A stretch of DNA of 64,000 nucleotides, from positions 12,586,001-12,650,000 of the forward strand of contig NC_073404.1 in the NCBI RefSeq assembly GCF_028641065.1. The letters are read 5' to 3'. Every line of letters begins with the position of its first letter. Within the stretch, counting starts at the first letter, position 1. The stretch comes from Leucoraja erinacea (lineage: Eukaryota). Below are positions 1 to 64,000 of this stretch, piece by piece. The notes under the pieces were generated by a model, which saw nothing but the letters and a program-made list of their open reading frames with translations, did not search any database and was not told the DNA's origin. A program made the translations under genes and the position numbers.

Positions 1-137
1 TGGGATGGATGTTCATAAGATCATAAGTGATATGAGTTGAACTAGGCCATTCATGGCTGATCTATCACTCCCTCCAAACCCCATTCTCCTGCGTTATCCC
101 CATAACACCTGACACACGTACTAATCAAGGTGTTTAA

Positions 138-1105
138 ATGGGTTGGGTTGGTTGAGTTGGGTCATGTTTGGGTTGCGTTGGTTGCATGGTGGTGATTAGG
201 TTAGGGTTGAGTGATGGTTTGTGGGGGTTGGTTTGTATTGAGGCTGGGTTGTGGTTAGGGTTGTGTTGGGGCTGGATTGGGATTGTGTTGGGGCTGGGTT
301 GTGGTTAGGGTGCGGTTGGGTTGTGTTAGGGTTGTCCCTGGGTTGTGGTTGTGTTGATGCTGGAATGGGGTTGTGTTGGGGCTGTGTTGGTTGGGTTGTG
401 GTTGTGTTGTGGGGCTGGGTTTGGGTTGGTTTGGGGATGTGTTTGCAGTTGGTTTCGGTTTGTGTTGGGGCTGTGTTGTGTGTGGGGTGGGATGTGTTGG
501 GGTTGGTGCTGGTTTGGGTTGGGGATGTTTTGGGGTTGTAGTTGGGTTGGGCGGTGTTGGATTGGGTGGGGCTCGGATTGGGATAGGTTTGGGGCTGGTT
601 TTCGGTTGGTGTGGGTAGGGTTGGGTTTCAGTGGAGTTTGGTTGGGTTAGGCTTCCGTGTTGGATTAGTTGGGGCTTGGATTGTGAAAGGGTTGGTTGGG
701 TTGCAGTTGGGTTGTGGTTGGGGTTGGGTTGTTGTTAGGGTCGGGATGGGTTGTATTGGGGTTAGGGTTGGGGCTGGGTCAAGGTTGGTGTGAGTGGAGT
801 TGGGTTTCAGTGGGGTTAGGTTGTGTTGGATTGGACTGGGGTTGAGGGTTGGTTGGGATGACAACGGTGTGGTTGGGTTGGGATGAGTTTGGATTGGAGG
901 ATTGAGGTGGGGTTGTGGTTAGTGTTAGGTTGGGATGAGTTTGTAGTGGGGATGATTTGGAGTTGGGTTTCAGTTGTTAGGGTTGGTTATGGTTGGGATG
1001 GGTTGGCGGGACGTCTATGTTTGATTTGGGGTTGGGAGTGGATTGGGGTTGGGTTGTGTTGGTTGCGTTGGGTTTTTTGGTGTTGGGTTACGTTGGGTGG
1101 GGTTG
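138..1105. repeat. Low-complexity GT-rich (GGGTT/GGTTG-like) degenerate simple repeat
   Basis: Almost only G and T in irregular GGGTT/GTTGG units; the ORFs over it are G/V/W/L compositional artefacts. Confidence 0.85.
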
Positions 1106-1312
1106 TCTTACATTCATCAGCCCCAAAGCCCAGATCAGCATGTAATCTGCTGGTTTCCCAAACACCAATGAAAATCAAAGGCTGAGAGAGAAAGTTGCAG
1201 GGTCCACCACTAAGCAAATCCAACTTCATTAACACTGCAACCAAAAAAGCATCTGCTTCATCAGAAAGCTAAGGTAATTCAACATGTCTCCAATGACCTT
1301 CACCAATTTAGG

Positions 1313-1620
1313 CCACAAAATTGTGCAGCTGGTAGAGCTGCTGTCTCACAGCGCTAGAGACCCTGGTTCAATTCTGCTGTCGGGTGTTGACTGTGTGGAA
1401 TTTGCCCTTCTCCCTGTGACCGCATGGGTTTCCTCCTGGTGCTGTGCTTAACTCTCATGTCCCAAAGACATTCGGGTTTTTGGTCAATTGGCCTCTGGAA
1501 ATTGCCCCTAGTGCGTAGGGAGTGGATAAGGATGTGAGATAACATAGAACCAGTATGAATAGGTGATCGATGTTCGGCGTGGGCTCAGTGGACCAATGGG
1601 CTTGTTTCCATGATGTGTTA
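1313..1620 (+). mobile_element. tRNA-derived V-SINE (HE1-like), degenerate copy
   Basis: Head with A/B-box-like motifs (gcagctggtagagctgctg...ctggttcaattct), core 'tgtgtggaatttgcccttctccctgtgacc' and 'cccaaagac'. Dozens of related copies occur in the window. Confidence 0.7.
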
Positions 1621-1867
1621 CTGAAATTAAAAAGCAAAATTCTATTTCTACAGATGCCCAATAGAAAGCATTCTATCAGAATGCATCACTGCCCAAGAAT
1701 GCAAGAAATGTGTAGAGTTGTAGAGGTGGCAGAATCCATTACACAAACCAGCCTCTTCCACCATCGATTCTGTCTACATTGCCTCAGGAAAGCAGCCAAC
1801 TAAATCAAGGCATTGACACCCTGGTCATTTACTATTCTTCCCTCTTCCATCAGGCAGAAGATGCGAA

Positions 1868-2037
1868 CAGGGCCGGCCTTTAGCCAATTGGACCAATTGC
1901 TCCCAATGGGTCGCGCGCTGGGCTGCAGGGTAACACACTCTATCCCCTCAGCAGCGACCCCGACAGGTGAAATTCCTCACAACAACACATCCCCGCGATT
2001 AACTCTCCATACTGTCATCCACACCAGTGATGGAAAT

Positions 2038-2071
<34 letters not shown>

Positions 2072-4137
2072 GCAGGGGATAGCGTTCCCCTACTTTTCAG
2101 TTTCCAGCTCGGGTTTAAAGGGTACTGCAGAAAGATTGGAGTCGTTTATCACTTGGTTCAACTGAGACGAAAACGATTTGTTAACTGCCACTGTTAGCAC
2201 TTGTTAACAGCCAGTAGTTAATCCTTCGCCCCATAGATGCTGCTGCACTCGCTGAGTTTCTCCAGCATTTTTGTGTACCTTCGATTTTCCAGCATCTGCA
2301 GTTCCTTCTTAAACACGTAATTATACAATGTGTCACCAATACATCGATCTGCATCCAATATAATTGTGTTTTGACCAAGTATTAATGACACAGCATTCCT
2401 TTGAATAAAATTCACGGCAGAATTTCTTGAAAGTTACTGTCTGTCATTAAGGGCTCCGGACCGCGAGCACGGGCTTCTTCTGCGCAGGCACAGTCATTCA
2501 CCCACGTTATTTTAAGTAGGAACTGCAAATGCTGGAACAATCGAATGTAGACAAAAATGCTGGAGAAATTCAGCGGGTGAGGCAGCATCTCACTCGCTGA
2601 GTTTCTCCAGCATTTTTGTCCTTCACGTTATTTAGTAATTTGTACCCGTCATTTAGGGATATTATATGAATTTTTTTTAAAGTTTATGTATTGTTTTCTC
2701 TCTCTCCTTCAAGGTTAGTTCTTCTGTTTGCCTTTATTTGATTCAGTTTTATTTAGAGTTACTTATCACGTTGTCGTAGCTTTTCAACGTATCGCATTTT
2801 AAAAATTCATATAAATTCATAGCGTTGCCCAGCACTAAATCCCTTCAGCTGTAAATACAACTGAAGCTACGGGTAGATTAGTAGACCTTGAAGAGGCATT
2901 GACACTTTGTTTTTATGTAGAGGGGTAATAGAGAAGGGCTCCGGGCCGCGAGCTCACTGACTGAATGATACAGACATCCCGACTGAAAATCACACCCTTC
3001 CGATCATTTATTTTAGGTTAAGCCTTTCTAGAAAACGTACTACTTTTTGCATGGCCCATTTTCAAAATATAGAATGTTGAATTTGCCGTTTGTTTGGTAC
3101 AAGGAGACTGTAAAAAAAAAAAAAAATGAAATGATTCAATTAATATCTATTTTTTTTACACACTGTAACTTTCCACATTTCTATTTTTGGGTGTGTATGT
3201 GGCAATTATGGCTCATGGAATTTTCTCCCACACTACTAGTTATATTCGTAACAACATATTTAAATATGTGAAATCTTCAAACTTTCCCAACCTCTTAAAA
3301 AATACATGAAGAAGGGACCGACCCTAAACGTCGCCAAGCCATTCCCTCCATACATAGACATAAAATGCTGGGGTAACTCAGCAAGTCAGGCAGCATCTCT
3401 GGAGAGAAGGAATAGGTGACGTTTTGTGTCGAGACCCTTCTTCGGACCCTCCATAGATCCAGTCTGACCTGCTGAGTTCTTCAGCACTTTATGCTTTGCT
3501 CTTAAAATAAATATGTGGTCCGTTGAAGAAACAACACGATAGATCACTCTGGAAGTTCAGATTCAGATTCAATTTTAATTGTCATTGTCAGTGTACAGTA
3601 CAGAGACAACGAAGTGCAAGTTTTGCTGTACACTTCAACCTGTATAACACATCATAATACACCTTGAGTGAATTAGTGGGGTTAGATTATTTTTTTTAAT
3701 CTGTTGTCTAAAATTAATTTATACCCATCCTATGTACCTTATATTAGATTTAAATCGGAATTCCGATTTTTTCGTTTTCTTACGTCAATTTTTTGTGCCC
3801 GATTATTTGGTGGCCAATCAACCGCAGTCTCTAAGGGGGTTGCGTCCAATCGCCGACCAGCTTCCCTTAAAATTCCTGTCCAATCAACAAATCGGTCTCC
3901 TCCCGTCCAATCAGCCGCTGTCTCCAATGGCATAGTGTCAAATCACATAATGCGCTGGTCACTCAGCGGCCAATCAGACACCGTTCCCGAGGGGCATTGT
4001 GACCAATCACCGACCAGCTTCCTTTAAAATCCCAGACCAATCAACAAATCGGTCTCCTCCCATCCAATCAGGCTGGGAACCTGGGGCTCACCAAAATTAT
4101 TCCCAATTGGGCTCCGCACCTCCTAAGTCCGGCCCTG
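1868..4137. mobile_element. Non-autonomous hAT-type DNA transposon (~2.3 kb)
   Basis: TIRs CAGGGCCGGCCTTTAG / CTAAGTCCGGCCCTG and a perfect 8-bp TSD GATGCGAA (1860-1867, 4138-4145). No transposase ORF; internal CCAATC-rich subterminal repeats. Interrupts a LINE 3' fragment. Confidence 0.9.
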
Positions 4138-4839
4138 GATGCGAAAGCTTTAAAGCACGCACCACCCCATGTGGGAGCAGCTTATTCCCTGTCGTTAGCA
4201 GACCTCATATACTTGAGATGAATTCCTGATCTACCAATACACTTCATTATAACGTGACTCTCATGACTCTTGATTAAATTTACGCTTGCGCAATAGCACT
4301 TCCATTTCCAACTTAGTCACATCTGACCTCCGCGGGACGGAATCCTTTACGTAAGTCGGGGAGCATTTGTATATCACTGGCCCTTTCATCGTCACTGGGT
4401 CTGTCCTGAAACTGCCTCTCCCACGTCACTCCGTGATCTGCTTCATCGCACATATTACAGGAAGGTTACTCTCCATCCCCCGCCTCAGGGGCAATTGGGG
4501 ATGGATGCCAATTGCTGGCTTTGCCTCCCACACCCGCTTGTGGTGAGGCAATTTATAAGAAGTCACACACACAGACAGCAGTGGAGTGGGTGCAGCCCGT
4601 GCAGGTAACAGGCTTGAAGCACCAGGTGTCAGTGTGAGGAACAGCAATCCACAGGTAACCCACAGGCGCGCTGACAGAGTCGGGCGGAGGTTATTGCAGC
4701 CTGTCATTACTGAGGCTGAGCCACCGCAGACTCAACTACCCTGAACCAGGGAGTGGATTGGTGCTTAATTATATACACACTCTCAGAGACACGCGTCCGC
4801 ACACACACACCATCACCAGCAATCACTCGAAGTCCAGTG

Positions 4840-5045
4840 TGATTGTCCTGTCTGTGGGTCTTGAGCCGGCTGCAGAGGCCGATCGTGGAGCCACCAGACT
4901 TTATTGCAGGGTGTATCCCTCCCCAGGTGCTGCCTGTGGGTGACATTGTTTACAGAGGGGAGACTGGTACACGGGACAGAGACAGCCGGGTACAAGGCAC
5001 GGTTCACACCACGGTTGGCAGTCTCTCCCTGTTGCAGCTTCTACA
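4840..5045. repeat. Dispersed repeat also found at ~35540-35740
   Basis: Shares 'ggtcttgagccgg...gccgatcgtggagccac...gggtgtatccctcccc.ggtgctgcctgtgggtgacattgtttac' with the 35.5 kb copy; family uncertain (possibly RTE-related). Confidence 0.7.
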
Positions 5046-6479
5046 CACCAGGGCAGGGAGCTTCAAGAGAATGAACGAGCACGGGTTGTCTACTCCCACC
5101 TCCCCTGCCTTTCAATAACATCACAGCTGATCTTTTGCCTCGGTACCCCGCCTCCCTTTGAACACCCCTGCGTGGAGTACACGCAGCCACTCAGCCTCTT
5201 GGGTGGAGAATTTTGAAAGATTCAAAACCCTTTGGATAAAGAGATTTCTCCTCATCTCGGTTCTGTGGTTGATGCCTTATTCTGTTGGCCCTGGTTCGAG
5301 AGATCCTCAACAGGGAAACCATCTCCCTCAATTGTCCCATCAAACCCAGAGGGACTTTGTACCGGCCATTGCCATTAGGAGTTGGAAACAAGCACAGAGT
5401 TGGCGTGTCTGGTGGATGTAGAGTCACAGAATCATACGGTGTGGAAACAGGCCATTCAGCCCATGCTGACACCCATCTGTATTAATCTCATCCTCCAGCA
5501 CCTGACATCCATTTCCAAGCCTGGGCGACTCAAGTATTCACCCACACACTTCAACGTTTTCAATACTCTGCATCCAAGTATGTCCCAGATACCCATCACT
5601 CTCTGGGTAAAGGGGGTCACTATCATCTCCCCTTTAACCAACCCCCTCCCTACCTCCCTCCCTCTCCACACTCCCGTTTCTCCAACCACTCCTGACAGTT
5701 AATATCCTCTAACGCAGGCAGCATTCTGGTAAACATCTGCAGCACCTTCTTTAAATTCTCCACGTCCTTCCAGTAATGAGTGGCCAGTTCGGCACACAAT
5801 ACTCCAATGTGGACGAACCAACGTTTTATAAAGCTGCAGATAATTGACAGGTTATCCACAACAGGCCGAGGATATTATTACTGAGGCACCGCTGACTCGC
5901 CACTCTAGAGATAAATGTGTTCTATTTCTCACTATATCATCGTCTATATCTCTCGTTTCCCTTTCCCCTGACACTCAGTCTTGACCCGAAACGTCACATC
6001 TTCCTTCTCTCCAGACAGCTTTCTGTGCCTCTCTTCGGTTTAAACCAGCAACTGCAGTTCTTTCCTACACATACTAGTTTCATATGGGGATCTGATATGC
6101 GGAAAAGTTTCCTACAGTTCACCCTGTCAACCCCCTCTTCATTTTAGACAACTTACTCATAACCCATCTTAACCTTTGCCCCAGGGAGTTCAGACCCAGT
6201 CTCTCCTGCCTCCCCTCATTACTGATCTCCTGTGTTCCAAGCAACGTGTCCGCGAATCTTCCCTGCACCCTCTACAGCACAACCTTCGCCTTCTTGGCTT
6301 GCACAGACCGGAACCACACATATTTCACCAGCTGGGGCCAGTCCAAGGGTTTACAAAGTTGGAATACAACCGCCTTGCATTAGTTTAGTAGTATATTCCC
6401 AGCTGCGTCTGTATAATGGGTTTAAATGTCATTTAACGTGGCCTTTCAGGGGAGGAGAGGAGAGGTAAACGGGGATTAA

Positions 6480-7168
6480 AGAGGAGGGTGGAGAAGGAGA
6501 AGGGTTGGAGAAGGGGTGGGGAATGGGGAATAGGAGAGGGAGAGGAGGCAGATGAGGAGAGGGAGGGAGGAAGAAGAGGCGGGAGGGGAGGAGGGAGTAA
6601 GATGAGGGGCAGATGGCTGGGAGTCGGGTTGGAGAGGCGGGGTTCGGGCTGTCGAGGGATATCCCGCCCACGGCCGGTTCATTTCAGCGGTGTCTCGGCA
6701 CGGAGTGGGTTGCTCGGTCGGCGAGGAGCGGGGCTGAGGCGGTGGGAGAGGGGCTGAGCCGCGGGAGGTGGGGGTGGGCTGGGGCGAGAGGGGTGAGCCG
6801 GAGGGAGCGACTGTTACCGGGGGGAGAGGAGGGGGTGTGAGCCCGGGGGGAGAGGCTTGTTCCCAGGGGCGGGACGGGGTGAGCCGGGGATAGGGGGAGA
6901 GAGGGGGTGGTGAGACGGGTCGGGCGAGGCGGGTTAAGCCGGCGGGAGAGGGGTGGAGACGGAGAGAGAGACTGTTCCCGGGGTAGTGAGCCGGGGGGGA
7001 GTGAGCCGGGGTGAGTGATCGGGGGGGGGGGGGGGGGGGGGAGAGGGGGGAGGCTGTTCCCGGGGTAGTGAGCCGGGGGGGGGGGGTAGTGAGCCGGGGG
7101 GAGGCTGGGGGAGGAGGGGGGGGGGGGGGGGGGGGGGGGGGGAGCCGGGGCTGACCCGTTGTGAGGAG
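6480..7168 (+). promoter_or_regulatory. G-rich/CpG-rich promoter and 5'UTR region of the SLC13 gene
   Basis: CpG-rich purine tract with repeated GTGAGCCGGGG units and GC boxes directly upstream of the ATG at 7169. Confidence 0.55.
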
Positions 7169-10100
7169 ATGCTGGCGTGCCTGAGGTCGCTGCGGGAGCT
7201 CCGCGACCCTCTCGCTATCACTCTGCCCGTCCTGATGCTGCTGCCGCTGCCCCTCGTCCTGAGGTGCCAGGTAAGCACTCGACCCCCGTGACCCCTGTCC
7301 TGACCCCACAGCGACCCTTGTCCTGACCCCTAGTGACCCTTGTCCTGACCCCCCCCAGTGTCCCCTGTCCTGACCCCCCCCCCTATAACCCCCTGTCCTG
7401 ACCCCCCAGTGACCCCTGTCCTGACCCCCCCCCGTGACCCTTGTCCTGACCCCCCCCCCCCCCCAGCGATCCTTGTCGTGACCCCTGTCCTGACCCGCAA
7501 TTGCCCCTTTCCGCGGCTCCATTGCTTGAAAGTTTCAGCGCGAATAGTTTTGCGAAACTTTACCGAATCTTGTCTCACATTTGCGGAGGGAGGGGGTGGG
7601 GGTCGGGGTTCACTCGCCTGGTGAAGGGCACCAGTGAGGCAGATGTTGCCCCTGGACTCCAGTGGTGTCGCCCCCTCCTCACTGCTTGGGACCGGGGACG
7701 GGCGATGGACTGGGGGGGGGGGGGGGTAGAGGCGAGGGTCTGCTTTCTTGTTCGTCGGTTCAATATGTGTGGTCCTGGAGAAGAGGTTGGTGATATTGAC
7801 TCCTAGGAATATAAATGTTGGTCGAAGGTTCTGTCTCAATCTGGGACATATTTCCCCTGGCCAGGCAAATTATCCCACAACTTATTTCACTTTTTCTGAA
7901 TCACACTAAAACGGGCTTTGGTCTGATTTAAACCGTTCCCTCTTATTTTCTCACGAAACACAAAGTGCTGGAAGAACTCAGGCAGCATCGGTGAAGGGCA
8001 AAGACAAATTATCTTTCTTCAGTCTGATGACGGGTCCCGTTCCGATACGTTGTCTGTCCATTTCCCTCCCCAGACGCTGCCTGACCCACTGGGCTCCGCC
8101 AGCGCTGGGTATTTGGCTGAAGATTCCAGCATCTGCAATCTCATGTGTCTTCAACTAAAGGCACAAGTCAGGAGTTTGATAGAATATTCTCCAGTTGCCT
8201 GAAGGAAAATACAACAGTGCATTTAGTTGCCCCAGATACTCGTAAAGCTCATCAGTTCATATGTCATAGGAGCAGAATTAGGCCATTCGGCCAATCAAGT
8301 TTATTCCACCATGCAATCGTGGCTGACCTATCTTTCCCTCTCAACCCCATTCTCCTGCCTTCACCCCATAACACCAGACCCCCATTCTAATCAAGAATCT
8401 GTCATCTCCACCTTGAAAATATCCATTGACTTGGTCTCCACATCTGGCTGTGGCAATGAAACGGATCTAAAGACATTCCTCCTCGTCTCCTTTCGAAAGG
8501 TATGTCCTTTAATTCTGCGGCTATGACCTCTGGTCCTAGAATCTCCCACTAGTGGAAACATCCTCTCCACATCCACTCTATCCATGCCCTTCACCATTCG
8601 GTAAGTTTCAACGAGGGGGCCCCTCATCCTTCTAAACTCCAGCGAATACAGGCCCAGTGCCGTCAAACGCTCATCATATATTAACCCACTCATTCATGGG
8701 ATCATTGTCGTAAACCTCCTCTGGACCCTCTGCAACGCCAGCACATCCTTCCTCAGATATGGGGCGCAAAATTGCTCACCATATTCCAAATGCGGCCTTA
8801 CCAGCGCCTTCTAGAGCCTCAGCATGACATCCCTGTTTTTATCTTCTCGTCCTTTTAAAATAAATGCTAGCATTGCATTTGCCTTCCTTACTACCGATTT
8901 GACTTGCAAATTAACCTTTTGGGAATCATGTTCCAGCACTCCCGACCCTTTGCCTTTCCGATTTCTGAATTATTTCCCCGTTTTAAAATAGTCTACGCCT
9001 TTATTCCTACTACCAAAATACATGACTCCACACTTTGCTATGCTCTATTCCATTTGCCACTTATTTGCCCACTCTCCCAACCTGTTGAATTCCTTCTGCA
9101 GAGTGCCTGCTTTCTCTACACTACCTGCCCCTCCACTTATCTTCATATCATCTGACTATGTGACTTTACTGGCTTTATCTTGCACTAAACGTTATTCACC
9201 CTCTTCCCTTCATCATGTCTCTATACTCTGTGGATGGCTCGATTGTCATCATGTACTCTCTTTTCGCTGACTGATTAGCACGCAACAAAAGTTTTCACTG
9301 TACCTCGGTACATGCGACAATAAACTCAACTCAACTAAACCCAACTCAATTCAACTCACCATTTCCAGGTTCCCCTCCATCCCCACTAGTTCACCATCAC
9401 CGTTCGTTCATCATCATTGGGTCTAAATCCTAGAGTACCCTCCCCAACAGCAGACGAGCACCTCTTCACTGGAAGGACTCCAGCGGTTCAAGATGGCAGC
9501 TCTCCACCATCTCCTCAAGGGGATAACTAGGGATGTGCAATAAATGCTGGCCTTACCGGCAACATTGGGATCTCATAAATAATATTTAACCCACCCGCCT
9601 GCCTTCTCCTTCGCATTCCCCGGCTGGTTGTCTCCCGTTTGTATTCCCGCTCGGCAGGTGTCCATGAGATGGAGAGGGCAGGAGGGATTGGCCTTAGGGA
9701 TGTTGATGCTCCTGCAAGATATCAGGGGCGCGTTCGGGTAATTTCACTGTCAGTCCAGCCTGGCGATCATGCGCACATGTACTAAGAGTGGAATTAGACC
9801 ATTCGACCCATCAATCTATTCCGCCATTCAATCATGGCTGATCTAACATTCCCTCTCAACCCTATTCCCCTGCCTTCTTCCCCATAACCCCTGCCACACG
9901 TACACATCAAGAACCTAGCAAATTTCTACCTTAAAAATATCCATTAACCTCCACAGCTGTCTCTGGCAATGAATCCCGCAGATTCACCACCCTTTGACTA
10001 ATTAAATTCCTTCTCATATCCTTTCTAAAGCTAGGTCCTTTTATTCGGAGGCCGTGGCCTCTGGTCATAGACTCTCCTCTCCACGTTCACAGCATCCAGG

Positions 10101-13100
10101 CCTTTCACTATGGGAAATGACACATCGAACAAAGCCCAATCTCCATCCCCGGTTTTCATGGGAACTTGCTTGGCTTCCATTGACCTTTCGAACCTTTAGT
10201 CATTTGGTTTAATTTGCCTTATTCCCATCCAGGCTGTGCTTTTCCCACTGCCATCCTTTCCTTTCCTACAGGAAGCCTACTGTGGATTCGTCGTGCTCCT
10301 GATGGCCGTGTACTGGTGCACCGAGGTCATCCCTCTAGCCATCACTGCCATCCTTCCCGTTCTCCTCTTCCCTATGTTCGGAATCATGACGTCTAAAGAA
10401 GTAAGGTTGTTTCTCATCTCACTTGACCAGAACTAACAAATAGAACTGTCATGTGATCAGTACATTTTCTCATCTCAGAGTGTTTTAGTTTAGTTTTGTT
10501 AAGAGATACAGCGTGGAAACAGCCCCTTCGGCCCACCGAGTCCATGCCGACCAGCGATGCCCTGTACATTAGTTCTATCCTATACACCAGGGACCATTTA
10601 CAGAAGCCATTGAACCTACAAACCTATACATCTTTGGAGTGTGGGAGGAAACCGGAGCACCCGGAGGAAACCCACGCCGTCACGTGGAGAACCTACAAAC
10701 TCCATAAAGACATCATCCATAGTCAGGTTCAAACCCAGGTCTCTGGCGCTGTGAGGCTGCAACTCTACCGATGCGGCACTCTACCACGTCACTGTACCAT
10801 CCAGTAGAGCGCTGGGGTGGACCTTGTCTGAATCAGGTCAGAGAGGAGGAGAGCTGGGCTTTCGTGATTGGAGCCAGGCCCAACCTGTTCAAATAGTGAT
10901 TACTGATTCACAGCCCAGCAGAGGAGTCTTCCTGACATGGTGACCAACATCAGTCTACCACTGTGTGTGTGGAGTTCACCAGCAACAGTGGGAATGCCTG
11001 CTCTCGACACTAATAGTTCCCGGCTGTCTGTACAACAGCAGCAACACCCACAGACCACCACTGACTAAATAACAGACAGTACTTTCCTTTGCCGTAACAA
11101 TGAGCTGTTATTACATATTCACAGTTTACAGTGTTTACATTAATGTTTATATTGATCAAAACCACTATACATGCAGTTTGAAAACACCAGCTTTCAGATG
11201 ACAACATTGTCAGACCTCAATTCCCCACGGCAACCAGTGTTCACGGAAGGACCCCAGGATTCCCTTGGACACTGCGTGCTCCCTCTCCAGGGACATGCGG
11301 ACATGGAAGTAGGCCTGGAAGAGGGGCAGGCAGTCGGATCGCGCAGAACCCTCGACTGCCCGCTGCCATGAGTTGTGAATGGCCAGTAGAAACTGACAGG
11401 GAGATCACGTCCGCACCTCCCCCCCCCCCTCGACCTCCCTCTGTACCGGGTGACCAAAGATCAGGAGCGTGGGGCCAAAGTGCAGTTAAAACCTGAGGGG
11501 CAGCCCCTCTAGATACAAACAGGGGGTGCAATCTTATACACTCTGAGTAAACATGGTACTCTTCTGAAGTGTCAGGCAGCTGGCGAGTCCGTGACAGGCA
11601 GCATTGTCTGTTTAACAGACAATGTTATACCTGCTAACACCTGTCATACAGACATTGGTGGGGTGGTCTGTGAACGGCCCTGTAACAGGTGACTCTGCTC
11701 ACACCCACTGCTGTCTGTGAGACAGGTAACTGCACACACCACTCTCGATGCCAATGGACACCTCTGCCCACAGAGCCACTATGGCAGTGTAGAGCTGCCC
11801 TGTCCGCGGGAGTGGGTAGAACCAAGCTCATTCCGCCTGTGTCTCTCGTTACAGGTGTGCAAGCAGTACATGAAAGACACCAACATGCTCTTCCTCGGCG
11901 GGTTAATGGTGGCAGTGGCCGTGGAGACCTGCAACCTCCACAAGCGCATCGCACTGCGGGCCCTCCTCTTGGTTGGCGTCCGGCCCGCTCTGTAAGACTC
12001 TGACCGCTTGGTTGTAAGGGGGCGTCAGTGTTTCCAGCATCGCACTGTAGTAAATGTCCCAGCACATACAATGCTCAAGAGAATTTAATTTTAATTGTCA
12101 TATTCACCAGGAACGAAATTATAAAATTCTCACCTGCTGCAGCTTTAGGGCCTCCTTCAGATAATAACATCAGTAAATATACAATAAACAACAATACAAT
12201 AAATGATCAGCTCTACTAGGGAATCAGACTATAATGGCGCAAAGTAAAAGTATATAGTGCAACTAAAACAAAGTCCATGCTAGGTCAGTGCTGAGGTAGG
12301 TTGTGGTCACTGTTGGACAATAACCTAATATTTGCTGAGAAGAAGCTGCTCTTGAACCTGGTGGTCACGGTTCTCAGACACCTGTACCTTCTCCCCGATG
12401 GTAGCAGCGAGATGAGAGCATGGCCAGGGTGGTGTGGGTCTTTAAAGATATTGGTTGCCTTTTTGAGGCACTGCCTCCTGCAGATTCCTTCGATGGTCAG
12501 GAGGTCAGAACCTGTGATGGGCCAGGAAATGTCCACCAGTCTTCATGGTTACCGCTGTGGAGCTGGTGAAAGTGGAAATCTAAAATTGAATGCTGACTCG
12601 GCAGGTCAGGCCGTGTCTGTGGAGCAAGAACCAGAGTTAATGTTTCAGATCAGAAACCTTTTGTTGAGGTCGGTAGGTTAATTGGCCTCTGCAAATTGTC
12701 CTTAGTGGAGATGTGTGGTAGAATCAGGGCGGAGATGATGGGGGTGTGGGGAGATTATACATAGATCGTAGAACAGCACAGCATGGGCACATGATCCATT
12801 TCCCTCCATCCCCTGCGTATCCGTGTGCCTATCTGAAAGCCACAATCGTGCTGCCTCTTCTTCTCCCCCCCCCCCCCCCCCCCCCCCCCCCTGGCAGCAC
12901 GTTCCAGGCTCCCTCCACTCTCTGTTCATCTCCTGTACACTGAACTCCTTTCACCTTTGCACACTCTCCCTGTGACTGCGTGGGTTTCCACCGGGTGTTT
13001 CGGTTTTCTCCCACATCCCAAAGACGTGCAGGTTTGTAGATTAATTGGCCTCTGTAAAATTGCTCCTCGTGTGTAGGGAGTGGATGAGGAAGTGGGATAA

Positions 13101-16100
13101 CATCGAATTAGTGTGAATAGGTTTAGTTTTTTCCCCTTTAGCTTAGACCAGAGACACAGCGAGGAAACTGATCCTTTTGCCCACTGAGTCCACATCGACC
13201 AGCGATCCCCACACACTAACATTATCCTTCACATCGATGGTTAGCATGGATTCGGTGGACCGAAGGGCCTATTTCCATGATGTCTCTCTGAACCAAACCA
13301 TTTCCTTGCCTGTTGCGATGCAGGTTCTTGAAGCTGAAACATTAAACGTGTCTCTCTCCACAGATACTGTCTGACCCGCTGAGTGTTTCCTGCAATCTCC
13401 TGCGTTGATTCCCGGAAGGGTGGATTGGTGTAGTGTGAAGGGGTGAACGTGTCAGCGGGAGGGTTGCCTTCATGAACCGGCCTTGTCATCTGTGTCCTGC
13501 CCAGGTTGATGATGGGCTTCATGGGCGTGACGGCGTTCCTCTCCATGTGGATCAGTAACACGGCCACCACCGCCATGATGGTACCCATCGCCCAGGCCGT
13601 GCTGGACCAGCTCAACACCACCGGCACACAGCCGGGAGATCCAGAGCAGGGACACGGACAGACCGCCAGAGGCCAGGAACTGGAGGAGAAGGATTCCACA
13701 GTTGAAGGGATTCAACCAGGTGGGTGACACCTCCCTGTGGGGAATGAGGAACTCAGTGTGATATGTGAGGTGATGACCTCTCTGTGATGTGTGGGAAACA
13801 AGGGGGGGGGGGGGGGGGGCTTCCTGTGGGGTATATGGGGAATGTGGATCGCCATGTGAGGTCGAAGGGTATGTGGGGAATTAGAGCCTTGGTGTGGGGT
13901 ATGTGAGGAGTAAGGAACTCTCTGTGGGGTATGTGGACCACAGGTTCTCCTGCCAGACACCGCCACCCACTCTCGGTTCAGAGGCTTGGGTCCTCCCCGC
14001 CCAGAGCAGATGATCCTGGATCTTCTGACCACATGATGGGCTTGGTCAGGGGGTCCGCAGATGCTGGGCTCCCCTGTCCCACCATGCCTGGACCTCTGCC
14101 CAGCCCCTCCTCAGCTGAGGGTGGGTTATGAGCTGTGTAGGAAGGAACTGCAGGTGTTGGTTTAAACCGAAGATATACACAAAAAGCCGGAGTAACTCAC
14201 CGGGACAGACAGCATCTCTGAAGAGTAGGAATTGGTGACGTTTTGGGTCGAGACCCTTCTTCAGACTTCTATTCTGAGGAAGGTTCTCGACCCAAAACGT
14301 CATCCATTCCTTCTCTCCAGAGATGCTGCCTGTTCAGCCTTTGTTACTTAGATTACTGAGACGCGCCGGCCCAAACAACCGCACCGCAGACTGGAACGCG
14401 CCTCGTTCGGCCCGACTCGCCCCACAGGGGTTTAAGAGGGAACTGCAGATGCTGGAGAATCGAAGGTTACACAAAAAAGCTGGAGAAACTCAGCGGGTGC
14501 AGCAGCATCTATGGAGCGAAGGAAATAGGGTTTCGGCCCGAAACGTTGCCTATTTCCTTCGCCCCACAGGGGACCGCGGTGAAGCCGGGCGGCGAGGCCT
14601 GCCTGGGCCAAAGGAACCTCAGCGGCGGTGGCGATGGGAGCCTCGGCGGTGGCAGCGGGAGCTTCGACGTAGAAGGCGATGGGGCAACGGCGGCAGCGTG
14701 AACTTCTGCTGCAACAGGAGCCTCGGCGGTGGTGGGGCCTCGGCGGGCGGCAGCGAGAACCTCGCGATCAACCCGCGATCAATGGTCAATGAGCGTGGGG
14801 GGGGGGGGGGGGGGGGAGAGAGACTTTGGGGGCCGACATGGGGGGACCGAAATAAGGGATGGTGGGAGAACAAGAGGGGGGGAGGTGAGAGGGTTTGCGG
14901 ATATGTATGTAGAGTAAGTGACAAAGGCTGGAGATGGGGACTTGGAGTCGCCATCTGAACATGTGAGCAAACACAGCTGAGGACAATACAACTGCTTGTT
15001 ATGTCAGCATGGAGGGCATAGCTTTCAGGTGAGAGGGCAAACTTTAAAGAAAATGCGCGGGGCAAGTCTTCCACTGAAAGTTGTGGGTGCCTGGAATGTT
15101 CTGCTGGGGGTGGTGGTGGAGGCAGATACAATGCAGGGATATGGATGATGTGCAGGCCGAAGAGATTAGTCTAACGTGGCATCACGTTTCGCATGGACAC
15201 TGTGGGCTGAAGGGTCTGTTCCTGTTCTATGTTGTGTGTTGCTGCCTGATCGGGTGTCTTGTACCTCCTTGCTGTAGCTCTGATCTCTCCGGTGATGCAG
15301 ACTCAGGACGCTGACGTGGAGATGAAGGTGTCTGCGGTCCCGCACAGCGATGCGCAGAGAGAGCAGCAGCGGCTACGGAAGATGCTCTCTCTGGCCGTCT
15401 GCTACTCCGCCAGTATCGGGGGCACGGCCACTCTCACTGGCACCGGCCCCAACCTGGTGCTGAAGGGGCAGTTCAGCCAGTGAGTGCTCCCCCCCCACCC
15501 CCCCGTCGCCCCGAGCCGCCTTCAGTCACAGGCCCTTTGGCCCAACTCGTCCCTGCTGACCAACTTACCCCATCTCTGCTAGTCCCAGCTGCCTGTGTTT
15601 GGTCGTATCCCTCTAAACCTTTGTTATCCATGAACCTGTCCAAATGCTTTTTTAATAATGTCATAGTACCTGCCACAACTATCTCCTCTAGCAGATCGTT
15701 CCACATACACATCTCCCTCAGTGTTAAAAGGTTTCCCCTCAGGTTCCCATTTAATCTTCCCCCCACCGTAAACCTGTGTCCTCTGGGTTTTAATTCCCCA
15801 ATGCTGGGTAAAAGACTGGGCATTCACACTATCTATTAACCTATACACCTCTATACGTTCACCCCTTAGCCTCATGCGTTTTAAGGAATTAAGTCCCAGT
15901 CTGCCCAACCTCCCCCTATAACTCAGGCCCCTGGGTCCTTGACGCACTCTTGTGAATCTTATCTGCACTCTTTCCACTTTAATGACATCTTTCCTACAAC
16001 AGGGTGGCCAAAACTGAACGTAATGTTCCAAGTGCGACCTCACCAATATCTTGTACAACTGTAACGTAATGTCCCAGCTTCTATACTCAATGCCCTGACT

Positions 16101-19100
16101 GATGAAGGTCAGCGTGCAAAAAGGCCTTCCTCACCATCTTTCCTACCAGTGACACCATTTTCAGGTTGCCTCGGTCATATCTCAAACTCTCCTGTCGCCA
16201 GTCCACTGCCACAATGACCGCGTCATCTTGTCTAATCAGTAGCAGAAGGAGAGCACTCCCCTCTCTCTCTCCTCCTTTCTCTCCACCCTGTCTTTCCCCC
16301 ATCTCTCTCTCCGNNNNNNNNNNNNNNNNNNNNNNNNNNNNNNNNNNNNNNNNNNNNNNNNNNNNNNNNNNNNNNNNNNNNNNNNNNNNNNNNNNNNNNN
16401 NNNNNNNNNNNNNNNNNNNNNNNNNNNNNNNNNNNNNNNNNNNNNNNNNNNNNNNNNNNNNNNNNNNNNNNNNNNNNNNNNNNNNNNNNNNNNNNNNNNN
16501 NCCTCCCCCACCCCCCTCCCCCCCCCCCCCTCCCCCTCTCCCCCTCCCTCTCTCCCTCCCCTCTCCCCCCCTCTCCACCTCCCTTCCCCCCTTCTTCCCG
16601 CCCCTCCTCCCCCCCTCCTCCCTCCCCTACCCCCCCCCCCTCCCTCTCCCCCCCCCCCCCTCCCCCCACCTTTCTCCATCCCCCCTCTCTCTCCCCCCCC
16701 CTTTCTCTCTCATGTCTCACTCCCCCCCTCTCTCTGTGTCCCCACCCCCCCCCCCATGTTCTCTCAGACGGGGTGATGGAACTCGATGATTCCCTCCTGA
16801 CTGAATGCTTGTGGTTTTGAAGGATCTTCCCCGACAATGGAGATGTGATCAACTTTGCCTCCTGGTTTGGCTTTTCCTTCCCGAACATGCTGATCATGCT
16901 GACCTGCTGCTGGCTCTGGCTGCACCTGCTATTCCTGGGAGTGAAGTGAGTGACACCACGGAGCGCGAACCCTGGCTAGTCTGTCACCGAGCTGCAGCCC
17001 ATTGCGTTTGTGTGGTTTGATGCATTGGTTGTGTGTGGACGAGCATTCACCAGGTGGGCTGGGATGGGTGGGTGGGTGGTTGCGACGCGGCGGGTGGAGC
17101 AGGAGCCTAGCGGCAGGTGAAGCCTGCGATGTGGGATAAACCAGCCAGCGTGGACCCAGGGGACCAGAACCACCCTCGTCCCTGCCGGAAATGTCAGGGA
17201 GCAGGGCCTGTTGTAAAAGTCTCTCAGCGTTTTTACTGTTTGTTTCATCTGCAGTTTTGGGAGGTTGCGGATGGACAAATCGCCGAGGGAGCAGGCGGCC
17301 TACGGCATTATCCAGGGGGAATACAGCAAGCTGGGTCTCATGTCCTTCGCTGAGAAGCTGGTCCTCGGCCTCTTCATCCTGCTGATAACCCTCTGGTTCA
17401 CCAGGGAGCCGGGCTTTGTGCGCGGCTGGGGCTCCATCTTCAACTGGGAAGGCAAGAAGTAAGTCCCAACACCGGACACAACAGCAGCTGAAGGACACAC
17501 AGTGCTGGAGTAACACAACAGGTCAGGCAGCATCTCTGGAGATCATGATCACGTTAAGGGTCTTGACCCGAAATATTTCCTATCCATGTTCAGAGATGGT
17601 GCCTGATCTACTGAGTTACTCCAGCACTCGGTGTCCCTTTGTGTATTGAGCGGCAAAAAGTTCATAAGTTCGTTGCACCATTTGGTGGCACAGCGGTAGA
17701 GTTGCTGTCTTACATTGCCAGAGTCCTGGGTTCGATCCTGACTACGGGAGCTTGTCTCTACGGGGTTTGTACGTTCTCCCCGTGACTGCGTGGGTTTTCT
17801 CCGGGAGTTCCGGTTTCCTCGCACGCTCCAAAGACGTGCAGATTTGTAGGGTAAATGTGTAGGAAAGAACTACAGATGCTGGTTTAAACCAAAGGTAGAC
17901 TCAAAATTTGGAATAACTCAGAGGGTCAAACAGCATCTCTGGAGAAAAGGAATATGTGATGTTTTGGCTCATGGTCTGAAGAAGGATCTCGACCCGAAAT
18001 GTCACCTATTCCTTTTCTATAGAGATGTTGTCTGGCCCGCTGAGTTACTCCAGCTTTTTGTGTCTATCTCAGGTTTGTACGTCAATTGGTTTGGTAGAAT
18101 TGTAAATTGTCCCTCGTGTGTATAGGACAGTGTAAATGTGCGGGGATCGCTGGTCGGCGCGGTCAGAAGGGCATAAGTGATAGGAGCAGAATAAGGCCAA
18201 TCGGCCCATCAAGTCTACGCCATTCAATCGTGGCTGAACTATCTCTACCTCCTAACCCAATTCTCCTGTCTCCCTCCCATAAACCTTGACACCCGTACTT
18301 ATCAAGAATCCATCTATCTCTGCCTTAAAAAATACCCATTGCCTTGGCTTTATGTGGCAAAGAATTCCACAGATTCACCACCCTCTGACTAAAGAAATTA
18401 AAGGTCTGGCAGCAGCCGTGGAGAGAATGGACAGTCGCTGTTTCACGTTAGGACACTTTGTCAGTTTGACGAGGGGTCCCAACCCGAAACATCGTCTGTC
18501 CATTCCCCTACACAGATGCTGCCTGACGTGCTGAGTTCCTCCAGCACTTTGTGTTTGGCTCCAGTTTCCAGCATCCGCAGTTCCTTTTGTCTCCCCATTC
18601 TTAATCTCCAACCCTGTGCAACAGAGGCCAAGAGCTGTTTATTTTCATCACGAGCTGGACTTGATCGCTGCTGTTTGCGCTTCATGTGCTGAACACGCCA
18701 TTCCTGCTGAACTTCACTGACCGTCACTCTTAGTTTAGATAATAATCATAATCATCATCTGGCTCCATTTACTTCACACCTCCTTCCATTTGCCACTCTT
18801 TTTCTAACTTAATCCACAATGTTATGTATAATTAAAGCAGAGATAGACAGATTCTTGATTAGTACCGGGGTCAGGGGTTATGGGGAGAAGGCAGGAGAAT
18901 GGTGTTGAGAGAGCGATCAGCCACAATTGAATGGCTGAGTAGACACGACGGGCCGAATGGCCTAATTCTTCTCCTAGAACTTGTGAATTTTATGCCGGTT
19001 AATACATAAAAAGGACACAGAGTGCTGGAGTAACTCAGCAGGTCAGGCACCATCTCTGGAGAACATGGATGTTTTGGGTCGAGACCTTTAACGTGACCAT

Positions 19101-19665
19101 GTTCTCCAGAGATGCTGCCTGACCTGCTGTGTTACTCCAACACTGTGGCAGGGCTGGAGGGATGGTAGGGGGTCCACACCCGCTTCCACACAGTTGCAGT
19201 CCTGTGACTGCCTGTCTCTGCCTCCCACAACAAGCTGCCAGGTCGCAGTGCCGGGCAGTGGCCGGGTGCCAGCATTGTAAGCTGGCCTTGCCCACTCTGC
19301 CACCCAGACAGTCTCATAGCCCAGAACTGGAGCCGGAAGATTCTGAGTCTCAGGCTCAGTGCCCTCCCCCAGCTTGGCAGCGGAGCCAGGGCCGGAACAA
19401 TGAACAAGGCAGCGATTCATGCTGCGGAGATAATAGACTGGGAGCTCATCTAGTGTTAGTGGGGGGTGTGGGAANNNNNNNNNNNNNNNNNNNNNNNNNN
19501 NNNNNNNNNNNNNNNNNNNNNNNNNNNNNNNNNNNNNNNNNNNNNNNNNNNNNNNNNNNNNNNNNNNNNNNNNNNNNNNNNNNNNNNNNNNNNNNNNNNN
19601 NNNNNNNNNNNNACATCCACATGCACATGCCCACATGCACGCACACTCACGCCTACACACACACG

Positions 19666-19698
<33 letters not shown>

Positions 19699-22600
19699 TG
19701 TGGCTGGTTACAAAGTGAAAGTGGTGGGACCGTGCCTGTGCCCGGCACGGCTCCATTCCCAGGCTCTCGCTGTCCCGCCTCGTGCCATTGATTAGCTCCC
19801 AAGCTTCGAAAGCTGTGGCCAGGAGAAAAAACTTGAAGAAATTTGGAACCTCGGAATACAAACTGGCAGGTCCTAATGTTGCCACGACAACCGTGTACAT
19901 GACTTTATCACCAGCAAAGAGGATCTGAACAGCACCGAAGAAGATGATGACCCGATGGCCAAACTGATGGGGCAGAAGATTGTGTCGTGGCGAATCTGTA
20001 AAGGCGACCACTGGACCACACGCTGCCCGTATAAGGACACCCCGGGACCCATGCAGAAGGAGCAGGCCGAGCAGTTGGGGCTTGCCACAGCCGATAAGGA
20101 GAAAGGATCAGATCCTCAACCAGCTCAGAGATACCAACTGGCAAATATGTTCCACCCTGCCTGCGAGATGGAGCCATTCGCCGGGGAGAGTCAATGCAGG
20201 CTAATCGCAGAGCGGGTGACAATGCCACGATCCGACACAATCACCAATCTCTCAGAGGAGGTGGACCCACATGAGACCGACCTGCAGGAACTCTTCAGAC
20301 CATTTGGTGGGGAGTACAGCACAGGAGCAGGCCCTTCTGCCGACAGTGTCGGTGCTGAACATGATGCCAAGTTCAACTAACCACCTCTTCAGCACGTGAT
20401 CCATATCTCTCCAGTCCCTGCATATCCATGTGCCTATCTAAAAGCCTCTTAGTGGCACAGTGGTAGAGTTGCTGCCTCACATCGCTAGAGACCCAGGTCC
20501 GATCCTGACTACGTGTGTTGTCTATACGTAGTGTGTATGTTCCCCCCGTGACCCCATGGGGTTTTCTCCGGTACCTCCCACACTCCAAAGACGTGCAGGG
20601 TTGTAGGTTAATTGGCTTCTGCGAACCAATCTAAAGTGTTGGTGTTCGGGTGATCACTGGTCAGCACGGACTCGATGGGCTGAAGGGCCTGTTTCCACAC
20701 TGTATCTCTAAAGCTTTAACGTCACTGTGATATCTGCCTCCCCCTGGCAGTGTGTTCCAGGCACCCACCACCCTCTGTGGGAATATACTTGCCCTGCAAT
20801 CTTTTTTAAGCTTTGTACCTCTAATGTTAAAGCCATGCCCTCTAGTCTCTTACATTTCCAGCCTAGGGAAAAGATTCTGACAACTACCTGGTCTTTGTCT
20901 CTTGTAATGTTATAAACCTCTGTCAGAACCCCCATCAATTTCCAGCACTTCAAGGAAAACAATTTTGTTTAACGAAGTTTGTCCAACTCTCCTTAGACCT
21001 GGTATCCTCTAATACAGGCAGCATTCTGGTAAACCTTGTCAGCTCCCTCTTCAAAGCCTCCACATACTTCCTGTAATGGGGCGACCAGAACTGCACACAA
21101 TTCTCCACATGCAGCCTCATTAAAGTCCTATACAGCTGCAACATGACTTCCTCACTCAATGGCCCGACCAATGAAGGCAAGCATACCGTACACCTTCTTA
21201 TCGCGATCTCCTGTGTTGCTACTTATAGGGATCTGTAGACTTGAACCTCGAGATCAATCCACCAACGGTGCTGTTAAAGATCTTGCCGTTAACTGGACAC
21301 TTTCCCCTTACATTCGACTCCCAAAGTGCAATACCTGACACTTGCTCGGATTAAACTTGCGTCATAAAAAGGAACTACAGCTGCTAGTTTATACCAAAGT
21401 TTAGACACAACAAGCTGGTGTAACTTAGTGGGTCAGGCAGCATCTTTGGTGAAAAGGGATGAGTGACGTTTCAGGTCGGGACCCTTCTTCAGACTGTTTC
21501 TAGGGGTGGAGGAACCGGAAACAAGAAAAGACCAGCCTGATCAGGGCCGGCAAGAGATGTCCTCAGGCAGGGTGGTTCCCCGACAGGCCAGCTGTTGGTT
21601 GTGGATGGTGTGATCCCACACACTCTCAGTCGGGACCACTGCCAGTGACCAGATCACAGGCCCCCGTGTCCCTAGTGCCCTGGACATGTCCTGCCAGCTG
21701 CACATTAACCGACCTCTGTTTGTTTCAGGTTTGTAACCGACGCCACAGTGGTGATGTTCATCACATTCCTCATGTTTATAATGCCGTCTCACAGGCCACG
21801 GCTCAAGGGCTGGGCCTGGAACAGGACAGTGGAGGCTGAGCCGGGTAAGTGTCTGCCAGAGGACCAGTGATCGGGAGCACAGTGTCCAGAGGCCCCAGTG
21901 TCCATCAGTTTGTGCTGTGGCCCCAGTGTGTGGAGGTGCAATGCTTGGTTTCTCTGTCCAGAGGCCCCGGGTGTAAAGGGCCAGTGCCCAGATGTTTTTC
22001 TATCCAGTGGTCCCAATGTCTGTCCAGTGGCCCAGTGTTCACAGGCCATTGTCCATAGGTCTACTATTCCCGGTGGTCCCATGGTGAGTTGTTGATTCAG
22101 GTAGTGTGGCCTCACTCCGCCCGCTGACCTCCATCACAGGGTCATCGAGCTGTACAGCACGGAAACAGGCCCTTCAGCCCACATTGTCCATGCTGACCAA
22201 GTTGGCATCCTGGACTGGGCCCATTGCCTACATTTGTTCCAGAGCCCTCTCAATCCTTCCTATCCACATATTGAGGCAGTAGAGTGGTGCAGCTGGTAGA
22301 GCCACTGCCTCACAGTGCCAGAGACTTGTGTTATGTGTAAGGAAATTGGGAATATCTGGGAAGAGGACATTTTACGGCGTTGGGTGGAGTAACAAATGTG
22401 GGCACTTCTGTACCATGAGGGTAACATCACTCAGACAAGAGCCCTTGCTCACAATCCCAATCCCACCACCTCTGCCCTGCCACTAATACATTGGCCATGC
22501 TGTCCTTCCTTCCTCCACAGGCATTGACTCCAGGGAGCGGAAGGATCACCGCTCTGGCCGGCTCCTGGAATGGAAAGAGGTCCAGCGGAAGCTGCCCTGG

Positions 22601-25600
22601 AATGTGGTGCTGCTGCTGGGAGGAGGCTTTGCCCTGGCCAAAGGATGTGAGGTAGCACTGACAACTAGACACTGCCGGTCCCAGCGATCACACACCCACG
22701 CCCCCCACCCCCTCACCATTGGTTTCACAAGCTGCATGAATCAGCTTTCCACAGTCTCCTTGTGTGTGGAGTCCGCACGTTCTCCCTGTGACCCGGGTGC
22801 TCCGGTGTGTTTGTCCTCTGTAATTTGCCCCTAGTCTGTGGGTGAGAGGTAATATCTGGGGGGGGGGGGGGGGGGGGTAATAGAATTGTGGAGAGACATG
22901 ATGGCGCAGAGGTCGAGCTCCGACCTTACAGCGCCAGAGACCCGGGTTTGATCCTGAGTAAGGGTGCTGTCTGTATGGCGTCTGTATGGAGTTTGTACGC
23001 GCTCCCCTGTGACATGCGTGGGTTTTCTCCCGCCCTCCAAAGACACCTACGTTTGTGGGTTAATAGGCTTGGTATAAATGTATAAATGTTTAAATGCCCA
23101 GAGTGTGTGTAGCGAAGTGTTAATGTACGGGGGTGGGTGTGGAAGGGCCGACGGGCCTCTTTCGGCGCTGTATCTCTAAACTAATCGAAAAATAAGGAAA
23201 CAAATTAGATCAGTGTAGGATTAGTGCAAGTGGGTAGATTCTGGTTGGCACCGACTTGGTGGGCCGAAGGGCCTGTTTCTATGCTGTAGCTCTCTATGGT
23301 ATGCTCACTTTACTTGTAAAGGCATTGAGTATAAGCATCAAGAAGTCATGATGCTGCTTGCTAAGACGTTGTTTAGGCTGCATTTGGAGTATTGTGTGCT
23401 GTTCAGGTCTCCCCCATTACAGGGAAGATGACAAGGCTTAGGAGAGGGCGCAGAAAATATTTCCCGGGAAGCCGCCTGGATTTGAGTCTATTAGCTGTAC
23501 GGAGATGTTGGACAAACGTATTGTTTTCTCTGCAACCCAGTAGGTCAAGGGAAGACCCGATAGAAAATTATAACATTATGAGAAGCCTGGACAGGATAGA
23601 CAATCAGAACCTTTTATCCCCAGATGAAAATATCAAAGATGAGAACATAATTTGAAGGTGAAAGGGGCAGTTTATAGGAGATATGTGGAGCAAGTTTTTT
23701 TACACAGAGGGTGGTGGGTGCCAGGAAAGCACTGCCAGGGGTGGTGTTGGAAGCATATACAATTGTGATCTTTAAGAGGGTTTTAGATGCGTGGATATGC
23801 AGGGAATGGGAGGGGGGGGGGGGTCAAGTGTAGGCACAGGAGATTAGTTTAGTTGGTATCATGTTGGGCATGGACATTGCGGGCTGGTCATCCTGTTCCT
23901 GTGCTGTGCCAGTCTATATAACACACAAGATATTATCTTATGACAGATGTATAGTTGCTGCCACGTTTAATTTACATTCCATAATTCATGATCAGTTGAA
24001 CTAAAACAACCCGCTGGCTCCCAGCCCAGCGCCAGTGACCCGATACATGAACAGTGAGCATGTGGTGTCCTGGCGCATTTAAACTTGCCTCTTTCCCAGT
24101 GGCTGGCATTTTCCTGTAGCTTTCCGTCTGAAGAAGGGTCTCGACACGAAATGTCACCCATTCCTTCTCACCAGAGATGCTGCCTATCTCCCTGTGTTGC
24201 TCCAGCATTTTGTATCTATCTCTGGGTTTGTGGTATTAGCCAGCCAGCTCCTCACTATCCTCTTTTTAATATAAAACAATATTTAATTATCATATTAAAA
24301 ATATATTTACAAACCAAAACAGTGGTAACACACCCACGACCATAATACAAAATCACCGAATTATCTAATCACTAAATTTTAAAATAACTAAAGCACTATT
24401 GTTGTCAAGTAGCAATGTTACAAAATTTTGAGATTTAAAAAATCAAGTCTGCAATTTATCCCATCAGATAAAGCATAACAATAAGTTTAATTTGACACCT
24501 AATTCACTTTCATATCTCAAGTAATAAAAAGGTTATGGCCATTTTCATACTCGGAAATTAGCATCTTGTTCCCTATTGATTTTCTATGGACATAACAAAA
24601 AAGCTGTGATCGTGGACAGTCAAAAGCCCATAACCTTCTTAAAAATTAAGAGAACTGAATGAAATTTTCAGTTATCATAGATTGAAGCATTCTGAAACAA
24701 ATATAAAATAATCTTACTTGGATGACCTGAAATTAAAGCATATAATTAGTTAGTTACCCAATTGTAGCTAATTTCAAACTTCAATCACTAGATCTAAACA
24801 TCTATCCATTTTTTAATAAATGATTAACATTTTTAAATAGCCTAAGTGTCCAAATAATATTCACAAATAATTCACAATAAAACATGATTTTTAAATCTCA
24901 TTTACATCAATTTATAGGCCAAATGGAAGGAATTTAGTATTCATTTGCTGTAAATTAAAGTCAATTTAAATCGGCTTTCTAGTGGGTTCCTGTGAACGCG
25001 CTGGTTTAGAACGTTCACATTGCGCTGGATTTGTGCCCTCAAGTGCCCAGAAAAATACTGCGGGATATAAAGAGCCCAAAATGAACTACTCGCTATAGAA
25101 AACTTTATATACAGGGTTATATACAAGCCCCATTTAATGTAAAAATAAGGTACATACCTTTAATTGTTTGCTTTATAAAACCCTGGGGCTGCGAGAGGTT
25201 GCGGAGTGAGAGAGTGATTTTTAAACTACTATAAATATTATACAAGGCCATAAAAACTAATAATACCTTTTGCGACGGGGTCTTTCAGCGATTTTCCGTT
25301 AATGATTTACTAGGCTGAACATTTTCGATTGGAACAGCCTAGTAAAAATCGCGTTTTAAACCCGCCCCCTCTAAACAGCGCCAAAATCACACACACGGGG
25401 TAGGGCAGATGCTCAGCCACGATTCAGGTAGGTTTTGTAACATACCTATGTCAAGAATACATTCCACCGTCCGCGGTTCCCAGCGGTCCTGGAAACTGCA
25501 AAATGGCGGCACCCTGTACGGCAGCGGCTACTCCAGCTCCCGATAGCGATGTGCGTTTTATGTTTAATATGTTGTCTGTACCGTCACAGTCTTGTGCGAG

Positions 25601-28600
25601 AGTAGTCTATAATAGAACTCTACTACTTGGACTAAGAAACTTCGACTTTTCCGTAAACCTTTCTGGAGTAACACTGGCATTGGAACCCGAGGCACTGTGC
25701 GAGCTAGGCATCCTACACCGGCAAGACCCAGGGGCCTGCAAGGCAGCGGACTCTCCTCCCATCACAGGTCGACACTGGAGGCGACACTGGAGGTGGTGCA
25801 CACGGCGTGTGAGACCTAGCTAGCGGCACAAGCGGTGTGTTAGACCTAGAACGCGGGGCAGCCAAGAGGGTATCAGCGCCAGGCTAAACGTTAACCCCTA
25901 CAGACCTGCACTTCCTTCTATTCTGCTGTCCAACGTTCGTTTGCTGGAAAACAAAATGGACTACCTTAGACTGGATCTAATTACACAAAGAAAGGTCAGA
26001 GACTGCAACGCCATCATCCTCACAGAGACGTGGCTCAACAACTCCGTTTCGGACAACGCCATTCAGCTGGACGGACTAACAACATTCCGGGCGGACAGGA
26101 GTCATGCTCTCAGCGGTAAATCTCGGGGGGGTGGTTTATGCATTTTCATCAATAACAACTGGTGTACAAACGCCGAAACTGTGTCAAGCCACTGTTCTGA
26201 GGATATAGAATTTCTGACAATTAAATGCCGACCATTCTACATGCCAAGGGAATTCACAGCCATCAACATCACAGCTGTGTACATTCCATCCAGTGCAAAC
26301 ACAAAGGATGCACTGTCTATATTGTATCAGTCGGAACTCTAACCCGGACTCTGTCTACATAATCGCTGGCGATTTCAATCAGGCCAAACTGAAGACAGTA
26401 CTACCACATTTATTACAAACATGTGAACTTTGCAACCAGGGGAAATAACATACTCGACCAAGTCTACACCAACATCAGACAGGCATTCAGAGCTGCTCCC
26501 CATCCCCACCTGGGGAACTCAGACCACCTCTCTGTTATGCTAATTCCAGCTTACAGACCTCTATTGACCAGGAGTAAGCTGTCTGTGAAGCAGATCAGAG
26601 CATGGCCAGAGGGAGCCACCTCAGCTCTCAAAGACTGTTTCGACTGCACAGACTGGACCGTTTTTAGGGAGGCTGCCACTACCAACCATCATGTCAACTT
26701 GACGGAATGCACTGAATCTGTGACTGGATATATATTCAAATGCATGGAAGATGTGATCGTCATCAAAAACATCACCACGAGGGCCAACAACAAACCGTGG
26801 TTCACCAGGGTGGTACATGAGCTCCTGAGAGCACGGAATGCTGCTTTCAAGTCCGGGGACAAAGACGCCCTTAGTACTGCTAGGGCCAACTTGAACCGGG
26901 GCGTGAGAACAGCCAAGCGTGTCTATGGGCAGAAAATTCAAGCACACTTCACAGACACTAAGGACCCCAAGCGCCTGTGGCAAGGCATCCAGCCTGTCAC
27001 CGGCTACAGGCTAACACCCCCACCGTGCGAGGACAACACAGACTTCCTCAACACACTTAACACCTTCTTCAACCGGTTTGAGTAGGACAACACCACCACA
27101 CCAACAAAAGCCCCTCCCTGCCCAGATCATGAAGCACTTCACCTGGACCCAGCTGATGTGCGGAGGACCCTACTCAAGGTGAACCCCTGAAAAGCTGCAG
27201 GTTCTGACAACATACCGGGGCGTGTGCTCAGAGACTGTGCTGACCAACTCACAGAGGTTCTTACGGACATCTACAACACCTCTCTGAGCCAAGCCATCAT
27301 ACCAGCATGCTTCAAAGCCACCACCATCATACCGCTACCCAAGAAATCCCCAGCCTCAACACTGAACGATTACCGGCCCATAGCACTCGCGTCCATCATG
27401 ATGAAGTGCTTTGAAAAGTTGGTCAAGGCCCACATAACATCCAGTCTCCCCTCTACACTTGACCCATTACAGTTTGCGTACCGTCCCAACCGTTCCACTG
27501 ATGATGCCATAGCAACAGCACTCCACCTAAGCCTGGCTCATCTGGAAAACAATAACAGTTACGTGCGGATGCTGTTCATCGACTTCAGCTCCGCCTTCAA
27601 CACAGTCATCCCCCAACACCTGGTGAATAAACTCGGCGAAATAGGCATCAGCACCCCACTATGCAACTGGTTATTGGACTTCCTCACTGACAGACCACAG
27701 ACGGTAAGAGTTGGCAAAAACTCATCAGAGACCACCATCATGAACACCGGGGTCCCACAGGGATGTGTGCTGAGCCCTCTGTTGTTCACGCTGATGACAC
27801 ATGACTGTTGTGCCAAACACAATTCGAACCACATCATCAAGTTCGCTGATGACACAACAGTGGTGGGCCTCATCAGCCACGATGACGACTCTGCCTACAG
27901 AGAGGAGGTACAACAACTCATCAGCTGGTGTGACATCAATAACCTTCAACTCAATGTCAATAAAACAAAAGAAATAACTGTGGACTTCAGGAAGAAACAG
28001 ACAGCACACACCCCACTCACCATCAATGGCAGTGCAGTGGAGTCTGTGAAAAGCACCAAGTTCCTGGGAGTGCACATCACAGATGATCAGACATGGTCCA
28101 CCAACACCATCTCCCTAGTCAAGAAAGCACAGCAACGCCTCCACTTCCTTCGACGGATGAGGAGAGCCGACCTCCCCCCCCTTCTGCCCTCACCACTTTT
28201 TACAGGGGTGCCATTGAGAGCATTCTTACCAGCAGTCTCTCAGTCTGGTATGGCAGTTGCTCTGCTGCTGACCACAAGGCACTACAGAGAGTGGTGAGGA
28301 CAGCAGAGAAGATCACCAGATGACCCCAACCTGCAATACAGGACTTATACCCATCTCGCTGTCGCAAGAGAGCAACCAATATCATCAAAGACACCACCCA
28401 CCCAGCACACAAACTGTTCACTCTCCTACCATCTGGCAAGCGCTACAGCAGCATGCGGAGCAAAACCACCAGATTCAAAAACAGCTTTTTCCCTCAGGCC
28501 ATCAGACTACTCAACACACTCAAGAAAATTCCATGAACATTTAACTTTAACTCAATGTCTGCAGTATGCTATTTGCACTTTTCTATATTGCACCTTTATT

Positions 28601-31600
28601 ATTGCACCTTAATAACATACCTCAAAATTTTACTACAGTCTGGCACACTGTGTATATTTTAAATAATGTATATTGTCTATCTTATTGGTATATTGTCTGT
28701 CTGTGTTATAAATATTACTTGCACATTTGGAGTATGGGGAAACGCAATTTCAATCCAATTTATTTGAATTGACAATAAAGTTTACTTGAACTTTGAACTT
28801 TGAACTTTGAAACCCTCCAGGGTGCCCTCTCGAGTACCACCCTGGCACGGACGGAACCCCGGAACAGGAGCAGGCAGCATCTCCTCAGCTCCAGACATGG
28901 TCCAGAGTTTACAGCATGGGCCTGTCCCGCTTCCACCCCCGTCCAGCCTAGCGCGGCAACAGACCCAGGCCAAGGGCTAACACCGGGGGTCTCGCTAGGC
29001 GGAGAACCCCATAGACAACCTCAGACCCAATCTGGTCATCCTTCCTCACTGACATTACCAGCACCCTCCTCACTATCATTCTCTGCAATCACACAAACCA
29101 ACCTCCCGCCCACCATCGACTGCAGCTACACTTCACGCTGCCTCGGGAAAGCAGACAACATAATCATGGATCACTCATCCCCTCTTCGCTCCCTGCCTGT
29201 TGGGCAGAAGATATAAAAACTTGAAAGCACGTACCACCAGATTTAGGAACAGCTTCTTCCCCAATGTTATTAGACTACTTTATAGACCTCTCATATGCTC
29301 AGGACATATCCCCGATCTTTAAATCCACCTTGTTGCAGGCCTTGCATTTTTTTATCTACACTTTCCCTGTGGCTGTAATACTATAATTCTGTCTCCATAA
29401 TGTCTATCGTTTCTTCCCCCATCCCCACCTGTCAGTGATTTCCAGGCATCCACCACTGTGTGTAAATATACACATCTTCTTTAAACTTTGCCTCTCTCAC
29501 CAATGCCCTTGAGATGGGTGGTGCAAAAGTCCGCAGATGAGGCATAGGTCAGGGTTGGAGATGGTATGGGGCAAAGGTCAAGGGCAGATGGGCTGGGGCA
29601 AAGGTCAGGGTTGGAGACAGGATGGGGCAAAAATCAGGGGTGTAGAGGTCAGGTTGAGAGGGGTGGACGTGGCTGGGGATGGGAGCTCTGGCTCAGACAG
29701 ACACAGCAGGGTGCTGGGCTGTAACAGTGTGAGCGGAAACACGGTCAGAATAAAAGGACCTACCATTAGAAAGGAGATGAGGAATTTCTGTAGTCAGAGG
29801 GTGGTGAATCTGGAATTCATTGCCATAGACGGCTGTGGAGGCCAAGTCAATGGATATTTTAAAGGTGAAGATTGACAGATTCGTGATTAGTAAGGGTGTC
29901 GGCGGGTATGGGGAGAAGGCAGGAGAATGGGGTTGAGAGGGAAAGATAGATCAGCCACGATTGAATGGCGGAGTAAAGTTGATAGGCCGAATGGATTAAT
30001 TCTGCTCCTATGACATGAACTTTTATGGACATGAAATTATGAAACAGGTGAGTGTGGAGGAGATTGACTGCGTCATGGTGGCACAGCGGTACAGTTACTG
30101 CCTCGCGGTGCCAGAAACCCGGGTTCAATCCTGACAACGGGTGCTGGCTGTACGGAGTTTGTACGTGTGGGTTTTCTCTGAGATCTTCGGTTTCCTCACA
30201 CACTACAAAGACGTACAGGTATGTGGGTTAATTGGCTTGGTGTATGTGTACATTGTCCCTCGTGTGTGTAGGGTAGTGCGGGGATCGTTGGTCGGTGCGG
30301 ACTCGGTGGGTCGAAGGGCCTGTTTCCGCGCTGTTTCTCTAAACTAAACAAAATACTAAGTATGAACGGTATAAACATGTGACAATAAAGTATCATTCAT
30401 TGGAGTTGAGGGAAAGATCGATCAGCCATTCAGGTCAGAGGTGATGGGCCGAATGGCCGAATTCTGTGCCTACAACTTATGAACTGCAAACTGACTGAAT
30501 CCCTGCCGCTTCCTCTCCAGGTATCGGGCTTGTCCTTGTGGCTGGGCAGCCATCTGCTGCCGCTGCAGAACCTGCCGCCGTGGGTCATCGCTGCCCTGCT
30601 CTGCCTGCTCATCGCCATCTTCACCGAGTGCACGAGTAACGTGGCCACTGCCACCCTCTTCCTGCCCATCCTGGCCTCCATGGTACGTTGCCCCCCACCA
30701 CCACCAGCGGGCGGCTGTTCCCGACACAGGGCAGGTGCGACGGGCAAGGGGGCGATCGGTTCCTCACGCTCACAATACAATAATACAATACAATACCATT
30801 TATTTGTCAGTTGAACCTCACATGACGTTCAAACGAAATTTGGTTTCTGCAGTCATACAAGAAAAGAACCAAGACACACACCAACACAATCCACACAAAC
30901 ATCCATCACAGTGAATCTCCTCCTCACTGTGATGGAAGGTAAAGTCTTGTCTCCCCCCTGCTCACCATTCTTCTCCCGATGTCATAGTCAAAGCCCCCGG
31001 CGGGCGCTAGTATGCCCCGCGGCTGTTTAAGCCGCGCCGGGCGATATAAGGCCCTGCTCCGGGTCTTGATGTTGGAGCCCCCAGCGGGCGCTAGCAAGTC
31101 CCGCGGCTGTTTAAGCCGCGCCGGGCGATGTAAGGCCCCGCTCCAGGTCACCTTCAACCCGGCAATTCGGGCGGGAGAGTTGTTGTTGCTGGTGCTCCGT
31201 AAAGCAGTCTCCCACCGGGGACCCGCGAGCTCCCGGTGTCACCATCCGCCGGAGTCGGGCCGCAGCAGCGCGCCACCGCAGCTCTCCACGCTCCGAAGCC
31301 GGCCAGCTCCACGATGTAGGTCCGCAGCGCCACCGGCTCCGTGACTTGAGCCCCCAGGTCGTTCTGGCCGGTGGCCGCCCCACGGTGCCAGGTCCCAACG
31401 GCAACGGAGACCCGACAGGGAAAAGGTCGGGTCCCCGTACAGGGAAGAGACTTAAAAGTTTCCCCCACCCACCCCCCAGAGATACACATTCAAAAACCCA
31501 CTACAAAAAAAAAGACAGACGGACTGCAGAGGCCGCTGCAACGTCGGTAGCGCCGCTCACCCACGCCGCCCACCCACGCCGCCGCTCACCTCGGGCAGGG

Positions 31601-33695
31601 TGCCCAGGTGAAGTTTATTATCACTTGTATGATTATGGTGAGGAGACACAAGGAACCACAGGCGCTGGAGTCTACAGCAAAACACAAAGTGCTGGAGGAA
31701 CTCAGCAGATCAGGCACCATCTGTGGAGGGAATGGACATACGTTTTGGTTCGGGACCCCTCTTCAAATTCAGACTCGGACTTCTTCATCTGAAGAATGGT
31801 CCCGACCCAAAATATCTTCTGTGCATTCCCTCCACAGATACTGCCTGACCCGCTAAGTTTCTACAGTTTGCAGAAGCAAAGAACTGTAGATGCTGGTTTA
31901 TAACAATTATAGACACAAAGTACTGGAGGAACTTAGTGGATCGGGCAGCATCTCTTGAGTGAAGGAATGGGTGACGTCTCGAGTCACGACCCTTCTTCAG
32001 ACTTGGATAGGTACATGGATATGCAGGGAATGGAGGGACAGGGAGGCAAGGCAGAGATTAGTTTGACGACATCGTGTTCGGCACGGACATTGTTCGCCGA
32101 AGGGCCTGTTCCTGTGCTGTACTGTTCTATGTTCTAAGCTGTGCTCCCCCTGGCAGGCCGTCTTGATCAAGTTGAACCCTCTCTACGTCATGATCCCAGG
32201 TACTCTCAGCACCTCCTTCGCCTTCATGTTGCCAGTGGCCACTCCGCCAAACGCCATCGTCTTCTCCTACGGCCACCTCCGGGTGACCGACATGGTGAGC
32301 GTGGAGGGGGGGGGGGGGGGGGGTGGGGGGGGGGGTTGGAGTGGGGGGGGGGGGGGGGGGAGGCGGTGGGAAGAGGAAGGGGTGGTGATAGTGGGAGGGG
32401 CAGTCGTAGTGGGAGGAGTGGTGGGAGGGGAGGGAGGGGGGTTGTGAATAGGCGGTCAGAGAGGGTGGGGTGTTGGGAGGGGGAGGGGCGGTGGGTTGGC
32501 AGGATACCTCTCTTTACACACCCTTAGAATATGATCAGTTATTGTATCAAACATCACGGGGAGAAGGCAGGAGATTGGGGATGAGAGGGGAAGTAAATCA
32601 GCCATGATCGAATGGTGGAACAGACTCGATGGGCCGAATGGCCTAATTCCGTTCCTGTGTCTCATGGTCTAACACACAACCTCACTGCGCCAGAGACCCA
32701 GGTTTGATCCTGAACTTGGGTGCTGTCTGCGTGGAGTTTGTCCGTTCTCCCAGAGACCGAGCTCCCCCCCCCCCCCCCCCCCCCCCCCCCCATGCATGGG
32801 AGTCTTTGTGGAGCTTTGGCATTGACCATGAGAGAGATTGGGCAGAAAATAGTCCAGGTGAGATGTGAGGAAGGGTTTTCAGACCTAGGAAGATGGTGAA
32901 ATGGATATGGAGAGGCAAAGAGGCGGTCACTGTGGGAGCCGGTTTAAGGTAATGGGCAGAGAAGGAGTAGAGAGATGTGGAGATATTTTCTCACCTGGTG
33001 ACGAGGGCTCTAGACACAGGATGGCGGGAACAGGGGGCGGCCAAAGGGGGACTTGATCATCACTCACAGTATGGAGAATACATCTTGGGCCTGAGAGGAA
33101 CTTTACACAAGGTTATTGCCATGTGCACAAGTGCGGCGAGATGCAGGTGCAATGAAAATCTAGTTTGCAGCAGCGCCACACGCAGTAACAGGCCCAGCAC
33201 CAAACCCGGAGGCACACCACTAGTCACAGGCCTCCAGTCCAAGAAGCAACCTTTGTTAAGCAACCCTCTAATTCCTTCCATGGAGCCAATTTGCTATCCA
33301 TTCAGCTATCTCTCCATCCAAAGCAGCCTACCATGTGGAATCTTGTCTGAAAGCATAAAAGGGTCCATTGGTGAGGTAGTTTGGTTCATGAACCTGATGG
33401 TTGCAGGAAAGTAGCTGATCCTGAACATGGTGGTGTGGGACTTCAGGCTTCCGCCTGGCACCATGACTCGCTGATGGCCAGCTTGGCCAGGCCTAGGAGC
33501 AACCCAACCAAGGATATCTTTAGCCCTAGGGTGGGCAGATGTTAACGAGTATTTACCTTTGTTCAGGTCAAGGCGGGGTTTGTTCTCAACCTGATCGGCG
33601 TGGTGTCGGCCACCGTGGCCATCAACACCTGGGGTCGTGCCATGTTCCATCTCGACACCTTCCCCGCTTGGGCCAACATCTCCAGCTCACTGTGA
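7169..33695 (+). CDS. SLC13A5: SLC13 family Na+-coupled citrate/dicarboxylate transporter (NaCT-like), 12 coding exons, 595 aa
   Basis: Exons 7169-7270, 10272-10400, 11855-11991, 13505-13719, 15278-15479, 16823-16945, 17255-17458, 21729-21844, 22521-22651, 30521-30682, 32157-32294, 33567-33695. All introns GT-AG with consistent phases; total 1788 nt. Motifs [64 protein letters not shown]5 rather than A2 is assigned from adjacency and same orientation as MED31, as in human 17p13. Confidence 0.93.
7280..7497. repeat. Minisatellite (GTGACCCCTGTCCTGACCCC-like unit) in SLC13A5 intron 1
   Basis: About 9 degenerate tandem copies right after the exon-1 donor. Confidence 0.8.
8255..9150 (-). mobile_element. 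CR1-clade LINE 3' fragment
   Basis: Minus-strand ORF2 C-terminus ([13 protein letters not shown]...RTRGHS) followed by a typical 3'UTR. Confidence 0.85.
10495..10780 (-). mobile_element. V-SINE (HE1-like) copy
   Basis: Reverse complement of the SINE head and core, with a (TTTAG)n-like tail. Confidence 0.75.
15520..16170 (-). mobile_element. CR1-clade LINE fragment
   Basis: Minus [40 protein letters not shown] matches the CR1 ORF2 C-terminal region. Confidence 0.85.
16314..16501. other. Assembly gap (N run)
   Basis: Run of N in SLC13A5 intron 5. Confidence 0.99.
19475..19612. other. Assembly gap (N run)
   Basis: Run of N in SLC13A5 intron 7. Confidence 0.99.
19800..20308 (+). pseudogene. 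EIF3G: Processed pseudogene fragment of translation initiation factor eIF3 subunit G
   Basis: Intronless, frameshifted match to eIF3g: [15 protein letters not shown]...GPNVATTTV...[31 protein letters not shown]...[19 protein letters not shown]...[12 protein letters not shown]. Ends early in the RRM; lies in SLC13A5 intron 7. Confidence 0.9.
20720..21355 (-). mobile_element. CR1-clade LINE fragment
   Basis: Minus [31 protein letters not shown], degenerate. Confidence 0.8.
23310..23915 (+). mobile_element. CR1-clade LINE 3' fragment
   Basis: 'attgagtataag...gaagtcatg...catttggagtattgtgtg' plus the 3'UTR shared with other copies. Confidence 0.75.
24410..25448. mobile_element. Non-autonomous AT-rich DNA transposon with TAG...CTA termini and a 7-bp TSD
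   Basis: TIRs TAGCAATGTTACAAAA / TTTTGTAACATACCTA (14/16 match); TGTCAAG duplicated at 24403-24409 and 25449-25455. Confidence 0.85.
25497..28808 (+). mobile_element. Near full-length Rex1/Babar-type LINE (APE endonuclease + RT), inactivated
   Basis: APE ([22 protein letters not shown]) and RT ([41 protein letters not shown]) split over ORFs 25941-26342, 26423-27085 and 27224-28297 by stops and frameshifts. 3' AATAAA plus (CTTTGAA)n tail; GAAAC duplicated at both ends. Confidence 0.92.
30076..30350 (+). mobile_element. V-SINE (HE1-like) copy
   Basis: tggtggcacagcggt...ccgggttcaatcctgac head, conserved core and (CTAAA)n tail. Confidence 0.8.
30774..31582 (-). mobile_element. Non-autonomous retroelement with an (ATTGT)n tail and an internal ~90-bp tandem duplication
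   Basis: CAATA repeats at the left end, duplicated 'gcccc.gcgggcgctag...gccgcgccgggcgat.taaggccc' unit, and CGCTCAC at both flanks (30767-30773, 31583-31589). Confidence 0.6.
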
Positions 33696-33844
33696 TCGGC
33701 AGCAGGGAGACGGCTGCCGTGGACGCCACTATCCGCCAGGAGCTGCTGACGGTCTGGTTAATGGCAGGAGGCCCGGGAACAATGCTACGTGGAGGTGGTT
33801 GGTGTGGGGTGTCTCGACTCACTGTCAGTGCTTGAATTTACATG

Positions 33845-33850
33845 AATAAA
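33845..33850 (+). terminator. Polyadenylation signal of SLC13A5
   Basis: AATAAA 150 nt after the stop codon. Confidence 0.7.
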
Positions 33851-35529
33851 ACAAAGTTAGTGCACCCGGGCATGTCTGTCAGCCTGCAATCCTCTCGCTG
33901 CATTTCACACAGCCACGATTCATTGAATGATGCAGCAACAATGAGGCAGGCCCTTCAGCCTACCTAGCCCCTGCTGACCGTCGATCATCCATTTAGAAGG
34001 AACCTGAGCACCCGGACAAAACCCATGCAGTCTGTCTCACAGCACCAGAGACTCTGGTTCGATCCTGACCTCAGGAACTGTCTGTGTGGAGTTTGCATGT
34101 TCTCCCTGTGGCCCTCTGGACCTTTGTGCTCCAATTTCTTCCCACATCCCAAAGACGTGCGGGTTTATAGGTTAATTGGCCCTCTGTAAATCTTGTAGGG
34201 AGTGGATGGGAAAGTGGGTTAACTAGTGTGGATGGGTGATCGATGGTCGTTGGGTTAGCTGTGTGGGTGGGTGTGTGGGTGACAGGTGGAATCTGGGGGA
34301 GATTGAATGATTCATTGAAACGCTACTATCATCTGACATTTCAGTGAAATTCTTTGTTTTGCAAACCATGCACGAAGTATGCAAAGAGTCGCCACGTATA
34401 GGACGTCGACACAGTTACAATGAGATGATGGAAAGGTTAAGAGGATTTTAAAAAACGGGATAAATTAGGATTGGTGAATGGGTTTTAGTTTTAGAGATAC
34501 AGCGGGGAAATATACCCACCGAGTCCGCACTGACCAGCGATCCCTGCACACTAACATTATTCTACACACACTAGGGATCATTTACATTTATAGGGGGGTT
34601 GCACGTAAGGTCAACGGGTCAAAGGGCGTGACGCACGAAACAGCTTAAACCTTCTGGAGTACATGGCAGCCTCCGGTATACACTGTGAACACTCGAAACG
34701 CGTACTTTCTTACCTGTTAAAAACCGTCAAAATAGTCAAGTTTTGCGCTGTAAATAATTGTGGATGGTGACTGAACCAAATGCTCTAGTATCTTTGCTCT
34801 GAACCCGAGCACCAAGGTGTAAGCGGCCGAAGGAGCGCATCCCTCGGGACAGCCCCCACTCTCCACCCGGGGTCAGCGCTGTCCGGCCATGGCCGCCCTC
34901 CGCTCCCCCTCCCCCTGTGGGCCGCACTGTCACGGGCTGTGGGTCGGCACCGCCCGGGTATACTGGGCCGGGTGGAGCGGGGCCGCGGCTCCGGGCAGCG
35001 GACACACGGGGACGAGAACCCGGCAACGTCGCCATCAGCAGCAGCAGAGTTGGGGACAGTCTGGTCCCTCCGCCCACCCAGTCACTGACCTCGCTGCACC
35101 GCACCCCCCCCCCCCCCCCCCCCACCTGCACCCCCGACCGCACCCCCCCCCCCCCCCCACCTGCACCCCCTCACCGCCCCACCCCCCCCCCCCCCCCCCA
35201 CCTGCACCCCGACCGCACCCCCCCCCCCCACTAGTTCAATGTTATCCCACTATCGCATCCACTCCCGACACGCTAGGGGGAATTTACAGAAAACAATTAA
35301 TATACAAACGTCCACGTCTTTGGGTTGTGGGATGAAACCGGAGCACCCGGAGGAAAGATCACGGGGGAGAACGTGCAAACTCGAACTCCACACACACACA
35401 GAACCCCCCCCCCCAGATCAGGATCGAACCCGGGTGTCTGGCGCTGTGAGACAGTGGCTCTTCCCTCTGCGTCACTGTTTGAAAACACTAATTACAGCAC
35501 ATTTGGGAATTGGCCAGGACGAAATTCCG

Positions 35530-36000
35530 CATCCAAAATCTGTGGTTCTTGAGCTTTGGTCTTGAGCCGGATGAACAGGCCGATCGTGGAGCCACAGACT
35601 TTATTGCGGGGTGTATCCCTCCCCGGGTGCTGCCTGTGGGTGACATTGTTTACCGAGGGGAGACTGGTGCACGCACAGAGAACCGGGTCCATGGCACGGA
35701 TCCCACCACAGTTGAGAGACTCTCCCTGCTGCAGCTTCTTCCATCTTCGTCGTGGTCTCCACCCACCGGCCAGCCTCCATCCTCCGCCTGTTCCACCGCT
35801 GAGGTTAGCTCCTTGGGCCGCGCTCTGTCAGGAACCTCTCCCTCGACCTGCCTGCCCTGGGTGGCCCTACCAGGAGCACAGCTCCACACGGCGTAGCTCT
35901 CAGGACCCTCGACACACGCACACCTCTCCACTGCAAAATCGTGGTGACCCTCGGAGAAGGGACAGCGTCTACTGGGCCTTCAGGACAAGCTCTGGGCGGC
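35530..36000. repeat. Dispersed repeat (longer copy of the 4.8-kb element, possibly RTE-related)
   Basis: Direct similarity to 4840-5045, plus a 'ccctaccaggagc...gtagctctcagg...cacacgca..cctctcca' segment. Confidence 0.6.
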
Positions 36001-37864
36001 CGGTCACCGCAGTACAACGGCGTCACCGCCCAGTACCTCACCTCTGATGGTGTTCAGGATTCAAGCCAGCATTGATCACCCATCCCTAAATACCCCTCTA
36101 CCCTGCCGCCATCTTGAAGGGCTGTGGTACTTCTGGTGAAGGTGCCCCCACTGTGCTGTTAGTGAGGGGGGTATAGGACCTTAGACCCAGTGGCGGTGAA
36201 GGAAGGGCAAGGTATCTCGGAGACAGGATGGTGTGTGGCTGAGGGGGACACTGCCGGGTGGTGGTGTCCCCATGCGCCCTCCCTTGCCCAATATGCCCAC
36301 TGCTTCACCCATAACACCCACCTGCCCTAGTAAGTACTTACGTTAAGCAATGTTGCAAGAATTTGTAACTTTCTCACCCAGAAATCTACAGAGGGCGAAT
36401 CCTTGCATGTATTGGAAGCTGAAATTGATTTTCAGTCAGTAAGGGATATGAGGCGGGGGAGGGAGAACGGACAGCAAAGCACCCCTGATCTTATTTTCAG
36501 TTTAGTTTAGAGATACAACGCGGAAACAGGCCCTTCGGCCCATCGAGTCCATGCCGATCAAGAATCCCTGCACACCAACACTATCCTACACACTAGGGAC
36601 AATTTACAATTTTACCAAGATAATTAACCTACAAGCCAGTTCGGCTTTTGGAATGGAAAGGAAACCGGAGCACCCGGAGAAAACCCATGCAGGTCACAGG
36701 GACAACGTACAAACTCAGTACAGCCAAGCTCCCGTAGTTAGGATCGAACCCAGGTCCCTGGTCGTTGCGCCACCGTGCAATGATTTAATATTCTGCCACC
36801 GTTTACCTGGGCTGTAGTCTTGCATCTCGATCAATGACCCTCCCCACTCCCCAACCGGCTCCTTCTCAATGGGGGGGGGGGGGGGGGGGGGGGGGGAGCT
36901 GAATCATGTTCCCTTATCCCCATTCATGCTCCGTGGAGTTTAGAGGAATGGGAAGTGACCTTCTTCCAATAGATAAGACACCATGATGGTGGGAGGTGAC
37001 TTAACACGGTGGATGTTGAGATGTTTTAAACAGCGGGAGAGTGACAAAGAGGGAGACAGATAAATATTTTAAAAGATTAAGAAGTTGAGAGTTTGGGGAT
37101 TTGCACAGTTGATCGTAGGGCACTTGGATCAGCCATGACCAGGTTGAATGACGGGATAGGCATGAGGGGCTGAATGGCCTGATACTGCTCAGACTGCCTT
37201 GTGGAGGCAAGATAGCTACGTAGATAGAACAGCACAGGAAAAGGCCCTTCAGCCCACAATGTCCTTGCTGAACACGATGCCAAATTAAACTAACCAACTG
37301 AGCACTTCAGGGACTGTACCCCTGCGAATGTGGGCACCTTCAGGGACTGTACCCCTGGTAGAGTCCACTCCAGAATTGGAAGATGTAATTACATTCAGTT
37401 TGAGTTTAATTCTATTACTTTTGGATTGGGAGTTCAATATTCTGTCATGAAAGGATGTCATTTGGTGCAGTTTGCTGTTACTTGTTTATTAAGGAAGCAT
37501 TAGTGTTTGAAGTGACAATCATGATGTTGATTTAACCCAGAGATACCGTAGTGTAAATATTCAGTAGTTACATGTGGCCCAACATCTGGCCATTGCAAAA
37601 CAAACAGTCCTGTGTTAACCGGATAACTAACTCGTTCCCCAGCCCAGACAGACCGAGAATTTGTCACTGTATGCTGATTCATTGGCATATCACACAGTCT
37701 GGTCCAGTACTGTCGTGTACACCCATCCGTCCCGTCCCCTGTACCATGGCCACGCAGAGCCCAGTGTCCTTGTACCCAACCGTTCCAACGGCACCTCATC
37801 CCACAGACCACACCCACACTGCCCTTCTGCTAATGACACCTCCGTAAATCCTTCCTTCCCCCAG

Positions 37865-39000
37865 AACCAGTCATCAACAAGGGAGAGCCAGTGGATGTAG
37901 TGTACCTGGATTTTCAGAAAGCATTTGATAAGGTCCCACATAGGAGATTAGTGGGCAAAATTAGAGCGTATGGTATTGGGGGTAGAGTACTGACATGGAT
38001 AGAAAATTGGTTGGCAGACAGGAAATAAAGGGTAGGAATTAACGGGTCCCTTTCTGAATGGCAGGCAGTGACTAGTGGAGTACCGCAAGGCTCAGTGCTG
38101 GAACCGCAGCTATTTACAATATATATTAATGATTTGGATGAAGGGATTGAAAGTAACATTAGCAAATTTGCAGATGACACAAAGCTGGCTGGGAGGATGC
38201 AGGGTGACTTGGACAGGTTGGGTGAGTGGGCAGATGCATGGCAGATGCAGTTTAATGTGGATAAATGTGAGGTTGTCCACCAAAAACAGGAAGACAGATT
38301 ATTAACTAAATGGTGTCAAATTGGGAAAAGGGGAAGTACAACGGGATCTGGGGGTCCTTGTTCATTAGTCACTGAAAGTAAGCATGCAGGTACAGCAGGC
38401 AGTGAAGAAAGCGAATGGTATGTTGGACTTCATAACAAGAGGAGTTGAGTATAGGAGCAAAGCGGTCCTCCTGCAGTTGTACACGGCTCAAGTGAGACCA
38501 CACCTGGCTATTGACGGAGTGCAGCCTAGTTCACGAGGTTAATTCCCGGGATGGCAGGACTGTCATATGTTGATAGATTGGAGCGGCTGGGCTTGTATAC
38601 TCTGGAATTTAGGATGAGAGAGAATCTTATTGAAACATATAAGATTATTAAGGGTTTGGACACGCTAGAGGCAGGAAACATGTTCCCAATGTTGGGAGAG
38701 TCCAGAACCAGGGGCCATCATTTAATAATAAGTGGTAAGCCATTTAGATCGGAGATGAGAAGAAGCTTTTTCACACAGAGAGTTGTGAGTGTGTGGAAAT
38801 TCTCTGCCTCACAGGGCAGTGGAGGCTGGTTCTCTGGATGCTTTCAACAGAGCGTTAGATAGAGATCTTAGGGATAACGGAGTTAAGAGATATGGAGAGA
38901 AGGCAGGAACTGGGTACTGATCGTGGATTATCAGCCATGATCACATTGAATGGCGGTGCTGGCTCGATGGGCCAAATGGCCTACTCCTGCTCCTATTGTC
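37865..39000 (+). mobile_element. CR1-clade LINE, RT to 3' end, degenerate
   Basis: [45 protein letters not shown]; typical 3'UTR. Confidence 0.92.
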
Positions 39001-39387
39001 TTTAACCCTTTCCTCACAAGCAAACTCATCCCATCCTTCCCAGAGCACTATTTCTGAACCAGGGGGTCCAGGGTTTCGGAGGTCAGAGGTCCAGGTATCA
39101 GTCCAGATGTCAGGGGGATCCAGGGTCGAGGGGTCTGGTGGTTAGGTCGAGAGGTCAGAGGTCCAGGATCAGTTGTCCTGAGGTCCAGGGGTTTGTAGGT
39201 CCAGAAGTCGGAGGTCCAGGATCAGGGGTCCAAGATCAGATGTCCAGCGTTGGGGATCCAGGGTTGGGGATCCAGGGTTGGAGGTGCAGGGGTTCAGGGT
39301 CGGAAATCCAAAGGTCAGGGGTCCAGGGTCAGGTCCACATTTGGAGGTCAGGAGTCCGGGGTTAGGATTCTGGAGAGTCTCCCTCTC

Positions 39388-41960
39388 TCATATCTTGGCC
39401 CTGAACTCAGGCTGCAGGAGATAGGACCAGACGGCGCTGTAGGGATGAACGAGGGGGGTGGGCTTGCCCCCGCTGTCCACGATGGGCTTGCCCTCGTTGG
39501 CCCACTTCACCAGCCCCCCCTCCAGGTTGTAGACCCTGGGGCTGGGGCTGGGGCCGGGACTGCCCTGCGCTCCGGTGGACAGGGCCTGGTCAAGTTGCTG
39601 TGCCAGCCGGGACGAGCGATAACCCACCGTGCAGTAACACACCACGTCCCGGGCAGGCCCGCTGGCTGCGGAGAGAGGGGAGGCAATGAGGGGGTGTCTG
39701 TGGGGGAGGAGGGAGCATCTTCCTGTACCCACTCCCCACGGTCTCGTGACCCCGAACCCCTCAGCACCGTCCAGCCCACACCCTTCCTAATGCATCTCTC
39801 TGCTCCTCATCCACCCTCTCCTGTCCTCACCCCAACCTCAGCACCCACCCCTCCCACCAGTCCTCCTGCTCCTCACACCCACCCTCTCCTCCCTTCCCCC
39901 CCCGTCCACCTCACTCCAACCCTCCTCAGCACCCACCCCTTCACACCCCTACCTCCACAGACCCCCTGCACCCTGCACCCACACCCCAGACTACCTCACC
40001 CCACCACTCCACCCTCCCTGCATATCCCCCCAACTGTCTCGTCCCCTCCCGTCACTCCTTGCCATCAACCCCTTCCCCTCTCACCCCTTGCCCTCTCACC
40101 CCTTGCTCTTTCACCCCTTGCCCTCCACCTGTAGCCTTTCACCCCACCCTCACCGCACCTCCACCACTTTGATTCCCTCCACCCCACCCTGACTCTCCGC
40201 GGGGGAGGGGAGGTGGGGGAAGGTGGAGAGGAAGGGCAGTGAGGGTGGGGCAGAGGCAGCGGGGTGATCGGGGTGACTGACCGAGCCCATGAGGGCCTGG
40301 GGTGGGGGGTGGGGTTTAGGGGGTGTGTGGGGGTCAGGGTTCCCCACCTGTCAGTCCCAGCTCCTTGACCACTGTCCCCACGTCGCTGGTGTCCGGGTCG
40401 ATGCGAACGGCTCCCTCCAGGTGACTGACCTCATACTCGGCCGCACTCCGAACATCCTGTAACCCAGGGGGACGAGGGTTAGAAGATTGGGTTTGGTGCG
40501 TTGTCCCTGCCCCAGGAGTGTGTGATGGGACAGTGTGGAGTCTGACCTGGTTTACCACTGCCCATCAATGGGAAGTCTGAAGAAGTGTCACAACCCGAAA
40601 CACCACCTATCTCTTTTTCCCAGAGATGCTGCCTGACCCGCTGCGTTACTCCAGCACTTTGTGTCTATCTTTGATATAAACTAGCATCTGCATTTGCTTT
40701 TTATTACATCATCTGCTTCCATTGACTGACGGTGGCCAACACTGCCATCTGCTGGAGGGGACAAGCTACTGTCTCCAACATGTCTTCGAGGTCACACAGA
40801 CTGGGCTTGTATTCACTGGATTTTGAAGGATGAGAGGGCATCTTATAGAAACTTATAAAATTATAGAAAGGACTGGACAAGCTAGATGCAGGAAAAATGT
40901 TCCCAGTGTTGGGGGAGTCCAGAACCAGGGGGCACATTCTAAGAATAAAGGGGATGCCATTTAAAACAAATGAGAAAAAACTTTTTAACCCAGAGAGTTG
41001 TGAATTTGTGGAATACTCTGCCACAGAAGGCAGTGGAGGCCAATTCACTGGATGAATTTAAAAGAGAGTTAGATAGAGTCTAGGGGCTGGCGGAATCAAT
41101 CATGGCTGATCTATCTCTCCCTCCTAACCCCATTCTCCTGCCTTCTCCACATAACCTCTGACACCGGAACAAATCGCGAATCTATCTATCTCTGCCTTAA
41201 ATATATCCAGTGACTTTGGCTTCACAGCCTTCTGTGGCAAAGAATTCCACAGATTCACCACTCTGATTAAAGAAATTTCTCCTCATCTCCTACCAAAAAG
41301 ATCATTAATTCTGATCCAATGGTCTTTGAAATCCAGATCCCTCTGACCATTCAAGAAAATACTCCTGTAATGGATACATTGCCATGCCCTTGCCTACTGT
41401 CTATATCACTCAAAGCATCCTCTCAAAGCCCCCACGGTTGTATCATCCGTGCCCTGGGGTCTGACACTGAGATAGGTCCCTCCACTGTACTCTAGTGTTT
41501 GTTCTGCACATCAGTGTCTCCCTCCCCCTCACCATTTCTCCCACCCCTCACCACATCCACCCTTCACCTGCCGATCCTTGTGCTCTGATCCCAGTAGTCT
41601 CCGCTGTCATCATCCACCGGAGACCATCGAGCATTGCCGGGGCCCTGTTCCCAGGAGAGATGGGCATGAGTGGGCAGTGCCATTGACCACAGTCTGGGCC
41701 CCGTTATCGGGAAAATGTGGGCATTGCCATTGACCAGAGATCAGGCCTTGTTACCAAGGAGAAGTGGGTAGATGTGGGAAATGCCATTGATCAGAGTCTG
41801 GACCCTGTTACCCAGGAGAGGTGGCTAGGTTTTGGGCAGTGCCACTCACCAGCAGCAAGACGTGTCCTGGTTTCTGTGCCAGCTGTTGCACCAGGGAGTC
41901 GGAGCCCATATCCTGCACGGACTGAAAGCTGCTGCGGATCCACCAGATGATTGGGTTCAT
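39388..41960 (-). CDS. Single-domain rhodanese/sulfurtransferase-like protein, copy A (165 aa)
   Basis: Exons 41960-41850 (MNPIIWWIRSSF...VLLL), 40456-40348 (DVRSAAEYEVSHLEGAVRIDP) and 39665-39388 (VVCYCTVGYRSSRLA...VYNLEGGLVKWANEGKP...VHPYSAVWSYLL...RAKI*). GT-AG introns, phases 0 and 1, open frame. Has the DVR/E(Y)/SH.GA, catalytic Cys loop and L.GG..W rhodanese motifs. Confidence 0.88.
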
Positions 41961-43097
41961 CCTCGCTGCGGGGAGGCCGCTGGAAGCTGCCGGAACACAG
42001 GAAGGAGGCATCAGGCAAACTGCGGAACGCTCCCGTGGGAGATGTGATGGAGTCATGCAGGTAACGCACAGAGATGTGGTGTAAACACACACAGGGAGCA
42101 GGGGCAGGCCCAGCCAACAGCCGCCTCTGCACAGGTCTATTGGAGACACAGCACAGAAACAGGCCCTTCGGCCCCTTTGAGTCCATGCCCACCATCGATC
42201 ACCCGTTCACATAAGTTCTATGTTATCCCACTTTCTCAACCATTCCTCACACATTCGGGGCAATTAACCTGCAAACCCACCAGCCTTTGGGATGTGCGAG
42301 GAACTCCATCATGGTCACAGGGAGAACATTGAACCCGGGTCTGTGGCGTCTGTGCCACCCTCCTCAGAAACGCTCGGCATCAGGTGTGGATGGACGGGGA
42401 TGTGCAGAAACACCCATCCCACATCTCACTGCCCACAGGTCTCCTCGTGGCCCCCTCTCCTCTCACCCTCACCCCCCCCTCATCCGCAACCTCCCCCCAT
42501 CCTCACCCTCAACCCTCCCTCATCCTCGCCCCTCCCATCACTCTCAACCCCCTCATTCTCAACCTCCCCTCATCCTCGCCCCCCCCCCCCCCCATCACCC
42601 ACACAACCCCCTTCACGCCCACCCCTCTCATCCCCCCTTGTTCTCACTCCTGCCTGGCTCTCAACTCTCTTACTCTCAACCCCCCTCATCATTGCCCCCT
42701 TATCCTCATCCGCCCCTTGTCCATCAACAGCTTCTACCAGCTGTATATTACACCCAAACTCTCCCCTTGGAACTGAACCCCCCCCCCCCCCCCCCCTTCT
42801 CCCCTGAACCCCCCCTGCAATTCTGGTGAGTGTTCAATGTCGGTACCTCTGACGTCACCCAAGAGCAGAGAGACCCAGTCGGTCGTACAGCACAGAAACA
42901 GGCCCTTCGGCCCAACTCCTCCAGGATTGGAGGGCTTGAGTTAAAATGAGTGAAGGAGGCTGAGGAGTGATCTTATGGAGATGTATAAAATGATAACGTG
43001 AATGGTCACAGTCTTTTTTCCCAGGGTACGGTAGTCTCAAACTAAAGGACATAGGTTTAATGTGGGAGGGGAGATTTAAAATGATCCTAAGAGGTAC

Positions 43098-43664
43098 ATA
43101 GAAACATAGATAGAAACATAGAAATTAGGTGCAGGAGTAGGCCATTCGGCCCTTCGAGCCTGCACCGCCATTCAATATGATCATGGCTGATCATCCAACT
43201 CAGTATCCTGTACCTGCCTTCTCTCCATACCCCCTGATCCCCTTAGCCACAAGGGCCACATCTAACTCCCTCTTAAATATAGCCAATGAACTGGCCTCAA
43301 CTACCCTCTGGTGGCAGAGAGTTCCAGAGATTCACCACTCTCTGTGTGAAAAAAGTTCTTCTCATCTCGGTTTTAAAGGATTTCCCCCCTTATCCTTAAG
43401 CTGTGACCCCTTGTCCTGGACTTCCCTAACATCGGGAACAATCTTCCTGCATCTAGCCTGTCCAACCCCTTAAGAATTTTGTAAGTTTCTATAAGATCCC
43501 CTCTCAATCTCCTAAATTCTAGAGAGTATAAACCAAGTCTATCCAGTCTTTCTTCATAAGACAGTCCTGACATCCCAGGAATCAGTCTGGTGAACCGTGG
43601 TGGTGGTGGTGGTGAGGACGGGGGTTGCGCCCGTTCCGCCGACTGACCGCTTCAACTCCGCGCC
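43098..43664 (-). mobile_element. 5'-truncated CR1 LINE fused to a captured copy of MED31 promoter/5'UTR sequence
   Basis: (CATAGAAA)n tail and LINE 3' end to ~43596, then 43595-43667 matches 46246-46313. GGTAC flanks both ends. Confidence 0.75.
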
Positions 43665-44339
43665 GGTACCTTATGCACACAAAGGTGGGTATATAGGGTA
43701 GTTGAGACAGGAACTATAACAGCATTTAACAGATATTTGGACTGGTATATAGATGGGAAAGGCTTAGAGGGATACGGACTGAATGCAGGTCAGGAGTTGG
43801 GCCAAAGGGACTGTCTCCAGAAAGAAAACCCACAAAGTTCCTGGAGTAACTCAGTGGGTCAGGCAATGTTTCTGGAGAATATGGAAAGGCCACATTCCTG
43901 GTCGGGATCCTTCTTCACTCTGAACTAAATTGTCACCTAGTCATGTTCTCCAGAGATGCTGCCTAACCTGCTGAGTTACTCCAGCACTTTGTGTCCTTTT
44001 TTTCGTATAGCAGCAACTGCAGTTCCTTGTGTCTCCACCCATCACATTTACAGATCCAGACTATGGATTCCGCCTGTGGATATGGATATTGGCTGGAGGG
44101 TAAAGTAGGCAGCATGGATCGGGACAGTGATGAGGCTGTCTCCCCAGGCAGTGTGTGGGAGATCATGGCCTAATGCTCTGTTGGATGAAGATCGAGAGGG
44201 AGGTATGACGAGCTGATCCTAATGCACCAGTCCTCCAGCACCGGTCCTCCATTATTGGTCCTCCAGCTCAGGGGGGGGGGGGGGGGGGGAGTGGGGTCAG
44301 CACAAGTCTGCCAGGTCACAGGGGCAACTGGTCCTCCAC

Positions 44340-44690
44340 CATTGAGGGTGGAACTGGTCCTCCAGCCCACTGGGGGGCAGCCTTGATCCTCCAGCCCTGG
44401 TCCTCCAGCCCACTGGGGGGCAGCCTTGATCCTCCAGCCCTGGTCCTCCAGCCCACTGGGGGCAGCCTTGGTCCTCCAGCCTTGGTCCTCCAGCCCTGGT
44501 CCTCCAGCCCACTGGGGAGCAGCCTTGGTCCTCCAGCCCACTGGGTGGCAGCCTTGGTCCTCCAGCCCACTGGGGGGCAGCCTTGGTCCTCCAGCCCTGG
44601 TCCTCCAGCCCACTGGGGGGCCGCCTTGGTCCTCCAGCCCACTGGGGGCAGCCTTGGTCCTCCAGCCCTGGTCCTCCAGCCCACTGGGGG
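44340..44690. repeat. Minisatellite, unit ~CAGCCTTGGTCCTCCAGCCCACTGGGGGG
   Basis: About 10 tandem units with a GGTCCTCCAGCCCT sub-repeat. Confidence 0.9.
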
Positions 44691-44713
44691 GGAGGGGCAG
44701 TTCTGGTTTCTAG

Positions 44714-46189
44714 CAAAGATCTTATAGCGGAGCAAGATAGGCTACTCCTGCTAAATGCAATGGACTGACGTGTAGTACGCTATGGAGGGGGATCATGGGC
44801 ATTTTCCACGCCCATTTTAGCAACCTGAGCCTACCTGACCCGACCCGACTCGCACTGTAATCAATGTTGCGGGGCAACAGTTTGTGTGGGTCAGATTCAT
44901 AAATCTGTCAGTTCAAACTTCTTGTCAAGAATAAAATTTGATTCTGGTAATTGTCTTTTTTAATGTTTTTTAAATCATTTCTTTTTAAATGGCTCACAAG
45001 CCGTGTTTGAGTTGATTTTGTAGTAACCGGAACCGACCGACTCGCAGGGTGATTGACAGGGGGGACTTTTTGTGCGTGATATAGGGTTAGATTCATAATT
45101 CAATTAGTTCATAATTCTGTTGATTCTTGTTAAGGAATAAAATGTTTATAAACACACATACATTAAATTATATAAATGTCTATAGCACACACAATTATAT
45201 TTCTTCTAAACCAATAATGAACTTTATTTCAGACTAGACAAGGGACATTAAATAAGAAACATTGTAAATAAGAAACATTGTCTTGGGGCACTCCCTCTCC
45301 CCGCTGCCCCGGGCCCCGCACTCCTTCTCCCCGCTGCCCCGGGCCCCGCACTCCTTCTCCCCGCACTCTCTCTCCCCGCTGCCCCGGACTCCGCACTCTC
45401 TCCCCGCTGCCCCGGGCCCCGCACTCTCTCTCCCCGCTGCCCCGGGCCCCGCACTCTCTCTCCCCGCTACCCCTCGCTGCCCTGGACCCCGCACTCTCTC
45501 TCCCCGCTGCCCTGCACTCTCTCTCCCCGCACTCTCTCTCCCCGCTGCCCCGGACCCCGCACTCTCTCTCCCCGCTGCCCCGGACCCCGCACACTCTCTC
45601 TCCCCGCTGCCTCGGGCCCCGCACTCTCTCTCCCCGGCCCCGCACTCTCTCTCCCCGCTGCCCCGGGCCCCGCACTCTCTCTCCCCGCTGCCCCGGGCCC
45701 CGCACTCTCTCTCCCCGCTGCCCCGGGCCCCGCACTCTCTCTCCCCGCTGCCCCGGGCCCCGCACTCTCGCTCCCCGCTGCCCCCTACCCCGCCCTCCTT
45801 CTCCCCGCCGCCCCGCCCTCCCTCTCCCCCGCTGCCCCGCACCCCGCCCTCCCTCTCCCCGCTGCACCCCACCCCGCACTCTCTCTCCCCGCTGCCCCGG
45901 ACCCCGCACTCTCTCTCCCCGCTGCCCCGGGGCACTCTCTCTCCCCGCTGCCCCGGGCCCCGCACTCTCTCTCCCCGCTGCCCCGGGCCCCGCACTCTCT
46001 CTCCCCGCTGCGGATCCAATCTCTGGCCGGAAGCAAGAAGGCGGGACCAAGAAAGCGGAGCAAGATGGCGGAACAAGATGGCGGAGTCAGCTTGCTAAAA
46101 TGTGTCCTGTAATTACCCATGAAACCGCCCATGAGCGTACCTCACGTTTGCGTGAGAGTAACCTATCTTGCTCCGCTCTAAGATCTTTG
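44714..46189. mobile_element. Non-autonomous DNA transposon (P- or hAT-like) with ~30-bp TIRs and an 8-bp TSD
   Basis: TIR CAAAGATCTTAKAGCGGAGCAAGATAGG at both ends; GTTTCTAG duplicated at 44706-44713 and 46190-46197. Confidence 0.9.
45290..46010. repeat. GC-rich 30-bp minisatellite (CCCCGCTGCCCCGGGCCCCGCACTCTCTCT)n inside the transposon
   Basis: More than 20 tandem units; the source of the long repetitive ORFs at 45.2-46.2 kb. Confidence 0.92.
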
Positions 46190-46199
46190 GTTTCTAGTC

Positions 46200-46419
46200 C
46201 TCCAGCCCTGGGGGCGGAAGTGGCCTACCTACCGTGCGTCACTTCCCGTGAGTGGTGGTGAGGACGGGGGTTGCGCCCGTTCCGCCGACTGACCGCTTCA
46301 ACTTCTCGCCGGTCTCACGGGCCGCTTCAGGCGGTGGGGGCGGGGGCAGCTCCGGTCGGCAGCACAGTCGGGCGCGGAGGCTGCGGGTCTGGTGGAGGCG
46401 CGAGGCCGGCGGAGGGACG
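46200..46419. promoter_or_regulatory. CpG-island promoter of MED31, possibly bidirectional
   Basis: GGGGCGGAAGTG (Sp/ETS-like) and an inverted CACTTCC ETS core, CpG-dense, directly before the MED31 ATG. Confidence 0.65.
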
Positions 46420-48609
46420 ATGGCCGCGGTCTTCCAGCTCCCTGGAGACAGGGAGGCGGCTTCCGGCCATGTGACCCAGTGCAGGGGATCACGGCGGGGG
46501 GGGGGGGGGAGCTGGTGGGGGGGGGGTGGGGAGCTGTGGGTGGGGGATGGGAGCGGAGCGGGGGGGGGGGGGTGGAGGACGAAGTAGGGGGAAAGCGGGT
46601 AGGACCAAGGGGTTGTTGGAGGAGACGATGGGAGCGGGGGGGGGGGGGGGGGGGAGGGTTGGGTGGAGGGTGGAGTGTGGAAAGAGCGGGGGTGAGAGTG
46701 GGGGATGGAGGAGGAAGTAGGGGGAAAGAGGGTAAGACCACGGGGGGGTTGATGGAGGAGAAGGTGAGAGGATGAAGGGAGCTGGGGGAATAGAGAGTTG
46801 AAACCGGACCAACCGGAGGAAACCCACGTAGTCACAGGGAGAACGTGCAAACGCCACACAGACAGCACCCGAGGTCAGGATTGAGTCCAGGTCTCTGGTG
46901 CAGTAAAGCAGCTCTGCCAGCTGCGCCACTGTGCTATTTCGGATGGCCGATGGTGGATAGGGGAGGGAGAGGGGACGAGTTCATGTCATGGTCCTTCTCC
47001 GCTGCGGACCACGCAGGTTATCATTCACGGTTCCAACATCGTGCGGCCGTCTGTACTTAAACGGCGAGGTAGTTACTCTGTGTGTTTACCCCCCTCTCCC
47101 TGCCCCCAGAGGAACAGGCGAAGCTGCGATTCCAGATGGAGCTGGAGTTTGTTCAGTGTCTGGCGAACCCTAACTACCTAAACTGTGAGTATCACGCTCT
47201 CTCCCCGCAGCTGGGTTGTTTTCTCTGGGCTATCGGAGGCTGAGGGGAGACCTGATTGAATTAAATATAATTATGTGGGGCATAGATAGGGTAGACAATC
47301 AGAACCTTTTATTCAGGTTGGATATATCAAAGATTAGAGGGCATAGCTTTAAGATGAGAGGGGCGAAATGTAAAGTGGAGGTATTACATGAATGGTGGGT
47401 GTCGGAAACGTTATCAGGAGTGGTGGAGATGTCCATTTAAGAGGCTTTTTGATAGGTACATGGATATGCAGGGAATGGAAGGATGTGGATCACGTGCAGT
47501 CAGAGGAGGTTAGATTAACTTGACATCGTGTTTGACGCAGACCTGGGCCGAAGGGCTTGTTCTGTGCTGTACTGTTCTATGAAGGCAGCAGTGGTGTTAG
47601 AGGGAGTGACTTCTATAAAGAATGGGTGGAGAGGGCAGCTGGGCATGAGGGAATGTGGTCACAGTTGATGCCCAGTGAGAGGCAAGGGTACGGGACCAGG
47701 GGTTGTGGCTGAGGGGCTTGGTGCAGCAGGGTTAATGCCTGCAGTCCAATTTTCCTGCCATCTAATAGAGTGATCTTGTTCCGGCCACAGTCTTGGCGCA
47801 GAGGGGTTACTTCAGAGACCGCACGTTTGTCAACTACTTCAAATACCTCCTGTACTGGAAGGAGCCCGAGTACGCCAGGTACCTGAAGTAAGTGCTGTAC
47901 TGCTCTATGTACCGTGTGAGTGCTCATGCGCCGATCTGTGACATTACATTGTCTCCCCCCACACACTCGTCTGTTTCCTACCACCTCTCACTCATTCTCT
48001 CCCCCACCCCCCACCCCCTCCCTCACTCTCTCTTCCTCTCCCTTGCACAATTTCCATTCCACCTCACCCTCTTTCTCACTTACTCTCTCTCACTCCCTCA
48101 TTCTTGACCCCCCATTTCACCTCTTACTCTCTCGCCCATCTCCCGCTCTGTCCCTCACTCTCTCTTTCTGCCTCTCCCTCAGTAACTCTCCCCTTCACTC
48201 ACTCATTCTATCTCCCCTCTCTCCCCATTCTTGATCTTCCCCCCTCTTTCAACACCTCTCACTCATTCACTACCCCATTCACTCTCTCCCCCTCTCTCTT
48301 TCCCTCTCGCTCACTCACAATCATTTTCTCACTCTCCCATCCCTCTCTTCCCCTCTCCCTCGCCCACTCATCCTCTCTCCCTCCTCCTCTTTCACTCTCT
48401 CACTCTCTCTCCCCAGGTACCCCCAGTGTCTCCACATGTTGGAGCTGCTTCAGTACGAGCACTTCCGCAAGGAGCTGGTCAACGCCCAGTGCGCCAAGTT
48501 CATCGATGAGCAGCAGCTGCTGCACTGGCAGCATTACTCCCGCAAGCGTGCGCGGCTGCAGCAGGCCCTGGCTGAGCAGCAGCAGCAGAACAACGCCTCC
48601 AGCAAGTGA
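46420..48609 (+). CDS. MED31: Mediator complex subunit 31, 4 exons
   Basis: Exons 46420-46451 (apparent assembly errors, see findings), 47110-47184, 47791-47887 and 48417-48609: RFQMELEFVQCLANPNYLNFLAQRGYF...YPQCLHMLELLQYEHFRKELVNAQCAKFIDEQQLLHWQHYSRKR...QQQQNNASSK*. Confidence 0.96.
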
Positions 48610-50684
48610 GGGCCCAGCGGGCCAGCCAGCCGGGTCAGCGGGGGGAGGGCACCCACAGCCTGGCCAATGGCTCTGCGGCACATGGACAGAGACAGCATGG
48701 AGCAGGGGCCCCGGGCAGGAGGGCCCCTCCGCGGATATTTATAAACCAGTCGGACTTGTGCAGTGATTGAAGTGCTAGAATCTGCGGTCTGCTTCCTGTG
48801 GCCATCGGCTGGATTCACTGTTGAGAGTCTACACCAATAGGATGAACATCTCTTCAGAACCTGTAGAACTTGTCCGGTTACCCAGTTGGGAACCCAGAAA
48901 TGTTAGTCATTTGTAGACGGAATTGGAGGAGTCAAAAAAGAGTTCCTGGATTTCAGTCTGTTGTGAAAGTCTACATCCAGCAACAACTCACGTCTGCCTG
49001 TCCAGCCCAGTCCTGCACTATCGTTGCATAACATGGATACAGTACTGGTGGGGACGGGTCTGACACTGTAAAACACTGGGATACAGTACTGGTGGGGATG
49101 GGTGTCAGTGTATCAGTGAGGGCCTGTGGTCAGGATTCCCCTGTGACTCCCAGTGCAGCATTGGCAGTGACTGGGCCAGCAGCGGCAGATGTGTTGGGTT
49201 ATTTTGTAAATTATCGCAGATTTGTCTATAAATCATTTGTGATTGATACAATGGGGTAGTTTCCACTCCGAATCTCTGGGAGAAACCCAGTGTGTGTGAA
49301 TTTGCATGTGCACAATCCCAGTATGTTTGTGCACAAACCAGTGGTGGTGAGAATGGGAAGAATAAGGAATCTGACAGAAGCATCTGTCCTGGGAAGAGCT
49401 GGCTCGGTGTCCAGGACTCTGGGACTAGCCTCTTCTCCTCCTCACAGCTCTGACCTGCCATGAATGCTGCCTCAGTGTAGCCACCCTCCTCCATCCCTTT
49501 TACTCAACATCTTGACTGTTGCATTCCCACAAACCTTGTCAACCTGCACTTATTGACCTCCTGTACCACATGTCCCATCTCCCCCAATCTCGCTGCCTTC
49601 TATTTTAAACTCCTCACTTTGTGTTGAAGTCTCTCTGTAGTCTCGCCCCTCCCTCCCTATCGATGGTGGCCTCTCCACCAGCCATGATTCACCTCCCCAT
49701 CTTGCCTCTCACCGATTCATGGTTTTAAGCCACTGAGCCAGTAGGACAGAGCTGAGCTCCATGCACCCTGCCCTCTCCCCAACCTGCCATCTTCCTGGGA
49801 CTTCCAGCTCTTCTGCCAGGTGTGTGGTTCCTTTGCTTTCGACAACTGTCCGGTGAGGGAGTGCAATCATTGATAGAACGATACAGCATGGAACAGGCCC
49901 TTTGGCGAGTCCATGCCGACAGCCGATCACGCTAGATGGGTGCAATATGCTGGAGTAACTCGTGGGTCAGTCTGAAAAAGGGTTCTGACCTGAATTGTGG
50001 CCTATTCCTTTTCTCCATAGATGCTGTCTGGCCCATTGAGTTACCCTAGCACTGTACCTGTCCCGCTAAGTTATTCCAGCATTTTGTGTCTACCTTCAGT
50101 TGAAGCCAGCATCTGCAGTTCCTTCCTACACATTATACCTATCCATGTTCTCCAGAGATTCTGCCTGACCCGTTGAGTTACTCCAGCATTTTGTGCCTGT
50201 CTTGAGTATAAACCAGCATCGGCAGCTCCTTCCTACCCATCCACACTAATTCTATGTTATCCCACTTTCACATCCACTCCATACACTTTAGGGACAACTT
50301 TACAGAGGCCAATCTCCAACCCCGCACATCTTTGGGCTATGAGGTGAAACCAGAGTATTTGGAGGAAACCCGTCCAGTCATAGAGAGAAGGTGCAAACTC
50401 CACACAGGCAGCACCTGAGGTCAGGATCGAACCTGGGTCTCGGGTGCAGTGAGTCACCCACTCTACCCAGCTGTGCTGCCCCTGCTGGAGGCCGAGCAAA
50501 GGAATGGTCAGCTTCCTGTCTAATATTGACCAGCATCACCAAGACTTACCCGTCCAGCCTTTCCACAGATGCTGCTTGACCTGCTGAATTCCTCCAGCAC
50601 TTTGTGGCTTTTCTCAAGATTCCAGCAACTGCGGTTCCTTGTGTCACAGGAGTGATTTATTCTCAGTGCTGTTTGTGTTGTTCT

Positions 50685-50875
50685 GTGCACAATTTAGCTG
50701 CTGAGGCTCATGAATTACAACCGTGGTCGTCGTGCTCCAGCGCTGTACAGGACGTCTGATCTCTTATGTTGCTGTCTCAGCGCCAATAGACTAGAGGCTG
50801 TGTTGTGTCCAAGGTACAAACTCGGGGAGTTAAACTTTAACAACAGGGTTCATTAATAAGTGAACCATTCCTGTA
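50685..50875 (+). promoter_or_regulatory. Conserved non-coding block upstream of rhodanese copy B
   Basis: Alignable with the reverse complement of 58003-58232, upstream of copy C; includes CCAAT. Confidence 0.5.
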
Positions 50876-51024
50876 GTGTCCGGGAGGTTACCCGTGCAAC
50901 TCCTGTCGGAGTGCTGGTACCGAGGACGTTGCCAAACCTAGGTCGAAGAACGCCGGTTTAAAGAACTCTTAATGGAGGTGTGAGCGGTGAAGGGTTTAGG
51001 GAGTTCAGAAGCTGGCAGCCAGCA

Positions 51025-51240
51025 TTGTGTACGAAGGAACTGCAGATACCGGTTTACACCGAAGATAGACACAAAATGCTGGAGTAACCCGGTAGGACAG
51101 GCAGCATCTCTGGATAGAAGGAATGGGTGACTGACTGAAATCTGAAGAAGGGTCTCGACCTGAAACGTCACCCATTCCTTTTCTCCAAAGATGCTGCCTG
51201 TCCCGCTGAGTTAACCCAGCATTTTGTGACCATCTTCAAT
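51025..51240. mobile_element. Palindromic Penelope-type repeat carrying a minimal hammerhead-like core
   Basis: Inverted arms 'gatagacacaaaatgctggagtaac...gcagcatctct' and 'agatgctgcctgtcccgctgagtta...', with centre CTGAAGAAGGGTCTCGACCTGAAACGTC. Many similar copies in the window. Confidence 0.6.
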
Positions 51241-52384
51241 GGGACAATAAAACTCGGTGAAATTTACCACAGGAGGATGCTGTGATGAAAATCCGCTCTC
51301 ATATGTTCAGGTTTTGGTATGCCACATAGAGTGATTCACACCAGCGACTCACTGACAGCGTAGACCAGTCAGGTCAGATGAATCAACCCACGTACTTCCC
51401 TGTAACCCATTCTCACTAGTGCGCCCATTAACTCGCCAACCAACAACACTGGGGCAAGTCACCAGGCACCAAACGGTTGGTGTAGGAAGGAACTGCAGAT
51501 GCGGGTTTACACTGAAGATAGACACAAAATGCCGGAGTAACTCAGCGGGAAACTGGGGCACCGCCGCCATAGAGCGAACGTGCAAACTCCACACAGACAG
51601 TACCAAAGGTCGGGATCAAAGCCGGGGCCCTGGTGCAGCGGGATGGCTGCACCACCACAGGCAATGGCAGGTCACGGCTTCCTCTGCAGCTGCTACCTGT
51701 CTCATCACATCATAAGTGACAGGAGTAGAATTAGGCCATTCGGCCCATACAGTCTGCTCCGCCATCTCCTTGTCTCCTTTAGCCTGGAGCGTCGGGGGGG
51801 GGGGGGGGGGAGAGAAACACTTCTGTTTTATTACTAACTAGAAGTTTCTAAAATCATGAGAAGCAAAGATAGGACAGACAGTCAGAACCTTTCTCCCAGG
51901 GTGGAAATGTCAAAGACTAGATGAGAGTGGTGTTTAAAAGACTTTCAGATAGGCACGCAGAGAGGGGGAGGGGATTCGGTTCACATGCAGGCAGAAGAGA
52001 TTAGTTTAAAAGTGTAGGAAGGAACTGCAGACGCTGGTTTAAACCGGAGATAGACACACACGAAGGTGAGTAACTCAGCGGGACATGCAGCATCTCTGGA
52101 GAGAAGGAATGGGTGACGATTCGACTCGAGACTCGGGTCAGATGAAGCCTCTGGCTTGTGAGCGCTAGGGTGGACATGGGATATTTGTGACTCAGGTCAA
52201 CATTAGAGTGGGCAGTTCTAACACAAAATGCAGGGGCGGAATATCTGACTGTTGGGTCCAGGACTGAGCGTCGGCGGTGGGAGCTGCTGGCCCTCGAGTT
52301 GGTTGGGTTGGCCAAGTGCGGGAGGGTGGGGGTCAGGGCTACGGGTCTAGGATGGGGGCGGGACGTGTCGTGCGGAGCCGCCTC

Positions 52385-53312
52385 ATGGAGCCGGTGAGCG
52401 AGTGGATCCGCTGGCGCTTCCCCGCGGTGCGAAGCCTGGGCCCGGCCGCTCTGGAGCAGCTGCTGCGGGGGGAGCGGGAACGGGAGCGGCTGCTGCTGTT
52501 GGTGAGCGGGGCCGGCAACGCGCCCTGAACAATTTCCCCCCACGGGTCTCCCCTACCTCCCTCCACCGCTGCGTCCCGTCCCAACCCCTGGATCTCATTA
52601 TCTCCCCATCTAATCTCCCCTTTCCCAGCTGTATTCTTTCCACCCCTACTTCTCCCTCTCTTCACTTGCCAAAGTCTCTCGACCACGACCCCCCCCCCCC
52701 ACCCCATACGGGGAGTCAGGGGAGCGACCCCTGTCCGTCATTGCCCCCACCCCCCTGTGGAGGGTTCGCGGGGGAGACCCGCACATCGCGGCCGGTTCTC
52801 CCACTGAGCCGCGGGTCCCGGGAAAGCGGCGCCGCTTCCACCCGGACAACGGGGAGAATTGACCCACGTCTCTCGCCGGGTTACAGGATGTCCGGAGTGC
52901 GGCCGAGTATGAGGTCAGTCACCTGGAGGGAGCCGTTCGCATCGACCCGGACACCAGCGACGTGGGGACGGTGGTCAAGGAGCTGGGACTGACAGGTGGG
53001 GAACCCTGACCCCCACACACCCCGTACCCCTCCCCACTGGTCACCCCGCTGCCTCGACCCGACCCGTCCAACACACACACTGACTCTGAGGGTGGTGAAT
53101 CTGTGGAATTATTTGCCACAGACAGTTGTGGAGGTTTAGTCAATGGGTTTATTTAAGGCTGAGATGGAGTCTTGATTAGTACGGGTGTCAGGGGAGAAGA
53201 CAGGAGAATGGGGTTAGGAAGAAGGGATAGAGCAGCCATGATTGAATGGCATGATGGGCCCAATGAACCAATTCTGCTCCTATCACTTATGAACCCTCAC
53301 CCGCACCCCCCC

Positions 53313-53343
<31 letters not shown>

Positions 53344-53765
53344 ACACTAACCCTCACTATGGGACGGGTCTCACTCACACACTGTGTATCTGAGGGAGAC
53401 ATTGCTCGGCTGATGTCTGTAACTGTATTGGGGTGTGTTTTGTGGGATGTGACGTTACCTGTTCCCTGAGCGCTACGTGACCCGCCTCGCCCACAGACAG
53501 CACTGGCACGGTGGTGATGTGTTACTGCACCGTTGGGTTCCACGCCTGCCGGGTGGCGCAGCGACTGTGCGACTTCTTCGCCGGGGATTCGACGCGGAGT
53601 GACCCGGGCACTGTGGACGTGTACAACCTGGAAGGGGGGCTCCTGCGGTGGGGCAGGGAGAAGAGACTCCTGGTGGACGGCAGGAACAAGCCGAGCAGCC
53701 GCCTCCATCCCTACTGCCAGCTGTGGGAGGAGCTGCTGGAAGCCGACTTCAAACCGCCGGCCTGA
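52385..53765 (+). CDS. Single-domain rhodanese/sulfurtransferase-like protein, copy B (164 aa; in-frame upstream ATG at 52352 possible)
   Basis: Exons 52385-52501 (MEPVSEWIRWRFPAVRSLG...LLLL), 52887-52995 (DVRSAAEYEVSHLEGAVRIDP) and 53497-53765 (VVMCYCTVGFHACRVA...VYNLEGGLLRWGRE...LHPYCQLWEELL...*). GT-AG introns, open frame. Confidence 0.88.
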
Positions 53766-53967
53766 GGAGAGGCAGTCACCTTCGCCCCCTCCACTGGCCT
53801 CCTGCAAGGCCCATCCCCCCCTCTCTCTATCTTCCTCCTCAACCTCCAGCAAGCCCCTCTCCTACCCCCGGCCTCCTGCAACCCCCTCCTCTCCGAGAAT
53901 CCCGCCGCCCCCCCCTCGCTAAAGCCCAGCAGCGCCGCCCCGGAGTCCATCCCCTCCCACAGCCCCC

Positions 53968-53998
<31 letters not shown>

Positions 53999-55067
53999 AC
54001 CACACTCACACTCATCACCCACCCCTCCACACCTACCACTCACCATTCACTCCTCCCACCTGTCCTGACCGAGCCCTACCCCCCACCCCCATCAACCACA
54101 CCAGCCTGGACAGCTTCCCCATCTTACACAGTCAGCATTCATCCATATCCCAAGCATTTCACAATTAAACAGCGTTGAAAGAAAATAAGAATGCTCTTAA
54201 TTCGTGGTTTTTGGCCTCTCGGCTCCTTTGTGGCCTTGAGTCTGGTTCAACGTGGGAGGGCGGATGGGAGTCTAGCAAGTGATAGGTGCCTGGTGATATC
54301 TTCGGGTGAGGTTGGCAAGTCTACCTTTGCTATCCATGAACCAGCTGCCGTGTCACTGGTGGAGGCTTTAATTGACTTGTTGAAGCCCACTGTTGTAAAG
54401 ACACTGTCTCATGGCGGGATTTGAAAATTTGGAGTGAAATTTCCACGAAACTTCCCGATGTAATCTGTGTTTGTTCGCCGAAACCAGGGAGCCTATAAAG
54501 GTTTCGTTTATTGTCGCGTGTACAGAGACACAGTGAAACGCATTTGTCACGCGCTAACTAGTCAGCAGAACGACAGTACATGATTACAATCGAGCCATTA
54601 CACTGTATAGATGCATGATAATGGAATCACGTTTAGTGCAAGGTTAAGCCAGCAAAGTCCGATGGCCTCCAATGGGGTAAATGGTAGTTCAGGACTGCTC
54701 TCCAGTTGTGCTGGGATGATAACAGCCGGGGAGAAACTGTCCTTGAATCTGGATGTGTGCGTATTCACACTTCTAGACCTTTTGCCCGATAGGAGAGGGG
54801 AGAAGAGGGACTCGTCCTTGTTTATTTAACGTGGGACCAGTGTCGTGTGGATTCGTCGCGACCGGGAGGTCAACAAGGAAGGCAACACTGGGCCAAGAGT
54901 CGGCTGTGAGGGGGACACTTGCCGTCACCCAGCGGTCAGTGTGTGTGTGTGTGTGAAACGTCTCCCAGCGAGGATCAGTGCCCTGAGGAGGGCACAGGGA
55001 AATCTAATCATACAAAGAAACAGCATTAGACTCTGAGAGGACACAGTGTGCAGAACAGCGCGGATTG

Positions 55068-55073
55068 TTTTAT
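55068..55073 (-). terminator. Candidate polyadenylation signal of rhodanese copy C
   Basis: AATAAA on the minus strand ~230 nt after the stop at 55303. Confidence 0.5.
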
Positions 55074-55302
55074 TCATTCATATCTTGATTGGTTTTGCAA
55101 CGTGTCAAGGCTTAGATCCTGGTTATACACATACATCTAAGTTACATTCTCCACTTAATTCACTGTTTCAAATTGTCAACTTGCCAGGAAATTACTGCAG
55201 AACAAACAGCGGGGACAAGCGCGGTGTCTCCTCCCAGGGTCAGACCGGGGCCGGAGCACGGGGTCAGTCCGAGGGACCCAGAGTTAGAACGAGAGCTCGG
55301 GG

Positions 55303-57831
55303 TCAGACAGGTGCCCGGTACTGGGGCTCCAGCAGCTGAGCCCATACCTTGTTGTAGGGGTGGACGAGAGCGGTTGGCTGCCCCCCACTGTCCACCATGG
55401 GCTTGCCGTCGTTGGCCCAACTCACCAGCCCCCCTTGCAGGCTGTAGACCCTGGTCGAGCCGCGCCCCGGTGGCAGCGCCTTGTCCAGCCTCTCCGCCAT
55501 CTCCGAGGCGTGGTAACCAGCCGTGCAGTAGCAAACCACCTCCATCTCCTCCGAGCCACCTGCAACAAGACCCCGGCGTTAGAACAGGGAGAGTGTAGGG
55601 CTAGATGTCATAACGTCAGAATTAAAGGACGTACTTTCAGGAAAAAGATGAGAACGAATTTATTTCGCCAACGAGTGGTGAATGTGGAAATATTTGCCAC
55701 AGAAGGCTGTGGAGGCCAGGTCAATTGATATTTTTAAGGCAGAGATAGATTTTGATTAGTACGGGTGTCAGGGGTTATGGGGAGAAGGCAGGAAAATGTG
55801 GTTAGGAGGGAGAGATTGATCACCCATGGTTGAATGGCGGAGTAGACTTCATTCATTATAATTCTGACGTACTTTCATGATGGACAATGCGAATACAATC
55901 AGCCACGGTGCTGGTCTGCTACGCCGCTGCATCACAGAGCTAGAGACCCCGTTTCCATCGTGCCCTCAGGTGCCGTCTGTGTGGAGTTTGCACGTTCTCC
56001 CTGTGACCACCTGGGTTTTCTCCGGGTACTCCGGTTTCCCCCCACATCTCAAAGACGTGCGGGGTTAGTAGGTTAATTGGCCTCTGTAAATTGTCCCCAG
56101 TTTGTAAGGAACGGTAAAACTAGTGTGAGTCGGTGGTTTGGTGTGGACTTGGTGGGCCGAAGGGCCTGTTTTCATGCTATATCTTTCAATCTTTTCACGT
56201 TCCTTCACTTTAGAGATGCAACGCAGAAACAGGGGTGATGTCTGTGTGGAGTTTGCACGACCTCTCTGTGACCACATGGATTTCCTCCCACATCCCAAAG
56301 ATGTGCGTTGATTGACCCTCTGTAAGTTGCCCCCTGATGTGTAGGATGTGGATGAAGCAAGTAGGATAACATAGAACTAGTGATCGATGGTCGGTATGAA
56401 CACGGTGGGCCCAGGGGCTTGTTCCCTAAAGTAATCTGTAAAGTCAACTAAACACGGTACTGTGCAGGTGGATTTGGGAATTTACATGGATAAGAGTGCT
56501 GGCGTATTATATATACACTAGACAATAGGTGCAGGAATAGGCCATTCGGCCCTTCGAGCCAGCACCACCATTCAATGTTATCATGGGTGATCATCCCCAA
56601 TCACTACCCCGTTCCTGCCTCCTCCCCATATCCCATGACTCCGCTATCTTTAAGAGCCCTATCTAGCTCTCTCTTGAAAGTATCCAGAGAACCGGCCTCT
56701 GAGGCAGAGAATTCCACAGAAATAAATTATCATTAATTTTTTCCCAAATTATATATGTTGTATTTAGAAAATGTAACGGTGTTATAAAACGTGACATCCA
56801 GATTATTCTTCCGAGACGGCGTTGGAAGGCGAAGGGGAACGCCAGCAGTTGTGAGCCGTCCACAAACACGTCCTCGGTAAGAGCCCGACAGATCTACAGG
56901 GAAAATAAGGGATGCCGACCTCGGCGCACGGAAACAGAGGGGCGGCTGCATGGGGGGATTGCAGTGGTCGCGGTTGGTGGAGCGGGGGCGTTGGGAGCAG
57001 AAAGTCGATCGGATCATCGCTAAAGAACCTCGTGCTGTCTTGTTCTGTCTCCACCCCCGGTTCCTGTGCTGTCTTGTTCAATGACTCGAGCAGGTAACAT
57101 TAAGTTCTGGGAATGTATCTGGGTCAGTCTGGTGTACAGGCAGCAGACAGACCCATTGGCCGTGATTGCCTTCAATCAATGCGTCTGTTTCGTGGAGTTA
57201 GAGTCAGTGTGCGTGTGTGACCCGTCCCCCAGTGAGGGTCAGTGTGTGTGGAATGGGGTCGAGGCAGCGGGGTAACCGAGCCCCTGGAAGGTGGGATTCG
57301 CGGTTCCCCACCTGTCAGTTCCTGGACCACCGTCCCCACGTCGTTGGTGTCCGGGTCGATGCGAACGGCTCCCTCCAGGTGACTGACCTCATACTCGGCC
57401 GCACTCCGGACGTCCTGTAAGCCGAGAGGGACGAGTGTCATTACTCCCTGTCGTCCGGGCGGCGGCGTCTCCCTGGGACCCGTGCTCTCCCCGGGTCTGC
57501 CATGCCCTCCCGCACCCGCGGCTCGGTGGGTCCAAAGAACAGGGGGGTGGAGACTGACCCATGGGCGGGGGGAGACGGGGGAAAGGGGTTGTTCTCCGTG
57601 GATGTCCCAGGACTGCCTACTCCCTCCACCCCCCATCCCGAGCCTACCCTTGCCGGCGTAGGACGGTGAAGTTCCGGGGAACCCACTCCCCGGCTGCCCC
57701 TCGGTCCTGGCCCCGCTCACCAACAGCAGCAGCCGCTCCCGCTCCCCCCGCAGCCGCTGCTCCAGAGCGGCCGGGCCCAGGCTCCGCACCGCGGGGAAAC
57801 GCCAGCGGATCCACTCGCTCACCGGCTCCAT
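55303..57831 (-). CDS. Single-domain rhodanese/sulfurtransferase-like protein, copy C (156 aa)
   Basis: Exons 57831-57721, 57414-57312 and 55559-55303 (VVCYCTAGYHASEMA...VYSLQGGLVSWANDGKPMVDSGGQPTALVHPYNKVWAQLL...*). Same intron positions and phases as copies A and B. Confidence 0.88.
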
Positions 57832-58002
57832 GAGGCTGCTCCTCCCCCGGGACCGGGCCGCCCCCGCCCCTTCACGTGTACATGTGTGTGTGAAACGCCT
57901 CCTGTGTTGTCGTGTGTGTATTCTACATAGAACGTGCTACGTAAACGCGGCCGCCTCTGCATCAGCACCCTGGCAGGGTCTGCACTGACCCGACCCGACC
58001 CT

Positions 58003-58232
58003 CTAGAAATGGTTTACCTATGAATGAACCCTGTTGTCGCTAACGTTTAGCTCGTGTAGTTCGCACCTTGTACACTGCGTCTCAGCCATTGGCCCGGAGT
58101 GAGATGCTGAGATAGCAGCATCAAAGAGTTGACGTTCTGCAGGACTTGTACAACGCTGTGAGTTTACAGTGAACGGCGGTCACAGTTGTGGTACATGAGC
58201 CTCAGCAGCGACATTGCACACAGAACGACCCC
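58003..58232 (-). promoter_or_regulatory. Conserved non-coding block upstream of rhodanese copy C
   Basis: Paralogous to 50685-50875; ~170 nt upstream of the ATG at 57831. Confidence 0.5.
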
Positions 58233-58671
58233 AGAAGAATACAGTTCACACAGTGACAGACCCGTCCCGACCAGAATTAGCGCCCAGCTTTTGATATTGA
58301 TTGGAAGACACAGTATGGAAACACGCCGACCATCCAGACCATGCTCACACTAGTTGTGCTGTATCCCACTGTCTCGTTCAGTCCCGCCAAACAGGGGACA
58401 ATTGCAGACGCTAACCTTCAAACCCATGCGTCTTGTTGACGCGCTGTGCACACGCCAGCCAGCCGACAGTCGCTTGTCTTTCTCTTTTTTTAAATCTCAC
58501 TTTTATATTAATTTTAATTTCAAATGATCGTGTACCTTGTTGCGTGTTGTGACTGTTGGCGGACCAATCCCCCTCCGGGGAGGAATAAAGTTTTATTAAA
58601 TTGCATCGTATGTGGGGGGGGGGGGGGGGGGGGGGGACGGAGCACCCATAGAAAACCCACGCGGTCACCCA

Positions 58672-59455
58672 TGTGTTAATGCCCCTGTGTTAATACCCCC
58701 TGTTAATGCCCCTGTTAATGCCCTGTGTTAATGCCCCTGTGTTAATGCCCCCTGTTAATGCCCCTGTGTTAATGCCCCTGTGTTAATGTCCCCTGTTAAT
58801 GCCCTGTGTTAATACCCCTGTTAATGCCCCTGTTAGTGCCCCTGTGTTAATACCCCTGTTAATGCCCTGTGTTAATGCCCCTGTGTTAATGCCCTGTGTT
58901 AAAGCCCCTGTGTTAATGCCCTGTGTTAAAGCCCCTGTGTTAATGCCCTGTGTTAAAGCCCCTGTGTTAATGCCCCTGTGTTAATACCCCCTGTTAGTGC
59001 CCTCTGTGTTAATACCCCCGCTGTTAATGCCCCTGTGCTAATGCCCTGTGTTAATGCCCTGTATTAATGCCCCTGTGTTAATGCCCTGTGTTTAAAGCCC
59101 CTGTGTTAATGCCCTGTGTTAATACCCCCTGTTAGTGCCCCTGTGTTAATGCCCCTGTGTTAATGCCCCTGTGTTAATGCCCCTGTGTCAATGCCCTGTG
59201 TTAATGCCCCTGTGTTAATGCCCCCTGTTAATGCCCTGTGTTAATACCCCCTGTTAATGCCCTGTGTTAATGCCCCCTGTTAATGCCCTGTGTTAATGCC
59301 CCTGTTAATGCCCCTGTGTTAAAGCCCCTGTGTTAATGCCCCCTGTGTTAATGCCCCTGTGTTAATGCCCCCTGTGTTAATGCCCCCTGTGTTAATGCCC
59401 TGTGTTAATGCCCTGTGTTAATGCCCCTGTGTTAATGCCCCCTGTTAATGCTCTG
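58672..59455. repeat. Minisatellite (TGTGTTAATGCCCC)n, 13-16 bp units
   Basis: About 50 tandem degenerate units. Confidence 0.95.
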
Positions 59456-59924
59456 TGCTGAGCGCACACATCACAAGTAAGCCGGCTTTGTTTTCCTAGT
59501 AGATTATTTCTGCCCGGTCCCTGTCCCCGGAGTATCCCGGCCGGCCCGACCTTTCCCGTGCCCCTGCTGCGGAAAGGCCTCTCCCTGCACCAGCCCCTCC
59601 TCTGTCGGGCAGGATCCTCGCTGCCGCTGGCTCCCAACCGAGCTGTCACAGGGTGGAAACTGTAGCAGAGAGCACGGTCGGGACCGGACTCGCTCTGAGA
59701 GCCCTGGGAGGAAGCTGTGTCAGTGTGGGAAGAGGGCGAGACACACAGTAACACACGGGGTCAGGGTGCAGACGGCAGTGACAGGAGACACCCAAATAAA
59801 CCAAACACTGGCAGCATGACACGGTGCGAGAGCTGCAGTGATGCACCGTGCCACAGGCGAGTTGGAAGAGAGAGAGAGTCACAAAGAAAGGGAAGGAGTG
59901 AAACAGAGGAACAGAAACAGTAAA

Positions 59925-61440
59925 CATAGAAACAGAAACTAGGTGCTGGAGTAGGCCATTCGGCCCTACGAGCCAGCACCGCCATTCAATATAATCATGG
60001 CTGATCATCTAAAATCAGCACCACGTTCACCATATCCCTTGATTCCTTTGGCCCGAAGAGCTAAATCTAACTCTCTCTTGAAAACATCCAGGGAATTGGC
60101 CTCCACTGCCTCCGTGGCAGCGAATTCCACAGATTCACAACTCTTTGAGTGAAGACGTTTTTCCTCATCTCAGTCCTAAATGGCCCACCCCTTATTCAAA
60201 CCGTGAACCCTGGTTCTGCACGCCCCCAACATCGGGAACATTTTCCCTGCATCTACCCTGTCCAAGCCTTTAAGAATTCTATATGTTTCGAAAGATATCC
60301 TCTCATCCTTCTAAATTCTAATGAATGCAAACCCAGTCGACCCATTCTTTCATCATATGTCAGTACTGCCATCCGGTGAATTAACCTGGTGAACCTACGC
60401 TGCACTCCCTCAATAGCAATAATGTTCTTCCTCACATTAGGAGACCAAAATGCACTCAATACTCCAGGTGTGGTCTCACCAGGGCTCTGTACAACTGCAG
60501 TAGGACCTCCTTGCTCCTAAACCTAAATCCTCTCGCAATGAAGGCCAACATGCCATTCGCTTTCTTCACTTGCCTGCTGTACCTGCAAGCTTACTTTCAG
60601 TGACTGGTGTACAAAGGACTCCCAGGTCTCGGTGCACATTATACTGCATCTGCCCACTCATTCAACCTATCCAAGTCACCCTGCAGCCTCATAGCAGCCT
60701 CCTCGCAGCTCACTGTGCCACCCAGTTTTGTGTCATCCGCAAACTTGGAGATGTTACATTTAATCCCCTCATCTAAATCGTTAATATATATTGTAAATAA
60801 CTGGGGTTCCAGCACTGAGCCTTGCAGCACCCCACTAGTCACCGCCTGCTATTCTGAAAATAACCTGTTAATTCCTAATTGCTTCCTGTCTGCCAACCAG
60901 TTTTCTATCCATGTCAATAACCTACCACCAATATAATGTGCTCTAATTTTGCACACTAATCCCTTGTGTGGGACCTTGTCAAAGGTTTTCTGAAAGTGCA
61001 GATAGACCACATCCACTGGCTCTCCCTTTTCCATTCTACTTGTTACATCCTCAAAAAAGATAAGTCAGCTTCATTTCCCCTTCATAAATCCATGCTGACT
61101 TTGACCGATCCTTTCACTGCTTTACCAAATGCCCTGCTATTACATCTTTAATAATCGACTCAAGCATCTTCCCCACTACCGATATAAGGCTGATTGGTCT
61201 ATAATTCCCTGTTTTCTCTCTCCCTTCTTTCTTAAAAAGTGGAGTTACATTAACTACCCTCCAGTCCATATGAACTGATCCAGAGTCTATAGAACATTGG
61301 AAAATGATCTAGGACCACCTCTTTGGGATGCAGACCATTAAGCCCTGGGGATTTATCTGCATTCAGTCCCAACAGTTTACCTAACACCATTTCCTGACTA
61401 ATGTGGATTCCTTTCAGTTCCTCCCTCCCACTAGTATGCA
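59925..61440 (-). mobile_element. CR1-clade LINE RT and 3' end, degenerate
   Basis: Minus ORFs [50 protein letters not shown]. Confidence 0.92.
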
Positions 61441-62680
61441 TACGGTCATAATAAAAGTTTGGTTTGTTGGTTAATAGGTAAGTTGTCCCTAGTGTATAAT
61501 AGTGAACCTGTGTATGGGTGATCGCTGGTCGGTGCAGACTCGGTGGGCTGAAGGACTGGATGGTGTGGAGTTTGCACATTCTCCTCTGCATGCATGGGCT
61601 TTCCCTGAGTGCAACAGTTCCCCTCCACTTCCCAGGAATGTGCAGGTTGGTTGTCTCAAGGCTGCTGTAAACTACCCCTGGAATAGGTGGGTGGCAGAGT
61701 TGATGGAAATGTGGGAAGTTAATTGGCAATGAGATTGCTTTAGGAAGTTCATCCTCAATGAGGTTGCTTTGTCAGCTGGCTTATACTAGATGGGCTGATT
61801 GTCCTTTGCTAACATAAGAACATAGAAACATAGAAAATAGGTGCAGGAGTAGGCCATTCGGCCCTTCGAGCCTGCACTGCCATTCAATATGATCATGGCT
61901 GATCATCCAACTCAGTATCCTGTCCCTGCCTTCTCTCCATACCCCCTGATCCCTTTAGCCACAAGGGCCACATCTAACTCACTCTTAAATATAGCAAGAG
62001 GGAGTTAGATGTGGCTGTAGATGTAACTACAGTTACAGTTTAGTTTATTGTCACTTGTACCAAGGTACAGTGAAATACTATCCAGTCAGCAGAATGACAA
62101 TACATGGTTCCAATCCATGGTTCCCCACCCAGAGTGGCACAGAATAGCCAAGATGCCAGTCACTGAAGCACAGAGGGCAGGGCTGGCCACCAGGGTAAGA
62201 TGCACAGGCCTGACCCGTGGGAGGGGTGGAGATGGAGCTTCACGTGTGGGAGGGGTGGTGAGGGAGCGCCGCACTGCAACTGACTCCACATTTCCACAAT
62301 TCCTTATGTCATTCACATGGGCAGCAGCAGGAGTGGATGGGCTGAATGGCCTTGCTCAGGGTGGGGTGACCACGGAATTGTCTGTCGATTGTCCCTCCAT
62401 TAGAAGCATCCCTCCAACACAAACATCTGCTCTCCACCGTCGATTCCCTTTGTTCCTGAGGAACTGAATAGCAGGAACTGCCTCCCCACCCCCACCAACT
62501 TCCCGAGTAAAAAGCCTCAATTCCGGCAAGGAAGCCAGGCTGTGACATCCGGATCGGAGCCAGTCAGAGGGACAGGACAGAGCCTGATGCTGGTGGCAGC
62601 AGCACAGGGCAGGGGGGAGGGGGGACGGAGCCGGCTAGTCCAGGCCGGGAGTCCCGTGCCCAGGCTCTCACCCTCCTGAC

Positions 62681-62781
62681 ATGGGCACCCTCTTCCTGCT
62701 GCTCAGTGTGTTCCCACTGACGTACACCTCCGTTCTTCCACCACTCGACCCTGATGGAGCCAACGTCTGTCGTTCAGCAAG
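62681..62781 (+). CDS. SCARF1: First coding exon of a scavenger receptor class F (SCARF1/SREC-like) gene; remainder lies beyond the window
   Basis: ATG to donor, 101 nt: MGTLFLLLSVFPLTYTSVLPPLDPDGANVCRSAR|gtaatc. Signal peptide followed by LDPxGxxVC, as in SCARF1/SCARF2 N-termini. Only one exon is visible. Confidence 0.6.
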
Positions 62782-64000
62782 GTAATCCATCACCTGCTTG
62801 TGTTCTGTGTCTCGGTGACCCCCTCCCTCCCTCCCGCCCGCTGGGCTGCTGAATCTGGTCTGATCAATCTCTGCCTTTCCTCTGCTGGGAGAAGTATGTA
62901 AAACTATGAGAGGCACAGACAGGGTGTCTGTCAGCTATAAGGAGAGATTGGACAAACTTGCATTGTTTTCCCTGGTTAGTCTGAGGCTGAGGGGAGAACT
63001 GATAGAAGTTTTTTAAATTGTGGGTGGCATAAATGGAAGGTACCCTTCTCCAGTGTGGAACTGTCAAAGACTAGACGGTGTAACTTTAAGGTAAGAGGGA
63101 CAAAGTATAAATGGTATGTATGGAGCATGTTTTTTACTCATAGAGTGGTGGGTGCCTGGAGCACACTGCCAGGGGTGGTGGTGGAGGTAGATATGAGAGT
63201 GGTGTTTAAGAGGCGTTTGGATAGGCACATGGATAAGCAGGGAATGGAGGGATGTGGATATGGATATGTATTCATGTACAGTATAGTGGCACAGTGTTTG
63301 AGTTCCTGCCTTACAGTGCCAGAGACCCAGATTCGATCCTGGCTACTGGTGTTGTGCAGAGTTTGTACGTTCTCCCCGTAACCGAGTGGGTTTTCTCCAG
63401 GTGCTCCGATTTTCCCCCACACTCCAAAGACATACAGGTTGGTAAGTCAATTGGCTTCTGTAAATTGTAAATTGTCCCCAGTGTGTAGGATAGTGCTAGT
63501 GTACGGGTTGATCACTGATCGGCGCAGACTAGGTGGGCCAAAGGGCCTGTTTGCTGCTGCATCTCGAAAGTCTAAAGTAATTGTTCAGGCAGAGGAGATT
63601 ACTTCAACTTGAGGTTATGTTCGGCACAGATGTTGTGGGCTGAAGGGCCTGTTCCTGTGCTGTACATTTCTGTGTTCTGTGTTCTGTGTGTGCCTTGGTG
63701 TACCTGCCTCTGCCTGTCTCCTCTCCCCATCGATATCCCACTGCCATGACTCCCGATGCTGGCCCATAATGTTCCTCCTTGCCCAGGGATGTTTGTTTCC
63801 CATTAAACAGGGTGGATGGCGCTGAATTCTCAGCCCTAACATCAGCTTGTCTCTATGTAAACTGTGGGCAGACAGTGAAATATGCAGCAACAGGCAAACT
63901 CAGCCGGTCAGGCAGCATCTGTGTAGGCAGAGGGGTGGTCAACAATAGTCCTGATGCAGGGTCTCATCCCAAAACGTTGACTATCCCACTGCCTCCACAG

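Follow-up and report, generated by a model that had tools for sequence, protein, structure and literature searches.

The three rhodanese genes found in the 64,000-nt stretch of skate DNA analysed here (the window), named A, B and C, are intact paralogs. The evidence suggests that they belong to an old single-domain rhodanese subfamily and probably encode cytosolic cysteine-persulfide sulfurtransferases, with gene conversion likely acting on individual exons and the catalytic exon remaining specific to each paralog.

Gene A lies on the minus strand and has exons at 41960-41850 (37 codons, phase-0 GT donor), 40456-40348 (with the DxR motif) and 39665-39388 (with the catalytic loop CTVGYR, Cys85 to Arg90, and the HPY...W tail). 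Gene B, on the plus strand, is composed of exons at 52385-52501, 52887-52995 and 53497-53765, the last with the loop CTVGFH; a putative poly(A) signal, ATTAAA, is present at 54164. Gene C, on the minus strand, has exons at 57831-57721, 57414-57312 (6 nt shorter than its counterparts in A and B) and 55559-55303 (loop CTAGYH), and AATAAA at 55074 may serve as its poly(A) signal. Read from the window, these exons yield spliced proteins of 165, 164 and 156 aa for A, B and C, with no internal stops, GT-AG borders in all six introns, and introns of phases 0 and 1 in each gene. The arrangement proposed in a preliminary description of this DNA, three intact 3-exon rhodanese genes with corresponding intron positions and canonical splice sites flanking MED31, was confirmed. 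The protein of gene A has exactly the sequence of P0040. The longest Logan contig of P0040 (1727 nt) is shorter than the 2573-nt genomic span of A and therefore represents a spliced transcript, with which gene A agrees without any difference.

Searched exon by exon with the Pfam Rhodanese profile, A exon 3 passed alone (22.8 bits, cut-off 22.2), B exon 2 scored 20.9 bits, B exon 3 stayed below the cut-off at 13 bits, and C exon 3 alone gave no match. PF00581 was carried by all full-length relatives, and the score of A exon 3 together with the modelled alpha/beta fold places the three proteins in the rhodanese superfamily. A search of the skate genome with A exon 3 returned these three copies only. 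The Pfam rhodanese search of the same genome found 14 other places and missed the cluster, and is therefore not a census of rhodaneses.

MED31 is situated between gene A and gene B on the plus strand (exons 2-4 at 47110-47184, 47791-47887 and about 48417-48609), and PF05669 was matched by all three of these exons. Upstream of the cluster, exons of an SLC13-family transporter were located within 11693..32444 on the plus strand (PF00939 on 5 of 150 ORFs scanned); it is a neighbour only. No gene downstream of C was identified among the 57 of 204 ORFs scanned from 50 kb of flanking DNA. MED31, SLC13A5 and TXNDC17 are given as neighbours in papers on chicken and mouse (PMC5655602, PMC6433893). TXNDC17 was rejected as an adjoining functional partner, as in skate it lies with KIAA0753 15 Mb off on the same contig. 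Human C17orf100 was considered as what might be left of gene A, but the literature matches listed contained nothing on C17orf100.

DNA identity of exon 2 was 95-98% in all three pairs (A-B 98%, A-C 95%) and that of exon 1 between B and C was 97%; exon 3 was just 64-72% identical across the copies. As shown by blastn, a 160-nt tract at 40306..40465 in gene A, made up of exon 2, about 10 nt of upstream intron and 40 nt of downstream intron, was 96% identical to the inverted 52878-53035 in gene B. Genes B and C had a common exon-1 tract at 52374-52513 and 57709-57842. The homogenised tracts end 10-45 nt inside the introns. Synonymous difference was 0.08-0.16 in exon 2 versus 0.47-0.53 in exon 3, where dN/dS was 0.56 for A-B, 0.74 for B-C and 0.31 for A-C. 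Across 13 chondrichthyan taxa, compared as predicted proteins and not as DNA, a paralog from the same species was the nearest neighbour of exon 2 in 27 of 30 proteins, of exon 1 in 8 of 29 and of exon 3 in none of 30. Paralogs were typed automatically in the synonymous and nearest-neighbour analyses, and P0060 and P0063 were put in A on near ties, which touches group means and not nearest-neighbour counts. With paralog types set by hand, as for the loop end, same-species paralogs were 85-92% identical at residues 61-72 versus 45-52% for orthologs. These patterns suggest that gene conversion restricted to exons has gone on for a long time around a catalytic exon that has diverged, and that it likely keeps exon 2 alike.

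The near-identity of exon 2 could instead come from strong purifying selection, from recent independent duplications or from an assembly or annotation artefact, all of which we regard as very improbable. The cross-species data are predictions, and a chimeric Logan protein, P0053, in which exon 1 of A is joined to exons 2-3 of C, shows that assemblers can mix copies. However, orthologous residues 61-72 of exon 2 are only about 50% conserved, therefore purifying selection is weak there, and flanking intron bases and synonymous sites are homogenised as well. Exon 3 never grouped by species, the copies in the window are physically apart and differ at several sites including the 6-nt gap in C, and the same pattern was found in 12 elasmobranch taxa from separate assemblies.

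The triplication of A, B and C would likely be older than the split of chimaeras and sharks, about 400 million years ago. After the triplication, exon 2 in all three genes and exon 1 in B and C would have been homogenised repeatedly within each lineage, and the catalytic exon would have lain outside the converted tracts throughout, staying paralog-specific. A catalytic exon kept different between copies likely marks distinct activities, but exon 3 may also have escaped conversion through early divergence alone, without selection on the loop. Region-restricted conversion also occurs in the primate red/green opsins, BMP8A/B, DDX19A/B and TUBG1/2. In known duplicates, homogenised segments beside a functionally distinct, diverged exon (PMC3924837) and gene conversion persisting over 100 million years (PMC2720389) are described in two papers. 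Unlike the opsin, BMP8, DDX19 and TUBG pairs, the shark and ray trio has three genes, tracts limited to single small exons and introns that are unalignable. The split between sharks and rays is deeper than these earlier conversion cases.

In an alignment of 148 relatives, Cys85, Asp38, Arg40, Glu44, Gly88 and Trp128 were invariant, and a Cys-x4-Arg loop was present in 135. The distinctive C-terminal tail that the preliminary description had noted in these single-domain rhodaneses was found as HP[YF]xxxW in 118 of the 148. The DxR motif and catalytic Cys of a sulfurtransferase (Asp38, Arg40, Cys85) are present in A, B and C. Among orthologs typed by hand, the loop ends in Arg in 12 of 12 A proteins, in His in 9 of 9 C proteins and in His, Gln or Tyr in 8 of 8 B proteins. 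The preliminary description had pointed out neither the His of the skate B and C loops nor the high identity of exon 2 (and of exon 1 between B and C) next to a diverged exon 3. According to a review, single-domain sulfurtransferases are recognised by a Cx4R/T loop (versus Cx5R) and a DxR motif after beta-1 (PMC10135228); gene A has this loop, but neither Arg nor Thr ends it in any of the 17 B and C rows. In another study, the R111I change in yeast RDL2 removed about 90% of thiosulfate:cyanide activity and no persulfide was formed (PMC8533005). Gene A retains the loop-ending Arg needed for thiosulfate cleavage in RDL2 and therefore would use thiosulfate; its product is likely a cytosolic thiosulfate sulfurtransferase. 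Cys85 would accept sulfane sulfur from a donor and then hand it over to a thiol or cyanide-type acceptor. With His (or Gln/Tyr) at the loop end, B and C would favour a different donor, for instance a persulfide.

An AlphaFold model (pLDDT 95.5, pTM 0.90) matched rhodanese folds at Z 13-14. The best match was a Leishmania As/Sb reductase at Z 14.0, on a par with sulfurtransferases and CDC25A, and the fold therefore does not fix the chemistry. The tail was barely covered in these searches and no new fold is claimed. The best PDB sequence match was a Francisella protein of unknown role, and no subfamily member with a solved structure or measured activity was found in our searches. A hydrophobic N-terminal stretch was present in 67 of 80 bacterial ORFs versus none of 32 choanozoan proteins, 10 of which had N-termini too short to score.

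It is possible, but unlikely, that only A and C work in skate, and that B is silent or drifting; conversion would help to keep its frame open, and an antisense transcript running on to A would overlap it. No skate B protein was found in any database search (best match 63%), the B branch in the tree is longer than that of its sawfish ortholog (0.35 versus 0.11), and dN/dS was highest in pairs with B. In addition, two skate RefSeq models of gene A, P0037 and P0038, use an antisense exon over B exon 3 (53459..53708, minus strand); in these predicted models the junction to A spans an 11,472-nt GT-AG intron containing MED31. On the other hand, the frame of B is intact, its splice sites are canonical, and both the catalytic Cys and the tail motif are present. 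Its 5' end is CpG-rich (observed/expected 0.76 versus 0.49 for the window), the gene has the possible poly(A) signal, and 7 other taxa have intact B orthologs. A search for sequencing runs containing 53480-55600 listed no RNA data, which speaks neither for nor against expression of B and C. The overlapping A model may itself cause the annotation gap at B.

The single-domain proteins nearest in architecture are yeast RDL1 and RDL2 (3d1p, 6k6r), human TSTD1 (6bev) and E. coli GlpE and PspE, which likewise have one rhodanese domain, DxR and a six-residue Cys loop. The RDL2 loop ends in Arg as in gene A, and B and C differ from it in having His. By structural alignment these proteins are just 14-25% identical to the subfamily, profile E-values range from 1e-11 (RDL1) to 5e-4 (TSTD1), where true members of the family reach at least 1e-33, and the N-terminal helix and HP[YF]xxxW tail fall outside the matched parts. 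Against human proteins the profile gave E 5.5e-4 for TSTD1, 2.8e-6 for MOCS3 and 1.3e-6 for CDC25A. Grouping with TSTD1, which would have spoken against an unfamiliar family, was not observed in the profile and fold comparisons (6bev, 20% identity, Z 11.1, rank 22), and no TSTD3 sequence was among the relatives retrieved. The resemblance to a bacterial family held up, as the proteins are far closer to that family (bacterial matches at E 1e-39 or better) than to human TSTD1, MOCS3 or CDC25A. NF045521, 'rhoda_near_glyco', led the NCBIfam models by some 17 orders of magnitude, with the profile aligned over 22-138 of 144 positions including the tail. The vertebrate proteins P0001, P0039, P0012 and P0019 reached 83-90 bits against its cut-off of 145, and judged by sequence the vertebrate proteins are a sister group of NF045521, not members. 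The NF045521-type bacterial relatives differ from them in their mostly hydrophobic N-terminus and, sometimes, their arsenosugar-type neighbours. CDC25/ACR2-type phosphatases and arsenate reductases (1c25, Leishmania 2j6p) are alike in fold (Z 13.3-14.0), but they are 15-18% identical and have a Cx5R loop; membership was rejected on the six-residue loop, Cx4R or Cx4H, of A, B and C.

Relatives of A, B and C are already present in RefSeq as predictions, many under misleading automatic names. The labels 'sulfurtransferase Alvin_2599-like', 'tRNA uridine(34) hydroxylase-like', 'MOCS3-like' and 'YqhL-like' are borne by their orthologs in sharks, rays, reptiles and others and are inconsistent best-hit names. 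TrhO was rejected (26-34 bits versus a cut-off of 170, no partner domain), as was MOCS3/MoeB (MoeB models at 25-32 bits versus 449-647, no fused domain, proteins of 156-165 aa). The literature matches listed for Alvin_2599 were all on purple sulfur bacteria and held nothing on this subfamily. No paper on the subfamily was found in a literature search mostly outside subscription journals, and the matches listed for rhodanese gene loss in sharks made no mention of rhodanese.

Family members were found in turtles, crocodile, ratites, squamates, amphibians, coelacanth and platypus, and beyond vertebrates in corals, molluscs, a brachiopod, an annelid, arthropods including crustaceans, a crinoid, Ciona, a flatworm, a sponge and a choanoflagellate. 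None were found in our searches of therians (including placental mammals), neognath birds and ray-finned fish. Bacterial matches had E-values of 1e-39 or better. The tree, which had no outgroup and an unsettled bootstrap, contained a branch (98/94) splitting 30 choanozoan rows plus one bacterial row, P0352, from 22 bacterial rows, and the vertebrate rows formed a clade (100/99) inside the choanozoan side. A single choanozoan clade was not rejected by the AU test (p 0.27). In the ESM Atlas, the top cluster was a 327-member eukaryotic rhodanese cluster (0.96) and the second (0.92) was mostly Chlorophyta where recorded; both are leads only. The intron-1 acceptor, located from isoform breakpoints, falls at one shared Asp in turtle (P0026, P0031, P0033) and chiton (P0151 versus P0305), which indirectly suggests that intron 1 is old.

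The subfamily is old and common to animals, a choanoflagellate and many bacteria. A module confined to chondrichthyans, or a bacterial gene taken up by vertebrates with later intron gain, had been offered earlier and is refuted as far as vertebrates are concerned: bacterial relatives are 35-45% identical and have the tail in common, but members occur across tetrapods, many invertebrate phyla, sponge and choanoflagellate, the vertebrates nest within the choanozoan side, and turtle and chiton have the same intron-1 acceptor position. A choanozoan or still earlier eukaryotic ancestor may have received the gene horizontally. Of the idea of an ancient family lost in other vertebrates, the antiquity stands; the losses are patchy and many tetrapods retain the gene. 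Bony vertebrates would have inherited one copy and then lost it independently in several groups.

The bacterial gene neighbours raise the question of arsenic. It is distinctly unlikely, though conceivable, that the subfamily handles organoarsenic, sulfurating methylated arsenicals or arsenosugars to thio-forms or reducing As(V), as an accessory to bacterial arsenosugar pathways and in dietary arsenic handling in mostly aquatic animals. Of 80 bacterial loci, which extended at most 6 kb to either side of the rhodanese and often less, 15 contained ArsM-like, ArsS-like radical SAM, TIGR04282, TIGR04283-like or DUF547 genes; these came from Sphingomonadales, cyanobacteria, Methylocystis and others, and the number rises to 30 of 80 if GT2/GT87 pairs are counted as well. 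The name of the nearest NCBIfam model, DUF547 matches on another contig of the skate genome and the tied top fold match to an As/Sb reductase are in line with such a role. However, such neighbours were missing from 50 of the 80 loci, and close Sphingomonadaceae/Parasphingorhabdus relatives account for 7 of the 15. In a survey of 101 Sphingomonadales genomes, 2 had a match to the rhodanese and 31 had TIGR04283-like genes, and the single unselected rhodanese holder (G047) had no TIGR04283-like match; an obligate tie to arsenosugar clusters is unsupported by this survey. Exon-wise searches of the skate genome, weak for absence, gave no match to TIGR04283, TIGR04282 or ArsS (TIGR04167), and methyltransferase matches were weak and under the cut-off. 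The Cx4R loop is unlike the Cx5R of CDC25-type arsenate reductases, and bacterial members look exported, which animal members do not. Literature searches mostly outside subscription journals found nothing combining rhodanese with arsenosugar, and nothing that brought arsenosugar, ArsS and glycosyltransferase together with a gene cluster. The arsenosugar neighbours are a lead only. As a whole, it is quite improbable that the animal genes are one arm of an unrecognised arsenic-sulfur chemistry, which bacteria link to arsenosugar clusters, which aquatic animals kept from a unicellular ancestor for thio-arsenicals, which cartilaginous fish tripled, with three loops held apart against some 400 million years of exon-wise conversion, and which therians, neognaths and ray-finned fish dropped. 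If the arsenic link is true, it would explain at one stroke what a conserved accessory gene of bacteria and a gene of animals do.

Eight active rhodaneses are counted in human, with TSTD1 as the only single-domain one, in the review (PMC10135228). The genes described here represent a second animal single-domain rhodanese subfamily besides TSTD1, and its absence from our searches of placental mammals and ray-finned fish would explain why it was overlooked and mislabelled. What is new is that, across chondrichthyans, exon 2 is mostly nearest to a same-species paralog and exon 3 never is, a probable, unusually deep and clean case of conversion confined to single exons. The shark trio is a natural experiment in which the same scaffold and one shared exon are combined with three active-site loops. 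The Arg-to-His change in the trio falls on the residue that governs thiosulfate use in RDL2, and the trio would allow the effect of the loop on donor choice to be tested.

The three rhodanese genes flanking MED31, A (39388-41960, −; 165 aa), B (52385-53765, +; 164 aa) and C (55303-57831, −; 156 aa), were reproduced exactly from the window by coordinate, confirming the preliminary description of them as intact and spliced. Each comprises three exons, is free of stops and has GT-AG introns in phases 0 and 1. Exons 2-4 of MED31 occupy the interval between A and B, and an SLC13 transporter gene lies upstream of the cluster. A genome search with exon 3 of A gave matches at A, B and C only. The spliced A protein is identical to P0040 and to the final 165 residues of P0037, a Leucoraja erinacea RefSeq protein, a match that assigns the window to a rajid skate. 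Because the longest Logan contig of P0040 (1727 nt) is shorter than the 2573-nt span of gene A, this is a transcribed and spliced gene in a skate. For C, the RefSeq proteins of Rhinoraja include an ortholog (P0058, 90% identical). No skate match was found for B, whose best database match stood at 63%.

The frame and signals of B are intact; its branch is a long one, and its dN/dS is the highest of the trio. The RefSeq gene A models of two skates, P0037 and P0038, begin with an exon at 53708-53459 (−), antisense to B exon 3, which in these predicted models is spliced to 41986 (−) via a canonical 11,472-nt intron spanning B exons 1-2 and MED31. B may be unannotated in skates because these antisense-exon models overlap it. 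In the Logan protein P0053, whose cluster has 5 members, exon 1 of A is followed by exons 2-3 of C, an order impossible by cis-splicing at this locus. P0053 is probably an assembly chimera formed via the shared exon; a rearranged allele, produced by inversion or recombination between the near-identical inverted exon copies, is possible.

Several other features were observed around the cluster. A MED31 first-exon candidate at 46420-46451 is without a GT donor in the required phase, and about 60 nt upstream of it (near 46250-46310) recur at about 43596-43670. Minisatellites, some GC-rich and some AT-rich, are found beside MED31 and gene C (44355-44711, 45284-46070 and 58669-58992). Two SLC13-family genes are in tandem, the same late exons occurring at 326-856 and 3656-4030 of L088, the stretch just before the window, and at 11693-32444 of the window. 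An eIF3g-like fragment at 19877-20377 (+), within the SLC13 gene (PF12353, E 5e-11 for the fragment), is probably a piece of a processed pseudogene, and fragments of LINE-type reverse-transcriptase ORFs are located at 27191-28294 (+) and 38029-38445 (+). TXNDC17 (−) and KIAA0753 (+) stand head to head on the contig of MED31, 15 Mb away (G000:C28:27586318-27614846), whereas the accounts of chicken and mouse place TXNDC17 beside MED31 and SLC13A5 (PMC5655602, PMC6433893). A rearrangement breakpoint near gene C is likely from this comparison.

Six residues, Asp38, Arg40, Glu44, Cys85, Gly88 and Trp128, never vary across 148 relatives, of which 135 carry the Cys-x4-Arg loop and 118 the HP[YF]xxxW tail. 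The structure model was confident (pLDDT 95.5) and matched rhodanese folds; an As/Sb reductase, sulfurtransferases and CDC25A were tied at Z 13-14. The best curated model, NF045521, scored under its cut-off. Eight active rhodanese proteins are described in human, TSTD1 being the sole single-domain one; the sulfurtransferase loop is given there as six residues ending in Arg or Thr, and that of CDC25 as seven (PMC10135228). The human versions of TSTD1, MOCS3 and CDC25 were all distant. For yeast RDL2, the Arg that closes the loop is reported to be required for thiosulfate cleavage and persulfide formation (PMC8533005). We infer that A is likely a thiosulfate sulfurtransferase. A hydrophobic N-terminus was found in 67 of 80 bacterial ORFs and is absent from animal members, which are likely cytosolic because they are without it.

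The family was sampled by homology searches (22 hits; the best 120 of 1410; the best 120 of 200 from 8000 scored candidates), by cluster look-ups, which covered a minority of the cluster members, and by a full HMMER scan (268 matches at E of 1e-30 or better; the top 150 listed). Among the matches listed were members from sharks, rays and chimaera, two or three each; from coelacanth, newts, caecilian, turtles, crocodile, ratites, tinamou, lizards, snakes and platypus; from Ciona, crinoid, molluscs, Lingula, Owenia, flatworm, barnacle, lobster, sea spider and corals; and from the sponge Oscarella and the choanoflagellate Hartaetosiga. The caecilian protein was missed by a word-filtered homology search and recovered by the HMMER scan and another homology search. 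Named matches in therian mammals, neognath birds, ray-finned fish, frogs, insects and nematodes were not present among the matches listed, which is not proof of absence. A module confined to chondrichthyans, as at first suggested, is contradicted by this range. The subfamily is apparently unstudied and ancient, and is already in databases as predictions.

A tree was built from 53 named rows after unnamed and 18 redundant named rows had been removed from 109. In this unrooted tree, whose bootstrap was incompletely settled, a branch (98/94) separated all 30 choanozoan rows (animals and choanoflagellate) and one Acidobacteriota MAG protein from 22 bacterial rows, and the 12 vertebrate rows formed a clade (100/99). 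Holding the choanozoan rows together was not rejected by the AU test (p-AU 0.27). The MAG protein, P0352, which has a signal-like N-terminus, was placed on the animal side; either this is a long-branch effect or P0352 is a close bacterial sister. In turtle and chiton, the isoform breakpoints coincide with the Asp at which the skate intron-1 acceptor lies, which indirectly supports an old age for this intron. From the tree and these breakpoints, the gene was therefore not transferred into vertebrates; horizontal acquisition, one origin offered earlier, conflicts with a vertebrate clade on the choanozoan side. The other, an ancient family lost in other vertebrates, holds as to age and repeated loss but not as to retention, which extends to many tetrapods and coelacanth. 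Most likely the family was present in the choanozoan ancestor and then lost many times, and transfer from bacteria may have preceded that stage.

The bacterial neighbourhoods raised an arsenic role for the subfamily, which we consider improbable. With neighbour genes labelled per cluster from single representatives, 15 of 80 bacterial loci hold ArsM-like, ArsS-like, TIGR04282, TIGR04283-like or DUF547 genes, and in 30 there are either such genes or a GT2/GT87 pair. Several results speak against a tight link. The other 50 loci show neither. A survey of 101 Sphingomonadales genomes found 2 with the rhodanese and 31 with TIGR04283-like genes; apart from the starting genome, none had both. The skate genome gave no match to TIGR04282/TIGR04283 transferases or ArsS in exon-wise searches, which are weak for absence. 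DUF547, also a neighbour of bacterial relatives, gave five skate matches in two groups (G000:C13:41555746-41608064), probably two tandem genes.

In pairwise comparison of the three window genes, identity is 95-98% for exon 2 in every pair and 97% for exon 1 of B and C, but 64-72% for exon 3. Homogenisation continues past the exon ends for 10-45 nt of intron. At synonymous sites, exon 2 differs by 0.08-0.16 and exon 3 by 0.47-0.53. The comparison across species took in 30 proteins of 13 chondrichthyan taxa, each taxon with at least two paralogs available; the nearest relative came from another paralog of the same species in 27/30 for exon 2 (ties counted), 8/29 for exon 1 and 0/30 for exon 3. 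The three exon-2 sequences of chimaera are visibly different, and its exon 1 is common to B and C. Residues 61-72 show 85-92% identity between same-species paralogs; because orthologs are only 45-52% identical there, purifying selection fails to explain the likeness of exon 2. Differences between the paralogs are fixed in the catalytic exon, exon 3: the loop ends in Arg in 12/12 A, His in 9/9 C and His, Gln or Tyr in 8/8 B proteins. Some A/C exchange extends into exon 3 at residues 131-142 (0.79 vs 0.61). Selection on the loop would keep the catalytic exon distinct; alternatively, early divergence could by itself shield exon 3 from conversion.

Chimaeras and sharks split about 400 million years ago. 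If this date holds, the trio exceeds the 100 million years given for mammalian gene conversion cases (PMC2720389); the same pattern is described in the red/green opsins (PMC3924837). The exon-restricted homogenisation is the new part of the finding: the chondrichthyan triplication shows concerted evolution confined by exon, together with a probably retuned active-site loop.
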